In this document: positions 1-32,000 of the stretch, piece by piece
How the letters are laid out: every line of letters begins with the position of its first letter
How positions within the stretch are numbered: the stretch's first letter is position 1
Origin: Promethearchaeota archaeon
Lineage (GTDB): Archaea; Asgardarchaeota; Hermodarchaeia; Hermodarchaeales; Hermodarchaeaceae
DNA: 32,000 nt
Reading direction: 5' to 3'
Assembly (NCBI GenBank): GCA_048938295.1
Contig: JBHLMI010000019.1
Location: 1-32,000 of the forward strand
Notes under the pieces: model-generated
Seen by the model: only the letters and a program-made list of their open reading frames with translations
What the model was told of the DNA's origin: nothing
The model's database searches: none
Program-made: the position numbers and the translations under genes

Positions 1-174
1 TGGACCCTCGAAACCTCCATCGAACGCGTCAAAGAAGCTGAAGCCACAGGCGCAACCCACCTCGTCAGCGCTTGCCCATTTTGTGAAACAAGTCTTCAGT
101 TAGCGATTGAGAAGAGCGGGTCGAAGCTGAAGATGGTGGATTTGATTCAGTTTGTGGAAGAGTCGCTAAAGTAA
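1..174 (+). CDS. C-terminal fragment of a CCG-domain (Fe-S)-binding protein (HdrD/GlpC-like), 5' truncated
   Basis: Not in the ORF track. Frame 1 reads WTLETSIERVKEAEATGATHLVSACPFCETSLQLAIEKSGSKLKMVDLIQFVEESLK* with TAA at 172-174. 'ERVKEA..TGA..LVSACPFC' is the typical end of a CCG domain. Confidence 0.7.
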   Translation, partial: WTLETSIERVKEAEATGATHLVSACPFCETSLQLAIEKSGSKLKMVDLIQFVEESLK

Positions 175-486
175 ACTTTTGGTTTCTTAAATTACAAAGA
201 TCGCTAGTGCATTTTGGGTTTAATTTGGGATTAAGCTTTAATTACCACTCTACCGCATAACCCGATCCAAATTCACTTAGGGCTAGTCATCTTTTCGTTA
301 GCCTTGCTTCTCCAAGTACTTTCATCTCACCCAATGCTACACCAGCTATTTGGTTTGCGTGGTGCTGGTCTGGGGCTTTTCTTTATGCTCCCCGATATTT
401 TCACCTTCATCGCATCCGTAATGCTTCTTAACCTCGCCTACAAGTAATATGCCGATAACTTTGTATAGCGGTAGGGGAACAGGATT

Positions 487-1665
487 GTGGAACGGATTCC
501 TGTGCCACGAACCTACAAGATTCAAGTGTTACCCGGCGACGGGATTGGCCCCGAAGTTATTCAGGAAGCCGTCAAGACTCTAGAAACCGTGTCAGCAGGC
601 ATCGCAGGATTAGAGCTTGCCTTTCATGAGTTTCCCTGTGGTGGCAAATACTATTTGGAGACAGGTTGCGAATGGCCAGGAGAAGCCGAGGTGTTCTCAA
701 AGCAAGAAGCCGATGCTATTCTCCTGGGTGCGGTAGGATGGGAGAAGACACCTGGAGAACCCGTTCGTCGTGATGATGGGCAACTAGCAGGAGCAGCGGT
801 CGTGTTGGGTCAACGACGAGAACTCGAGTTATATGCAAACGTGCGACCGGTGAAACTGTATTCTGGCGTTCCGACAACATTAGCTAACAAGCACCCAAAG
901 GATATCGACTTTGTCATCATCCGAGAAAACACCGAAGGGCTCTATGCTGGAATTGGAAAACGTTATGGAGAAGGCGAAAGAGAAGAGCTTGCCATCGACG
1001 TTCGCCCAATCTCCAGACTGGGAGCTGAACGAGTCATTCGTTATGCCATGAAACTAGCTTTGAAACGTGGACATGGAGCACCAAGTGATCAAAAAACACG
1101 GGTCACCTGCGTGGATAAGAGCAATGTACTGATCGGTGACCAACTCTTCCGCCGGGTCTTTATAGAACTGGTACAACAATTCTCGAAAATTACTCCCGAT
1201 TATGCGTATATTGATGCGTGGACGATGTGGTGTTTACGCCGCCCTGAATACTACAATGTGGTCGTAACCCCTAATATGTTCGGGGATATCATTTCGGATT
1301 TGGGAGCTGGGATACAAGGGGGTATGGGTGTCGCGGCAGGAGGTAACATCGGAGACTTGCATGCGATGTTTGAACCCATACATGGATCTGCACCAAAGCA
1401 TGCTGGCAAGCGACGGGCTAATCCGATTGCAGCCATTTTGGCAGGGAAGATGATGCTCGAATGGCTCGGAGAACGCCACCAGGATCAAAAGGCAATGACA
1501 GCAGCGTCAATAATTGAAACAGCAGTAATGGAACTGCTAAGAGAAGAACACATACGTACATACGATCTTTGTATCGGTAAATATGCTCGGATTAAACCGT
1601 CAACCACAAAACAGGTAGGCAAAGCCATTCGCCAAATCATCGAACGACAATTAGAGGAGCTATAA
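487..1665 (+). CDS. leuB: Isocitrate/isopropylmalate dehydrogenase family protein (3-isopropylmalate or homoisocitrate dehydrogenase)
   Basis: Motifs LPGDGIGPEV, YANVRP, RENTEGLY, VDKSNVL, NMFGDIISDL and EPIHGSAPKHAG..ANP; GTG start; adjacent to leuC/leuD-like genes. Substrate specificity (Leu vs Lys/AAA) cannot be fixed from sequence. Confidence 0.85.
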   Translation: MERIPVPRTYKIQVLPGDGIGPEVIQEAVKTLETVSAGIAGLELAFHEFPCGGKYYLETGCEWPGEAEVFSKQEADAILLGAVGWEKTPGEPVRRDDGQLAGAAVVLGQRRELELYANVRPVKLYSGVPTTLANKHPKDIDFVIIRENTEGLYAGIGKRYGEGEREELAIDVRPISRLGAERVIRYAMKLALKRGHGAPSDQKTRVTCVDKSNVLIGDQLFRRVFIELVQQFSKITPDYAYIDAWTMWCLRRPEYYNVVVTPNMFGDIISDLGAGIQGGMGVAAGGNIGDLHAMFEPIHGSAPKHAGKRRANPIAAILAGKMMLEWLGERHQDQKAMTAASIIETAVMELLREEHIRTYDLCIGKYARIKPSTTKQVGKAIRQIIERQLEEL

Positions 1666-1670
1666 ACCAG

Positions 1671-2933
1671 ATGAGCGGTCTTACGATGGCAGAGAAGATT
1701 CTCCTCAGCCATACTGATGAAAAGAGGATAGAACCTGGAGAAATCATTGAAGCAACGATTGACGTAGCCATGTCTCATGAAATGATGGGGACCCGTGTGC
1801 TTCCACAGCTTGTAGAAGGGGGAGTCAAAGATATTTGGGATCCTAGCCGGGTGGTGATGATTTTGGATCACTGGGCCCCTGCTCCCACAGTTCAAGCCGC
1901 GACCATTCACCAACAAGTTCGGGAATTTGTTTCAGAATATGGCATCAAGCACTTTTACGATGTGGGTCGAGGCATCTGTCATCAGGTTCTCGTCGAAGAA
2001 GGACATATCCGACCTGGCGAGTTGGTGGTGGGCACAGATTCACATACGACCACCGCAGGTGCCTTCGGAGCTCTAGCAACAGGTATTGGTGCCACTGATA
2101 TGGCAATTGTATTAGCGACTGGGCGATTATGGTTCCGAGTACCCGAAACCATTAAAATCACCTATTCAGGCAACCTACCTCCGATGGTGATGGGAAAAGA
2201 TATCATTCTGTACACACTTGGAGAACTCGGCGTAGAAGGGGCCACCTTTCAAGCTCTCGAATATCATGGTGAAGCCCTAGCCAAGTTGAGCCTCGATGCG
2301 TGGATGACCCTCACTAACATGGCAGTTGAAATCGGAGCAATGGCTGCGCTTATCCCATCCGATAAACGTGTCATTGAATATGTTAAGACCCGCACGGATC
2401 GCAAATTCAAACCAATAAGACCAGATGATAATGCAGACTACGATCAAAGCATAGGTTTCGATGTGTCAACACTCACACCCCAGGTCGCAACTCCATCACT
2501 ACCCACGCAAGCGGTTCCAGTAGCAGAGGTGGCCGGAACACCCATCGATCAGGCCTATTTGGGATCGTGCACGAATGGTCGACTTGAAGACCTCCAAATA
2601 GCCGCCAAGGTAATAAATAGTAATCAAATCGCTGAGGGTGTACGGTTCATTGTGACCCCAGCTAGTCGTCAAATCTATCATGCAGCTCTCAACGATGGGA
2701 CGATTGGCACCCTCGTGAAAGCTGGTGCCACGATTGGACCAGCAACATGTGGTGCCTGTTTTGGGGGACATTGTGGCCTGCTGGCTCCAGGGGAGGTGTG
2801 TATTAGCTCCACAAACCGCAATTTCCCTGGTCGGATGGGAAGTGCTGAGGCCCAAATCTATCTGGCCTCGCCTGCCACAGTTGCAGCAAGTGCGATTACA
2901 GGAAAAATCACAGATCCCCGCGGAGGCAAATAG
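1671..2933 (+). CDS. leuC: 3-isopropylmalate/homoaconitate dehydratase large subunit (archaeal LeuC/HacA type)
   Basis: Motifs LTMAEKIL, DHWAP, GICHQV, GTDSHTTTAGAFG, the [4Fe-4S] ligands GSCTNGR and CGACFG, and STNRNFPGRMG..YLASPATVAASA; 420 aa. Confidence 0.9.
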   Translation: MSGLTMAEKILLSHTDEKRIEPGEIIEATIDVAMSHEMMGTRVLPQLVEGGVKDIWDPSRVVMILDHWAPAPTVQAATIHQQVREFVSEYGIKHFYDVGRGICHQVLVEEGHIRPGELVVGTDSHTTTAGAFGALATGIGATDMAIVLATGRLWFRVPETIKITYSGNLPPMVMGKDIILYTLGELGVEGATFQALEYHGEALAKLSLDAWMTLTNMAVEIGAMAALIPSDKRVIEYVKTRTDRKFKPIRPDDNADYDQSIGFDVSTLTPQVATPSLPTQAVPVAEVAGTPIDQAYLGSCTNGRLEDLQIAAKVINSNQIAEGVRFIVTPASRQIYHAALNDGTIGTLVKAGATIGPATCGACFGGHCGLLAPGEVCISSTNRNFPGRMGSAEAQIYLASPATVAASAITGKITDPRGGK

Positions 2934-2938
2934 AACCA

Positions 2939-3460
2939 ATGCCCAAGCAGACATCGATTATTACCGGAAAGGTCTGGCGGTTTGGTAGTGATATCAGCAC
3001 AGATGACATCATCTCAGGCGTGCATCTCTCCACTACCGATATAATGGAACTCACAACCTATACCTTCCAGCATCTTCGGCCTGAGTTTGCTGAAAAGGTC
3101 CAAGTAGGTGACATTATTGCTGCCGGAGAACACTTTGGCATTGGGTCTAGCCGTGAAGAAGCTCCTGCCCTCCTGAAACAATTGGGTATCGGGGCAGTGG
3201 TTGCGGCTTCATTCGCGCGAATTTTCTTTCGGAATGCCTTCAATATAGGCCTACCCGCCATCGAATGCCCTGAACTCAAATCAGATCCAGAAATTATCCG
3301 TGAGGGCGATGTTTTAGAAATTAATTTACAAGAATCAACTCTGATCAATCAACGCACTAAGAAGAGCTATCAAATTACGAAGGTTCCTCCTTTCCTCCTC
3401 GCATACCTGGAGGCTGGTGGAGCGATTCCTTTGCTCAAAAAACGGTTGAATGCGCGTTAA
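2939..3460 (+). CDS. leuD: 3-isopropylmalate/homoaconitate dehydratase small subunit (LeuD/HacB type)
   Basis: Motifs GKVWRFGSDISTDDII, AGEHFGIGSSREEA and SFARIFFRNAFNIGLP; starts 5 nt after the large subunit. Confidence 0.9.
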   Translation: MPKQTSIITGKVWRFGSDISTDDIISGVHLSTTDIMELTTYTFQHLRPEFAEKVQVGDIIAAGEHFGIGSSREEAPALLKQLGIGAVVAASFARIFFRNAFNIGLPAIECPELKSDPEIIREGDVLEINLQESTLINQRTKKSYQITKVPPFLLAYLEAGGAIPLLKKRLNAR

Positions 3461-3503
3461 AGCCCCGAAATCAAACACTCTTAAATTTCTTCGACGCTAA
3501 CTT

Positions 3504-4223
3504 GTGAGCATGTTGTTCTTGATTCCATATGCCCTGTTCTTCTGGGTGTTTGCATTTATTTCGACCTTGATTAAAGCAGCCCGTGAAGACGAAATCAACT
3601 TCCAGAAGGAAAGTCTCACAAAACTTCCCAAAGTCCTATTTATCATCATCAAGTTACTTCCTGTACTCTTCACCGTGGTTATTGTCCTGCTCTTCCGACC
3701 CACCGCGAGCCTATTCTATCTCCTCCTAGCTGTGGCCCTGATCTTTTGCCTGTTGGGAAACATCGGCATGGAAACCAAGTTTCTTGTAGGAGTCGGACTC
3801 TTCCTGATTGCGCAAATCCTTTTCATTAGTAATTTTGTCTGGCAGAGTCTGCTTCTCGGCGTGTCTTTTCTTCCATTAGCCGCGTTCATTACTGCGTTCA
3901 TTACCTGGATTCTGGTCATAATTTTCCTAACTCATTACATTGAATCTGGAGAAGCTAGGTTAGGACAAATGAAAACCCCCCTCATCGTCTATGCACTCAC
4001 AGTATCCCTTACCTTCTGCAGTGCTTTGATGTTATGGTTGACTAGCGGAGTATTGCTTGGATTCATTCCAGTGCTAGGTGCCTTCCTCTTCGTCATCTCA
4101 GACTTTACTATTGGAATCAAGGAGTTCCATCATCACTTCAACAAAGCAGAAGTGTTCATCTTCACAACCTATTATCTAGCCATCTTCTTGCTCTCACTCA
4201 ATATGGCCGTGTACATCTTCTAA
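3504..4223 (+). CDS. YhhN/TMEM86 (lysoplasmalogenase-like) family membrane protein
   Basis: About 8 hydrophobic segments; motifs 'LIFCLLGNIG', 'GVGLFLIAQ', 'PLIVYAL', 'LGAFLFVISD' and 'TYYLAI' match the YhhN layout. Confidence 0.7.
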   Translation: MSMLFLIPYALFFWVFAFISTLIKAAREDEINFQKESLTKLPKVLFIIIKLLPVLFTVVIVLLFRPTASLFYLLLAVALIFCLLGNIGMETKFLVGVGLFLIAQILFISNFVWQSLLLGVSFLPLAAFITAFITWILVIIFLTHYIESGEARLGQMKTPLIVYALTVSLTFCSALMLWLTSGVLLGFIPVLGAFLFVISDFTIGIKEFHHHFNKAEVFIFTTYYLAIFLLSLNMAVYIF

Positions 4224-4256
4224 AAAAGAAAGAAGGAATCCTAAAAAGCGATATTT

Positions 4257-4826
4257 TTAGGATTCGGCTTTAGTACCTTTCGTCATCCACCAGGCGAGGA
4301 AAATTAGTCCACCAATGGCTAAAGGCACTAAAGCAATCAGAAATGCCACTAGCCACGTAAATACGAAATCAGCAACCAGCCAGGCATTAAGGGCAAGGCT
4401 CCAGCGTCCGGTGAACCACACAATAGCTAACCAGATTAAGGTTATGAAAAATGAGAAGCCACCACCGCCACCAGCGTCTCTACTACGTTTGCGTGGTGAT
4501 TCCATATCTTTCCGTTCTTCTTCGGGTAGTTTCCTATACCATAGAGCCCAGATTGCGATAGCAATGGGAATTACCCAACTGGCTACAGAGACCAGCTCCC
4601 AGAAAAGCGCAATGAAAAAGAAGCCCCAGAGAATCCCGACGCTCCATGAGCCAAGTGTATTAGGAATGAGCCCTAATAGAAGTGCACTCGAAACAACCCA
4701 GAGCAAAACATAAATTGCTACGATGACAGCGATGGCGATTCCAACGCCCATCATTAGTACCATTTTCCAATGACTTCGAAGAAACCGCCTCACCGTGGCT
4801 TCTTCAATTTGTTCTTCAGTTTCCAT
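4257..4826 (-). CDS. Hypothetical integral membrane protein (~189 aa)
   Basis: About 4-5 Trp-rich TM segments with a charged/Gly linker. The start was moved from 4922 to ATG 4826 (METEEQ) because AGGAG lies just upstream and the longer ORF overlaps the uvrC stop. Confidence 0.65.
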   Translation of the reverse strand: METEEQIEEATVRRFLRSHWKMVLMMGVGIAIAVIVAIYVLLWVVSSALLLGLIPNTLGSWSVGILWGFFFIALFWELVSVASWVIPIAIAIWALWYRKLPEEERKDMESPRKRSRDAGGGGGFSFFITLIWLAIVWFTGRWSLALNAWLVADFVFTWLVAFLIALVPLAIGGLIFLAWWMTKGTKAES

Positions 4827-4918
4827 GTTAGAAAACTCCTTTAATTTGAGTGGGAAGAGTTTGATGAATCGATTACTTATAGTTACGCTTTGCACAAGGA
4901 AGGTATTTCTTATAGGGA

Positions 4919-6757
4919 TCAAGAGAGATGCTCAACGATTAGTTTTGCCAATTGCTTAGTGATTCCAGGAACCGCTGCTATTTCATCAGCTGACGCTTTT
5001 GAGAGGTTCTCCCGGTTCCCAAAGTGTTGTAGGAGGAGAGTGGCACGCTTAACACCGACCCCAGGAATGTCTGTCAAAGTAAGTTTCATGCCTTTGATCT
5101 GTCGAATCTTGCGATGATAAGCAATGGCAAACCGGTGAGCTTCATCCCGGACACGTTGAACCAACCGTAGCCCCTGACTATCTCCAGGTAAATTGACCGG
5201 TGTTTTCTGATCAGGGACGTAAATAAGATCTGGATCGGGTTTTTCAGCTTTTGCGATGCCAATAACCGGAATATCGAAAATGCCGACAGATTCGAGGGCT
5301 TTGAGTGCCATACTAAGTTGTCCACGTCCCCCATCAATGACGACGAGATTAGGGAGAGGAAGTTTTTCGACCACGAGGCGGTGATAGCGACGTTGAACAA
5401 CTTCGTGTATCATCGCGAAATCATCCTGCCCTTCCACTTCGCGTATTTTAAACCGCCGATAACCCTTCTTGTAAGGTAGCCCATCTTTGAAGACCACACA
5501 AACACCAACAGATTCTGTGCCTTGGAGCGTGGAGATGTCAAACCCCTCAATATGAGCCGGCTCTTCAGTGAGATGGAGGGTTTCTATGAGATCATTGTAA
5601 GCTTGTTGTTTTCGTCCTTCATCCCGAGCCATGCGTTCAACGAGTTGGTGGAGATGGAATTGGGCATTTTCATTTGCCATTTGCGTCAGACTCAGGAGTG
5701 GCTCTTGGGTGGGGTACACAATTGTTACAGGGTGATCTTCACCTCTTCGATGAGTGAGCCATTCTTCCAGAAACTGCGTCTCAACTATGGGAACAGAGAT
5801 TATGACTTCCTCTGGGATTTCGGTAGCGCGTAGATAGTACTGTTTGAGGAAGGCTTCGATGACTGTTTCATCGGAGAGCTCGGAGGGTGCACTGAGGGGG
5901 AAGGGTTGTTGGCCGATAACACGGCCTTCACGAACCACGAGCAGTTGGACGAGGGCATCGGATCCTTGGCGAGCTAGGCCCAATACGTCACGGTGACCTG
6001 GTAGTTGGTTCCAGTAGGTGGCACGTTGTGCTTGTCTGCCACGTTGGACTGCACGAAGCCGATCCCGGTAACGGGCAGCCCTCTCAAATTCCTGGGAAGC
6101 GGAATTTTGTTTCATGAGGCGTTGGAGGTGAGCTTCAAGCTCGTCTTGTCGCCCTGTAAGCATCAGTGTGTATTCCTTGACAAATTCAGCATAATCTTCT
6201 TTACTTATCTTATTAATACAGGGGGCTGGGCAGTAGCCAATATCATATTTGAGACAGGCGCGTTTACGTTTTCCAGGGACGATAGCTGGCTTGCATGTAG
6301 CAATGGGAACAACCCGATTAATTGATTTCAGGAAACCATCCAACGCTTTGACATTGGAATAGGGACCGATGTATCGGCTGCCATCATTGACGAGGGTACG
6401 TGTTTTTTCTACCCTTGGAAAGTCTTCTTGAAGTGTAATTCGCACATAGGGGAAGCTTTTGTCGTCTTTCAAGCGGATGTTATATCGTGGCTTGTAGCGT
6501 TTGATCATGTTGTCTTCAAGGACCAACGCTTCTGATTCATTTGCTGTGACCACATATTCCAGTTCAGTTACTTCTTGTCCAATAGGTGAGAAGACGTTGC
6601 CGCTTCCGCTGCCACGGAAATGGGCAGGAACCCGTTTTTTGAGAGATTGAGCCTTCCCAACATAGATGACGGTATCATTGGCATCGTATAGAATGTAAAC
6701 ACCAGGTGCGTCGGGTAGGTCTTTGAGTTCCTCTTCAAGATTCATAATCGTATTCAC
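4919..6757 (-). CDS. uvrC: Excinuclease ABC subunit C
   Basis: GIY-YIG (PGVYIL..VIYVGKA..LKKRV), NIRLKDDKSFPY, UVR domain (FERAARYRD), RNaseH-like (IEGFDIS, IDGGRGQL, RDEAHRFAI) and C-terminal HhH (IPGVG, VPGI). Confidence 0.97.
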   Translation of the reverse strand: MNTIMNLEEELKDLPDAPGVYILYDANDTVIYVGKAQSLKKRVPAHFRGSGSGNVFSPIGQEVTELEYVVTANESEALVLEDNMIKRYKPRYNIRLKDDKSFPYVRITLQEDFPRVEKTRTLVNDGSRYIGPYSNVKALDGFLKSINRVVPIATCKPAIVPGKRKRACLKYDIGYCPAPCINKISKEDYAEFVKEYTLMLTGRQDELEAHLQRLMKQNSASQEFERAARYRDRLRAVQRGRQAQRATYWNQLPGHRDVLGLARQGSDALVQLLVVREGRVIGQQPFPLSAPSELSDETVIEAFLKQYYLRATEIPEEVIISVPIVETQFLEEWLTHRRGEDHPVTIVYPTQEPLLSLTQMANENAQFHLHQLVERMARDEGRKQQAYNDLIETLHLTEEPAHIEGFDISTLQGTESVGVCVVFKDGLPYKKGYRRFKIREVEGQDDFAMIHEVVQRRYHRLVVEKLPLPNLVVIDGGRGQLSMALKALESVGIFDIPVIGIAKAEKPDPDLIYVPDQKTPVNLPGDSQGLRLVQRVRDEAHRFAIAYHRKIRQIKGMKLTLTDIPGVGVKRATLLLQHFGNRENLSKASADEIAAVPGITKQLAKLIVEHLS

Positions 6758-6795
6758 CTACTAGAAGGCTAAACAGGTTGAAGAACCGTTCGCTC

Positions 6796-9774
6796 TTACC
6801 GGGAGAGGACTTTCACGCGGTCTGTGGAATCTTCAGAATCGCGTTCCATCTTCATTGCCAGTGCCTCGCGGAGCACCGCCCCGGTATAGGATTTTCGATT
6901 CTGTGTCACTTGTTCCGGAGTTCCCTGGGCTACAATATATCCACCTTTGTCACCGCCTTCGGGTCCCAAATCGATGATATAATCTGCCCCTTTAATCACA
7001 TCGGGTTGGTGCTCAATGACTATAACGGTGTTCCCGGCGTCGACAAGATGGTTCAGGACATCAAGGAGTTTCTGGACATCCGCAAGATGTAGACCGGTGG
7101 TCGGTTCATCGAGGATATAGAGCGTTTGTGTGGTGCTGCGTTTACCGAGTTCACGGCTGAGTTTGATACGTTGAGCTTCACCACCACTAAGTGTCGGTGA
7201 AGGTTGACCAAGTTCCATATACCCAAGACCAACCCGTTGAAGGGTTTCAAGTATACCAGCAATCTTGGGGATATTCTTGTAAAACTCTGCAGCTTCGTCC
7301 ACCGTCATTCGAAGTACTTCGTGGATTGTCTTGCCCTTGTAACGAACCTGAAGGGTTTCTTTGTTGAAGCGTTTACCATGGCACTCATCGCATTGCACAA
7401 AAACATCTGGGAGGAACTGCATTTCGATTCTTAAAACCCCTGCACCACCACAGGTTTCGCATCGACCGCCCTTTACGTTGAAGCTGAAGCGTCCGGGCTG
7501 ATATCCACGTTTTCGTGCCTCTTCGGTTTTCGAGAAGAGCTCACGGATCGGTCCAAATACCTGAGTATAGGTTGCAGGATTAGAACGTGGTGTTCGCCCG
7601 ATGGGTGACTGATCAACCAAGATAACTTTATCGATGAAGCGGACGCCCTTGAGGGCATCGAAAGGTCCAGGCTTGAGGAGCCGGCTAGCTAAAATGGCAT
7701 CGGATTGGCGTCGACGACGACTTCGAAACTGCCAGATAATACCAGGATACAAGGTATCGGTGATGAGTGTACTTTTCCCTGACCCAGATACACCAGTAAT
7801 ACAGATGAAGGTACCAAGTGGAAACGTTACATCGATGTTTTTCAGATTGCGATAGTGGGCCCGTTTGATTTGGATGCTGGCTCCGTTACCGATTCGTCGA
7901 GTAGGAGGCACGGAAATGACCTTATCCCCTCGGAGATACTGTCCAGTGATGGACTTATGATTAGCTTCAATCTCTGGGACTGTGCCTTCAGCGACCACTT
8001 GTCCTCCATGGATACCGGCACCAGGTCCAAGATCAATAATCCAGTCTGCAGCACGGATGAAACCCTCGTCATGTTCAACAACAAGTACGGTGTTACCTAG
8101 GTCGCGGAGTTGGAGAAGCATGGATAAGAGGCGTTTGTTGTCACGCATGTGAAGACCGATACTGGGTTCGTCAAGGATGTAGGTCACGCCAACTAGGCGA
8201 GACCCAATTTGCGTTGCAAGGCGGACACGTTGGGCTTCACCCCCCGCCAACGATGCTGACTGCCGATTCAGAGTTAGATAATTTAGCCCCACCGAGGAGA
8301 GAAACTCCAGTCGCTGTTTGATTTCACGAAGGGTTTGTCGAGCGATAGTAGCTTCTTTCTCTGTCAGCTCAAGCTGGTTAAAGAAAGCCAATGTTTCATC
8401 AATAGGAAGGTTCGTCACATAGTCGATGCTCTTGTCTTGGATAGTGACTGCAAGGGCTTCAGGACGTAGTCGACGACCATGACACACCGGACAAGGGAGC
8501 TGAGCCATGAACCGAGTAATTGATTCGCGAACGACCTCTGAACTCGTTTGCTTATAGCGGTGTTTGAGTCCTGGAATCACACCCATGGTGGGTTTCTCAC
8601 TGATCCATTCCCATTTTCGCCCTGACTCGGTGATACCACGATGTTCGAATCGGATTTCTTCCTCACCGGATCCATAGAGAAGTACGTTCTGAGTCTCGGG
8701 GGGAAGGTCTTTGAAAGGAGTATCAAGGCTGAATCCGTAATGCTTGGCGATGCTGGTTAGACTTCGTAATCGCCAACCATTCAATGGAGCATGGTAGGGA
8801 CCGATTGCTCCTTCCATAATAGACTTGGTCTCGTCAGGGATGACAAGATCAGGATCAACCTCCAGTGTGTATCCTAATCCCTTGCATTCAGGACATGCAC
8901 CATAGGGTGAGTTGAAGCTGAAGAGACGGGGTGCTAAATCTGGGAAACTAATTCCACACACCGGACAGCCCGCAGACTCGCTGAACAGATACTCCTGATC
9001 ACCTTTGATCTCAACAATGACTAATCCGTCTCCAAACTCTAAGGCGGTTTCCACGGACTGGTTCAGACGTTGTTCGATAGCGGGCTTGAGTACTAACCGG
9101 TCAACGATAATTGCGACATTATGAATAACATACCGGTCTAGTTCGATTTCCTCTTTATCCAATCGATAATCTTTTCCATCGACACGAACCCGGATAAACC
9201 CCTCACTCTGTAACTTCTTGAAGAGTGCTTTATACGTGCCTTTTCGACCTTTTACAACCGGGGAGAGGATCCGGACTTGAGTGCTTTCCTCGAATTCCAT
9301 GATTTGTCGTACAATCTGTTGAGCTGATTGTGGGGCAATTCTTCGTCCACACTGGTGGCAATGTGGAGTGCCAATGCGAGCCCAGAGCAATCGCATGTAA
9401 TCGTACACTTCAGTGGTAGTGCCCACAGTGGATCTGGGATTGCCTCCTGCAGATCGTTGATCGATGGAGATTGCTGGGCTTAACCCTTCAATCGAGTCGA
9501 CATCGGGTTTGTCCATGCGCCCTAAAAATTGTCGCGCATAAGCTGAGAGGGACTCAACATATCGGCGCTGTCCCTCAGCGAAGAGCGTATCGAACGCTAG
9601 TGAGGATTTGCCGGAACCGGAGAGCCCAGTGATGACTACGTATTTATCCCGGGGGATTTGTACGGTGATATCTTTTAGGTTGTGCACCCGGGCGCCTTTG
9701 ACGGTAATGTACTTGTCGTCGCTCAACCATCTGTCACCTATCTTGTCAGCGGCATCGATTACGCCAGTTGACAT
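6796..9774 (-). CDS. uvrA: Excinuclease ABC subunit A
   Basis: Two ABC ATPase domains ([20 protein letters not shown]; [16 protein letters not shown]; LDEP twice), Zn-finger CxxC pairs, [10 protein letters not shown]; 992 aa. Confidence 0.98.
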
Positions 9775-9897
9775 AAGAGTTACGGTTCTACACCCATCCC
9801 AACTGTATGCTGCGTCCCGATGTGCCAGGTTTGCTGACCTGTTTTATCAGCTTTCTTGTACTCGGAAGTTCGTTTAAACATATAAGCGGAGGGGACA

Positions 9898-9918
9898 CCC
9901 CAATGAAAGTAATTGGGG
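9898..9918. repeat. Inverted repeat CCCCAAT-gaaagta-ATTGGGG directly after the uvrB stop
   Basis: 7-bp perfect stem with a 7-nt loop, abutting the uvrB TAG (9919-9921). Possible mRNA stability or termination hairpin. Confidence 0.4.
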
Positions 9919-11928
9919 CTAGAAACGCTTCGTCTGCAGCCCCAAGTACGCCTCAATCTCATTGATAAGGTCACGTAGGTCTGCCGCTCGTTCGAATTCT
10001 AGTTCTTCTGCAGCCTGAAGCATCTCTTCACGTAGTTCGACAATCAACAGGGCGAGATCACTTTCATTCGCAGTACGCCAGTTTTTAGGTACTTTTACCT
10101 GCGCCCGTGAACTCGCGGTAACACGTTCCACTCCTTCAGCGATATCAGTAATTGATTTCACAATTGTTGTGGGGGTGATGCCGTGTTCCTTGTTGTATTT
10201 GAGCTGCATGGCCCGGCGTCGGTTGTTTTCTGTGATCGCCCGAGTCATAGAATCAGTCATACGATCCGCATACAAGATCACTGTCCCGCTGACATTCCGG
10301 CTCGCCCGCCCCATGATTTGAATCAAGCTGGTATCGGAGCGGAGAAAACCTTCCTTGTCCGCATCGAGAATCGCAACAAGTGATACTTCTGGTAAGTCCA
10401 GGCCTTCCCGGAGCAAATTAATACCAACAACTACCTCGTGTTTCCCTTGGCGTAGGTTCCGTAGTACCTCGATTCGCTCAAGGGTGCCGATTTCAGAGTG
10501 AAGATATTCGGCTTTAACCCCAGCATGAACCATGTAATCCGCTAAGTCTTCGGCCATACGTTTTGTTAGAGTAGTCACTAAGGCGCGTTCATCTTTTTTA
10601 GCTCGAATTCGGATCTCTCCCAACAAATCTTCGATTTGGCCTTCTGTGGGTCGCACGATGATTTCAGGATCCACTAGCCCGGTGGGCCGGATGATTTGTT
10701 CTACCACTTTGTCTGAATGTTTTCGTTCATAACTTGAAGGGGTGGCAGACGTGTAGAGAACGGTGCGCATGTAGGGCTCAAATTCTTCGAAGGTTAAGGG
10801 ACGATTGTCAAATGCAGAGGGTAATCGAAAGCCGTAATCTACGAGGTTTCGTTTTCGGGATAAGTCACCATAATACATCCCTCCAATTTGTGGCACAGTG
10901 ATGTGGGACTCATCAATTACAAGGAGGAAGTCCTCAGGGTAATGATCTAATAGGCAGTAGGGTTTCTGTCCTTGTTTGCGTCCATCAAAGTAGCGCGAAT
11001 AGTTCTCGATGCCACCAGTCCATCCTACGGAGCGCATCATCTCGATGTCATATTTCACGCGTCGTCGTAGTCGGTCAGCTTCTAGGATTTTCTCTTGAGC
11101 CTCGAGTTCCTTCAGTCGTTCCTCGAGTTCGTCTTCGATTTGTTCCAAGATTTCAGGAAGGATCCGCTGGTCGGTGGTAAACTGCTTTGCAGGGAAGATT
11201 TTGATCTTTTCGCGTTCGTAGAGCACTGTTCCTTTGATTGGAGCAATGTCGGCGATGCGTTCAATAGTATCACCAAATGTTTCAAGGCGAACTGGATGAT
11301 TGGCATAGGCTGGGAAGACCTCGATCACGTCACCACGAACGCGGAAGGTTCCTCGGTGGAAGTCAAAATCATTTCGGGTATAATTGATGTGGACTAACCG
11401 GGCGAAGAGCTCATCACGTTGAATCTCTTGGCCCTGTGCAAGCTCCACGACTAGGTTTCGATAGGAGCCGGGGGCCCCGATGCCATAAATGCAGGAGACG
11501 GTGGCAACGATGAGCACATCCCTTCGGACGGCAAGAGAGGCAACCGCCGATAGGCGCATCCGTTCTACTTCTTCGTTAATCGAGGCGTCTTTTTCGATGT
11601 AGGTATCTGATGTGGGCATGTACGCTTCGGGTTGAAAGTAATCGTAATAAGAGGTGTAGTATTCTACGGCGTTCTCGGGGAAATATTCCCGAAACATGCT
11701 TGTGAGTTGTGCGGCAAGGGTTTTGTTAGGGGAAATGACCAGTGTTGGTTTCTGGAGGGCTTCCACAACAGAGGCCACCGTGAAGGTTTTGCCAGAGCCT
11801 GTCACGCCTAAGAGTGTCTGTTGGCGTTTACCCTCTTTATAGCTTTTAATGATCTTCTGGATGGCTTTGGGTTGATCACCACGTGGGGTATAATCTGGAT
11901 TGAGTTCGAACCTACGCGAAGTGGCCAC
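9919..11928 (-). CDS. uvrB: Excinuclease ABC subunit B
   Basis: PRGDQPKAI, LLGVTGSGKTFT, beta-hairpin YYDYFQPEAY, DESH, GINLLREGLDLPEV, GRASRN and C-terminal UVR (LEFERAADLRD); GTG start with GGGAGG upstream. Confidence 0.98.
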   Translation of the reverse strand: MATSRRFELNPDYTPRGDQPKAIQKIIKSYKEGKRQQTLLGVTGSGKTFTVASVVEALQKPTLVISPNKTLAAQLTSMFREYFPENAVEYYTSYYDYFQPEAYMPTSDTYIEKDASINEEVERMRLSAVASLAVRRDVLIVATVSCIYGIGAPGSYRNLVVELAQGQEIQRDELFARLVHINYTRNDFDFHRGTFRVRGDVIEVFPAYANHPVRLETFGDTIERIADIAPIKGTVLYEREKIKIFPAKQFTTDQRILPEILEQIEDELEERLKELEAQEKILEADRLRRRVKYDIEMMRSVGWTGGIENYSRYFDGRKQGQKPYCLLDHYPEDFLLVIDESHITVPQIGGMYYGDLSRKRNLVDYGFRLPSAFDNRPLTFEEFEPYMRTVLYTSATPSSYERKHSDKVVEQIIRPTGLVDPEIIVRPTEGQIEDLLGEIRIRAKKDERALVTTLTKRMAEDLADYMVHAGVKAEYLHSEIGTLERIEVLRNLRQGKHEVVVGINLLREGLDLPEVSLVAILDADKEGFLRSDTSLIQIMGRASRNVSGTVILYADRMTDSMTRAITENNRRRAMQLKYNKEHGITPTTIVKSITDIAEGVERVTASSRAQVKVPKNWRTANESDLALLIVELREEMLQAAEELEFERAADLRDLINEIEAYLGLQTKRF

Positions 11929-12030
11929 TTAGTCGTCGCGCCTCCCAACTCTGAGGAAGCGCATTAGCCTTTATGATTTTTGCGGAGTGTCATCCATAAG
12001 TAATGATCATGACGAAGGTATAATATCCAC

Positions 12031-13236
12031 TTAGAAGGTATAGGGATTGTATAGCGGTAGTTGTGGGAACCAGCCGTGGATGAGTTTCCGGGTGGAGTCG
12101 CTTATCCCCTTTATCCATCCATTATACTCAAGGGCTTCAATGGAATGAGTACCGTAGACAAGGGCACTAAGTCCCTGGATTGAGGTTTCGAGTTGGGCAC
12201 TCCGTTTTGTCATACTCACGTCGAGTTGGTCATTAGTTGATTTGAGTAGGTAAGTGCCGTTATTCCAGCCACACTGAGAATCTGTCAGTGTAAGAATGAG
12301 TTCGCCGTCAGTTGATACTGGAAGTCCTTTAAGAGCTTCTTTGGCGTCAATGACACGTACCATCCAAGGGTGCCAGACCTTGATTTCAATCCAGTCTTGG
12401 AGGTGTTCGAACCAGTGTTGAAAATCTGTTCCATAGGGCAAAATCATGTGGATGGTTTGGATTTGATCCCGGTGTTTGCCTAAAAAATTAAAGAGGACGG
12501 CTTGAGCTTGGAGGGAGCGCCAGTACATTTCTCTGATTGTGAGTTCGCCTTGTTCGAAGTGCATGTACCCTTTGAGTGTGTAACGAGCGAGGGCTTCGAC
12601 TTTACCGGCTTTTTTAATGAAGACGTAGTGATGGTCTTTGTTGCGGCGGCGCCATTCCTCATCCCGGATTGAAGGGTTGTATGCATATCCATGAAACTTG
12701 GTAAGTGCGAAGGCTTTGATGAAAGTCATATAGAGTTCTTTGGCTTCGTGTCCTGGAAGTCGTTCAACTGTCCATTCATCGCCAATCATACTATCTGATG
12801 GTACACGTAGGCCACTCATAGGAGCTTTCAATCGGAATTTGTCACACGCAGGGGCATATCCAAGGTGTGTGTAGAAGGATTCTCGGAAGGGTTCAAGCAT
12901 GCTTACTGAGAGTTCAGTTTCCTTCATTTCAAGAAAAGCGCTTTGCATGATTGATCGGACATAGCCTTTCATCCGGTTTTCCGGATTGGTGCAGATCATG
13001 GAAAGACCGCCCATGCCCTTAAGAATGCCGCGAATTGATTGCTGGGTACGCATAATAGTGGCAACCGAAACGAGAGTATCGTTCTCAAAAAGTCCGATGC
13101 TATTTTCAGGAATCATAAAATTGTGGTCTTCATCACGGACATCTTGGTCTGTCCAAAACCCGTAGGAGTATTGATGGAGTTTGATGACATTAATCATGTC
13201 CTCTTTGGTGAGTTTTCGGATTTCCATTTGCATCAC
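12031..13236 (-). CDS. Eis-like GNAT acetyltransferase (tandem GNAT plus SCP2-like C-terminus), paralog 1
   Basis: Acetyl-CoA motif ICTNPENRMKGY, then PFRESFYTHLGY, WMVRVID...AL, D..CGWNNGTY and a terminal YTF; 401 aa. Confidence 0.85.
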   Translation of the reverse strand: MMQMEIRKLTKEDMINVIKLHQYSYGFWTDQDVRDEDHNFMIPENSIGLFENDTLVSVATIMRTQQSIRGILKGMGGLSMICTNPENRMKGYVRSIMQSAFLEMKETELSVSMLEPFRESFYTHLGYAPACDKFRLKAPMSGLRVPSDSMIGDEWTVERLPGHEAKELYMTFIKAFALTKFHGYAYNPSIRDEEWRRRNKDHHYVFIKKAGKVEALARYTLKGYMHFEQGELTIREMYWRSLQAQAVLFNFLGKHRDQIQTIHMILPYGTDFQHWFEHLQDWIEIKVWHPWMVRVIDAKEALKGLPVSTDGELILTLTDSQCGWNNGTYLLKSTNDQLDVSMTKRSAQLETSIQGLSALVYGTHSIEALEYNGWIKGISDSTRKLIHGWFPQLPLYNPYTF

Positions 13237-13461
13237 CTATTTTTATGTATTTGTGGATTTCAGATGTCTTATATGGAGTGGTTTGTTAAAATTGTCTATA
13301 GGGCAGACGGGAAAAGTTGGTAGTTGAATCGGAGTTGGTTCCTCTGGAATTTTACACTGAAGAAAAAATGAAAGCGTCAAAGATAAATCTGCACTAAAGG
13401 AGGTAATGTCCTCGGTAATGAAGAGCTAACAGAATGCACTTACTTTAGAAGAGTAGTTGCA

Positions 13462-14214
13462 CTATTTTTTGGTGATAAACCAAACACGTTTACTCTCAGG
13501 AGTATATTGGAGACCTTCTTCGAGGTTGCCATAACAGGCGATTTCAGTGAGTCCTGCATTGTTCAAGCAGGAACGAATTTCGTTAATTGTATATCCGCGC
13601 TCATGATGCGTTTCTTCAACTTGGCGTCTCCAGCAGCCATTATCCTTGATGAAACCAGTGATTTCAAAGGTGGCAATACGAGTATCTTCATCGTAGGAAT
13701 GCCGATGAACTTGGAAAATGCGCTCTGTTTCTCGTTCAAGTGTTACCGCATAGCGCTGGGCAAGAGTAGCCAACCAATAGATTGTATTCATATCAAAGAC
13801 AAAGTGACTGCCCGATTCTAAGTGCTGTGCCACACAGTTGAAGGTGCTCTCAAGGTCGTCAAGGGCGAGAAGGTAGTTGAGGCTGTCAAACCAGCATGTA
13901 ACTAAATCAAAGGTGGTGTTGAGTTTGAAGTGTTGCATATCCATTTCATAAAAAGGAATTGTTACATCTGCGGCTTGGGCTTTCTTGCGGGCAAGGTTGA
14001 GCATATCTGATGATCGGTCAATACCTGTAACTCTGAACCCTGCTTTCGCCATGGCTACAGCGAAGGTTCCCTCACCACATGCTAGATCCAAGATTGTGTT
14101 AGGTTGCATCTGAAACTTGTCTATTAGTGATGGGAGGAGCTGTGCCATTCTTGCGCTAAATTCGGGAAAATCTCCTGATGTGTACAGCTGGGCAAATTCA
14201 TGATATATCTTCAC
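13462..14214 (-). CDS. Class I SAM-dependent methyltransferase
   Basis: Motif I ILDLACGEG, GIDRSSDML, DM..F...TFDLVTC.FDSLNYL and HLESGSHFVFD. Confidence 0.9.
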   Translation of the reverse strand: MKIYHEFAQLYTSGDFPEFSARMAQLLPSLIDKFQMQPNTILDLACGEGTFAVAMAKAGFRVTGIDRSSDMLNLARKKAQAADVTIPFYEMDMQHFKLNTTFDLVTCWFDSLNYLLALDDLESTFNCVAQHLESGSHFVFDMNTIYWLATLAQRYAVTLERETERIFQVHRHSYDEDTRIATFEITGFIKDNGCWRRQVEETHHERGYTINEIRSCLNNAGLTEIACYGNLEEGLQYTPESKRVWFITKK

Positions 14215-14227
14215 ATTGGGACCCTGT

Positions 14228-16162
14228 TCATGAGCTTATTTTTCCGAAGTGGGATTCATAAAAGGTTTGGATTGCTTTTTCTGACGGAAGGGTAACCTTA
14301 CGCCACACGTTGATAATTGGTTGCAACTTGTCTAAGTGTTCTTGACTGGAAAACAGGTTGGTTAGGTAGTTGGTGCGTTCATCAATATCGCGTTGGCAGA
14401 ACGCCAAGTATTCTTTGGGTGAATAGTAGCGGAGTGGATTGAACCGTTTCCGATAATTGGAGAGTCCATGGGTTTCTTCCAGTTCAGTGGGATCTGGAAT
14501 CAGATAGGCGTCACCGAAGACCGGGTGTGGATGCCATGTCTTAATTTCACGTGTTTCCGTTAGTTTGACAAGGAGTTTAGTGTCGCTAACTTTGATTTTT
14601 TCACCTATGCCAAGGTATTCAGGTTTCCCTTGAGCGTTTAGATATGGTTTCCCGGTGGCTTCATCGATTTTCGGTACGGCGTGACCTTTCTCATCAAGGC
14701 GTCGACGTTGTTGTCCTGCGAGGTCATACTCGCCTACATAACCTGAATTCACGATGGCGAATACGAGTTGTCCATCAAGGTCAAGGTTCATGTCAGTGTA
14801 CATGTCTAGTTTGAGGAGTGCTTGGTGGCTTTGTTCTCGGGCCATGAAATCGGTTGCGGCATATGAGCGGACTCGGGTTCCAGGTATCTTTCCACCAATA
14901 GCTGAGGTAATCACTGATTCACAGGCAGAATCAAGAGCGACTGCCATGATGGGGTCAGTGATGCGAACGACTAAGGGGAAGATGTCAAATCGCCGAAATG
15001 ACAACATTTCTGTACGCAGTTTCTTCGGTGAACCCGGTTTCCAGTCGGGATTCAGGTCAAAGAAGCGGAAGACGAATCGACCATTGGTAGTTCCCGATTG
15101 CTCGTAACGTGTTGGTTGCAGGTGGCCCACCCGTTGACCCGGGAGTGCTCGGGGAACCTTGACTGAATATCCAGTGATTTCTTCCACCCGATATTCAATT
15201 CCTTCACAATCAATGTTTTGGGCGAGAACAACCGGCCTGGATCCATCTGGCCGGATTTGTTTGGACTTCATGAGTCCAGGCCATTCGGGGCTATCAGGGA
15301 CCAATCCCTCACTCTTCGCATAGGAAGCGGCTTCAAGTCCGATTAATTGTACCTCAGTGATCTTGGACGTAGCATTATGTTTGAGTAATCCAAGGACAGC
15401 ATCATCTTGTTCAAGTTGAGGGCCTACAGTAAGAGTCGTTTTACCAGTGCCCGAGAGACCTTTGAGAACACGGCTACTAGTGCAGCCGGCATGATAGGAT
15501 ATGCAGCCATCAGCTTCCCCGCGATTCCAGACCAGGGTCAAGTTGGGTTTCTTGTAAGCCCCACCAAAATAATCGATCCGTAGACTCATCACCCGACGAT
15601 GATCTTCGTCCATACGAGTCAAGTCATACAATGTAAGGGGTTCATCGGGGTCAAATTCTGGCCAGAAAGATTGAATTTCACGAATTACATTTGCGGGTAA
15701 GCGTTCTTGCACAATATAGTTCCAGCAATTGATTTCCATATTCTCCTCTGGTGGGTAAATCATCAAACGGCCAAACCAAGTGATATAAGCGGTATGAGGA
15801 TTCTCCACGCTGAGTACAATTCGAAGCCCCGTCTTATATTCACCTTCCCCTTGAATTCCGTCTTGGACGATGACTTTGGCAGTTTTGAGATATCGGAGAA
15901 CAACATCATAGAGTTGGAGTCCGATTTTCCGGTCGAAGCTGCGTTGACCTTTTCCCAGTTTATACCCTTTGGGAATAATGTAGAAGGCACGATCGGGTCG
16001 TCGTCCTGCCTGTGTGTTACCGAAGAGATATTGTCCGTCAACGGTTTGGACATAATACGGTTTGAGGTAGTGGGTAAACCATTGGTCGTCTGGATTGTAA
16101 AAGACCTGCTTTTCATCAATGTACAAGTCATCTTCAATATGTATCGGCACCATATTGCCCAC
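14228..16162 (-). CDS. pckA: Divergent ATP-dependent-type phosphoenolpyruvate carboxykinase
   Basis: Kinase-1a GLSGTGKTTL, AGRRP (GRSP-like), GGAYKK (GEMKK-like), YHAG (metal His), QDD (GDD-like), EAASYAK (EGGCYAK-like) and TNGR (NTR-like), all in the PckA order. Confidence 0.7.
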   Translation of the reverse strand: MGNMVPIHIEDDLYIDEKQVFYNPDDQWFTHYLKPYYVQTVDGQYLFGNTQAGRRPDRAFYIIPKGYKLGKGQRSFDRKIGLQLYDVVLRYLKTAKVIVQDGIQGEGEYKTGLRIVLSVENPHTAYITWFGRLMIYPPEENMEINCWNYIVQERLPANVIREIQSFWPEFDPDEPLTLYDLTRMDEDHRRVMSLRIDYFGGAYKKPNLTLVWNRGEADGCISYHAGCTSSRVLKGLSGTGKTTLTVGPQLEQDDAVLGLLKHNATSKITEVQLIGLEAASYAKSEGLVPDSPEWPGLMKSKQIRPDGSRPVVLAQNIDCEGIEYRVEEITGYSVKVPRALPGQRVGHLQPTRYEQSGTTNGRFVFRFFDLNPDWKPGSPKKLRTEMLSFRRFDIFPLVVRITDPIMAVALDSACESVITSAIGGKIPGTRVRSYAATDFMAREQSHQALLKLDMYTDMNLDLDGQLVFAIVNSGYVGEYDLAGQQRRRLDEKGHAVPKIDEATGKPYLNAQGKPEYLGIGEKIKVSDTKLLVKLTETREIKTWHPHPVFGDAYLIPDPTELEETHGLSNYRKRFNPLRYYSPKEYLAFCQRDIDERTNYLTNLFSSQEHLDKLQPIINVWRKVTLPSEKAIQTFYESHFGKISS

Positions 16163-16283
16163 CCTTGCAGCCTATTGGTTTCGTGTGTGACCCCTTTTAT
16201 AACTAGAAGTTTGCTTCAAATTGTGAGATTCCAAGCACCATCACTTCTCCTATTCATGAATGTTGGCTGACTTGACAAAGCAG

Positions 16284-16289
16284 TTATAA
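16284..16289 (+). promoter_or_regulatory. Archaeal TATA box (TTATAA) with A-rich upstream BRE-like sequence, for queT
   Basis: caaagcagTTATAAg. The usual ~25 nt spacing places the start site at ~16310-16314, where the structured leader begins. Confidence 0.55.
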
Positions 16290-16312
16290 GGAGTGAAGGC
16301 GTGGCGATGTCC

Positions 16313-16373
16313 GAGCGGGTGGGTTCCTCGCACCGAGTTCCGCTCATTTAAATAAATCCCGGGCTGCGAGGTG
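16313..16373 (+). ncRNA. Candidate translational riboswitch (pseudoknot sequestering the SD) in the queT 5' UTR
   Basis: Stem GAGCGG(16313-18)/CCGCTC(16340-45), an A/U-rich linker, and loop CCTCGCA(16326-32) complementary to TGCGAGG(16365-71), which overlaps SD GAGGTG(16368-73). Confidence 0.5.
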
Positions 16374-16381
16374 TCATTGTC

Positions 16382-16885
16382 ATGAAACGAGCTAATTTAA
16401 ATCGTACTCAAAGCATTGCCCTGATGGCAATTATGGCTGCCGTATATGCAGCGGTCACTATTGCCTTAGGATCCCTCAGCTATTATGGCATCCAATTTCG
16501 TATTGCTGATATACTTTTACCATTCCCTTTCATCCTTGGCTGGCCAATGGCGCTAGCCCTGTTTATCGGGGGGTTTGTTGCCAATATCTTTGGTGGATTA
16601 GGAGCCATTGATGTTGTTTTTGGGAGTCTCCTTAATCTGCTAGCGGGTATATTGGTGATGAACAGGAAAACCTGCCCCTATTGGTTCCTCGCCTGGTTGT
16701 ACCCCACCCTTATCATCGGATTGGGCGTCCCAGCCTATCTTCAGTTTCTGGTCTTCACGCCCTACATTCTCCTGATGCCCGGCATCCTCATCAGCACCGC
16801 TATCCTGTGTGCCATTGGTGTGGTCGTGATGTTTGCCGTTGAGAGGGCATTACCCCAAATCTTCATCAATTCGACAGAATCCTGA
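16382..16885 (+). CDS. queT: QueT-family (7-deazaguanine precursor) transporter, ECF S-component-like
   Basis: 'ALMAIMAAVYAAVT....LSYYGIQFRIAD' and 'GGFVANIFG.LG.IDVVFGSL' match QueT; 167 aa hydrophobic; SD GAGGTG. Confidence 0.85.
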   Translation: MKRANLNRTQSIALMAIMAAVYAAVTIALGSLSYYGIQFRIADILLPFPFILGWPMALALFIGGFVANIFGGLGAIDVVFGSLLNLLAGILVMNRKTCPYWFLAWLYPTLIIGLGVPAYLQFLVFTPYILLMPGILISTAILCAIGVVVMFAVERALPQIFINSTES

Positions 16886-16916
16886 TTCTGGCGAAGCATA
16901 AAATAGTAGTATATCC

Positions 16917-18416
16917 TTGCCCTTCGGCTATCCGAATGAGTCGCTTCCAGGGATGCCTATGGATGCCAAGACCTTTCAGCAGTTCGAAGAGTTCATCCAC
17001 TCCAAATCTGTCGCTTTAATTGGTACGAGCCGCTCAGCTGGTTTCTACTGGTTCAAATCTTTTCTCAATTTTGGTTTTCCCGGAAAGCTCTACCCGGTGA
17101 ATCCACGGGTTGATGAAGCCCTGGGATACAAGTTCTACAAGTCGATGAGTGAGATCTCTGACCCCGTGGATTATGCCATTTTACGGGTTCCAGCCACGAG
17201 CGTGTTGCAGGTGTTGGATGAGTGCATCGCGAAGGATGTCAAGTGTGTCACTATCTTTACTAGTGGTTTCAGTGAACTTGGCACTGAAGAAGGCTGGCAA
17301 CGGGAACGAGCGGTTGCTGAGAAAATTCGGGCTAGCCCCATGCGAGCCTTTGGTCCCAACTGTATGGGTTTGACATGCCCTGAATCATATTTTGCGTTCC
17401 GACCTGACTTGAAACGAAATCCAGGACCTGTAGGCTTCATTTCTCAATCTGGCGGAAAAGCCATTGATGCATATCTTGCGGTAACAGAAACCAAGCTCGG
17501 ATGTAGCAAAGTCTTCAGCTATGGCAACGAGGCCGATATCAGCAGTTGGGAACTGGTCGAATATCTACACCAAGATCCAAAGACCCAAGTAATCGGCATG
17601 TACATCGAAGGTGTACGAGACGGCCCCCGTCTACGCAAGGCCATTGCAGCGTGTGCTCCCGACAAGCCCATCGTCATCTGGAAATCCGGAGTGACAAAAG
17701 AAGGCCAACGAGCTGTGGCCAGCCATAGTGCAGCCTTAGCGGGGTCTACTGATATCTGGAACGCGCTGCTCCGTCAAACAGGCGCAGTTTCCGTGGACAG
17801 TTTTGAACGTCTAGTGAATGCAATTGTCACATTTATTCGCTGTCCACGTCCACCGGGTAAGCGGGTGGCTCTTATCGCAATCAGTGGCGGTGCAGGCGTG
17901 GCAGGCACCGATTCACTCGCCCGTTTTGGTTTTGAGGTGCCCCGGCTAAGTTCAGAAACAATTGAAGCTTTATCCGATGTCATCAGTAGCGTTGGTACAA
18001 ACATCAGAAATCCCGTGGATATGGCCTCCAGCTACTTTTATCCCGAAAACACGGCAGAGACCATTCGACACGTCTCAGAGGATAAAAAAATCGACGCCAT
18101 TATCGTCGAAGCCGCTCCTCACTATGTCAACTTTATAGCTAACCACATGGATCTGCAAGGCATGGCAACCACTTATTGGGACATGATGATTCAAGCCGGT
18201 CAACATTGTGTCCAAGAGCTCCGAAAACCCTTCCTCGTTGCCGTTCCTGCCGTAGGCTACGCCCAAGAAAACTTGGAAACCCGTAACCAGTTCCGTGAAG
18301 CCAACCTTCCCGTCTTCTCAAACATCGCCGAAGCTGCTGATATCCTCAATCTCATTTATCACTACTACCAACGACATCCAGAACTACCTGAACCCCCTGA
18401 TTTACACCGGAGATAA
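16917..18416 (+). CDS. Acyl-CoA synthetase (NDP-forming) alpha-like subunit / CoA-binding protein
   Basis: CoA-binding domain (SVALIG.S, YPVNP, FTSGFSE, GPNCMG), SQSGG, phospho-His motif ASHSAALAGS, AISGGAG and NPVD. The true start may be a downstream ATG (MPMDAK). Confidence 0.88.
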   Translation: MPFGYPNESLPGMPMDAKTFQQFEEFIHSKSVALIGTSRSAGFYWFKSFLNFGFPGKLYPVNPRVDEALGYKFYKSMSEISDPVDYAILRVPATSVLQVLDECIAKDVKCVTIFTSGFSELGTEEGWQRERAVAEKIRASPMRAFGPNCMGLTCPESYFAFRPDLKRNPGPVGFISQSGGKAIDAYLAVTETKLGCSKVFSYGNEADISSWELVEYLHQDPKTQVIGMYIEGVRDGPRLRKAIAACAPDKPIVIWKSGVTKEGQRAVASHSAALAGSTDIWNALLRQTGAVSVDSFERLVNAIVTFIRCPRPPGKRVALIAISGGAGVAGTDSLARFGFEVPRLSSETIEALSDVISSVGTNIRNPVDMASSYFYPENTAETIRHVSEDKKIDAIIVEAAPHYVNFIANHMDLQGMATTYWDMMIQAGQHCVQELRKPFLVAVPAVGYAQENLETRNQFREANLPVFSNIAEAADILNLIYHYYQRHPELPEPPDLHRR

Positions 18417-18620
18417 GCTGTCCACAAAGCTGGGACGAGTCAACAGAATGCCGATTTACGCAAGTTTTTATGACTGTAGGAAAATTTAATTCTTCAGCGC
18501 TGAATGAAATCTTTAAATAAGAAAACTGAGCGCAGTAGATGGGAACAGTGGGTTTGGCGAAAGATAATGGCACTTCCCACAATCTCCCCCTAGAAAACCA
18601 TTCCCTCTCCCCTCCAATTG

Positions 18621-18647
18621 TGTCCTATTAGGACAAATGTCCTTTTT
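18621..18647. repeat. Triple alternating hexamer TGTCCT-att-AGGACA-aa-TGTCCT followed by a T-run
   Basis: Read directly at 18621-26, 18630-35 and 18638-43, then TTTT. Hairpin plus oligo-T is terminator-like. Confidence 0.45.
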
Positions 18648-18735
18648 ATGGAGGTGCCTAATCCGCCAATTTCCCAGTGTTCCTTCTATCATTTTCGTAC
18701 TAGAAAATAGATTAGAGACGAGAACGTGGAGAAGA

Positions 18736-19200
18736 CTATTCGAAGAGTCTGAAAAAGTGCATACGTATTATGGGTGAAAGCTTCTTCTCAGCGATGAGTT
18801 CATCCACAGCTCGCAGGATTTTATCTTGATTGAGTTTACCTTCGTCTCGCATTTGTCGTAACGCTCGTCGAAGAGCCATGGAAGGGCGCATTCGTTTATC
18901 GATGTTTTGTTTTGTGTATTTCCGGAGGATTTTTTCGTCAATTGAACCTTTCTCGATCAGTAACCGTGTGGTGAGGAGAATAGGTACTCGTTGGGGACCT
19001 CTGCGAGCTCGCATCCATGGGTGACGTGCCGCTCGAGTTCTTACTTGTTGGTGTGAGGGAGATGTTGGAGGAACATTGATTGTACCGCAGTATTCACAGA
19101 TAATTGGACTTCCTAGCTGTAAGGATTCAGGAGTAATTTTAGCTCCACATTCAGAGCATTTCAGGGATTTTAGTAGCTGATCGGAGGATTCGTCAGTCAT
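18736..19200 (-). CDS. Hypothetical protein with N-terminal Zn ribbon
   Basis: CSECGA...CEYCG (two CxxC pairs) followed by a basic helical domain; 154 aa. Confidence 0.7.
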   Translation of the reverse strand: MTDESSDQLLKSLKCSECGAKITPESLQLGSPIICEYCGTINVPPTSPSHQQVRTRAARHPWMRARRGPQRVPILLTTRLLIEKGSIDEKILRKYTKQNIDKRMRPSMALRRALRQMRDEGKLNQDKILRAVDELIAEKKLSPIIRMHFFRLFE

Positions 19201-19249
19201 ACCTTGTGTTTTCGAATTTTGGGAACATAAGTCTTTGCTGAGGAATATC

Positions 19250-20638
19250 TCATCCGTTATCGGAGAGGAGGTTATCTGATCCTATCCAAAGGATGATTGT
19301 GATGTCGCGGACATTTGTATGAGTTGGACCTGTGATAATCAAATCCTCGAGGGCGTGGAAGAGGGTGTAGGTGGAATTGATCTCCAGGAGTTGGACAGGA
19401 GAGAGTTTGAGGGTTTTAGCGCGTGGATGTGAATACCCATCGGCGATTGCACCTGCTGCCTTGGTTGGTCCATCGATACCGTCAGTGGCGAGGCTTGCGA
19501 TGACCAGACCGTCTTTCCCTTCTAGGTGTGGGATTGCAGCAGCGATGAGCTCGGTATTACGGCCTCCTTTCCCTTTGTGACGGACTGTGACGGTGGTTTC
19601 TGACCCGATTATCAATACATGTGGTTCGGTCTGGTTAGTTAATTTCTTGGCAAGGGCTCCGAGTTGGTCACCCACCTCACGAGCTTCGCCCTCGCAGTTA
19701 GTAGTAAGGATTCGACTCGTATAGTTTTCGTGTTGGGCTTGTTCAAGGACTGCTTGGCAGGAATGTTGGTTGCTACCGATGAGCAGGTGAACTGCATAGT
19801 CAAAGATTGGATCCTGGGGTTTGGGGGTTTCTTTGAGTTTCCCTTCGCGACCATTAATGAGATGCTCTCGTACTCGTACTGGCACTTCTTCCCAAAGGGC
19901 ATGGGTTTCCAAGATTTGCACTGCATCGGCGAACGTGGTGGGATCGGGAAGAGTGGGACCGCTGGCAATCATGTTGAGTTGGTCATCTGGTACATCGGAG
20001 ATGAGTAGCCCCCAATGTCGGCGGGGATGAATGTTGGTGGCGAGACGGCCGCCTTTGACTAGGGAGAGATGTTTGCGTACCGTGTTGAGCTGGTGTATTG
20101 GAACGCCTGCCTGTAGGAGTAATCGTGTTGTGTGTTGGAGGTCTTCAAGGGTAAGTGGCGGACTGGGAGCGGTGAGTAGCGCTGATCCGCCACCCGAAAA
20201 GAGACTGATGATTAAGGCATCCTGGGGGGATTGGTCGATCAGCTCAAGCAGTTGCTGAGTAGAGGCGACGCTGGATTCGGTGGGTTCAGGGTGACCGCCA
20301 GCTTGCAGACTTATCTGGTTTAGCGTATAGGCAGTGATGGTGTTTTCGGGAACGATGATGAGCCCACCAACCAGACGATCCTTGAGAAGACGTTCGATAG
20401 CCTCGGCCATTCGACCTGTGGCTTTTCCTGCGCCGATGACATAGATTCCGTCGAAGTCATTGAACCCGATTTCATTATCGGCCAACTGTATCGTGCTGCG
20501 GGTGACTTTGATTGTCTTTTCAACGAGGAGGTGAGGGTTTGCAGCATTGAGAGCAACGTTGAGTAGGGCAAGAGCCCGTTGTCGTGCATACTGGGTCAGA
20601 GGAGGGCCTTTAGTGAGTTCTAGGATATTACGAATCAT
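19250..20638 (-). CDS. Glycerate 2-kinase (MOFRL/GckA family)
   Basis: IGAGKA..MA, GGHPEP, LFSGGGSAL, RKHLSLVKGGRLA, LISDVP.D...IASGPT, GEAREVG, ETTV....GKGGRN, TDGIDG and TGPTHTNVRD. Confidence 0.92.
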   Translation of the reverse strand: MIRNILELTKGPPLTQYARQRALALLNVALNAANPHLLVEKTIKVTRSTIQLADNEIGFNDFDGIYVIGAGKATGRMAEAIERLLKDRLVGGLIIVPENTITAYTLNQISLQAGGHPEPTESSVASTQQLLELIDQSPQDALIISLFSGGGSALLTAPSPPLTLEDLQHTTRLLLQAGVPIHQLNTVRKHLSLVKGGRLATNIHPRRHWGLLISDVPDDQLNMIASGPTLPDPTTFADAVQILETHALWEEVPVRVREHLINGREGKLKETPKPQDPIFDYAVHLLIGSNQHSCQAVLEQAQHENYTSRILTTNCEGEAREVGDQLGALAKKLTNQTEPHVLIIGSETTVTVRHKGKGGRNTELIAAAIPHLEGKDGLVIASLATDGIDGPTKAAGAIADGYSHPRAKTLKLSPVQLLEINSTYTLFHALEDLIITGPTHTNVRDITIILWIGSDNLLSDNG

Positions 20639-20823
20639 CCAATTCAGGTTCCTTTCGCTAAGGTTTCCTAAGCACTTCGCCGTCCAAGTGGTTAAGCACT
20701 ATGAAGCTTTTTAACTATGGTCAGAGAGTGTTGTTTACTTTTACGTTTAGGGGATATGACAGTGAAAAAAGTGGAATGGTTTTTCATCAAAGATGAGCGT
20801 AGTCGGTCTTGTGATTAGGGGGG

Positions 20824-21216
20824 CTAGGTCGTATTATCGAATTCGGAGCGATCATCGTCCATTACAGAGAACATTGATTGCATGATCTTCGCCATGAGTT
20901 CTTGGAGTAGCTCCCCATTAACAATGCCATCTATGAAGCTGTACATTTTTTGATAATCCTCATCTGTTTCGAAGTGAAGGATAACGCCTTTGCCTTCAGG
21001 TAACGGCTCTGCGGTGTATTCGATGTCCTGGTCCATGAAGTTCTTGGCCATACGTTTTAGTCCCTCTTCATCTTCGAGCATATCGCCAAACGGCATTTCT
21101 TCGTAAATAGATCCTTTAAACTCCAAGGTAATAGTCCGGGTAGTCGGGTCAGCTTTAAATGCCAAGTATTGTTGAATCGCAGCACGGATTTTATCAAAGG
21201 GGATTTCAAAGCCCAT
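20824..21216 (-). CDS. Hypothetical acidic protein (130 aa)
   Basis: Clean ORF with GAGGG upstream; no recognisable motif. Confidence 0.65.
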   Translation of the reverse strand: MGFEIPFDKIRAAIQQYLAFKADPTTRTITLEFKGSIYEEMPFGDMLEDEEGLKRMAKNFMDQDIEYTAEPLPEGKGVILHFETDEDYQKMYSFIDGIVNGELLQELMAKIMQSMFSVMDDDRSEFDNTT

Positions 21217-21289
21217 AATTGAACCCTCAGTGAGTCAGGAGTCAATCCAATGCTATATCTGCCTAAAAAGGCTCGTGTTTCGGTTTTAA

Positions 21290-22504
21290 TTAGAAGTATA
21301 CGACATTATACAGGGGGAGAGGTGGGAACCACCGTTGAAGTGCATGTCTAGCCCATTCTTCTGTGATTGATAGTTCAGCTTGAAACTCTAATTCCTCTAT
21401 TGGATGTGTTCCGTAGACTAAGGCTGAGAGCGCTTGAATGGTAGCTGTTACTACAGGATGCCCTGAGCTTTTAGTTAGTCGTAGGCGTCCCTTTTCTGAT
21501 TGAAGTGAGAAGATTCCATTGTTCCAGGGACAGTTGGCATCTGTGAGTTCGATGGTGACGGTGTCATCTCCAGCACCTGGAAGGTTTTGGACTGCGTTCT
21601 TCGCGTCGATGATGCGAACCATCCAAGGAGTTCTAGCCTGATTAACTTTCAACTGTGCATCTTTGAACCAATGTTCAACCTTGGTATCGAAGGGAGCATG
21701 TATGCGGATATTTTGAATTTGGTCCTGGTGTTGTTTGAAAAAGAAAAAGAGCTTGTCACGAGCTTCTCGAGTTCGCCATAAGAGATCGAGGACATGCATA
21801 GTGGAGTGGGTTTCACCTTCGATTTGTACTCCTTTAATCCGATACCGGCTTAAAGCTTGGATTTGGCCCTTATATTTGACAAAGACAATGAGACTTTCCT
21901 TTGTAAACTGTCTCCACAGAGCATCAGGGAAGGTTTTGAAAATGAGGTAACCGTGATAGTGTGTAGGACCTATTTCGCAGACAAATTTTAGATATTCTTC
22001 TTTGGCATTTCGTGCGCGAACCCTCTCAAAGGTCCAGTCCAGATTCGGTTGTGTTGCGTCGAATATGTTAAGCTGTTTGAGCGGGGCTTGTACAATATAT
22101 GCGGTATTTGCTGCAACGTACCCGAATTGTTCATAGTAGCTTTGTTTAAAGGGATCGAGCATACTGACCGGTTGCCCCTTCTCGTGCATCATCTTGAACC
22201 CTTCCTGCATTAATTCCCGCACATATCCCTTCCGCCGCGCTTCCGGGTATGTTGCAATACCAGCTACCCCTCCACAATCCTTGAGTACACCACGGATTGA
22301 TTGTTGGAATTCGTGGACGCTTAAAGAGGAGACCAAGCGCCCTTTTTCAAACAGCCCCAGAGTTTCTTGTTCAATAATGAGATCTAGTTCTTCGCTCTTC
22401 TCATCCTGATCTGTCCATTCCGTGTATGCATATCGGTAGAGCGCCATGATGGCAGGGCGTTCATTCTTGGTAATTTTCCGAATTTCCTTCATCAGAAGAT
22501 CCAT
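21290..22504 (-). CDS. Eis-like GNAT acetyltransferase, paralog 2
   Basis: VAGIATYPEARRKGY, PFKQSYYEQFGY, WMVRIID, DANCPWNNGIF and terminal VYF; clearly homologous to 12031..13236. Confidence 0.87.
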   Translation of the reverse strand: MDLLMKEIRKITKNERPAIMALYRYAYTEWTDQDEKSEELDLIIEQETLGLFEKGRLVSSLSVHEFQQSIRGVLKDCGGVAGIATYPEARRKGYVRELMQEGFKMMHEKGQPVSMLDPFKQSYYEQFGYVAANTAYIVQAPLKQLNIFDATQPNLDWTFERVRARNAKEEYLKFVCEIGPTHYHGYLIFKTFPDALWRQFTKESLIVFVKYKGQIQALSRYRIKGVQIEGETHSTMHVLDLLWRTREARDKLFFFFKQHQDQIQNIRIHAPFDTKVEHWFKDAQLKVNQARTPWMVRIIDAKNAVQNLPGAGDDTVTIELTDANCPWNNGIFSLQSEKGRLRLTKSSGHPVVTATIQALSALVYGTHPIEELEFQAELSITEEWARHALQRWFPPLPLYNVVYF

Positions 22505-22578
22505 CCTAGGCTACTCAGGTACAATGATAAAACCTGTTAAATCCTTTTTTGCTCCAATATACCAAGCAGTGAGCAACG

Positions 22579-23559
22579 ATGAAGAAGAAACCAACACTCG
22601 TACTTTACCATCCTTTAATGGCTGTTGAGGGGTATCCGGTACTAGCTGGTCGGGTGCAACCAGCGTTTGAATATTTACGCGACACGGGAACATTGGAGTC
22701 TCCTCAGGTTATTGTAGAAGAAGCGCCTAGAGTAGGTGAGGATTTGCTCCTGCAGGTGCACACCCCTGGTCACATTCAGCATGTTAAAGGATCAGGGTAT
22801 GATTCTGCTTCGCTCGTGTCAGGTGGATCCGCGGTGAGAGCAGGTGAAGCGGTTTGGGTTGGTGAAGCAGCGAATGCGTTTGCTTTTACTGGCTGTGCTG
22901 GACACCACGCTAGTCGTGATTCATCCTGGGGTTTTTGCTATTACAACAACTCTGCCCTACTTGTCCGACATTTGCAAAAAGTACATGGAGCCAATCGATT
23001 TTTCATCGTTGATACAGACCCCCATCCAGGGGATGGAACCCGTGACATCCTCGGGAATGATGAGGAAGTATACCATTTAAACTTCGAGGCGAGTTTCCGG
23101 GAAAGCCTGGATACGGTGACGCAGCGGCATGTGGATGTCCCTTTCCCCAGTTCGAGTAGTGATGACTCCTTTGTAGAAGCTGTGCGTCTCCTAGCGCTGC
23201 CCTTGGCACGACGAATCCGTCCTGAGATTATTTTTTGGAACATGGGCCATGATGCTCATGCGCTAGACTATGGTGGGTTTAATCTCTCGTTAAGGGCATT
23301 TCCCGCTATGACCGAGATACTGCTCCAAGCTGCAGATGAAGTCTGTGAAGGTCGGTTGGTGGTGCTACTCTCAGGTGGCTCTGAGGTATCTGTGGCAAAG
23401 CATGCAATATCTGGTATTGTAAGAAAACTAGCGGGTCTACCTCAATTGCCTGAAGATGTGCAAGATGAGCCTACGACGGAGTCAGCAGCAACGAAGCGGA
23501 TGGCAGAAGAGATAATCATGAAAGTACGTTCCAAACTAGGTCTGGATGAACCCAGCTAG
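22579..23559 (+). CDS. Histone deacetylase (Zn-dependent amidohydrolase) family protein
   Basis: LLQVHTPGHI, GHHA, GFCYYNN, DTDPHPGDGT and GHDAHALD. The terminal motif is SGGS instead of EGGY. Confidence 0.88.
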   Translation: MKKKPTLVLYHPLMAVEGYPVLAGRVQPAFEYLRDTGTLESPQVIVEEAPRVGEDLLLQVHTPGHIQHVKGSGYDSASLVSGGSAVRAGEAVWVGEAANAFAFTGCAGHHASRDSSWGFCYYNNSALLVRHLQKVHGANRFFIVDTDPHPGDGTRDILGNDEEVYHLNFEASFRESLDTVTQRHVDVPFPSSSSDDSFVEAVRLLALPLARRIRPEIIFWNMGHDAHALDYGGFNLSLRAFPAMTEILLQAADEVCEGRLVVLLSGGSEVSVAKHAISGIVRKLAGLPQLPEDVQDEPTTESAATKRMAEEIIMKVRSKLGLDEPS

Positions 23560-23933
23560 AAGGAATCCCAGGACAAAAAGGTGAGATAGATGAGGTATTG
23601 GAGGTCTTTAAGTTTAGATATGAATCGTCCTTTGCGCTGCTTTTGCTGGGGATTTGGCGGAGGAGCCTTTTCAGGTTGAGACCGAGTTGATTCCTCTTTC
23701 TTAGAGAAAGTTGGTTCAATTGGTGGTGTGGTGCCAGCCTGTGATTGGGATACTGGTCGAGTCATGAGAGTTTCATTTCGGAAAATTACACTCAACGGAT
23801 TTGCAGTATCGATTTGTCCATCAGCGAACTGAATATCGTTATAGAATTGTTTCCAACGTCGAACGGCGTGTTTAACCCAACTGGGAGCCTTTTTGTGAAC
23901 CAACCCATCAACTCCAAAAGTGATGCAAGCCAA
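23556..23933 (-). CDS. Hypothetical protein (last gene of the SMC operon, or the 3' part of a split gene)
   Basis: TTG start without a clear SD; same frame as the upstream Zn-finger ORF; Pro/Gln-rich linker; its stop overlaps the HDAC stop (CTAG). Confidence 0.45.
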   Translation of the reverse strand: MACITFGVDGLVHKKAPSWVKHAVRRWKQFYNDIQFADGQIDTANPLSVIFRNETLMTRPVSQSQAGTTPPIEPTFSKKEESTRSQPEKAPPPNPQQKQRKGRFISKLKDLQYLIYLTFLSWDSF

Positions 23934-23990
23934 TTTGGATAAGAAGGCATCAGCTGTTGATGGGTAAATAGTTTATGTCCTTGGACAATT

Positions 23991-24452
23991 TCAGCTAGTA
24001 CTGCCAACTTTTTCCCAAGTTTTCCATTTACCTTGGGATCGCTGCACTAACACGAGGCCAAAGCGTTGCCAGATTTCTTCTCGGGTGAGAGGTTCTTCGG
24101 AGTCCGATTCCATTTGACTTGGGTGGCGTGGTTTCTCTAAAACAGAAGGTCTAGTATAGAAGAGGGAGTCGATGAGGGCACCCACACGACCTTTCTGATA
24201 TTGATCTTTGACGAAGATGAGGAGCTGTTCTGTGGGAATATCGGCCACTTGCAAGGAATGGCGGGCCACTCCTTGGCTAAACGAGGGGCAGACGCCACCC
24301 ATGGTGTTTTGGACAATTCCAAGACATTGGGGATCAATGAAAAATTGACAACGTAGACATTGGTGCCATCCCTTCTGGATCGCCTCTTCAAGTGTGATTC
24401 GGGTTCCGCAGGCGACACAACTGATGCCAACGGTGGAGAGATCAAGTTTCAT
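23991..24452 (-). CDS. RING-like (Nse1-type spacing) Zn-finger protein
   Basis: From ATG 24452 (GGAGGA 8 nt upstream; 11-nt overlap with the KITE gene): C12-x2-C15-x16-C32-x2-C35-x4-D40-x2-C43-x11-C55P-x8-H65. Confidence 0.65.
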   Translation of the reverse strand: MKLDLSTVGISCVACGTRITLEEAIQKGWHQCLRCQFFIDPQCLGIVQNTMGGVCPSFSQGVARHSLQVADIPTEQLLIFVKDQYQKGRVGALIDSLFYTRPSVLEKPRHPSQMESDSEEPLTREEIWQRFGLVLVQRSQGKWKTWEKVGSTS

Positions 24453-25026
24453 TCGCGTCTTCCTCCGAATCAGCTGTGGCTCCTGCGAGATACAGGGTTG
24501 CCGCAGTAGCGATGGCTTCACGACGTTCAGCATCAAATTCTAATTCAAGCCGTGGACCATAAGCAAGGCGTCGTGCAGTTCGCGTAATATAGCCCAGTTC
24601 GATTAATCGTCGTAATATGCGATCGAGTTGGTAGCGGGAGAGGCGCCCGCGGGCTACAAGGATCGTTTCGATGTCTTTTGTGGCTACCTGGCGTGGACGA
24701 CGGAGTTTACTCACCCGTTCCACAGTGGAAATGATGACTCCCAATACCGCGTATTCAGGATCGGTGAGTTCGCCAGGTACCCCGTAAATGGTTCGAACAC
24801 AGTAAAGCGTGTCCCGTCCCATTCGATATTCAACCAATTCTAGTCCCAGAGGAGATATCTGTTGGCGGAGTAAATCGAGAAGACGGACTAAGCCAGTCTT
24901 GTTGACATGAAGGGCTTCTAAAAGATCTTGCCGTTTGACCCCGATGCTGAGTTGACCTTCCTCATTTCGAAACCTTGCTGTGAGGGCCGCAAAGAGCTGA
25001 CCAAGGAGATGACGTTGTTCTATCAC
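24442..25026 (-). CDS. KITE-family tandem winged-helix protein (Nse1/Nse3/MAGE/ScpB-like)
   Basis: Two WH-like halves: 'LLRQQISPLGLELVE', 'LTDPEYAVLGVII' and 'LRRLIELGYI...YGPRLELEF'. GPRxxLE is typical of Nse3/MAGE and Nse1 WH-B. Located in the SMC operon; GTG start. Confidence 0.7.
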   Translation of the reverse strand: MIEQRHLLGQLFAALTARFRNEEGQLSIGVKRQDLLEALHVNKTGLVRLLDLLRQQISPLGLELVEYRMGRDTLYCVRTIYGVPGELTDPEYAVLGVIISTVERVSKLRRPRQVATKDIETILVARGRLSRYQLDRILRRLIELGYITRTARRLAYGPRLELEFDAERREAIATAATLYLAGATADSEEDANET

Positions 25027-25085
25027 CTCTTCCTCTGTATCCTTGCTAGTGGAAGAGATAGTGTCAGAAGGTATCGGATCTGAGG

Positions 25086-25877
25086 TTATTGCCGAGGAAC
25101 CTCCTCATGGTTTTGTGCGGTAATGGCAACAGCAGCGAAGGCAGGATTCGATTTAGGCGGAGGGCCTCGAAAAATGATTGCTGTTTTTTCGAAAATTGCA
25201 GGGCAGATGTTATCACGAATCATTTGACTGAGTAGATCGAGTTCCCAATTGGTCAGGATTTCTGATAAGGCTGCATAGTTGAAACGTTTGCCCTGTAGCC
25301 GTTTTAAGATAGCCGTCCTTCTAGCGTCAAGGGCGTCAATGGAGATTTGTTCAAATGAGATACGATGTTTGCGCATAGCCTGTTTATCATCCTGGGTAGG
25401 AGCGTGGTCCAATGCGACGGGTGAATCAACAGAGGGCAATTCGAATGGTGGGATTGTCCGCTCTTGATTAATTAGAAAGAGTAAGGGAGTCGCGCGCCGT
25501 TTAATCTCATTGGCAAACTGAGAAATCCATTCTTCGGGAGCAATTTCAGGAGCAGCTAATTGAGAATCTCGGTGATGCTGCATTGAAGCGAGAGTATAGT
25601 AGAAACGTCCGTCAAGAGTTCGTTCCCAGGGCGTTTCGAGGATGCGATATGCATCAGCAACTTCTTCACGGTCAACCTCCGCTTCCTTAATCGGAAACGT
25701 GTTGTGCTGTTTTAGGGCAACCTCATACTTTTTGGTCAAGTTCCATAGTGTAATTACAATCCCTTTGGTTCCAAAGGATGTGAGGCGTGTTCGCTTGTAG
25801 TTGTATTGGAAGGTGTCGTACCAGGCTTTGCGGCGCGGAAAGGCACGGAGAAATGTAGAGGTATCATTGGTAATCAT
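25086..25877 (-). CDS. Hypothetical protein, putative kleisin-like SMC partner
   Basis: Translationally coupled to SMC (TAATG overlap) and lies between SMC and KITE. It has a helical N-part, a Pro-rich linker and a possible C-terminal WH ('ILKRLQGKRFNYAAL...LLSQMIRDNIC'). The kleisin call is mainly positional. Confidence 0.5.
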   Translation of the reverse strand: MITNDTSTFLRAFPRRKAWYDTFQYNYKRTRLTSFGTKGIVITLWNLTKKYEVALKQHNTFPIKEAEVDREEVADAYRILETPWERTLDGRFYYTLASMQHHRDSQLAAPEIAPEEWISQFANEIKRRATPLLFLINQERTIPPFELPSVDSPVALDHAPTQDDKQAMRKHRISFEQISIDALDARRTAILKRLQGKRFNYAALSEILTNWELDLLSQMIRDNICPAIFEKTAIIFRGPPPKSNPAFAAVAITAQNHEEVPRQ

Positions 25878-28771
25878 TAGGCTTTCACCTGTCCTTTGAT
25901 CAGCACTACGTGATGCATAGTTTCTGGAATTTCGAGTCCCACCGTGGAGGGGGCCATTAGAAGAAACTGAGGATGAATTAGTGAGTCTTCCTGGGTTAAA
26001 TCGAGAGCGCGTTGAACTACACTGAGAATAGCTGCTCGGCTTGCTTCATCGAGGCGTTGGGTAAATTCATCAATGACATGGAGGGGACTCTTGGCAAGAG
26101 TGTGGAGGGCTAAAATAAAAGTCTGGGTGGCTAGGACCCGTTCGCCTCCAGACATTTCTTGATAGGTCCGCCAGTCGCCTTTGCGGTTAATGGCAAGTTG
26201 AAGGTGCAGCTCCGCACGACTGGGTTCATCGGGGAATCGAATAAGCAGTTTGACTTGCTTAAGGAAGTGGCTGAGTAATTGGTTCATGCGGTGGTTGAGG
26301 GTTTCAACCGTCTCTTGAAGCTGCCGTCTCCACTCGAGTAGTCTTCGATCAACGTCTGTCATCAGATTTTCTAAGTGGAGCTGACGTTGTTTTAGGTAGT
26401 CTTGGAGTTGGGAGACGACTTTTTCCTGGTCTTCAAAGGCTTGCCGATCTTCTGCTGTGGCGGTGATAGTATCAATCATCGCTTGGAGTTGGATTTGTTC
26501 ATCACGAACGGCTGTAGGGTTTCGAACAGTCTGTGGACGTTCTCCCAGCGCAGTGGCAGCCTTGCGGAAGTCCTTAGTTTGTTTTATGAGATGCTCATAT
26601 TCATCTTCGCGTTGCTTGAGTTCTGCAACGAGGTGGTTGATTTCAACCTGACGACGGGATCGTCGGAGGTCAAGGTTTTGGAGTTGTTCGGATAACTTTT
26701 GCTGTCGCGAGTTCAGCGGTGATAAGTCTGAGCTACATTCTTGATAATCTTGGCTGAGTCTGTCGCATTCAGTTTCCAGTTCAAGAATCTGTTGTTGTAA
26801 TTCGGCTACGCGGTGTTCAGAACCAGTGACCAGGGCTGTTCTTTCCTCATCAGAAAGATGAGATGAGTGGACTTGCTGAAGGTCTTGGAGGGTTGCCCGT
26901 AATTGGCTTATTTCAGAATTGATATGCATGCGGTCTCGCATTAAGCGAGCTTCTTGTTCCCGAAGTTCACGGAGTTGGATGCGTGTGTCAGCGCCGTCCT
27001 GAGCTAGCCCCAAATCTTTGAGTGATACATTCAGACTGACCGTAACTGGTCGGGGTGGTCGTGCAAAGGCACCGATCCGGAGATAATGACTCGTTCCTTC
27101 GCTAGTGATAATGTTGCCATTGAGTTGCTGAGAGGCATCGACTAGCGTATTGGGGTCGGCTCCTTCCTCTGCGATGGCAGTGTTTACGACTCGACTTAGG
27201 AAACTAATGGCATAGATATCCCCTTCAATGAGATCAGCAGCCCACCCAATGACAGGTGAAGAGACCGTGGGGCGATCTCGAGCTATCGCGGTGGTGGGGT
27301 TTGTTCGGGCGACCACCAAATCTGGTTTTTCATTTGGCCAGAGATGATCATAGAGGTTTTTAGCCTCAACGAAGACCTCTCGGTTCAGGGCAATGAATGC
27401 ATAGGTGTAGCGGCCCAATGCCAGTTTGACTGCGGTTTCGTACTGTGCATACTCTGGTTTCATACGAATAAGCGTAAAAAGGGGCCCAATCACTGCATCA
27501 GAGAGTGCTAGTTTATCAAGTTCAGACCGGTAACGAAGACAGGCCCGAAGTATCGTCTCTTCAAAATGTGGATACCGTTGGGGTTGAGTAAAGAGGTGCT
27601 CCTCCGTTATGGCAATATCTTGTCGGACCTGAACAAGTTGATCATCGATACCATCCCGATCCTGTATAATCGTCGCTAATTCTCTCTGAATGTCGTCAAT
27701 TTTGCTTTTTGCGGGTTTCCGACGTTTGTTGTACCGTTCTGTTCGAGCTAGCATACCTTTGAGTTCGTTTTCTAGCCCTTGTCGATGACCTTGGGCTTGC
27801 ATCCTTTCATCGCGTATCGAGTCCATGGTTGTAAGGAGCTTTTCCCGTTTTGCTTCAATCGCTTCGAAGTTCTCTTTCAGGTTGGCTTTCCTTTCGTCTA
27901 ACTTAGCCATTTTCTCGTTTTGGTCGGTGAGTTGGGTTTCAAGGCTGGTAAGTTGCGATTGGAGTTGGCTAGCGAGTTCTTCACGATAAGTCACTTCAGC
28001 CCAGGCAGCTTCAACATCGAGATCCTTCTGCCTTTGTTGGAGTTGCTGTTTTTGCTGAAAAGCTTCATAAGCTGCCTTTAGAACCTGAAGGCGCTGTTCT
28101 TCGTGGCGGATTCGGTATTCGAGGGGTTTGACATTGGCTTTAGCCTGTAATACGAGGAGACGGGCTTCCTCGAGTTTTTCCATCCAGTTGCGGAGCCCAG
28201 TTTCGTTCAAGAGAGTCTCGAATTTCCGCCGTGGGGATTGGGAGGCAAAGTGGTCTAAAGTCTCAGCCTCAGTAACGGCTAGGGGAGAATCCCCAAAGAG
28301 TCCAGCCGCTTGAAAGAGTTTCCGAATGTCCTTCCGAGCAATTTGCTGGCCATTCAGTGAGCGTTTTCCATTCAACCAGTAGGATATCCGGTTCGTTTCA
28401 TCGACTCGAAGTCGAATCGATACAACATCCGTATCAAGAAGCGTAGACATGGCAGGATCTGGGCTTCTTAAGACACGTCGACCGTTGAGTTGGTAGTTGT
28501 TAAGTTCTAGAATGACTTCAGCATATTTGTTGAAGCGACCGATGAAGGCCGAATTGCGTTGGCGTTGGGCTCTTCGAGATTCAACGCCAATGGCGAGTAA
28601 CAGGGCGTCGAGAATCAGGGTTTTTCCGCTTCCGTTAGAACCTGTAATTAGTATGACAGGGGATTCATCGAGTTGGATTTTGGTGTCACGGTGAATGACA
28701 AAGTTCACTAGGCGGATGCTGCGAAACACGACTGATGAAGTTGATAGGGACATCTCGTGCCTAGTGGTCAT
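25877..28771 (-). CDS. SMC-family ATPase, SMC5/6-like
   Basis: N-terminal IRLVNF..H with Walker A GSNGSGKT (44-51) and ILDALLLAIG; coiled coils; hinge-like VIGPLFTLI...AVKLALG..YAF; signature MSGGER, FILALHTLAKSPLHVIDEF..RLD, and QFLLMAP in place of the His switch, as in SMC5/6; 964 aa. Confidence 0.88.
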   Translation of the reverse strand: MTTRHEMSLSTSSVVFRSIRLVNFVIHRDTKIQLDESPVILITGSNGSGKTLILDALLLAIGVESRRAQRQRNSAFIGRFNKYAEVILELNNYQLNGRRVLRSPDPAMSTLLDTDVVSIRLRVDETNRISYWLNGKRSLNGQQIARKDIRKLFQAAGLFGDSPLAVTEAETLDHFASQSPRRKFETLLNETGLRNWMEKLEEARLLVLQAKANVKPLEYRIRHEEQRLQVLKAAYEAFQQKQQLQQRQKDLDVEAAWAEVTYREELASQLQSQLTSLETQLTDQNEKMAKLDERKANLKENFEAIEAKREKLLTTMDSIRDERMQAQGHRQGLENELKGMLARTERYNKRRKPAKSKIDDIQRELATIIQDRDGIDDQLVQVRQDIAITEEHLFTQPQRYPHFEETILRACLRYRSELDKLALSDAVIGPLFTLIRMKPEYAQYETAVKLALGRYTYAFIALNREVFVEAKNLYDHLWPNEKPDLVVARTNPTTAIARDRPTVSSPVIGWAADLIEGDIYAISFLSRVVNTAIAEEGADPNTLVDASQQLNGNIITSEGTSHYLRIGAFARPPRPVTVSLNVSLKDLGLAQDGADTRIQLRELREQEARLMRDRMHINSEISQLRATLQDLQQVHSSHLSDEERTALVTGSEHRVAELQQQILELETECDRLSQDYQECSSDLSPLNSRQQKLSEQLQNLDLRRSRRQVEINHLVAELKQREDEYEHLIKQTKDFRKAATALGERPQTVRNPTAVRDEQIQLQAMIDTITATAEDRQAFEDQEKVVSQLQDYLKQRQLHLENLMTDVDRRLLEWRRQLQETVETLNHRMNQLLSHFLKQVKLLIRFPDEPSRAELHLQLAINRKGDWRTYQEMSGGERVLATQTFILALHTLAKSPLHVIDEFTQRLDEASRAAILSVVQRALDLTQEDSLIHPQFLLMAPSTVGLEIPETMHHVVLIKGQVKA

Positions 28772-29013
28772 TCTCTCGAGTGCACTCCCGCGGATTATCC
28801 TGAGCAGTTGGCATATTCAATATTGCCCAAGTACAGTAAGTCACAATAATTCGTCACTCTTAAACTTTCACTCCAACCAAAGACGAAGCGCCATTGCTCT
28901 GTGATTTTGAGCCGACCTATTCTCTTTCATGATTAAAGAAGGACGAGCATGCGTCTAAGATTCGAGTAAAGTTAAAGTGCGTGCTGTGACCTTCCCCTTG
29001 TAGGTGAATAGTA

Positions 29014-29334
29014 TTGAGTAAAGATGAAGGATTTTGGCGCTCAATCATCGTCGATGTTGAACCCCGTCAAAAGGAATTCCGAATCGGCATTGATGAAGAT
29101 ACCCGTGTCGATGAAGTCATCCGCACTCTTGTCACCCAGGCCCGTGATGAGGGCGTCAGTATTGACGATTGGGCTAAAGCAAAAATCGGGGACCAGCGTG
29201 CAGAATTTGTGCTCATTCGTAAAGCCCCTGAACCCACCAGGTTAAGCCCAGGTGTAACCTTCGGAGAGCTGGAACCAAAAATCACAGATGATGAGTTCTT
29301 CCTCCTCGATGTTGTCCCTGAAGTCGGACAATAG
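29014..29334 (+). CDS. Ubiquitin-like (beta-grasp) protein ending in -EVGQ
   Basis: TTG start with AGGTGA SD (29002-07). Pattern beta1 SIIVDV, beta2 EFRIGI, 'DEDTRVDEVIRTL' helix, FVLIRK, 'LSPGVTFGEL..I.DDEFFLL', then PEVGQ*. Next to an E2-like gene. Confidence 0.7.
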   Translation: MSKDEGFWRSIIVDVEPRQKEFRIGIDEDTRVDEVIRTLVTQARDEGVSIDDWAKAKIGDQRAEFVLIRKAPEPTRLSPGVTFGELEPKITDDEFFLLDVVPEVGQ

Positions 29335-29385
29335 CAAAAAAGTCTTCACACCTCTGGACGAAAACAGGAACTAAAGGAGATAATC

Positions 29386-30129
29386 ATGATCCGACCAGTA
29401 TTTTCTACCGAGCTGTTTAACGCCAGAGTGGAAACCCAGATTCAGACATTCTTTGATACCATGAACAATCTCTTTGGACGACGAGGATGGGATCCAGATC
29501 CTCCGCACCGCGAAGATACCGTCTGGAGCAATCGCGATTTCACCGTTGCTATCATCGATCGATACCGTGATGGGGCGTTTAAACGGATTCGCTTCACTAT
29601 GCGTTATCTTCCCGGGTTCGTTCGTAAACCCAGAAATCTAGAGGATACAAACGCTATACGTTATGAGCATCGGTTTGTCTTTGATTTACCCCGAGAGTAT
29701 CCTCAGAACATCGGCACTATTCGACCTATAGCCGAAACACCTCTGTATCACCCCAGACTAGCGGCTAGTGGAACTGGACATGCCTGCTACTCGGTTCGTG
29801 GGGAATTAGATCGTATCCTCGAAGATCTCCCCTTTTTTGTATTGCTAAAACCAGATCGAGTAGAACCACCATCTCAGTTTCAATCTGACCACGGTCTAAA
29901 TATGGCCGCTATGGCGTGGTATGAGCAAGATACAGATAGAATCGTTGAAACCTTAGATCAGCTCTGGGAAGCCCAGCACAAAGATGGTCCAGCTGCGCCT
30001 TCACGACAGGGACGGGTGCGTATTCTTGAAACCTCATCGACTAGCGGGCATTCAGGTCGAAGGTCACCCCGCGTTTTAGATGAACCAAGTAGACATACAT
30101 CGGTTCGGATTCTAGATGATGAGAGTTAG
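29386..30129 (+). CDS. E2/UBC-fold ubiquitin-conjugating-like protein with disordered C-terminal tail
   Basis: 'FVFDLPREYPQ...ETPLYHPR...G.GHAC' (H122-P123-R124; C134 is the only Cys) and 'GLNMAAMAWYEQD' match the UBC consensus F.I..P..YP...T..YHPN...G..C...LN..AA..Y; SD AAGGAG. Confidence 0.8.
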   Translation: MIRPVFSTELFNARVETQIQTFFDTMNNLFGRRGWDPDPPHREDTVWSNRDFTVAIIDRYRDGAFKRIRFTMRYLPGFVRKPRNLEDTNAIRYEHRFVFDLPREYPQNIGTIRPIAETPLYHPRLAASGTGHACYSVRGELDRILEDLPFFVLLKPDRVEPPSQFQSDHGLNMAAMAWYEQDTDRIVETLDQLWEAQHKDGPAAPSRQGRVRILETSSTSGHSGRRSPRVLDEPSRHTSVRILDDES

Positions 30130-30143
30130 ATGAGGTACCAACC

Positions 30144-30362
30144 ATGCCGGATTCACCTTTAAAGGAGAATGACACCCCCGACGAGCATGAGGAAGAGCTT
30201 GACAAATCATCGAAGGAACCTGAGAGGAAATCGCGGATTCAGATTCTCCGAGAGAGAGACATTCCCTTTGAAGAAGAACGTCCTCCCAACTTCTCACCCT
30301 ACTATTCCATTATAATTCATGGCAAAAAGAAACGATCTGAGCTAAAGGAGCGAGAGTCATGA
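30144..30362 (+). CDS. Small charged, probably disordered protein (72 aa)
   Basis: GAGGT SD; ATGA coupling to the next gene; contains RIQILRE and SIIIH. Confidence 0.6.
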   Translation: MPDSPLKENDTPDEHEEELDKSSKEPERKSRIQILRERDIPFEEERPPNFSPYYSIIIHGKKKRSELKERES

Positions 30363-30754
30363 GTGTGCATGGTGCATCCCAAATGCGGTGTGCGGCCTGT
30401 GCCACTCAAGTTTCACTTGAAAATGCACGGAGCCAATGGTGGATTTGCACAGTCTGTGGCAGCTATGTCTGTCCTTCGTGTCGTGCCCTCTTCTTAGAAT
30501 CAGGGCAAGACACCTGCCCCGGAGCAATTGTCCGTGGCAGTGAAGCCCACTCTCCCCACTTTACTCGGTTTTTGGGCCCTCGACTGGAATCGGAAAGTCA
30601 ACCTGCTGAGACACGAAGGCCTGTGAGAATATTAGGTGATGTCTCCAGACACTCACCTCAACCACCGGGTGGAAAAGTAGTTATTCTGTCAGATGAAGAG
30701 GGAATCGAATCCAGCTCTGAAGCCGACCAAGTAGGTCGAGATAATGACGAGTAA
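30359..30754 (+). CDS. RING-like/ZZ-like Zn-finger protein with acidic SIM-like tail
   Basis: C11-x2-C14-x15-C30-x2-C33-x4-C38-x2-C41-x11-C53P-x9-H64; paralog of 23991..24452; tail has VRILGD and VVILSDEE. Confidence 0.72.
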   Translation: MSVHGASQMRCAACATQVSLENARSQWWICTVCGSYVCPSCRALFLESGQDTCPGAIVRGSEAHSPHFTRFLGPRLESESQPAETRRPVRILGDVSRHSPQPPGGKVVILSDEEGIESSSEADQVGRDNDE

Positions 30755-32000
30755 CCTCCCCCTGTCTTTAAAAATCATCGCCCCTACGAGGCAAGATGGT
30801 GTTCCTAGAGTTAAAGCCGGTCAACGCATTTCTATTCAGTTGCAACGAAAAGGTCAAGCAAAATCGAATATTAAGGTTGACAATGGGGTCGTATACATCA
30901 ATGATCCCTTCGGGCGCATGGTGAGTAAGGTCCCTTTTCATTTTGGCAAAACTAATACAGGTGAATTTAGCGTGCCACTGACGGCAAACCTGCTGTCTGG
31001 ATTCTATACAATTCTCGTTGCTTTGCAGGAAACCCGCATCAAGCTCGCCGTCGATAAGTATCCCTATCGGGGACCTCCCAACGATCATTATGTCATGGGA
31101 TGCTTTCTCTTAGAAGGAGGACATCCACCCATTGTAGTACACAGGGTCAATTATTCGGCGACCGTGAAGAACATTACACGTGCTCGAATCAGCGATGTTC
31201 GAGTCATAATCGCTGCTCCACCCTCGCTACCTCCTCGACAAACGGTTCTAGATATTAGGTTCTCTCCGAAGGATGGACAACAACAGAATGATACCATCGG
31301 AAACCAATGGATTCGATTTCGTCAAGGAAGCCTTGCTGTGGGAGAATCCTTTACTTGTGGGTACACCGCGCTCATTCGGAATCGCGCACTCCGGTATAAT
31401 ATTCCGCCAGAAACTCACAACTCAACGTTACCAGCTAATATCGTCAAGTTCACCCAACCAGAGAATTTCATCGAATCACACCACCACCTCATCAAAGATC
31501 TTGCTCGTGATATTGCAAAAAATCATTCAACACCAATACAATTTGTACAAGCAGCGATGAGGGTAATTACAAAGAAGATGCGGTATGTTCGTCAAGAGTA
31601 TGAAAGAGGAGCAGCCTACGCTATCGAAAAAGGGGTTGGTGATTGCACTGAATATGCCGCTCTATTTGCTGCGTTGTGTCGTGCGAACAAAATCCCAGCC
31701 CGATTGGAGGCAGGCTATGCCTTTGATGGACAGTCCTGGGAACGCCATGCTTGGAGTGAAATTTGGATTCGGGGCCAATGGATCCCGGTTGATCCAACCT
31801 GGCATGGGGCTATGGGATTATTGGGAGTGACAAACCGACATATTCCTCTTATCATTGGAAACTGGATGGATACTCGCATCCGCCAAGAATTCAAAGTCAG
31901 CTGGTACTCTGATACTGTTGCTCTTGATGGAAAAAAGGGTGAGCGTTCTGAGCCCAAGATTGAGACGGGGTGGAAGGTGAAACGGGTGGTGGGTGTCCCT
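30744..32000 (+). CDS. Transglutaminase-like (Cys-His-Asp) protein, 3' truncated
   Basis: Not in the ORF track. I traced an open frame from ATG 30744 to the window end (419 codons, no stop). It contains GVGDCTEYAALFAALCRANKIPAR, RHAWSEIW and WIPVDPTW (C301, H335, D350), overlaps the previous gene by 11 nt, and has no obvious signal peptide. Confidence 0.85.
   Translation, partial: MTSNLPLSLKIIAPTRQDGVPRVKAGQRISIQLQRKGQAKSNIKVDNGVVYINDPFGRMVSKVPFHFGKTNTGEFSVPLTANLLSGFYTILVALQETRIKLAVDKYPYRGPPNDHYVMGCFLLEGGHPPIVVHRVNYSATVKNITRARISDVRVIIAAPPSLPPRQTVLDIRFSPKDGQQQNDTIGNQWIRFRQGSLAVGESFTCGYTALIRNRALRYNIPPETHNSTLPANIVKFTQPENFIESHHHLIKDLARDIAKNHSTPIQFVQAAMRVITKKMRYVRQEYERGAAYAIEKGVGDCTEYAALFAALCRANKIPARLEAGYAFDGQSWERHAWSEIWIRGQWIPVDPTWHGAMGLLGVTNRHIPLIIGNWMDTRIRQEFKVSWYSDTVALDGKKGERSEPKIETGWKVKRVVGVP

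Follow-up and report, generated by a model that had tools for sequence, protein, structure and literature searches.

The 70-base leader of queT in this Hermodarchaeota genome was found to carry an RNA motif of ~60 nt that is conserved and covaries across lineages to a degree far beyond what chance would give. The motif represents a real, widespread, and uncatalogued archaeal regulatory RNA, and probably a riboswitch of a new class with preQ0 as its ligand. We assign a probability of about 0.72 to the reading that it acts in cis as a translational OFF riboswitch, belongs to an archaeal class not described so far, and responds to a 7-deazaguanine base, of which preQ0 is the most likely. The evidence consists of the sequence itself, its conservation, covariation in P1, P2b, and an inner hairpin, the position of the motif at the predicted 5' end of the transcript, and gene context. 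From these we infer ligand binding, the identity of the ligand, the OFF direction, and the geometry of the pocket.

The window, i.e., the whole stretch of DNA analysed, is 32,000 nucleotides long. The original prediction for it had described a TATA box, a P1 stem, an inner GTG/CAC pairing, an A/U-rich linker, a CCCGGG segment, and the spacing of the Shine-Dalgarno (SD) sequence. Each of these was recovered base by base, and the leader can be divided as follows:

16284..16289, + strand: putative TATA box TTATAA, predicting a start site at about 16312-16314
16313..16318, + strand: P1 5' strand GAGCGG, with an invariant GCGG core and a flanking pair that covaries
16319..16321, + strand: conserved L1 nucleotides G-U-R, also the 5' arm of a weak GUG/CAC hairpin
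16326..16332, + strand: anti-SD CCUCGCA, the 5' strand of P2b, covarying with the SD strand among relatives
16333..16337, + strand: P2a 5' strand CC-G-A-G, the last G conserved
16338..16339, + strand: short L2, a variable base (U/C/A) followed by a conserved U
16340..16345, + strand: P1 3' strand CCGCUC, pairing with GAGCGG at 16313-16318
16346..16360, + strand: L3, an A/U-rich linker with AAA (16354-56), a variable base, and CCC (16358-60); AAA and CCC are conserved
16361..16371, + strand: P2 3' strand (GGG, C, UGCGAGG), forming a duplex with the loop
16368..16373, + strand: Shine-Dalgarno sequence GAGGUG, part of it buried in P2b, with a spacing of 8 nt to the ATG at 16382
16382..16885, + strand: queT, 167 aa, ECF-type S component for a 7-deazaguanine precursor (PF06177)

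The loop of P1 spans 16319-16339, and the GTG/CAC pairing within it joins 16319-21 with 16331-33; G16319 is able to wobble with U16339. The linker occupies 16346-16357 and CCCGGG 16358-16363. The predicted perfect complementarity between CCTCGCA and the SD-overlapping TGCGAGG (16365-16371) could be read directly in the sequence, and the SD, GAGGTG, is in turn complementary to the 3' end of the host 16S rRNA (contig C48). The duplex of the P2 3' strand with the loop was calculated at -15.1 kcal/mol, pseudoknot loop costs excluded. Assignment of the downstream gene as queT was borne out by a PF06177 match (E 3e-26, 92.7 bits, cut-off 33.7). A terminator scan, whose sigma-70 part is unsuited to archaeal promoters, revealed no terminator in the leader.

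On its own, this copy is only weakly unusual. The hairpin had a folding z of -1.4, and the leader as a whole one above 0; single-sequence folding, which has no means of modelling pseudoknots, was uninformative. A 7-nt match between loop and tail arose by chance in 1.5% of loop shuffles. The case thus rests on comparison across lineages.

To this end, 24 queT loci fetched by protein homology, without use of a sequence pattern, were inspected. The leader preceded queT in all 17 genomes of the Hermodarchaeota family in which queT was found (17/17), and in seven further loci from two other Asgard families. A covariance model detected one copy each in 27 of 151 Asgard genomes, which belong to the Hermodarchaeota family and three more, and in 151 Thermoproteota genomes it gave 28 strong matches, each of them located upstream of queT, often in a queT-queC arrangement. 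A shorter form of the motif occurs widely among Bathyarchaeia, Nitrososphaerota, and Methanomethylicota. When GTDB genomes were scanned with a pattern, the matches listed comprised 84 archaeal and 36 bacterial ones; the archaeal matches came mostly from Bathyarchaeia, and also from Asgard, Nitrososphaerota, and Methanomethylicota. No euryarchaeal or DPANN copies were among the pattern matches listed; the covariance model was applied to Asgard and Thermoproteota genomes. At least 120 matches were obtained in a pattern scan of metagenomes.

The 36 bacterial matches listed were dismissed as chance, none of them (0/36) preceding a gene of the preQ0 pathway, and so was a single viral pattern match. 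Two weak covariance-model matches (L230 and L231) were also rejected; they apparently lie within 23S rRNA and have no que gene nearby.

The motif core reads GCGGGUR ... G-N-U-CCGC ... AAA-N-CCC. Its invariance in the pattern-derived sets is partly by construction; the homology and covariance-model sets are less biased, and in them the base after AAA may be C, U, or A, the variable L2 base may be U, C, or A, and the GG after CCC can be lost. Hermodarchaeota have the variant CCG-W-G, where other archaea have CYG. The AAA of L3 is present in 203 of 204 copies, and unpaired positions are nearly invariant over several phyla, which suggests a pocket. In three copies (L228, L229, and L345), AAAA replaces GG after CCCC, with CCC retained along with the G that precedes the L2 bases, so most of P2a appears to be dispensable. 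Another copy (L202, genome G154) scores lowest of the three that its genome contains and has an A in place of the middle C of CCC, and the queT frame downstream is intact; this copy may be decaying, or may be a sign that the middle C is not the specificity base.

The genes downstream of the motif form a coherent set. The first gene could be read for 81 of the archaeal matches listed (in the remaining 3 of 84 the context is cut by sequence ends), and it was queT in 76 cases, queE in three, queC in one, and an ECF-like gene followed by queC in one. Operons led by the motif include queE-queC, queE with GAT-queC, queE-folE, and queC-queT, and one Nitrososphaerota genome has three copies, located before queE-queC, queE-folE, and queT-queC. 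Among the copies found, the archaeal motif is restricted to genes of preQ0 import and synthesis. The link to the preQ0 pathway is supported by a context that extends from queT to queE, queC, GAT-queC, and folE.

In two loci (L087:5727-6557, minus strand, and L293), the motif stands before the gene of a membrane protein without a Pfam or NCBIfam match, and in L087 queC is the next gene. The Atlas places this protein near archaeal ECF S components with a score of 0.93, making it a candidate new preQ0 transporter; membership in the regulon marked by the motif is evidence for such a role.

Covariation was found in both P1 and P2b of queT leaders from related archaea, where it had been suggested that it be sought. 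The pair flanking the invariant GCGG/CCGC helix is formed in 92 of 94 sequences, as GC, AU, CG, UA, GU, or UG, and in 199 of 204 in a larger set, where the maximum among shuffles was 156. On the QueT tree, 23 and 26 single-side changes of this pair corresponded to 30 joint changes. In P2b, the length of the C run in the loop equals that of the G run in the SD in 131 of 150 copies (shuffle mean 73, maximum 95), and cognate loop/SD duplexes are more stable than those with permuted partners (-15.8 versus -13.7 kcal/mol; 0/10000). Whole-helix swaps can be seen in single cases (L127, L137, and L122) and within Hermodarchaeota (L006 and L011-L017). The shuffle tests ignore kinship and overstate significance, and related sequences do not count as independent; safeguards are provided by the count on the tree and by the range of phyla covered. 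These data support the prediction of an H-type pseudoknot masking the SD.

The inner hairpin, GUGG/CCAC, is a third helix that also covaries, with the pair formed in 171 of 181 copies (UA 151, GC 14, CG 3). It takes up two Cs needed by the anti-SD/SD helix, and the two structures are therefore mutually exclusive. In the copy from this window the competing hairpin is weak, whether formed as GUG/CAC or as CUCG/CGAG, contributing 0.4-1.7 kcal/mol beyond P1. That P1, the loop-to-SD helix, and the competing hairpin all covary suggests a translational switch with two states. TATA-like hexamers are most frequent 29-36 nt upstream of the P1 GCGG (199 copies), which indicates that the motif begins at or near the predicted 5' end of the transcript; the commonest distance from the SD to the start codon is 7 nt.

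The location just downstream of a TATA box is also what would be expected of a DNA-level operator formed by the GCGG...CCGC inverted repeat, or of a constitutive hairpin stabilising the 5' end, and in another Asgard lineage queT is preceded by a palindrome instead. We consider this explanation very improbable: the distance between the arms differs by over 10 nt among copies, the stem accepts G-U wobbles, loop and SD covary, and the mutually exclusive hairpin is conserved as well.

In the riboswitch mechanism that we propose, the transcript would begin at the motif and P1 would fold first. When little ligand is available, the inner hairpin (GUGG/CCAC in Bathyarchaeia-type copies, the weak GUG/CAC or CUCG/CGAG here) would hold the anti-SD, leaving the SD free, and QueT, or elsewhere QueE, QueC, or FolE, would be translated. 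Ligand bound at the P1/P2 junction (the conserved G-U-R, G-N-U, and AAA-N-CCC) would stabilise the H-type pseudoknot, whose long P2 would bury the SD. That the switch would turn expression OFF is what end-product logic predicts for uptake and synthesis genes alike. The conserved AAA and CCC of L3 are candidate pocket bases. Speculatively, the ligand might pair with one of two unpaired Cs of the tail, flanked by the U of L1 or the U of L2, above the conserved G-C pair that opens P2.

The same closed state could be brought about by a protein, in which case arcTGT, QueC, or another RNA-binding protein would keep the SD inaccessible as long as its substrate or product is abundant. Structured leaders bound by proteins of the pathway are a common arrangement, the host has TgtA, which is an RNA-binding enzyme, and a protein site and a ligand pocket look alike at the level of sequence. 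Such an operator nevertheless seems unlikely to us. The motif is kept in Hermodarchaeota, yet no full-length QueC was found there, and a compact junction that is nearly invariant across phyla and stands before both transporter and biosynthetic genes is the usual pattern of riboswitches. Several features by which riboswitches are generally recognised were observed: location in the leader of a coherent gene set (81 of the 81 readable archaeal matches among those listed), conserved structure, covariation, conserved unpaired bases, and alternative folds, anti-SD/SD versus inner hairpin, that both covary, although the competitor is weak in this copy. Counted against the riboswitch reading are the missing classic specificity C, the weakness of the competing hairpin here, and the lack of ArcS, RaSEA, QueF, and GAT-QueC matches in the host.

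The original prediction had raised the possibility of a new variant or a preQ0 sensor, and the data favour this reading. A scan of the locus against Rfam at permissive thresholds returned only chance matches to snoRNA and T-box models. All three preQ1 models were also run genome-wide. The preQ1-I model RF00522 gave no match at the locus at E<=10, and five further copies of the motif were likewise without a match at E<=1; preQ1-II (RF01054) gave no matches in the host genome, and preQ1-III (RF02680) gave none at the locus. Pocket bases differ too, and by these sequence measures the motif falls outside preQ1-I, -II, and -III. The loop sequence GGUUCC, which resembles a type III preQ1-I signature, was rejected as such, since relatives have GGAUGC, GGAUUC, or GGAU at this place.

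The closest resemblance is to preQ1-I. Both are small H-type pseudoknots with a G-C closing pair on P1 and an A-rich L3, both have the SD in the P2 3' strand and control queT and queCDE-type genes (PMC11625349), and the location upstream of queT and other que genes agrees with the membership criterion for that class (queT, yhhQ, or queCDEF). Class I is, however, defined by a strictly conserved specificity C before the P1 3' strand (as UC or AC) and by a U that opens L1 atop a G-C floor pair (PMC11625349). The archaeal motif has N-U at the former position, and its L1 opens with G, the U coming next only if a G-U pair closes P1. It also has three or four additional bases (N-C-C) between the A tract and P2, a P2 of ~8-11 bp with an internal loop, and a separate anti-anti-SD hairpin, and it is archaeal. 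A P1 register with UC as the specificity site was discarded, as the C in question is matched within P1 by an invariant G.

The shared H-type layout, A-rich L3, and C-containing tail could also mean that the motif is a divergent bacterial preQ1-I, with the same alpha pocket, a G-U closing pair, the U of L1, and a C at the L2 position; such a C is indeed present in 14 of 17 Hermodarchaeota copies. Across 204 copies, however, the L2 bases are TT in 180, CT in 15, AT in 8, and ATT in one, so that U prevails at this position (180 copies) over C (15) and A (8); it is U in this copy, and RF00522 had no match at the locus even at E 10. We judge this origin improbable, more so than a protein-bound operator.

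PreQ1-II likewise stands before queT, pairs a loop anti-SD with the SD, and acts on translation. It has an HLout fold with four helices (P1-P4) and U-A-U triples and is confined to Bacillota (PMC11625349), whereas the archaeal motif consists of two stems and an inner hairpin with no HLout layout. PreQ1-III shares the location before queT and an anti-SD/SD helix, but is ~100 nt long, with five helices in a larger HLout fold, compared with ~60 nt here. SAM-II and SAM-V riboswitches are H-type pseudoknots in which a long P2 is divided into P2a and P2b and runs into the SD, and their L3 is AUAAA-like. The archaeal motif shares this architecture, but has no Rfam match to them, an L1 of G-U-R rather than a U run, and preQ0 genes rather than sulfur/SAM genes downstream. 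According to PMC8241225 and PMC11549558, the fluoride riboswitch of Thermococcus kodakarensis is the sole natural riboswitch of archaea to have been validated. It is likewise natural to archaea and thought to act on translation, but its class is shared with bacteria and its fold and ligand are unrelated to those of our motif.

As to the ligand, the host encodes the archaeal tRNA G15 transglycosylase TgtA (L161:1471-3072; 513 bits, cut-off 350), and arcTGT inserts preQ0 (PMC5699537). QueE, full-length QueC, and QueF were not found in the host genome, which is 92% complete, nor did any ArcS, RaSEA, or GAT-QueC candidate exceed the cut-off in it. QueC and QueF were also absent from the other 18 genomes of the family that were searched; Hermodarchaeota matches covering only ~65 N-terminal positions were not counted as QueC. 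An archaeal TGT with no QueC, QueE, or QueF found makes preQ0 the likeliest ligand, with odds that we put at about even. The simplest reading is that these organisms import preQ0 via QueT. The host may stop at preQ0-tRNA or use an unrecognised archaeosine synthase.

The same riboswitch might instead respond to another 7-deazaguanine (archaeosine base, preQ1, or CDG/ADG), a sub-case of our main reading that we regard as possible but distinctly less probable than preQ0. One copy (L144) precedes queE and GAT-queC, whose product could be free archaeosine base, a point left open in PMC5699537; bacterial QueT has been described as a preQ1 transporter (PMC11625349); and the host has no recognised archaeosine synthase. 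Against this, QueF (profile PF14489, which QueF-like proteins may escape) was not found in 24 genomes of motif-bearing lineages, so that preQ1 would not be made there by the known route, arcTGT takes preQ0, and most of the regulated enzymes end at preQ0.

Literature searches, with most subscription papers outside their coverage, found no published description of the motif, and a 2024 review of preQ1 riboswitches treats three bacterial classes and never mentions archaea (PMC11625349). The motif matches none of the catalogued RNA families and most likely belongs to an undescribed class of archaeal riboswitches. If so, metabolite sensing by RNA would be routine in Asgard and TACK archaea, and RNA would have a fourth way to read a 7-deazaguanine. 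The regulon that the motif marks is evidence that archaeal QueT imports preQ0 and that Hermodarchaeota salvage it. What is added here is the Hermodarchaeota variant, the distribution in Asgard archaea, the apparently salvage-only host, and a palindrome that replaces the motif before other Asgard queT genes. An RNA of ~60 nt can be tested in vitro without culture of the host.

The palindrome, TACGTA-N4-TACGTA, lies a few bases before the queT start in two loci (L024:1438-1453 and L026:1450-1465), with a near copy in L025, immediately ahead of the start codon. These QueT genes belong to two other Asgard families and have no RNA motif. The exact pattern occurs in 2 of 351 loci, and looks like a transcription-factor operator in place of the riboswitch. 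The QueT proteins of two further loci (L027 and L029) have an N-terminal extension of ~30 residues; the likely start codon in L027 is TTG or GTG, unusually far from the SD.

Elsewhere in the window, a 644-aa protein is encoded divergently from queT (14228-16162, minus strand) and has only a partial match to PEP carboxykinase (PF01293, residues 70-249, 32.8 bits). Two similar 400-aa ORFs located ~9 kb apart (12031-13236 and 21290-22504, both minus strand) resemble Eis-type GNAT acetyltransferases by eye.

Follow-up and report, generated by a model that had tools for sequence, protein, structure and literature searches.

The present analysis suggests, with a probability that we put at roughly 0.6, that a locus in a Promethearchaeota archaeon encodes one functional unit, in which a second SMC complex, related to SMC5/6 and presumably serving chromosome maintenance, is combined with a dedicated, private ubiquitin-like protein (Ubl) conjugation system. 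The first part would bring together an SMC ATPase with a kleisin-like bridge, a kite-like subunit of winged-helix type and ZnL, a RING-like finger protein. The second would comprise a ThiF-type E1, a UBC-fold E2 (HPR...Cys), a Ubl with a terminal Val-Gly, an isopeptidase of the JAB family and p72, a small protein, and in this lineage would also take in a second finger protein, ZnR, and a transglutaminase-fold (TGase) cysteine enzyme. This reading draws on the gene content, the UBC fold, the families of the E1, JAB and TGase proteins, the Smc6-like similarity of the ATPase and the recurrent genomic coupling of the two modules. We regard the system as dedicated because a canonical ubiquitin cluster, an SMC–ScpA–ScpB operon and a Rad50–Mre11–HerA–NurA operon are all found separately in the same genome. 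In the literature searched, we found no description of an SMC5/6-like complex paired with a Ubl system.

Layout of the locus

The window, by which we mean the whole stretch of DNA analyzed, covers positions 1 to 32,000 of contig JBHLMI010000019.1 (GCA_048938295.1, Promethearchaeota archaeon). As the preliminary description had reported, two divergent operons share a 242-nt intergenic region, with every ORF confirmed in its place: on the minus strand the SMC ATPase, 263-aa protein, winged-helix protein and zinc finger, and on the plus strand the Ubl, E2-like protein, 72-aa protein, zinc finger and transglutaminase-like enzyme (Table 1). The genes are tightly packed, with overlaps of 1 nt (SMC/263-aa gene) and 11 nt (kite/ZnL) in the SMC operon and of 4 nt (p72/ZnR) and 11 nt (ZnR/TGase) in the Ubl operon, and the ZnL start, an ATG at 24452, matches that of all orthologues. 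The E1 and JAB genes lie directly beyond the TGase gene and were absent from the preliminary description because both fall just outside the window. That description had also extended the locus to 23556 and so took in a 125-aa ORF (23556–23933), which we rejected as a member of the system, as its conservation stops at the genus level. Alignment of the intergenic region from six Hermodarchaeota relatives revealed two conserved A/T-rich boxes, one on each operon's side, CTTAAACTTTCAC and AAAGTTAAAGTG, as well as a GGTGA immediately upstream of the Ubl start; by inference only, the boxes would be promoter (BRE/TATA)-like elements.

Table 1. Genes and intergenic region of the locus; positions are those of the window unless marked as contig positions
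Feature	Position	Strand	Remarks
SMC-family ATPase (964 aa)	25877–28771	minus	second SMC paralogue of the genome, SMC5/6-like
263-aa kleisin-candidate subunit	25086–25877	minus	from position and published operon order
194-aa winged-helix, kite-candidate subunit	24442–25026	minus	MarR_2-type match below cut-off
ZnL (153 aa)	23991–24452	minus	RING-like cross-brace zinc finger at N-terminus, conserved C-terminal domain
Divergent intergenic region (242 nt)	28772–29013		between SMC and Ubl genes
Ubl (106 aa)	29014–29334	plus	conserved Val-Gly at C-terminus, followed by one further residue (Gln)
Noncanonical UBC-fold E2 (247 aa)	29386–30129	plus	from structure model and profile matches
p72 (72 aa)	30144–30362	plus	small conserved E2 partner; motif PPNFSPYY.I.IH
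ZnR (131 aa)	30359–30754	plus	paralogue of the ZnL finger with acidic, SIM-like tail
Transglutaminase-fold cysteine enzyme (533 aa)	30744 to contig position 32345 (past window end, 32000)	plus
ThiF-type E1	contig positions 32353–33219 (outside window)	minus
JAB isopeptidase	contig positions 33191–33811 (outside window)	minus

Components of the two modules

The SMC protein matches Pfam SMC_N (78.5 bits; cut-off 40), gives a weak, below-cut-off match to the SMC hinge (16.5 bits) and displays in its translation a Walker A motif (GSNGSGKT), an SGGE signature and a Walker B motif (DEFTQ). When the profile of its family was compared with the PDB, the five best matches were all Smc6 (144–130 bits), followed lower down by Pyrococcus Smc (104), Smc4 (95), Smc2 (90) and Smc5 (70 bits); as a control, the canonical SMC of the genome (contig C39) matched Smc and Smc1–4, with Smc5/6 absent at E ≤ 1e-20. 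This ranking, which is one of profiles and not a phylogeny, supports the designation Smc5/6-like of the preliminary description at the level of similarity, and published phylogenies of Asgard SMC5/6-related operons agree with it (bioRxiv 10.1101/2024.01.07.573240; PMC8665677). Orthologues scoring >1000 bits are restricted to some Asgard families, and outside this group the highest-scoring SMC reaches 346 bits, with all others at ≤122 bits.

In every lineage examined, the 263-aa gene is flanked by the SMC gene on one side and the kite gene on the other, and its family alignment shows conserved N- and C-terminal blocks flanking a variable middle. Searches of Pfam, NCBIfam, PADLOC and PDB sequences returned no match to the protein, and its candidacy as a kleisin is based on its position together with the published SMC–kleisin–kite order (10.1101/2024.01.07.573240, supplement). 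The 194-aa protein is a kite candidate: its C-terminal half has a MarR_2-type winged-helix match (E 1e-4, below cut-off), clusters of DUF4194/MksE and of MAGE are among its Atlas feature leads (scores <0.9), and its profile weakly finds the kite-position gene of a generic Asgard SMC5/6-type operon (L121, 12.6 bits), as well as a gene ~5 kb from the SMC of another locus (L119, 44 bits).

ZnL, whose gene comes directly after that of the kite subunit in eight Asgard families as well as in Planctomycetota metagenome-assembled genomes (MAGs), has eight conserved ligand positions in its family alignment (C12, C/H/D15, C32, C35, C/D40, C43, C55 and H65). Its AF2 model (pLDDT ~90 over residues 1–88) is matched best by RING, U-box and SP-RING domains in Foldseek and VIA, a weak resemblance (Z 4.0–5.2; Foldseek E >0.4) that suggests a RING/U-box-like fold; at the sequence level, neither Nse1 nor any RING was matched. 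ZnR, which is limited to two lineages and gives weak Pfam matches to the cross-brace domains zf-UDP, FYVE and zf_RING-like, aligns with ZnL in BLASTP (E 1e-6, 30% identity over 56 aa) with every Cys and His in register, and the ZnL profile picks up ZnR in >20 related genomes (1e-5 to 1e-9).

In the Ubl, V104 and G105 are invariant among 11 orthologues, and the Gly is followed by no residue or by Q, IK, F or L (0–2 residues); because this tail is variable or absent, it is probably a precursor-type extension. Pfam and PDB sequence searches with the Ubl gave no match, and its Atlas feature leads, with scores ≤0.89, belong without exception to the ubiquitin clan. The E2 has no Pfam UQ_con match, and its UBC fold is confirmed by its predicted structure. 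Specifically, the AF2 model (mean pLDDT 76, core >90) retrieves UBC E2s almost exclusively among the top 50 Foldseek matches (probability 0.98–1.0), the exception being Fts, an inactive E2 variant, and the top 50 VIA matches are all E2s (Z 7.6–8.4 over 127–145 residues). Moreover, all 59 matches of the family profile to PDB sequences are E2 enzymes, aligned on the active-site region (best E 0.009). The sequence contains PREYP...HPR...Cys134, and its disordered tail terminates in VRILDDES. The HPR and Cys are conserved at ≥90% across the family, which is small, with 57 clusters out of 1.84 billion representatives. The same genome also carries, on contig C53, a separate canonical ubiquitin/UQ_con/E1 cluster. 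Of the folds named in the preliminary description, UBC therefore holds for the E2 and a RING/U-box-like finger is suggested, while beta-grasp and KITE are weak leads.

The p72 gene lies immediately 3′ of the E2 gene in nearly every lineage examined, Planctomycetota included, and was undetected in one locus of family f24 (L053); family searches with p72 gave no match. The E1 and JAB proteins match ThiF (121 bits) and Prok-JAB (36.5 bits), both over the cut-off. The TGase protein matches Pfam Transglut_core (E 2e-24, 86 bits), and the expected Cys, His and Asp triad can be read in its translation. Its gene is found within the Ubl operon in the window's genome and in families f5 and f24; the SMC operon is 7–9 kb away from it in f25, as well as in f4, a family lacking E2 and Ubl.

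A physical link between the modules, as envisaged in the preliminary description, is hinted at by the predicted E2–ZnL complex. The ipSAE of this pair was 0.54 (runs 0.53–0.59) versus 0.00 for the best control, which passes a mark that 58 of 80 solved complexes attained, as did 2 of 110 mismatches, but lies in the range (≤0.60) where such predictions are wrong more often than right unless the guess was likely beforehand. Contacts agreed between runs and partner pLDDT was ≥78. The computation lends weak support to binding of ZnL by the E2, and the pass may reflect likeness to solved RING–E2 complexes.

Linkage across lineages and competing explanations

The modules are joined in several deeply diverged lineages, in differing arrangements, so the linkage that the preliminary description had drawn from a single locus is conserved. 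Hermodarchaeota relatives, in two genera and with SMC identity down to 58%, keep the divergent layout. Heimdallarchaeota-labelled MAGs carry one co-directional string, SMC–kleisin–kite–ZnL–JAB–E1–Ubl–E2–p72, with ZnR–TGase 7–9 kb downstream; there, as in the window operon, ZnR accompanies the TGase gene, as it always does. In three further archaeal lineages JAB or JAB–E1 immediately follows ZnL. One genome (G022) has SMC–kleisin–kite–ZnL–JAB–E1 on one contig and Ubl–E2–p72–TGase on another, and Sifarchaeum has kite–ZnL–JAB–E1, with Ubl–E2 elsewhere. Three Planctomycetota MAGs (GC 0.62–0.71) contain SMC–kleisin–kite–ZnL–JAB–E1, with Ubl–E2 elsewhere and p72 next to it in the sole locus long enough to show it. 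The SMC genes have no adjacent Ubl–E2 in G022, in f24, in the Planctomycetota MAGs or in two metagenome contigs. The coupling of the modules exceeds adjacency. The preliminary description had taken the paralogous fingers to tie the operons together beyond adjacency; the paralogy stands, but the stronger tie is the presence of E1 and JAB inside the SMC operon of other lineages.

Under the single-unit reading, we infer each biochemical step of the Ubl system, its E3 and its substrates as follows. The JAB or the TGase-fold enzyme would trim the Ubl precursor, exposing Gly105, after which the E1 would adenylate the Ubl and hand it over to Cys134 of the E2. The DNA-bound SMC complex would recruit the charged E2, most plausibly via the RING-like ZnL on the kleisin/kite module, and the Ubl would be conjugated either to subunits of the SMC complex or to proteins that are trapped together with the DNA, which may control loading, turnover, or downstream repair or restriction. 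The JAB would then remove the mark. Family f4, where ZnL occurs in 28 of 31 genomes and E2 in 0 of 31 (f21 and f22 are similar), has the ZnL-bearing SMC operon without E2 and Ubl; therefore, ZnL cannot act solely as the E3 of this Ubl, and the SMC complex can presumably work without the Ubl system.

The same parts could instead form a transferable anti-plasmid or anti-virus defence and have no housekeeping role in chromosome maintenance, with an SMC-type DNA sensor likened to Wadjet or Lamassu and a Ubl-conjugation effector arm likened to bacterial Bil and CBASS Cap2/Cap3, a reading that we consider unlikely but worth serious attention. Human Smc5/6 itself restricts extrachromosomal DNA. The full two-module set in three high-GC Planctomycetota MAGs implies transfer between domains, and the distribution in Asgard archaea is patchy (E2 in 33 of 400 genomes). 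PADLOC also matches the SMC to the LmuB, JetC and mad3 models, and the E1 and JAB to the E1 half of CBASS E1–E2 models, BilD and CBASS JAB models; however, these are generic domain similarities, and PADLOC gives no match for the kite, kleisin, E2 or Ubl. Furthermore, the cluster lacks a nuclease or any other effector (JetD, LmuA) as well as a JetA/JetB-type match, and, unlike defence islands, it is near-universal and single-copy within families (18/18, 10/12 and 28/31 for ZnL) and holds a stable syntenic position beside ordinary genes (an HDAC-family gene, His-tRNA synthetase and EF-2).

The separation of Ubl–E2 from the SMC operon in some lineages and the SMC–ZnL operon of f4, which lacks the Ubl system, would also fit two independent systems, in which the operon of an SMC paralogue and a Ubl system unrelated to it merely lie side by side or have only a regulatory region in common. 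This is improbable given that E1 and JAB are embedded right after ZnL in at least five separate lineages, bacteria included, that the complete gene set is re-linked in two different architectures, and that both modules occur together in 3/3 Planctomycetota genomes. Still more doubtful is a Pup-like or transglutaminase-like chemistry in which the TGase-fold enzyme, bypassing E1/E2 chemistry, ligates the Ubl via a terminal Gln as acyl donor. Such a route was suggested by the Gly-Gln terminus of the window's Ubl and by the transglutaminase-core enzyme, Cys-His-Asp intact, encoded in the same operon, but the variable Ubl C-terminus largely refutes it: the residue after Gly is unconserved, with ends VG, VGF, VGIK and VGL, and VGQ in some only. 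Moreover, the cognate E1, E2 and JAB are always present, and a family devoid of any Ubl also has the TGase gene alongside its SMC operon. Returning to the single functional unit that we favor, its pairing of modules recurs in distant archaea and some bacteria; therefore, the eukaryotic link between SMC5/6 and ubiquitin/SUMO may be older than eukaryotes, and the module may be ancestral-like.

Comparison with known systems

The eukaryotic Smc5/6 holocomplex contains Smc5, Smc6, Nse4 as its kleisin, and Nse1 and Nse3 as its kites, with ligase activity provided by the Nse1 RING (ubiquitin) and the Nse2/Mms21 SP-RING (SUMO). The locus resembles it in combining an SMC, kleisin- and kite-position subunits and a RING-type finger with ubiquitin-like conjugation, and its SMC profile scores highest on Smc6. 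Here the finger gene comes directly after the kite gene and overlaps it, an order that matches the domains of Nse1, in which winged helices precede the RING. Unlike Smc5/6, the locus has one SMC gene, and its SMC is therefore presumably a homodimer; no Nse5/6 equivalents were seen. ZnL also differs: it is a protein in its own right, carries an additional C-terminal domain and has unusual ligands (C/H/D in the second position, C/D in the fifth and Cys...His as the final pair), and neither a sequence match nor a top-ranked structural match to the Nse1 RING was found. Instead of drawing on the cell's general system, the locus has its own private Ubl, E1, E2 and isopeptidase.

Archaeal SMC5/6-related operons have been described with three subunits (Yoshinaga & Inagaki 2021, PMC8665677; van Hooff et al., bioRxiv 10.1101/2024.01.07.573240), and the Nse1 RING is stated to be absent from archaeal kites and a eukaryotic innovation (PMC8665677; bioRxiv 10.1101/2024.01.07.573240). 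The locus shares with these operons the SMC–kleisin–kite order, the occurrence in Asgard archaea and the status of a second SMC complex besides canonical SMC–ScpAB. In contrast to them, it adds a conserved fourth, RING-like gene and the linked E1/E2/Ubl/JAB set, and its SMC group is sharply bounded (>1000 bits inside versus ≤122 for most other Asgard SMCs).

With prokaryotic E1–E2–Ubl–JAB operons (the ubiquitin operon of Caldiarchaeum/Asgard, which is eukaryote-like, PMC3082918, PMC5654768; bacterial Bil and CBASS Cap2/Cap3), the locus has in common a ThiF-type E1, a JAB isopeptidase, a UBC-fold E2 with a predicted catalytic Cys and a small Ubl with a C-terminal Gly. It departs from them in that its E2 has HPR replacing HPN and escapes UQ_con, its Ubl ends in a single Gly after Val and not in Gly-Gly, an obligate small partner (p72) and physical linkage to an SMC operon are present, and the canonical cluster of the genome sits separately on C53. 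Finally, like Wadjet (JetABCD) and Lamassu, the locus has an SMC-like ATPase, matching PADLOC JetC and LmuB, with kleisin- and kite-position partners, and appears transferable between distant hosts. Its partner proteins give no JetA or JetB match, unlike those of Wadjet, and it has neither the JetD Toprim nuclease of Wadjet nor the LmuA effector of Lamassu; unlike both systems, its gene set is conserved within families as core, syntenic genes.

The locus and its SMC operon

A contig of 49 kb, the first 32 kb of which make up the window, comes from a 2.5-Mb metagenome-assembled genome (MAG; 92% complete), the close relatives of which carry the labels Candidatus Hermodarchaeota or Promethearchaeota, that is, Asgard archaea. 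All of the ORFs from which a preliminary description had composed two divergent operons, one for an SMC complex and one for a ubiquitin-like protein (Ubl), were found, with the last of them, the transglutaminase-core protein (TGase, 533 aa), extending beyond the window end. One further ORF inside the span then assigned to the system has been removed from it: a low-complexity, Pro/Gln/Lys-rich 125-aa frame between the zinc finger gene ZnL and a deacetylase gene, which is 43–77% identical inside the genus and absent from the sister genus, so that its conservation stops at the genus, and which may be no gene at all. The spacer between the operons holds two conserved A/T-rich boxes, CTTAAACTTTCAC and AAAGTTAAAGTG, one per operon. 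Both are kept in five relatives of Hermodarchaeota genus g1, and in the g2 relative (locus L024) the second box alone is recognizable; they are likely twin BRE/TATA promoters. Elsewhere, the window encodes a bacterial-type nucleotide-excision-repair cluster, 12 kb upstream of the SMC locus, and two paralogous GNAT-GNAT-SCP2 (Eis-like) acetyltransferases. The histone-deacetylase-family gene adjoins the ZnL end of the SMC operon, a place that it keeps in both Hermodarchaeota genera and not in other lineages.

Features of the locus and of related loci in the same genome (window positions unless a contig or locus is named)
Feature	Positions	Strand	Remarks
UvrC	4919-6757		excision repair
UvrA	6796-9774		excision repair
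UvrB	9919-11928		excision repair
Two acetyltransferases and a deacetylase-family gene	12031-13236, 21290-22504, 22579-23559		
125-aa ORF	23556-23933	minus	excluded from the system
ZnL zinc finger	conserved start ATG at 24452	minus	11-nt overlap with preceding gene
Kite candidate, winged helix, 194 aa	24442-25026	minus	ORF present
Kleisin candidate, 263 aa	25086-25877	minus	ORF present
SMC	25877-28771	minus	ORF present
Intergenic spacer, 242 nt	28772-29013		between the two operons
Ubl (106 aa), E2 (247 aa), p72 (72 aa), ZnR (131 aa), TGase		plus	genes in this order
SIM-like motif	30016-30129, 30240-30260, 30620-30700		recurs also in ZnR tail and p72
E1 (287 aa) and JAB (207 aa)	contig C16 32353-33811 (= L002:2353-3811)	minus	convergent with TGase gene, directly after it
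E1 gene	contig C16 32353-33219	minus	outside the window
Helicase gene	L002:3989-5458		next gene past E1/JAB
Canonical ubiquitin cluster	contig C53 ~3.7-7.0 kb		

The translated SMC gene matches Pfam SMC_N over residues 18–924 (78.5 bits against a cut-off of 40) and carries GSNGSGKT as Walker A, SGGE as signature and DEFTQ as Walker B motif; its sequence predicts the split ABC head and long coiled coils of the SMC superfamily. The hinge domain (PF06470) gave a weak match at residues 427–518, with an E value of 0.011 and 16.5 bits, below the 22.5-bit cut-off. When a family profile of 12 diverse orthologues was searched against PDB sequences, the best five matches were all Smc6 (144–130 bits), followed by Pyrococcus Smc (104), Smc4 (95), Smc2 (90) and Smc5 (70), with Smc1–4 at no more than 95 bits, and the genome's canonical SMC, used as a control, gave the reverse pattern. 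At the level of similarity, then, the protein appears closer to Smc5/Smc6 than to Smc1–4 or canonical prokaryotic Smc, which bears out its earlier naming as Smc5/6-like. This apparent affinity agrees with published phylogenies, in which TACK and Asgard archaea have SMC5/6-related SMC–kleisin–kite operons, among them, in Heimdallarchaeota LC_3, a set specific to Asgard archaea whose kite is related to Nse3 (bioRxiv 10.1101/2024.01.07.573240; PMC8665677). The group is sharply bounded, scoring >1000 bits inside, with the next best match at 346 and other Asgard SMCs at no more than 122. Because the genome also encodes a canonical SMC–ScpA–ScpB operon (contig C39) and a Rad50–Mre11–HerA–NurA operon (C53), the window SMC belongs to a second SMC complex; the C39 operon rules out that it is the sole condensin of the organism.

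The two genes that follow encode candidate partners. The 263-aa protein is a kleisin candidate on account of its gene position and its conserved ends with a variable middle: it had no match in Pfam or PDB sequence searches and no usable Atlas match, and hhalign comparison with ScpA from 14–16 Asgard genomes did no better than swapped controls. For the 194-aa protein, gene position, one sub-threshold winged-helix match in Pfam (MarR_2, E 1e-4), weak Atlas leads to MksE/DUF4194 and MAGE (scores <0.9) and a weak cross-match between its profile and the kite of a generic Asgard SMC5/6-type operon point to a candidate KITE subunit. Its comparison with ScpB from the same 14–16 genomes gave a weak alignment over 102 columns (E 0.11) and was otherwise no better than swapped controls. 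Profiles of the kite and kleisin candidates, the Ubl and ZnL found nothing significant among PDB sequences. In one relative (G132, L050:5608-7098) the kleisin-candidate and kite genes form a single 497-aa open frame. This frame may be a natural fusion, which would back the idea that the two proteins act together, or an artefact of assembly or of a frameshift.

A predicted private ubiquitin-like cascade and a RING-like finger

The plus-strand operon had been described as encoding a beta-grasp Ubl and an E2-fold protein, and the second of these assignments is now well grounded. Among the top 50 Foldseek matches of the AF2 model of the 247-aa protein, nearly all are E2s (one being Fts, an inactive E2 variant) at probabilities of 0.98–1.0, and VIA aligned it with Z 7.6–8.4 across 127–145 residues, which is nearly the whole UBC core. 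The family profile matched E2 enzymes in 59 of 59 PDB hits, aligned at the active-site region, where H122-P123-R124 and C134 are at least 90% conserved, with HPR in place of HPN; a PREYP motif is also conserved. Pfam UQ_con gave no match even at E<=1, and the family is small, with 57 clusters among 1.84 billion representative proteins. We therefore assign the protein, from its predicted structure, as a UBC-fold E2 of a separate small family. In nearly all lineages examined p72 lies downstream of the E2, and wherever ZnR occurs it accompanies the TGase. NCBIfam and PADLOC yielded no family for the accessory proteins. A motif at the extreme C-terminus of many E2s, in which psi-x-psi-psi-[D/E] comes after a run of basic residues (as in VRILDDES, KVVILED and KLKILE), was present in 18 of 42 members under a strict pattern, with 4.3 expected; it recurs in the ZnR tail and in p72, and resembles a SUMO-interacting motif.

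For the Ubl itself, every Atlas feature neighbour is a domain of the ubiquitin clan, at scores of no more than 0.89, which lends weak support to a beta-grasp fold. V104-G105 is invariant in 11 orthologues and is followed by zero to two variable residues (none, Q, IK, F or L). Judged from this alignment, the C-terminus bears the signature of a processed Ubl precursor and would leave a Gly available for activation. The terminal Gln as reactive residue for transglutaminase ligation is ruled out because the residue after the Gly varies among orthologues. The single-Gly VG end with extension also brought UFM1/UFC1 and ATG8/ATG3 into consideration; neither identity is supported, since the E2 has retained HPR, a motif of the HPN type, and its matches are canonical UBC enzymes.

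The preliminary account of this operon was incomplete, as an E1 and a JAB isopeptidase lie past the window end. The E1 gene matches ThiF (PF00899) at E 6e-35 and 120.9 bits against a cut-off of 28.1, and JAB matches Prok-JAB (PF14464) at 36.5 bits against 25. With both beside the TGase gene, the locus has a full set of Ubl, E1, E2 and isopeptidase. The gene beyond them encodes a ResIII/Helicase_C helicase with a weak ERCC3/XPB-like match. On contig C53, a canonical eukaryote-like cluster encodes ubiquitin (45.7 bits), a UQ_con E2 (112.7 bits), a second UQ_con-like protein and a ThiF-type E1 homologue. The organism thus has two Ubl conjugation systems, of which the SMC-linked cascade is the second and private one.

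The fingers of the two operons are paralogous, as had been proposed: ZnL and ZnR align by BLASTP at E 1e-6 with all Cys/His in register. Across 15 ZnL sequences from seven lineages, eight positions are conserved in the pattern C-x2-[CHD]-x16-C-x2-C-x4-[CD]-x2-C-x9-11-C-x8-9-H, and these ligands probably form a cross-brace. The N-terminal part was modelled confidently; its best structural matches, all of them weak (VIA Z 4.0–5.2, Foldseek E of at least 0.43), are with few exceptions RING, U-box or SP-RING domains, with Nse2 SP-RING chains among them (Z 4.1–4.5). The spacing C-x2-C-x4-X-x2-C agrees with the Nse1-type C4HC3 RING; no Nse1 chains were among the structural or sequence matches. A predicted complex of the E2 core with the ZnL finger scored ipSAE 0.54 against 0.00 for the best control, weak support by the measure of the tool and a hint only, which likeness to solved RING–E2 complexes may explain. 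As in E2-binding RINGs, the first Cys of ZnL is still followed by a hydrophobic residue and its seventh ligand by a Pro. Together with the RING-like pattern and the kite-linked gene, these residues make ZnL the most economical E3 candidate. In the cascade that we propose, the Ubl would be trimmed down to its terminal Gly, activated by the ThiF-type E1 and handed to Cys134 of the E2, from which it would be delivered, with ZnL as candidate E3, to the SMC complex or its DNA-bound clients; JAB would undo the mark.

Linkage across lineages and the defence alternative

That the two operons belong together had been suggested from a single locus, and a synteny survey upholds it: both modules are coupled in several lineages in different gene arrangements. 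Within the Hermodarchaeota family, the divergent layout occurs in both genera, with identities down to 58% for SMC and 48% for the kleisin candidate. Heimdallarchaeota-labelled MAGs (SMC 28%, Ubl 53% identity) have a co-directional string, SMC–kleisin–kite–ZnL–JAB–E1–Ubl–E2–p72, with a ZnR–TGase pair 7–9 kb downstream. Genome G022 carries SMC–kleisin–kite–ZnL–JAB–E1 as one operon and Ubl–E2–p72–TGase on a separate contig, short contigs of Candidatus Sifarchaeum carry kite–ZnL–JAB–E1, and on short contigs of family f24 JAB either directly follows ZnL (G126/L113) or adjoins it on the opposite strand (G127/L065). Bacterial copies of the whole system were found in three Planctomycetota MAGs (GC 0.62–0.71, 4.8–8 Mb; loci L110, L111, L112, L115–L117), implying transfer between archaea and bacteria. 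There, a shortened-arm SMC without hinge and mid-arm (profile positions ~340–650) precedes kleisin–kite–ZnL–JAB–E1, and a Ubl ending in VVG lies beside the E2 on other contigs of the same genomes, with p72 next in the one sufficiently long locus.

Presence of E2 and ZnL, by family, in 400 Asgard genomes
Family	E2	ZnL
f1	18/18	17/18
f4	0/31	28/31
f5	1/1	1/1
f10	not found	1/1
f21	not found	1/1
f22	not found	3/3
f24	2/2	2/2
f25	10/12	10/12

These counts make ZnL a general fourth subunit of the SMC group. In f4, four loci (L057, L061, L062 and L066, two complete genomes among them) consist of SMC–kleisin–kite–ZnL with no E2, Ubl, E1 or JAB of the family, and a TGase homologue lies 6–8 kb away in all four. 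ScpB was absent from the two f4 genomes sampled, and L057 has an extra head-only SMC fragment ~2 kb upstream. Retention of ZnL in lineages that lack the Ubl system means that it must serve a structural function as well, reminiscent of Nse1, the RING activity of which is debated according to one published account (PMC8750328).

Re-linkage in different architectures, together with co-transfer of both modules across domains, leads us to argue for the SMC operon and the Ubl module as one functional unit. The main rival reading gives the same parts another role, that of a transferable SMC-plus-Ubl defence system. Transfer between domains, patchy spread and generic PADLOC matches speak for defence; against it, within families the system is near-universal and single-copy, its synteny with ordinary genes is stable, and the cluster has no nuclease or other effector. 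PADLOC returned generic SMC matches only, with none of the Wadjet or Lamassu hallmarks (a JetD or LmuA nuclease, JetA/JetB-type partners), no nuclease gene in the cluster and no match for the 263-aa, kite, ZnL, Ubl, E2, p72, ZnR or TGase proteins. Since human Smc5/6 itself restricts extrachromosomal DNA, defence and maintenance roles need not exclude each other.

Evolutionary reading and comparison with known systems

To our knowledge, Smc5/6 is the least understood of the eukaryotic SMC complexes, and no other has ubiquitin and SUMO ligases among its own subunits. Each half of the locus has known counterparts, SMC5/6-related operons in archaea and E1/E2/Ubl/JAB operons in prokaryotes; in the searchable literature we found no description of the conserved RING-like fourth subunit or of the coupling of SMC with a Ubl system. 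A preprint reports the Nse1 RING to be absent from archaeal kites and a eukaryotic innovation (bioRxiv 10.1101/2024.01.07.573240). A different scenario, which we regard as unlikely, at perhaps one chance in five, is that the RING-ligase trait of Smc5/6 was not a eukaryotic invention: an Asgard SMC5/6-type complex with a RING-like subunit encoded right after the kite would have worked with a Ubl cascade of its own, a kite–finger gene fusion would have given rise to Nse1, and the private Ubl would later have been replaced by general ubiquitin and SUMO. If an SMC5/6-like complex with a RING-like subunit and a private E1–E2–Ubl–isopeptidase set is what these genes encode, the partnership of SMC and Ubl would predate eukaryotes. 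At about ten genes, and reconstitutable in vitro, the system would offer a way to ask how an SMC machine is affected by Ubl modification, and the Planctomycetota copies could open a route to bacterial genetics. The E2 family, with its HPR active site, single-Gly Ubl and obligate small partner, is a new and narrowly spread addition to the prokaryotic Ubl systems.

Compared with known systems, the cluster differs from Wadjet and Lamassu in having neither a nuclease effector nor JetA/JetB-type partners by PADLOC, and its E2 differs from canonical E2s in its HPR rather than HPN motif and in falling outside UQ_con. One difference from eukaryotic Smc5/6 lies in gene organization: there, Nse1 unites winged helix, winged helix and RING in one protein, whereas here the kite candidate and the finger are encoded by separate, adjacent genes.

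Follow-up and report, generated by a model that had tools for sequence, protein, structure and literature searches.

Many ubiquitin-like proteins (Ubls) of eukaryotes are synthesized as precursors with short and variable tails. UFM1 ends in ...RVG-SC, SUMO in ...GG-xx and Atg8 in ...FG-x, and polyubiquitin carries an extra last residue. In each case the residues after the activating glycine are removed by a dedicated protease, and the enzymes that mature these precursors are cysteine proteases (UfSP, Ulp/SENP, Atg4 and UCH/USP). UFM1, Atg8 and Atg12 use a single glycine; UFM1 has Val-Gly at this position and uses UFC1, an E2 without the HPN motif. Pup is intrinsically disordered, has a conserved terminal Gln or Glu and is ligated by PafA after deamidation by Dop. 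Trimming has also been described experimentally for two prokaryotic operons. In Caldiarchaeum subterraneum an Rpn11-like JAMM peptidase cuts a pro-peptide of 9 aa from pro-ubiquitin, which E1 does not accept in its uncleaved form (PMC5654768). In bacterial Bub operons the peptidase is the JAB domain of BubCD, which cuts BubAB, a fusion of Ubl and E2, directly after a conserved Gly; the Bub system works with oxyester intermediates, a peptidase-E1 fusion that has no catalytic Cys, and the serine protease DUF6527 (PMC11601596).

Here, a window of 32,000 nucleotides (positions 1-32000 of contig C16) from an Asgard archaeal genome of 2.5 Mb, 91.6% complete, was analyzed. The original prediction had pointed to a reading frame in this window for a ubiquitin-like protein ending in Gly-Gln. 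The reading frame was confirmed; it encodes 106 aa, and its last codons, GTC GGA CAA TAG, specify Val104-Gly105-Gln106-stop, which gives the protein end PEVGQ. The features of the gene are as follows.

29003 to 29007, plus strand: Shine-Dalgarno-like GGTGA, 6 nt before the Ubl start codon
29014 to 29334, plus strand: gene of the Ubl precursor, a beta-grasp modifier (by its model) of 106 aa, TTG start
29323 to 29325 and 29326 to 29328, plus strand: codons of Val104 and Gly105, the invariant C-terminal dipeptide
29329 to 29331, plus strand: codon of Gln106, a one-residue tail that is not conserved; predicted pro-peptide
29332 to 29334, plus strand: stop codon TAG of the Ubl gene

A GGTGA or GGTAA motif is kept at the same spacing upstream of Ubl in 15 orthologous loci, and the TTG start occupies the position of an ATG or GTG in aligned orthologs. 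Judged by its sequence, the Ubl gene is genuine. Recoding of the TAG stop was ruled out, as the stop codon of orthologs may be TAA, TAG or TGA and its position varies. The Ubl has 21 close homologs, and a profile search among 1.8e9 representatives gave 34 matches. The family is single-copy and was present in 31 of the 400 Asgard species genomes sampled, restricted to four families, where it occurs side by side with a canonical ubiquitin system and in synteny with an SMC5/6-related operon; the homologs are labelled Hermodarchaeota, Promethearchaeota, Heimdallarchaeota and similar.

That the protein is ubiquitin-like had only been asserted by the original prediction. Sequence families did not bear this out: no model of Pfam (E<=0.1), NCBIfam or PADLOC matched the Ubl, no significant profile match to the Pfam ubiquitin family PF00240 was obtained, and an hhalign comparison of the Ubl family with the genome's own ubiquitin was insignificant (probability 8.5%). 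The best PDB sequence match was a 'ubiquitin-like protein' at E 0.014. Support for the assignment came from structure prediction. An AlphaFold2 model based on 17 homologs (pLDDT 85.6, pTM 0.78) shows strands and helices in the order beta-beta-alpha-alpha-beta...beta. Foldseek searches with this model retrieved ubiquitin, SUMO, NEDD8, FAT10, Caldiarchaeum ubiquitin and EccD Ubl domains (E 6e-5 to 1e-3), and the TM scores against ubiquitin, SUMO, NEDD8 and FAT10 were 0.7-0.78, normalised by target. An exhaustive VIA-align scan matched it to beta-grasp domains at Z 9-10.7, and 98 chains reached Z>=8; the Ubl of Bil is among the structural matches of the two programs. Language-model neighbours belong to beta-grasp families throughout, which we regard as a lead only. 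As modelled, the Ubl is a beta-grasp protein.

The C-terminal end was then compared across the family. In about 70 relatives the conserved end is Val-Gly, with Ala for Gly in one subclade. Among 29 diverse family members V104 never varies, and G105 is replaced only in the Ala subclade; both residues are present in all 26+30 genomic loci. Val-Gly (Val-Ala in the one subclade) is kept down to about 30% identity, and nothing after it is conserved. A di-glycine terminus is absent; the Val-Gly end extends across the whole Ubl family. In the Ubl model Gly105 lies 3 residues past the strand formed by residues 94-102. The members of the Val-Ala subclade (P0084, P0095-P0097, P0099, P0101 and P0102) end in ...KVA, ...VVA or ...KVAS, and some of them have C-terminal extensions of 400-500 aa with Cys-rich segments.

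Tails behind the Val-Gly are highly diverse. The 21 close homologs share a conserved ...LDVVPEVG before the tail; the tail itself is missing or reads Q, E, D, R, K, G, RK, VLP, FSS, SNP or KVEA, or comprises 13 residues. Across the family its length past Val-Gly is 0-13 residues, or an entire E2 domain is fused at this point. Nine tail states are found among the 15 species of the window's own genus (Q in four, F in three, FSS in two, and K, VLP, QKQ, L, I and no tail in one each), and the 13 residues ahead of the tail are identical in 14 of these 15 species. Tails in the sister genus are D, D and IK. A stop codon directly after Gly was observed in 10 species of the Heimdall-type family and in one species of another family, and many of the 34 proteins from the profile search end exactly at Val-Gly. 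Because Val-Gly is invariant while the tails vary, Gly105 together with Val104 is the constrained end of the protein, and Gln106 is not under selection.

DNA contigs from sediment runs containing this DNA were also compared with the window. The contigs of a co-occurring strain match it at 28996-29048 and 29221-29328, up to the last base of the Gly codon (29328), and then diverge into TTC TCG TCT TAA. Two Hermod-type populations with different Ubl tails, the second being FSS, coexist in one sample.

The original prediction had suggested comparing the terminal Gly-Gln among orthologs; in this comparison the Gly was kept and the Gln was not, with a tail that varies even within one genus. It had left two options for the Gln, removal to expose the Gly or a reactive role of the Gln itself. 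The invariant Val-Gly and the variable tail favour removal, and the lack of conservation of the Gln speaks against the reactive role; variable tails in orthologs, which the prediction itself had named as evidence against its proposal, apply to this second option. Indeed, a Gln directly after the Gly occurs in 4 of 15 congeners (a fifth has QKQ) and in none of the 11 species of the other families; the remaining tails are F, K, L, I, D, FSS or VLP, or there is none, and the alignment of the Ubl family contains no conserved Gln column at any position. It is therefore extremely improbable that Gln106 is reactive, be it by Pup-like deamidation and side-chain ligation or as a transglutaminase acyl donor independent of E1, even though the window copy ends in Gln and a co-operonic transglutaminase-fold enzyme with an intact triad has a genuine protein-glutamine gamma-glutamyltransferase (6g49, 1e-8) among its solved relatives. 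In addition, the Ubl is modelled as a folded beta-grasp protein, not disordered like Pup, no homolog of Pup ligase or Dop was found in the 91.6%-complete genome, and a full set of E1, E2 and JAB is present. The Ubl was also considered as the Gln-donor substrate of a transglutaminase and rejected, as no reactive Gln is conserved and an intact triad does not define the substrate.

The genes that follow Ubl, and two genes just past the end of the window, are listed here.

29386 to 30129, plus strand: divergent UBC-type E2-like protein, 247 aa, with PRxYP motif and HPR...Cys
29749 to 29757, plus strand: His122-Pro-Arg124 of the E2-like protein
29785 to 29787, plus strand: Cys134 of the E2-like protein
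30144 to 30362, plus strand: conserved 72-aa protein, encoded behind the E2-like gene in all Asgard loci seen
30359 to 30754, plus strand: 131-aa Zn-ribbon/RING-like protein with weak zf-UDP/RING-like Pfam matches
30744 to 32345 (window part to 32000), plus strand: transglutaminase-like (papain-fold) enzyme, 533 aa, PF01841 E 2e-24
31644 to 31646, 31746 to 31748 and 31791 to 31793, plus strand: Cys301, His335 and Asp350, the triad of the transglutaminase-like enzyme
contig 32350 to 33213, minus strand: ThiF-type E1, 287 aa, PF00899 E 6e-35
contig 33188 to 33811, minus strand: JAB/JAMM peptidase, 207 aa, Prok-JAB E 5e-9

Neither Pfam, NCBIfam nor PADLOC gave a match for the E2-like protein of the window, and its profile found spurious matches only among PDB sequences (a TPR protein and acyl carrier proteins). 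Several observations connect it with E2 enzymes. In its family His122, Arg124 and Cys134 are invariant and Pro123 is present in at least 90% of members, the HPR following the PRxYP motif. The predicted model is moderately confident (pLDDT 64) and poor around the active site; in a Foldseek search with it, all top 50 matches were E2 enzymes. Weak UQ_con matches were obtained for 6 of 12 diverse members, with a best E of 9e-4, and hhalign aligned the protein with the canonical E2 of the genome (E 1.7e-4, probability 49%), HPR with HPN and Cys with Cys.

Further support for a connection between Ubl and the E2-like protein is provided by gene fusions. In three independent relatives (P0082, P0092 and P0085) the Gly of the Ubl runs straight into the same E2-like domain. 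These fusions link the Ubl to the E2 and imply cleavage after the Gly. They have 2-3 linker residues past Val-Gly. No recognisable E1 or peptidase was found at the fusion loci L008 and L069, which are short contigs. L008 and the related cluster L034 (Ubl tail GNYVATKSL, E2-like gene and ThiF) adjoin Rep_1-like replication genes, which suggests that distant Ubl relatives ride on mobile elements.

The disordered tail of the E2-like protein (residues ~208-247) contains three R[VI]xIL[DE] motifs (GRVRILE, PRVLDE and VRILDDES). Similar motifs are present in the 72-aa protein (RIQILRE) and in the Zn-ribbon protein (VRILGD and VVILSDEE), and the C-terminal motif of the E2-like protein persists in Heimdall-type orthologs (GGIRII) and in distant relatives. 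The motif resembles a SUMO-interacting, beta-strand-addition motif. For the 72-aa protein itself, phmmer found matches in all Hermod, Heimdall and L032 loci, and Pfam, NCBIfam and PADLOC gave no match.

The E1 and JAB genes are convergent with the Ubl operon. The best solved relatives of the E1 are the active adenylation domains of UBA6/UBA1 (7e-20), and UBA5 is weaker (3e-10). Invariant features of the E1 are GxGxxG, Arg77, Asp133, a four-Cys Zn site and Cys198. The JAB motif is intact, with Glu45, His112, His114, Ser123 and Asp126 each conserved at 95% or more; the sole match of the JAB protein among PDB sequences was Rpn11 (E 0.6). A cognate E1 with adenylation domain and Cys and an E2-like protein with UBC fold and Cys are encoded beside the Ubl. 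The E1 and JAB next to the operon would offer a conventional route that has no need for the transglutaminase-like enzyme.

These enzymes also bear on the idea that the Ubl is never conjugated and acts as a non-covalent adaptor for SIM-like motifs or in MoaD/ThiS-like sulfur transfer, with a tail that is irrelevant and stays in place. The repeated R[VI]xIL[DE] motifs of the neighbours could bind a beta-grasp protein non-covalently, and ThiF-type E1s serve sulfur carriers as well. Such a role gives no reason for an invariant terminal Val-Gly or for a stop exactly after the Gly in several lineages, though, and an E2 with invariant HPR...Cys and a JAB with intact motif are foreign to sulfur-carrier systems; genes for rhodanese, MoaE or ThiG are absent from the neighbourhood. 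We consider it very improbable that the Ubl remains unconjugated.

From the comparison of sequences, Gln106 is likely to be a one-residue pro-peptide that would be removed before the E1/E2 cascade conjugates the Ubl via Gly105. For the two central steps taken by themselves, cleavage of the tail and conjugation through Gly105, we regard it as very likely that both would occur. The functional end of the Ubl would be ...Pro-Glu-Val-Gly105, with Gln106 hydrolysed off before adenylation. The ThiF-type E1 would adenylate the carboxylate of Gly105, and the activated Ubl would be passed as a thioester, probably via Cys198 of the E1, to Cys134 of the E2-like protein and from there to target lysines, a transfer in which the RING-like Zn protein may assist. 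Recognition by the E1 of a single Gly after Val would be expected by analogy with termini of the UFM1, Atg8 and Atg12 type; because these three modifiers use a single Gly, such an end does not exclude conjugation.

The enzyme most likely to trim the tail would be the JAB/JAMM peptidase of the operon, which would deconjugate too. If the tail is indeed removed and Gly105 conjugated, JAB is on balance the better candidate, by analogy with the two experimental precedents, the Rpn11-like JAMM of Caldiarchaeum and the JAB of BubCD. On the same premise the transglutaminase-like enzyme is an unlikely trimmer, and other peptidases make up the remainder. Comparative genomics does not single out the trimming enzyme, because JAB and transglutaminase-like genes accompany tailed and tail-less Ubls. 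Indeed, the presence of a tail does not track with either gene: both also occur with tail-less Ubls (L028-L032), and the tail-less L011 cluster has neither.

As stated in the original prediction, a gene for a transglutaminase-like enzyme does lie in the Ubl operon, and its triad Cys301/His335/Asp350 is intact and conserved. The enzyme might thus act as a Ubl-specific cysteine protease, comparable to Ulp/SENP or UfSP, that cuts the tail, with JAB left to deconjugate only. Its closest solved relative, 3isr (8e-18), is annotated as 'putative cysteine protease', and all Hermod-type loci, as well as L032 and L071, have the gene within the Ubl operon. To our knowledge, no transglutaminase-fold protease that processes a Ubl has been described. 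The gene also stands beside tail-less Ubls (L029, L030 and L032), is not found within 10 kb in L028 and is missing from L011. It travels with the Zn-ribbon gene, not with Ubl: the Zn-ribbon gene is always directly upstream of it, and the pair stays joined even at a distance of 6-7 kb from Ubl (L029 and L030). A predicted complex of the transglutaminase-like core (residues 125-420) with the Ubl scored 0.24 against a mark of 0.32, run without controls; this score was taken as evidence in neither direction. Processing by a JAB has precedents (PMC5654768, PMC11601596). Taken together, this division of labour between the two enzymes is improbable, and JAB remains our preferred candidate for the trimmer.

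Within one genus (loci L006, L007, L013, L018, L021, L022 and L025) the transglutaminase-like protein occurs in a long form of 533-554 aa and a short form of about 290-300 aa. The short form corresponds to residues 129-420 of the long form; the N-terminal Ig-like part (weak MG2 match) and the C-terminal ~110 residues are missing from it.

Upstream, the Ubl operon is flanked by a divergent SMC operon.

25877 to 28771, minus strand: SMC ATPase of an SMC-kleisin-KITE-RING operon, divergent from the Ubl operon

The linkage of the SMC operon and the Ubl operon was found in two Asgard families, and at least 25 loci of these two families, which differ in gene order, are syntenic. All Hermod-type loci of sufficient length show the arrangement of the window. 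In Heimdall-type loci (L028-L031) the genes for SMC, kleisin, KITE, RING, JAB, E1, Ubl, E2-like protein and 72-aa protein lie on one strand. The linkage has survived this rearrangement, which points to a functional tie of the Ubl cascade with the SMC5/6-like complex. The Ubl would plausibly be attached to components of the SMC5/6-like complex encoded head-to-head with it, or to clients of that complex. Two further genes flank the SMC operon: 21290-22504 (minus strand) encodes a GNAT-type acetyltransferase that carries an SCP2 domain, and 22579-23559 (plus strand) a protein of the histone-deacetylase family; acetyltransferase and deacetylase-family genes hold the same position in L006 and L007.

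The genome contains a canonical ubiquitin cluster as well, located on contig C53 at about 3700-7000 and comprising ubiquitin, RING, E2 and E1 genes (compare loci L035-L038). Because of this separate canonical cluster, the system of the window is a second Ubl system distinct from the canonical one. The ubiquitin encoded on C53 has 81 aa, ends in RTEGG and has no tail; it is accompanied by a small RING protein of 108 aa, an E2 that matches UQ_con and has HPN, an E1 of ThiF type and a further UQ_con protein.

A broader picture can be drawn from the genes around Ubl. The Ubl, the divergent E2 and the 72-aa protein might constitute a dedicated SUMO-like system that modifies the adjoining SMC5/6-related complex, a pre-eukaryotic counterpart of the Smc5/6-Nse1/Nse2 ligase partnership, in which the R[VI]xIL[DE] motifs would recruit the modifier and the transglutaminase-fold enzyme would be a Ulp-like protease that removes the tail. 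We consider this full scheme possible, though rather doubtful. In a recent survey of SMC evolution, the ligase functions of Smc5/6 for ubiquitin and SUMO are regarded as additions made in eukaryotes; with a conserved Ubl cascade next to SMC5/6-like genes in archaea, a eukaryotic origin of these ligase functions would become testable. In the literature searched, no description was found of the Ubl/E2 family or of its linkage to an archaeal SMC5/6-related operon.

The terminal Gln would thus bring no new chemistry and would be a throw-away tail as on many Ubl precursors. The value of the finding lies in the family, a Val-Gly beta-grasp modifier and a highly divergent UBC-type E2 that were missed by Pfam, NCBIfam and PADLOC. 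The Ubl family was previously unnamed and is so far known mainly from Asgard archaea. Its variable tail offers a simple assay, the loss of one residue, by which the maturation protease could be identified.

Compared with known systems, the Ubl belongs by sequence to none of ubiquitin, UFM1, Pup, Bub and Bil. It is like UFM1 in its Val-Gly-plus-tail end only, and kinship with UFM1 was ruled out by the missing Pfam match (PF03671), the invariant HPR of the E2-like protein and an E1 that is nearer to UBA6/UBA1 than to UBA5. The likeness to Pup is limited to the superficial Gly-Gln end of the window copy; pupylation was ruled out on the grounds of the folded beta-grasp, the Gln that is not conserved and the absence of PF03136 from the 91.6%-complete genome. 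PADLOC matched the system of the window only with generic E1 and JAB domains.

With the Bub (6E/DUF6527) and Bil operons (PMC11601596) the system would share a conserved C-terminal Gly that is exposed by a JAB peptidase, and the BubAB Ubl-E2 fusions parallel the Ubl-E2-like fusions in relatives of the window Ubl. Unlike Bub, the system of the window has the invariant Cys198 in the E1 and Cys134 in the E2, and no DUF6527 was found among the neighbours. Its context also differs from that of Bub and Bil, being chromosomal and beside an SMC operon, with no defence-type regulators nearby. The ubiquitin operon of Caldiarchaeum subterraneum (PMC5654768) likewise encodes a beta-grasp precursor with a C-terminal pro-peptide and has a ThiF-type E1, a UBC-type E2, a small Zn/RING-like protein and an opposite-strand JAMM clustered with it. 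The ubiquitin of Caldiarchaeum is recognisable as such and ends in TVGG, whereas the Ubl of the window matches no family and has a single Gly after Val. The E2 of the window is far more divergent, with HPR instead of HPN, and the system adds the transglutaminase-like enzyme, the 72-aa protein and the linkage to the SMC operon. In its layout the system is closest to the Caldiarchaeum-type archaeal operon, and in its fusions to bacterial Bub.

Follow-up and report, generated by a model that had tools for sequence, protein, structure and literature searches.

The locus analysed here raises the question of why three consecutive proteins in a ubiquitin-like modifier (Ubl) operon of a Promethearchaeota archaeon carry similar short hydrophobic peptides in their tails, and which molecule such peptides would bind. 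The initial annotation had recognized six of these peptides in the window (the whole analysed stretch of 32,000 nucleotides, contig JBHLMI010000019.1) and had proposed SUMO-interacting-motif (SIM)-type logic next to a Ubl. The operon encoded a full conjugation cascade: a beta-grasp Ubl, a ThiF-type E1, a UBC-fold E2, a RING-like finger, a JAB enzyme, and a transglutaminase-like enzyme. The last of these (533 aa; 30744..32000, continuing to contig position 32345, + strand) matched PF01841 (E 1.9e-24), and the genes of E1 and JAB lay just downstream.

The E2-like protein (247 aa; 29386..30129, + strand) displayed a UBC-fold core (residues ~8-200) followed by a disordered tail (residues 202-247), as judged from the predicted model, Foldseek, and alignments. 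It combined the marks of a UBC-fold E2, namely the fold, an HPN-type motif, and the catalytic Cys: HPR at residues 122-124 and Cys134 were invariant across 29 sequences (alignments A1 and A3), and 49 of the 50 Foldseek matches listed for PDB were E2 enzymes, headed by Ubc9 (E 1.7e-4), the sole non-enzyme among these 50 being 8qat_D, the E2-variant Fts of the Fts-Hook3-FHIP1B complex. The TM-scores against PDB structures were modest (0.45-0.53) and Pfam UQ_con did not match, and the protein was thus taken as a divergent UBC-fold member; sequence searches with it returned no significant match in Pfam or among the PDB chains.

The next two genes overlapped, the stop of the first with the start of the second. 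The first encoded a 72-aa protein (30144..30362, + strand) composed of a variable acidic N-terminal part, a motif copy, and a conserved block ERDIPFEEERPPNFSP...H; it was conserved in all four Asgard families compared as well as on the metagenomic contigs L041 and L044, with P47, P48, and N49 invariant. The second encoded a Zn-finger protein (131 aa; 30359..30754, + strand) with nine invariant Cys/His residues in a RING-like arrangement (residues 11-67) and a tail carrying two motif copies. A RING finger has eight cross-braced Cys/His ligands and two zinc ions. The Zn-finger protein matched Pfam RING, FYVE, and zf-UDP below the curated cut-offs in every case, and its matches to RBBP6 and MAT1 among PDB profiles were not significant; on the nine invariant Cys/His and these sub-threshold matches, it is designated RING-like and putatively E3-like.

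All six peptides were recovered in place on translation of the three open reading frames: (i) VRIL at residue 211 (30016..30027; family consensus G-R-V-x-I-L), PRVL at residue 228 (30067..30078; consensus P-R-I-L-D), and VRIL followed by DDES at residue 240 (30103..30114) in the E2 tail, with consensus sequences from the alignments; (ii) IQIL at residue 32 (30237..30248; consensus R-I-V-I-L-x-E-R-D) in the 72-aa protein; and (iii) VRIL followed by GDV at residue 89 (30623..30634) and, 14 residues apart from it, GGKVVIL followed by SDEE with VVIL at residue 107 (30677..30688) in the Zn-finger tail (alignment A5), all on the + strand. The pattern [VI]-x-[VI]-[VIL] was matched by five of them and partially by PRVL, just as initially annotated. 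The accompanying claim of disordered tails was borne out for E2 by the predicted model (pLDDT <50 at residues 202-227 and 229-247), while for the 72-aa and Zn-finger proteins disorder is suggested by composition and by the divergence of orthologues.

The recurrence was far above chance. Five strict motifs were observed in the three tails, compared to a mean of 0.26 in 200,000 composition-preserving shuffles of the tails of the E2-like, 72-aa, and Zn-finger proteins (P ~5e-6). The crude proteome of the same genome (~741,000 residues) contained 171 occurrences of [VI][RKQV]IL, the operon proteins providing the most polar contexts; VRIL occurred 24 times, three of them in these operon proteins, and only three proteins had more than one match, the E2-like and Zn-finger proteins among them.

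Conservation despite tail drift, which had been named in the initial annotation as a check of its proposal, was found in four Asgard families. The identity in motif columns versus linkers was 0.85 versus 0.40 among 25 E2 orthologues, 0.74 versus 0.34 for the E2 across the four families, 0.81 versus 0.47 among 17 Zn-finger tails, and 0.79 versus 0.38 among 20 copies of the 72-aa protein. In the Zn finger (A5), L92 of the first motif was invariant and D94 and V95 were nearly so, while G105 and V107 of the second were invariant and L110 and D112 nearly so. The distant family f12 (~34% E2 identity) kept the motif on the same proteins: (i) GIKII, IRIM or IRII, and C-terminal GVRII in E2; (ii) IKII or IKIL in the small protein; (iii) VKIL plus VRIL in tandem in the Zn finger; and (iv) IKIL twice in the transglutaminase-like enzyme, the gene of which lay 8-16 kb away on the same contig. 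The contigs L041 and L044 likewise carried the motif on these proteins, and the transglutaminase-like orthologues of both f12 and L041 had two clear copies behind the core; the enzyme of the present locus had only a weak VKRVV (31977-31991) and no clear copy.

A profile search across 1.84 billion representatives placed only 55 clusters in the E2 family as a whole. The strict motif was present in 16 of the 29 cluster representatives with a tail of at least six residues (1.3 expected), usually at the C-terminal end behind a Lys/Arg-rich linker; this copy, near or at the C-terminus throughout the family, was the most widespread of all. Some of its carriers were solo E2s, encoded away from any Ubl gene in unrelated gene neighbourhoods. 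Judging from these alignments, the six peptides all represent a single conserved and apparently functional short linear motif, the consensus of which is (Gly or basic)-[VIL]-[K/R/Q/V]-[I/V]-[L/I]-(D/E/G/S). Position 2 was mostly Arg or Lys, and the N-terminal flank was basic or Gly-rich. VQIL and IQIL were among the copies, and a RHIM-like amyloid core was considered for these two; the RHIM core reads I/V-Q-I/V-G, and this candidate was rejected, position 4 of the motif being L or I, not G, and position 2 mostly charged.

One reading treats the peptides as sites acted on, either cleaved or recognized by the JAB or transglutaminase-like enzyme or serving as acceptors of auto-modification. Many lineages had Lys at position 2 and the operon encodes a protease-like enzyme, as this reading would have it; position 2 in family f1 was, however, Arg, Gln, or Val, so that there is no conserved acceptor Lys, and the transglutaminase-like enzyme of f12 bears the motif itself, which together leave the reading barely plausible. 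The SUMOylation consensus psi-K-x-E, also considered for Lys at position 2, was rejected because of a misfit of register and because of the Arg, Gln, or Val in f1.

The distribution of the motif among the system proteins bears on the choice of a binding partner. Besides E2, the carriers were the small protein and the Zn finger, joined in other lineages by the transglutaminase-like enzyme, and the motif scan of the system proteins detected no copy in Ubl, E1, or JAB. The presence of the motif on the transglutaminase-like enzyme of f12 argues against that enzyme as the hub. The restriction of the motif to its carriers, with copies often in tandem and joined by flexible linkers, would also suit a mutual pairing of motifs, in which intermolecular beta-sheets cluster the carriers into a particle or condensate that needs no separate hub. 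Such clustering is highly improbable: the conserved Arg/Lys at position 2 and the basic N-terminal flanks would repel each other, the tails are highly charged and predicted to be disordered, and the solo E2s with a single C-terminal copy would find no pairing mate.

The most economical hub is the Ubl, read by SIM/LIR/UFIM-type logic, because it is the only molecule that all carriers must handle and it has no motif itself. The motif is probably a conserved docking motif, for which strand pairing with the Ubl is the most likely function (rough probability 0.5), the partner being chosen by parsimony; we infer both this partner and the mode of binding. SIM, LIR, and UFIM peptides all use the beta2 edge strand of a beta-grasp Ubl, SIMs are carried by SUMO E1, E3s, proteases, and STUbLs, and tandem SIMs serve E3 function or the reading of poly-SUMO (PMC12751080). 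By analogy, each motif copy would fold upon binding into a short beta-strand, which would align non-covalently along beta2, the edge strand that the Ubl exposes next to helix alpha1; the pairing would keep free, thioester-linked, or substrate-attached Ubl near E2, E3, and the protease/ligase, and tandem copies would make the binding multivalent.

The candidate hub (106 aa; 29014..29334, + strand) was assigned as a beta-grasp protein by AlphaFold2 (pLDDT 85.6) and Foldseek, with prob 1.0 against ubiquitin, SUMO, FAT10, and NEDD8. At its C-terminus, a single further residue (Q) came after an invariant VG, which across alignment A2 was followed by 0-3 variable residues. Structural comparison gave VIA Z scores of 9.3-10.6 for ubiquitin, FAT10, ISG15, and others and of 9.4-9.7 for SUMO1, which therefore tied with ubiquitin, FAT10, and ISG15, so that the Ubl was not specifically SUMO-like; the ubiquitin of Caldiarchaeum subterraneum was among the best matches (6fnn_C, Z 10.3). 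Searches of its sequence against PDB chains and Pfam retrieved neither a solved Ubl nor a Pfam family, and the feature search in the ESM Atlas yielded generic ubiquitin-fold domains alone, with scores <0.9, which carry no information on likeness to SUMO. With no sequence relation to SUMO detected and with the structural tie, there are no grounds to presume a groove of SUMO type that has a basic sub-site. The Ubl was net acidic (24 D/E versus 15 K/R, pI 4.5), and its charge fit to the basic position 2 and basic N-terminal flank of the motif was counted in favour of binding to the Ubl, as were the residues invariant across families at the presumed interface: F22 and R23 on beta2 plus V35 and V40 on alpha1 (A2). 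Counted on the other side were the departures from classical SIMs, the location of most invariant charged residues outside beta2/alpha1 (E16, R18, E46, K57, R69, K70, E94, and D99), the solo E2s encoded away from Ubl genes, and the SMC orthologue present in all genomes checked that have the system (see below). A complex prediction that paired residues 200-247 of the E2 tail with the alignment of the Ubl scored 0.24 against a mark of 0.32 and, run without controls, says nothing either way.

The motif was compared with the SIMs of SAE2, PIAS, RanBP2, ZNF451, Nse2, and RNF4 (PMC12751080). Shared features were the four-residue V/I/L core in disordered regions, the recurrence on pathway proteins, E3-type ones among them, frequently as tandem copies, and a D/E/S that follows in family f1 as in the parallel SIM. 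A SIM core consists of four residues, at least three of them hydrophobic and mainly V/I/L (PMC12751080); this applied to five of the six copies (VRIL three times, IQIL, and VVIL) as well as to orthologues in the alignments, while PRVL had two such residues. In SIMs, an adjacent acidic or phosphorylatable stretch faces a basic sub-site of SUMO, and the region, disordered on its own, folds upon binding. In this genome, D/E/S came after five copies, whereas IQIL, the sixth, preceded Arg-Glu. The motif departed from classical SIMs in its basic position 2, its basic or Gly N-terminal flank, and an acidic stretch unconserved across families: the acidic or phosphorylatable flank was not conserved outside f1, and the f12 tails were Lys-rich, with one copy forming the protein end. 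The Ubl itself, acidic, without sequence relation, and structurally no closer to SUMO than to ubiquitin, was a further difference from the SUMO system, and so was an E2 carrying the motif itself. Ubc9 binds SUMO non-covalently by its backside surface rather than by a SIM, in agreement with the titles of PDB entries 2uyz and 2pe6. The proposed SIM-type logic next to a Ubl is partly supported, namely for conserved motifs on several cascade enzymes, with binding to the Ubl as their presumed role; it deviates from the classical SIM in that position 2 and the N-terminal flank are basic, the acidic flank is unconserved, and the Ubl is not specifically SUMO-like.

Comparison was also made with the motif-based wiring of other modifier pathways. 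The LIR/AIM motifs known from the ATG8 pathway and the sequence by which UBA5 interacts with UFM1 are strand motifs located in flexible parts of E1, E2, and protease, and they pair with beta2. The present motifs resembled them in lying in flexible regions of conjugation enzymes, the pairing with the Ubl being presumed here. The LIR/AIM core, [W/F/Y]-x-x-[L/I/V], begins with an aromatic residue; the present motif differs in lacking an aromatic position 1, and the LIR/AIM identity was rejected, no copy or orthologue having an aromatic residue there. The system was like that of UFM1 in the single C-terminal Gly after Val that the Ubl would expose upon predicted trimming and in a short, ThiF-only E1, and unlike it in an E2 that keeps an HPN-like HPR and in the absence of a match to PF03671; a Ufm1 identity was rejected, since PF03671 matched neither the Ubl nor the 91.6%-complete genome.

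The same E1 bears on another reading, in which the motif is an assembly handle inside the enzyme set that docks either on E1 or on the backside sheet of the E2 core, with the four carriers alternating on one enzyme surface. The E1 (287 aa) consisted of the ThiF domain without a ubiquitin-fold domain, so that recruitment of E2 needs another device, and in the UFM1 pathway the Ubl and the E2 are both brought to the E1 UBA5 by short linear tail sequences; the wide spread of the C-terminal E2 copy and the motif-free E1 also fit. Nonetheless, it is not obvious why E1 should be bound by the E3-like finger, the small protein, and the protease/ligase alike, and the full-length model of E2 showed the tail undocked from the core, which is weak evidence; an assembly handle of this kind is improbable.

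The preference for the Ubl has further to be weighed against the neighbouring SMC operon, to which the motif might tether the conjugation machinery by docking on one of its subunits, an alternative already raised for the SMC or KITE subunit in the initial annotation; in this case E2, E3, and the transglutaminase-like enzyme would act at the SMC5/6-like complex. The operon encoded an SMC-like ATPase (25877..28771, - strand; PF02463, E 6.3e-22), a 263-aa kleisin-like protein, a winged-helix KITE-like protein, and the RING-like partner of the latter; PADLOC matched only SMC, via generic SMC/ABC-type ATPase models. The linkage was found in two families and one further lineage: (i) as the divergent neighbour in 16/16 f1 loci with enough flank; (ii) directly upstream of and co-directional with JAB-E1-Ubl-E2 in f12; and (iii) as a RING-like gene, like the last gene of the SMC operon, preceding JAB-E1-Ubl-E2 on the unrelated contig L041. 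An SMC orthologue was present in 5/5 tested genomes that have the system. Among the SMC-operon proteins of this locus and f12, no disordered tail contained a motif copy, which would befit a hub; the SMC-like ATPase gave one loose match, PVIL at residue 38, within its folded N-terminal ATPase domain, and no copy in a polar, disordered-looking context. Against a tether, the motifs were kept where the SMC gene was on another contig (f2) or non-adjacent (f11), and the C-terminal motif also occurred on the solo E2 relatives. We know of no SMC-complex subunit that binds partners via such a strand motif, and docking on the SMC operon is considered unlikely.

Nse2 in Smc5/6 has SIMs (PMC8636563), and the SMC5/6-like operon next door recalls those. 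An SMC-evolution study placed the gain of Nse2 and of the Nse1 RING towards eukaryotes and treated RING explicitly as a eukaryotic innovation (bioRxiv 10.1101/2024.01.07.573240). The SIM, LIR/AIM, and UFIM wiring of modifier pathways is regarded as eukaryotic; if the motif binds the Ubl, motif-based reading would be older than eukaryotes and would stand beside the complex that in eukaryotes bears the SUMO ligase Nse2. A wider and doubtful proposal is that this Asgard lineage may run a SUMO-like circuit around the SMC5/6-like complex, with the dedicated Ubl read non-covalently and multivalently by SIM-type motifs that sit on the E2 of the system, on a RING-like E3 bearing tandem copies (STUbL or Nse2-like), on a small tandem-motif co-factor, and on the protease; in that case, a modifier would have been read through motifs at an SMC complex before eukaryotes arose. 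The literature on Asgard ubiquitin, SUMO, and Smc5-type systems, as far as our incomplete coverage of it reached, gave no description of the motif or the operon.

Further parallels concern a single component and the whole gene set. The Zn-finger protein resembled tandem-SIM ligases and STUbLs (the N-terminal tandem SIMs of ZNF451; RNF4) in combining a RING-like finger with two close motifs, a likeness in which its RING assignment rests on sub-threshold matches. In RNF4, the SIMs precede the RING, the reverse of the domain order here. To our knowledge, no such tail motif has been described for the operon of Caldiarchaeum subterraneum (Ub, E1, E2, a small RING finger, and Rpn11/JAB), which shared with the present operon the compact set of Ubl, E1, E2, RING-like, and JAB genes. 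The present operon differed from it in its Ubl family (VG end, no sequence match), the 55-cluster E2 family, an extra transglutaminase-like enzyme and small protein, the linkage to the SMC operon, and the shared tail motif. In the small protein, the motif was followed by a conserved Pro-rich block and then by a second strand-like block.

The Ubl operon comprised five co-directional genes encoding Ubl (106 aa; positions 29014–29334), E2 (247 aa; 29386–30129), a small protein (72 aa; 30144–30362), a Cys-rich Zn finger (131 aa; 30359–30754, its start overlapping the stop of the small-protein gene), and a transglutaminase-like enzyme (TGase; PF01841, E 1.9e-24), whose gene ran from 30744 through the window end to contig position 32345. 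A ThiF-type E1 gene (PF00899, E 6.2e-35) was convergent with the TGase gene and ended 4 nt past its end, a JAB-domain protein gene (PF14464, E 4.9e-09) overlapped the E1 start, and an SMC-like ATPase operon (25877–28771) lay upstream of Ubl in divergent orientation. The closest protein homologues in public records belonged to Promethearchaeota or Hodarchaeota archaeon.

The six short peptides that the initial annotation had placed in this operon were all located at the positions given there: VRILE (30016), PRVLDE (30067), and VRILDDES (30103) in the E2 tail, IQILRE (30237) in the small protein, and VRILGD (30623) and VVILSDEE (30677) in the Zn finger; five of them fitted [VI]-x-[VI]-[VIL], as had been claimed. 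Composition-preserving shuffles of the three tails gave a mean of 0.26 matches (probability of five or more, ~5e-6). [VI][RKQV]IL occurred once per ~4,300 residues of the genome's crude proteome, and the Ubl operon accounted for 3 of the 24 VRIL occurrences there. After filtering for polar, disordered-looking context, the matches in the operon proteins had the most polar surroundings, and three proteins retained multiple copies: E2, the Zn finger, and the DNA polymerase D small subunit, one of whose two matches was the first strand of an OB fold.

The E2 family was found in 32 of the 400 sampled Asgard genomes and only in four families: f1, to which the window genome belongs (18/18), f2 (1/1), f11 (2/2), and f12 (10/12). 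The motifs of f1 E2 tails aligned as G-R-V-x-I-L, P-R-I-L-D, and V-R-I-L-D with drifting residues in between, and column identity was 85% for motif versus 40% for linker within f1 and 74% versus 34% across all four families; the corresponding values were 81% versus 47% for the two motifs of the Zn-finger tail and 79% versus 38% for the small protein, so that the expected conservation of motifs despite tail divergence was seen in the orthologues of all three proteins. The f12 E2 was only ~34% identical, and its tail still had three copies (GIKII; one of IRIM, IRII, and VKII; and, closing the protein, GVRII), while the f12 small protein carried IKII or IKIL ahead of an ERD...PPN block common to small proteins. 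This block (residues 36–59; window 30249–30320) followed the motif and read E-R-D-I-P-F-E-E-E-R-P-P-N-F-S-P and then [FY]-x-[VI]-x-[VI]-H, with PPN invariant in 20 sequences from the four families. Past a few unrelated genes, f12 encoded a Zn-finger orthologue with two adjacent copies (VKIL and then VRIL or IKVI) and a TGase with two copies after the catalytic core (IKIL or VKII, and then IKIL). An aromatic amino-acid lyase gene (L021:2665-3714; PF00221, E 1e-97) with an inserted rubredoxin domain (PF00301, E 1.6e-15) lay in the f12 stretch that separates the small protein from the Zn-finger/TGase pair.

Two metagenomic loci extended this distribution: (i) L041, from a separate lineage, had the order RING-like finger, JAB, E1, Ubl, E2, small protein, and TGase, with three motif copies in E2, one in the small protein, and two in TGase, and with a Ubl ending in VG plus three residues; and (ii) L044, a high-GC contig, had two copies in the E2 tail and also encoded the motif in a small protein of 59 aa. 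A profile search with E2 against 1.84 billion cluster representatives yielded only 55 clusters; the strict motif was present in 16 of the 29 E2-family representatives whose tail was six residues or longer (1.3 expected from shuffles), near variants were present in most remaining tails, and the typical position was the very C-terminus, behind a Lys/Arg-rich linker. Because of this spread across E2-family clusters and other lineages, the motif is an old hallmark of the E2 family and of the proteins that partner it, and is not peculiar to a single genome.

Ubl had no sequence match in Pfam or PDB, but its confident beta-grasp model (pLDDT 85.6) matched ubiquitin, SUMO, FAT10, NEDD8, ISG15, and Caldiarchaeum ubiquitin (Foldseek probability 1.0, target TM-scores 0.7–0.79; VIA Z 9.3–10.6, a spread reported as within one Z unit). 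Since these matches scored alike, the protein is by its predicted fold a Ubl, yet not specifically SUMO-like. Its C-terminus (29323–29334) consisted of an invariant Val-Gly followed by zero to three residues that depended on the genome (Q in the window; K, L, F, I, QKQ, VLP, FSS, IK, SNP, or none elsewhere); this variability argued against the terminal Gln itself as the reactive residue, and Ubl looks like a precursor needing trimming, as Ubl precursors do. In L044, Ubl and E2 shared a single frame without a stop (L044:8-901; ..VVGG and then the E2 N-terminus), a putative natural fusion or read-through product, whose two parts would have to be separated by cleavage after VG.

The Pfam search with E2 gave no match; the high-confidence model of its core (residues 8–200) matched UBC-type E2 enzymes in 49 of the 50 listed Foldseek matches, the remaining one being the E2-variant Fts (8qat_D), and the nominally top match Ubc9 (E 1.7e-4) was inseparable from Ube2G1 or Cdc34. 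HPR (122–124) and Cys134, corresponding to the HPN...Cys arrangement of E2 enzymes, were invariant in 29 sequences from the four families. The Zn finger had nine invariant Cys/His residues and only sub-threshold RING/FYVE-type matches, so RING-like is a reasonable label for it, though unproven.

The carriers were E2, the small protein, the Zn finger, and, outside f1, TGase. At the position equivalent to the f12 and L041 copies, f1 TGases had only a weak element, W-K-V-x-x-V-V-G (W-K-V-x-[RKQ]-[VI]-[VI]-[GS] past the catalytic core across L002 and L012–L015; VKRVV at window 31977–31991), possibly what is left, in degenerate or structured form, of the two clear f12/L041 motifs. Some f1 genomes had a short TGase of 290 aa without the N-terminal domain. 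The motif scan gave no copy in Ubl, E1, or JAB of the window genome; in the SMC operon, the sole loose match was PVIL at SMC residue 38, in the folded ATPase domain, and the other three proteins had none. The f12 Ubl, E1, JAB, and SMC-operon proteins likewise had no copy in disordered context. A shared hub should be among such non-carriers.

On the likeliest reading, with a probability of about one half, the motif is a strand that docks its carriers onto Ubl itself, the arguments being ones of consistency rather than demonstration. All carriers would have to handle Ubl, whose beta-grasp fold would present the beta2 edge strand for pairing with the motif strand; F22 and R23 (beta2) and V35 and V40 (alpha1) were invariant in Ubl, and the motif, being basic at position 2 and in its N-flank, would suit an acidic Ubl (pI 4.5). 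The ATG8 and UFM1 systems place Ubl-binding motifs on pathway proteins in the same way. In the SUMO system, SIMs (SUMO-interacting motifs) occur on E1, E3s, and STUbLs, and the tandem SIMs of ZNF451 act as an E3 (PMC12751080).

A rival hub with conspicuous linkage was the SMC complex, its operon being divergent from the Ubl operon in 16/16 f1 loci and its SMC gene being present in every genome tested; in f12 (L038, G085:C33:9000-28500; L039), the SMC operon ran straight into the Ubl genes on the same strand (SMC, two unassigned proteins, RING-like finger, JAB, E1, Ubl, E2, and small protein), and in L041 a RING-like gene of the type ending the SMC operon preceded JAB-E1. However, the two operons were unlinked in f2 and f11 (the f2 SMC lay on another contig), and solo E2 relatives retained the motif in unrelated gene neighbourhoods. 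Docking on the E1 or E2 core would account for the universal C-terminal copy of E2, but not for the same handle on the finger, small protein, and TGase, and the tail was undocked in the full-length E2 model. Pairing of the tails with each other and use of the motifs as substrate sites both fitted poorly with the pattern of charges and with the variation among Arg, Lys, Gln, and Val.

By definition, a SIM is disordered, has a core in which three or more residues are V/I/L, adds as a strand at beta2, and is flanked by acidic or phosphorylatable residues contacting Lys39 and Lys46 of SUMO1 (PMC12751080). The SIM-type reading of the initial annotation held for the V/I/L core and the predicted disorder of the motif; the acidic flank was confined to f1, and the candidate partner Ubl was not demonstrably related to SUMO. 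The conserved Arg/Lys at position 2 had no counterpart in the SIM definition. The motif is SIM-like in logic, not to be filed as a SIM. No description of the motif, the Ubl/E2 family, or their link to the Asgard SMC5/6-like operon was found in the searchable literature. A preprint on SMC evolution regards the RING of Nse1 as an innovation of eukaryotes and Nse2 as an addition that was recruited (bioRxiv 10.1101/2024.01.07.573240).

Three further proteins carried similar peptides: (i) an E2-family member ending in RMRILD (L045:2801-3379) among many tiny co-directional ORFs on a contig that looks viral or mobile, which may be a hijacked copy keeping the docking motif; (ii) a distant, UEV-like E2-family member with the catalytic Cys replaced by Ala (L042:1081-1827), which retained C-terminal LKIL and then DDESL with no Ubl gene nearby; and (iii) the DNA polymerase D small subunit (L047, G000:C47:72968-74512; Pfam DNA_pol_E_B, Metallophos, OB fold), with DIRIIKD at about residue 102 in its N-terminal linker; it may read the Ubl system or be one of its clients, or the match may be due to chance.

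Follow-up and report, generated by a model that had tools for sequence, protein, structure and literature searches.

The window, a stretch of 32,000 nucleotides (C16:1-32000) that is part of a 49-kb contig, ends within an operon ordered Ubl-E2-small-Zn finger-TGase, in which Ubl denotes a ubiquitin-like protein and TGase a transglutaminase-fold enzyme. An SMC5/6-like operon is located back to back with these genes, and a convergent E1-JAB pair faces them from the other side. Conservation was examined in a survey sample of 301 Asgard genomes, the families of which are designated by number, f1 being the window's own. The features of the window are as follows.

23991..28771, minus strand: SMC5/6-like operon (SMC, kleisin-like, kite-like and a paralogous Zn finger), divergent from the Ubl genes and travelling with them; Pfam SMC_N
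29014..29334, plus strand: ubiquitin-like protein (Ubl), 106 aa, with an invariant Val-Gly end and a variable tail (here Gln)
29386..30129, plus strand: E2-like protein, 247 aa; HPR...C134; VRIL motifs in the C-terminal tail
30144..30362, plus strand: "small" protein, 72 aa; its conserved gene follows that of E2 in each of the four families that have the Ubl
30359..30754, plus strand: Zn-finger protein, 131 aa, adjoining TGase in f1 and f27; sub-cut-off Pfam zinc-finger matches
30744..32000, plus strand: transglutaminase-fold enzyme gene, first 419 of 533 codons (open reading frame, PF01841 at 86 bits, AF2 model, 3isr match, orthologues)
30744..31030, plus strand: predicted MG2-like N-terminal beta-sandwich, aa ~1-95 (model secondary structure, 2p9r match, weak Pfam MG2 match)
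31089..31397, plus strand: predicted second beta-sandwich, aa ~116-218, equivalent of the 3isr N-domain/Bact_transglu_N (model and structure matches)
31434..31985, plus strand: transglutaminase/papain-like catalytic core, aa ~231-414 (Pfam match at aa 252-351; structure matches)
31644..31646, plus strand: codon TGC of the catalytic Cys301, motif GDCTEY (alignment and codon check)
31746..31748, plus strand: codon CAT of His335, motif ERHAW (alignment and codon check)
31791..31793, plus strand: codon GAT of Asp350, motif VDPT (alignment and codon check)

An earlier note on this DNA had described an open frame of at least 419 codons that begins within the 3′ end of the Zn-finger gene. The description was correct: the plus-strand frame at 30744..32000 in the ORF listing encodes 419 aa and is still open at the window end, and its recovery on the extended contig, where the stop is reached at position 32345, gave a gene at 30744-32345 of 533 codons, encoding 533 aa. 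The first 11 nt of this gene, ATG included, are shared with the Zn-finger gene, the TAA of which is at 30752-30754. Because about 20 full-length orthologues are present in independent assemblies, far above chance, the gene is taken to be real. In the dN/dS estimate, dS was saturated between the TGase gene and that of a 66%-identical orthologue. The sequencing runs listed for the source are DNA metagenomes of sediment, soil and mangrove, with no RNA among them. The Kyte-Doolittle 19-residue mean reached a maximum of 1.5 along the protein and 0.21 in the N-terminal 30 residues, values that indicate neither a signal peptide, in agreement with the earlier note, nor a membrane helix, and the enzyme is predicted to be cytosolic.

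TGase is a genuine thiol enzyme of the transglutaminase (papain-like) fold. Pfam Transglut_core (PF01841) matched it at aa 252-351 with an E value of 2e-24 and 86.4 bits, the cut-off being 23, and the whole 108-position profile was covered. Residues C301, H335 and D350, embedded in the motifs GDCTEY, ERHAW and VDPT, respectively, were invariant in 25 homologues (25-77% identity) and, in a PDB sequence profile search, matched the catalytic positions of 3isr and TgpA. The three codons were confirmed, and the intact triad that had been noted before stands. A profile score above the cut-off, a Cys-His-Asp triad and a papain-like alpha/beta core fold together place the protein in the transglutaminase-like superfamily and, as far as can be judged from its sequence, it is probably enzymatically active. 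Cysteines are found only at positions 120, 205, 301 and 312, and a CxxC pair is absent. NCBIfam and Pfam searches produced no match to UCH, USP, OTU, ULP/SENP, UFSP or ATG4, and these families were also absent from the structural matches listed, the general papain-like class alone being common to them and TGase. Animal transglutaminases did not appear at E<=1 in the PDB sequence profile search. A core fused into a longer protein (934-2665 aa) was not found at E<=1e-10, which is weak evidence.

The AF2 model of TGase (pLDDT 86.3, pTM 0.86) predicts four domains: an MG2-like sandwich, a second sandwich, the transglutaminase core and an Ig-like domain. The sandwich-core-sandwich order bears only a loose likeness to that of animal TG2, TG3 and FXIII (sandwich, core, two barrels). 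The closest structure was 3isr, which matched aa 127-417 at Z 23.3 (rmsd 3.6 across 255 aligned residues) and gave a Foldseek E value of 9e-17; further matches were TglA (Z 12.0), TgpA (Z 10.7), TG3 (Z 10.2) and LapG (Z 9.1). The core superposes on animal TG3, TG2 and FXIII at Z ~10, with a whole-chain TM below 0.2. The MG2-like domain matched the alpha-2-macroglobulin MG2 domain 2p9r at Z 10.6; it is missing from short TGase forms of 290 aa, found in half of the same-genus genomes, which match only profile positions 128-414. As to the surroundings of other homologues, P0029 of Planctomycetota, similar in length, lies beside MoaE and near HisRS, outside any Ubl operon, and the sister-clade homologue P0022 (389 aa) lies at a contig start beside VWA and PP2C genes.

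The AF2 model of the Ubl (pLDDT 85) has a beta-grasp fold, and Foldseek matched it to ubiquitin, SUMO1 and Hub1 (TM 0.7-0.77). An invariant 11-residue block, VDVEPRQKEFR, includes Gln19 and Lys20, which are located in the beta1-beta2 turn. In the orthologues, the C-terminus consists of the invariant Val-Gly followed by 0-3 variable residues (Q, K, F, IK, FSS or none); since the tail residues differ, the terminal Gln found here is regarded as a variable pro-peptide tail and not as a conserved reactive residue. The E2-like protein has invariant H122-P123-R124 and C134; it was not matched by any Pfam profile, UQ_con included, and its nearest ESM Atlas clusters are UQ_con (score 0.95, 206 shared features). 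Canonical UQ_con E2s are encoded elsewhere in the same genome and, therefore, the Ubl system described here is the second one of this organism. The small protein combines an acidic disordered N-terminal part with the conserved C-terminal motif IxIL-ERDIPF-x-PPNFSPY. The E1 (ThiF-type, E 6e-35) and Prok-JAB (E 5e-9, JAMM motif HxH...SxxD intact) genes are convergent and begin 4 bp past the TGase stop, outside the window. The locus thus holds a beta-grasp modifier with a C-terminal Gly, a ThiF E1, an E2 with a catalytic Cys and a JAMM protease, the composition of an archaeal ubiquitin-type cluster. When the PADLOC and NCBIfam models of anti-phage Ubl systems (CBASS Cap2/Cap3, Bil, 6A-MBL) were applied, E1 and JAB gave generic domain-level matches only, and TGase, E2, Ubl, Zn finger and small protein gave none.

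The Zn finger upstream of TGase is binuclear, RING-like and paralogous to the Zn finger of the SMC operon. Its ligand pattern is CxxC-x15-CxxC-x4-CxxC-x11-C-x10-H, its Pfam matches (RING-like, FYVE and other zinc-finger profiles) were weak and all under their cut-offs, and it ends in a long disordered tail with VRIL/VVIL motifs. These properties led to rejection of a "split PNGase" composed of a Zn module and a TGL core. No claim is made for PNGase or Rad4 as specific relatives of TGase, which has no CxxC pair, was not matched by PF03835 (Rad4) in Pfam and did not have either protein among the best structural and sequence matches listed. The motif [VI][RK]I[IL] fills the tails of both E2 and Zn finger, and the small protein has the variant IQIL. 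The linker of six of the seven f27 TGases has two copies, and the f5 TGase has one close to its C-terminus. Across the genome, the motif occurs at a background of 0.15 per 1000 aa, and only 5/1942 long ORFs contain at least two copies. SIM-like motifs were observed in each other operon protein, the Ubl excepted.

Two roles had been proposed for TGase in the earlier note: the protease that processes or deconjugates the Ubl, replacing JAB, or a ligase that works without an E1 through the terminal Gln of the Ubl. The window itself shows neither E1 nor JAB, and the Ubl of the source genome ends Gly-Gln. However, both genes, the JAB intact, follow immediately after the TGase stop, their orthologues accompany TGase in the other Ubl-bearing families too, and the terminal residue of the Ubl is not conserved. 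TGase is an addition to the cascade, not a substitute for E1 or JAB. While the transglutaminase fold, the triad and the coupling to the Ubl operon were upheld, neither specific role was supported, and as originally worded both are extremely improbable.

The E2 type was limited among the 301 Asgard genomes to f1 (18/18), f5 (1/1), f27 (9/11) and f29 (2/2), and a strong TGase homologue was present in all four families. In f1, E2-small-ZnF-TGase with the convergent E1-JAB was found on every informative contig of 18 other genomes and in the window's own, with the 290-aa TGase filling the same slot in seven same-genus genomes. The operon of f5 and f29 is Ubl-E2-small-TGase, with the small-protein gene immediately 5′ of TGase; in f5, and at one of the two f29 loci, these genes are contiguous or overlapping. 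As these operons lack the Zn finger, TGase is a more constant component than the presumed RING-type E3. A different arrangement was found in f27, where the four SMC-operon genes are merged with JAB-E1-Ubl-E2-small into one co-directional cluster (SMC-kleisin-kite-ZnF2-JAB-E1-Ubl-E2-small) and, in 6 genomes, this cluster shares its contig with a ZnF-TGase pair at a distance of 7-40 kb; the Zn finger of this pair belongs to the family of the SMC-operon Zn finger. The synteny of TGase with Ubl and E2 genes, a question raised by the earlier note, thus recurs in four families (within the operon in f1, f5 and f29, and at 7-40 kb in f27), and the linkage of TGase to the Ubl-E2-Zn-finger system is supported.

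Part of this linkage could be expected of a genomic passenger, that is, a generic COG1305-type protein functionally unrelated to the adjoining Ubl genes. Proteins with Transglut_core are common (the profile matched in 141/301 Asgard genomes, and two more such proteins are encoded in the source genome), and the f1 synteny is mostly shared ancestry, with a whole 17-kb region, including deacetylase, HAD and malic enzyme genes, being collinear. Within families, gene order is in large part inherited and so does not count as independent, which also weakens the case for a coupling of TGase to the Ubl. Nonetheless, the linkage outlasts rearrangement in four families with differing gene orders, start and stop codons overlap, and the short motif of the system occurs inside the f27 and f5 TGases. 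A passenger is a quite improbable explanation.

A TGase of the same subfamily, as placed in the tree, was present in 25 of the 29 f4 genomes, where no Ubl (0/5 genomes) or E2 (0/29) was found and one closed genome had no orthologous JAB or E1. TGase can therefore work without this Ubl. In f4 it lies 5-8 kb from the SMC5/6-like-ZnF2 operon, a location that favors an effector or client role, in which the substrates of TGase would be other proteins, such as chromatin or SMC5/6-associated clients, and Ubl conjugation or SIM-like Ubl binding would regulate or recruit the enzyme. The pairing of the f27 TGase with a Zn finger of the SMC-operon family, apart from the Ubl genes, and the SIM-like motifs within its linker point in the same direction. 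Operon-encoded targets are found in bacterial CBASS/Bil-type systems and provide an analogy. However, the f4 proximity may be residual synteny because TGase and the SMC operon are separated by genes for membrane or secreted proteins. Furthermore, in f1, f5 and f29 TGase belongs to the Ubl operon itself, and no substrate candidate was found. We consider such a role unlikely.

The chemistry of the enzyme admits two main possibilities. In transglutaminase reactions, a thioester formed on the catalytic Cys is followed by aminolysis, a mechanism that speaks for acyl transfer within the Ubl pathway, either by a HECT/RBR-like catalytic E3 or by a transglutaminase/deamidase acting on a conserved Gln of the Ubl. 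In the former case, Ubl would pass from E2~Ubl to Cys301, forming a thioester there, and onward to a lysine, possibly with participation of the adjacent RING-like Zn finger; in the latter, the invariant Gln19-Lys20 would be the candidate target, in the fashion of MavC or Cif. Acyl transfer in this broad sense is doubtful; in its narrower form, as a Cys301 transferase that is a functional analogue of HECT and RBR enzymes with another fold, or as a cross-linker or deamidase of Ubl Gln19, it is slightly more doubtful still. Acyl transfer would fit the f5 and f29 operons, which have TGase and no Zn finger, the translational coupling of TGase to the Zn finger or the small protein, the location of Gln19 and Lys20 in an invariant block, and the similarity of the core to those of TG3, TG2 and FXIII. 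On the other hand, the version based on the terminal Gln is at odds with the variability of this residue and the presence of E1, the nearest relatives of TGase, bacterial proteins of the COG1305 type, are commonly predicted to function as proteases, and the enzyme is retained in f4 in genomes without any Ubl. MavC, MvcA and Cif chains were absent among the sequence and fold matches listed; this absence is not decisive, and no claim is possible for MavC or Cif as specific relatives. There is no positive evidence for transglutaminase or MavC-like chemistry on another residue of the Ubl such as Gln19.

The alternative is hydrolysis. We hypothesized that TGase, the last gene of the Ubl operon, would be a conserved accessory enzyme of a second, divergent Asgard Ubl conjugation system, a Cys-His-Asp (iso)peptidase that would act on Ubl conjugates or Ubl-marked proteins alongside the JAB metalloprotease, much as JAMM and papain-like cysteine proteases are paired in eukaryotes. 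Action of TGase on the Ubl pathway is likely. Given such action, the chances that its chemistry is that of a peptidase rather than acyl transfer or deamidation are close to even, if slightly below, and the overall explanation, an accessory (iso)peptidase of a Ubl/SMC5/6-linked system, is proposed tentatively. The closest solved relative, 3isr, was deposited as a putative cysteine protease, and LapG, which we take to be a transglutaminase-like cysteine protease, is among the structural matches. To our knowledge, every cysteine protease described for Ubl proteins is a papain-like Cys-His-Asp/Asn enzyme. However, an intact JAB is already present, and a second protease is not required, since in Caldiarchaeum JAB alone performs both pro-ubiquitin processing and deconjugation (PMC5654768). 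Processing of pro-Ubl cannot be the general role of TGase because f27, f5 and some f1 genomes that keep the enzyme have a tailless Ubl. In addition, no known DUB or ULP family was among the sequence and fold matches listed, and the present sequence and model results do not distinguish hydrolysis from acyl transfer. Prediction of a complex between TGase residues 110-425 and Ubl yielded a score of 0.03, the mark being 0.32, a result that counts neither way for binding.

No description of transglutaminase-like genes in archaeal or Asgard Ubl operons was found in the literature, which was also searched for Rv2569c and TglA. In the archaeal Ubl systems known to us (SAMP/UbaA/JAMM, Urm1-like and Caldiarchaeum/Asgard Ub-E1-E2-RING-Rpn11), a metalloprotease is the only hydrolytic component, and in eukaryotes cysteine DUBs and ULPs dominate. 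If it acts on the Ubl, TGase would be the first candidate cysteine-type Ubl protease or ligase in the lineage closest to eukaryotes. If the transferase or Gln19 alternative were true, an Asgard SMC5/6-linked SUMO-like system would include a kind of enzyme new to cellular Ubl cascades. Given its linkage to an SMC5/6-like operon and the SIM-like motifs in the operon proteins, the system could be a precursor of the SUMO-Smc5/6 connection; TGase is the component that is understood least. Its proteins are all small and soluble, and direct in vitro testing is feasible.

Several known systems resemble the one described here. The ubiquitin operon of the Caldiarchaeum/Asgard type consists of Ub, E1, E2, a small RING finger and Rpn11/JAB (PMC5654768). 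Both encode a beta-grasp modifier that has a C-terminal Gly and in some cases a pro-peptide, together with a ThiF-type E1, an E2 with a catalytic Cys, a small Zn-finger protein and a JAB. In contrast, the modifier described here ends in Val-Gly instead of Gly-Gly, the E2 has diverged beyond the reach of Pfam UQ_con, and there are two additional conserved genes (small protein and TGase) as well as the linkage to an SMC5/6-like operon. The UFM1 precursor, in which a Val-Gly end is followed by a short tail that is cut off by a cysteine protease, has a C-terminus similar to that of the Ubl. With respect to TGase itself, 3isr from Cytophaga hutchinsonii, a COG1305 "transglutaminase-like putative cysteine protease" (Bact_transglu_N + Transglut_core), shares the sandwich and the papain-like core. 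The Asgard enzyme has in addition an MG2-like N-domain, an Ig-like C-domain and a Ubl-E2 operon setting, whereas the function of 3isr is not demonstrated and it has no Ubl context.

The eukaryotic UCH/USP/OTU, ULP/SENP, UFSP and ATG4 proteases are, like TGase, cytosolic papain-like Cys-His-Asp/Asn enzymes that exist beside JAMM proteases, but TGase has no detectable sequence or specific fold kinship with them and its activity on Ubl is putative. Legionella MavC is reportedly a transglutaminase that joins ubiquitin Gln40 to UBE2N, and MvcA is said to be the deamidase that reverses this reaction. These enzymes and the Cif-type deamidases, MavC being the precedent invoked in the earlier note, are papain-like with a Cys-His triad, and their action on a ubiquitin-like protein and its E2 requires no E1; they differ from TGase in belonging to another, Cif-like family, and here the proposed donor, the C-terminal Gln, is unconserved and both E1 and JAB are present. 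The transglutaminase-like domains of eukaryotic PNGase and Rad4/XPC are bound by the Ubl-UBA protein Rad23 (PMC6222260). As is the case for TGase, PNGase and Rad4 are cytosolic transglutaminase-fold proteins tied to the ubiquitin system, and PNGase has a Zn-binding module ahead of its core, while at the Asgard locus a separate Zn-finger gene is found directly upstream of TGase.

The contig whose positions 1-32000 make up the window is 49 kb long and belongs to a 2.5-Mb Asgard MAG with a completeness of 91.6%. The ORF listing showed a plus-strand frame from position 30744 to the end of the window (419 codons). On the extended contig this frame continues to a stop at 32345, and the full gene recovered in this way encodes a transglutaminase-fold enzyme (TGase) of 533 amino acids. 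Its ATG overlaps by 11 nt the 3′ end of the Zn-finger gene, whose TAA is located at 30752-30754. Pfam Transglut_core matches amino acids 252-351 with 86 bits, where the cut-off is 23, and the catalytic residues are encoded as follows.

31644, plus strand: codon of C301, in the motif GDCTEY
31746, plus strand: codon of H335, in the motif ERHAW
31791, plus strand: codon of D350, in the motif VDPT

The three residues are invariant in an alignment of 25 homologues with identities down to 25%. The N-terminus is hydrophilic and none of the 19-residue Kyte-Doolittle means exceeds 1.5, which indicates a cytosolic enzyme. ORF, codon and hydropathy analyses thus confirmed every detail of the earlier note's description of an open frame at 30744-32000, with at least 419 codons, an intact C301-H335-D350 triad and no signal peptide. 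About 20 full-length orthologues are found in independent assemblies, which NCBI names Promethearchaeota or Thorarchaeota. The same genome has two more Transglut_core paralogues, one at C61:27185-27508 (open frame of 1183 amino acids) and one at C26:36920-37285 (open frame of 427 amino acids).

An AF2 model built from a 25-sequence alignment (pLDDT 86.3, pTM 0.86) showed four domains.

Amino acids ~5-95: MG2-like sandwich (2p9r match, Z 10.6)
Amino acids ~116-218: second sandwich
Amino acids ~231-414: papain-like core
Amino acids ~431-533: Ig-like sandwich

By far the top structural match was 3isr, a Cytophaga protein deposited as "putative cysteine protease" (Z 23.3 over amino acids 127-417; Foldseek E 9e-17), followed by Streptococcus pyogenes TglA (Z 12.0) and TgpA (10.7). 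C301, H335 and D350 align with the triads of 3isr and TgpA. TG3, TG2 and FXIII matched at Z about 10 and LapG at Z 9.1, while PNGase, Rad4, MavC, Cif and DUB chains were not among the structural matches listed. The outer domains are dispensable. In the window's genus a common operon slot holds the 533-amino acid form in seven species and a form of 290 amino acids in seven (G091, G011, G110, G060, G052, G122 and G085; loci L029, L031, L034-L038 and L040-L044). The latter consists of the second sandwich and core only, lacks the MG2-like and Ig-like domains, and forms a derived subclade on the tree. The ESM Atlas cluster of short forms is labelled mostly Hermodarchaeota.

Outside the window, a convergent gene for a ThiF-type E1 (287 amino acids; Pfam E 6e-35) begins 4 bp past the TGase stop and is overlapped by a Prok-JAB gene (207 amino acids) with an intact JAMM motif, HSHPFGGDPQFSSTD. 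Upstream, the 106-amino acid Ubl (29014-29334) gave a beta-grasp model (pLDDT 85) with TM values of 0.7-0.77 against ubiquitin, SUMO1 and Hub1. HPR...C134 is invariant in the 247-amino acid E2-like protein, whose language-model features are UQ_con-like at 0.95. All components of a Ubl-E1-E2-Zn finger-JAB system are therefore present at this locus, together with two extra genes, those for a 72-amino acid protein and the TGase. Since two canonical UQ_con E2 genes lie on another contig of this genome (C53:3704-5989; 113 and 56 bits), the locus represents a second, divergent Ubl system, and the standard Asgard ubiquitin system is probably present in the organism too. Across four families, whose Ubls are 53-56% identical overall, the 11-residue block VDVEPRQKEFR does not vary; it runs from strand 1 through the beta1-beta2 turn into the beginning of strand 2. 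The C-terminal Val-Gly is invariant in the orthologues; the tail after it is Q, K, F, IK or FSS, or is missing. This Val-Gly end resembles that of UFM1 and differs from a Gly-Gly end. In all loci of the window's family (f1) the JAB gene is followed by one for a 489-amino acid superfamily-2 helicase (ResIII and Helicase_C; C16:33989-35458, minus strand; L002:5989-7458) with a weak ERCC3/RAD25 C-terminal match. This helicase may connect the SMC5/6-like operon to DNA repair.

The earlier note had proposed that the TGase replaces JAB, or that it is an E1-independent ligase using the terminal Gln of Ubl. Neither proposal held: an intact JAB accompanies the TGase here and in families f5, f27 and f29, E1 adjoins the TGase, and the Gln position varies, so that this Gln is a variable pro-peptide residue. 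Pro-Ubl processing cannot be the general role of the enzyme, because in several lineages that have the TGase the Ubl carries no tail. A thioester-forming transferase, or a Gln19-directed transglutaminase or deamidase, is unlikely.

Synteny with Ubl and E2 was found in relatives. Every informative f1 contig (18 other genomes) carries E2-small protein-Zn finger-TGase with convergent E1-JAB, which is weak evidence by itself because the whole region is collinear. The comparison across families is stronger. An E2-profile search of 301 sampled Asgard genomes detected the gene only in f1 (18/18), f5 (1/1), f27 (9/11) and f29 (2/2), and each of these families has a strong TGase homologue. The f5 and f29 operons read Ubl-E2-small protein-TGase, without the Zn finger, and the last two genes touch or overlap each other in f5 and at one f29 locus of two. 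In f27, whose matches are named Heimdallarchaeota, the genes for SMC, kleisin-like, kite-like, paralogous Zn finger, JAB, E1, Ubl, E2 and small protein form one co-directional cluster (L062:101-6590 and L064:66-7138, genomes G231 and G261). The linkage of the SMC5/6-like operon to the Ubl cascade is thus even tighter there than in the divergent arrangement of the window. In six genomes the f27 Zn finger-TGase pair shares a contig with this cluster at a distance of 7-40 kb, and holds together though the distance varies. A functional link between TGase and the Ubl system is likely, and a mere genomic passenger improbable.

The f27 pair is always followed by a 616-618-amino acid protein that has transmembrane helices at its N-terminus and matches no Pfam family (L007:9803-11659, L008:9808-11664, L009:9897-11747), and preceded by genes for HisRS and two aromatic amino-acid lyases. 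A Planctomycetota MAG homologue of matching overall length (538 amino acids; L065:6457-8630) directly follows a MoaE gene, also near HisRS, possibly by coincidence.

Several of the system's proteins also share a SIM-like motif, [VI][RK]I[IL], followed by acidic or polar residues. It fills the disordered tails of E2 and the Zn finger, with the variant IQIL in the small protein (window 30016-30700). It occurs twice in the linker (amino acids ~414-440) of six of seven f27 TGases (L045-L048, L007, L009) and once near the f5 TGase C-terminus. The motif is rare in the window's genome, with a background of 0.15 per 1000 amino acids and at least two copies in only 5 of 1942 long ORFs.

In family f4, 25 of 29 genomes have a TGase of the same subfamily on the tree, 5-8 kb from the SMC5/6-like-paralogous Zn finger operon amid membrane protein genes. 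Ubl was found in none of five genomes (two closed), the window-type E2 in none of 29, and orthologous JAB and E1 were not found in the one closed genome searched. The TGase can therefore function without this Ubl. A role for it as an effector or client under the control of the Ubl/SMC5/6 module seems unlikely.

A thiol (iso)peptidase is, tentatively, the most likely mechanism of the TGase, and the simplest reading of a papain-like enzyme that is cytosolic, has a Cys-His-Asp triad and is encoded in a Ubl operon; the annotation of 3isr also favors it. Such an enzyme would act on Ubl conjugates or Ubl-marked proteins, complementing JAB. Against the (iso)peptidase are the independence of the f4 TGase from this Ubl and the Caldiarchaeum JAB, which covers both processing and deconjugation (PMC5654768). 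No paper describing a transglutaminase-like component of archaeal or Asgard Ubl operons turned up in full-text literature searches. In eukaryotes, the transglutaminase-fold proteins PNGase and Rad4 bind the Ubl-UBA protein Rad23 (PMC6222260); no specific homology to the Asgard TGase was found, and the parallel is purely functional.
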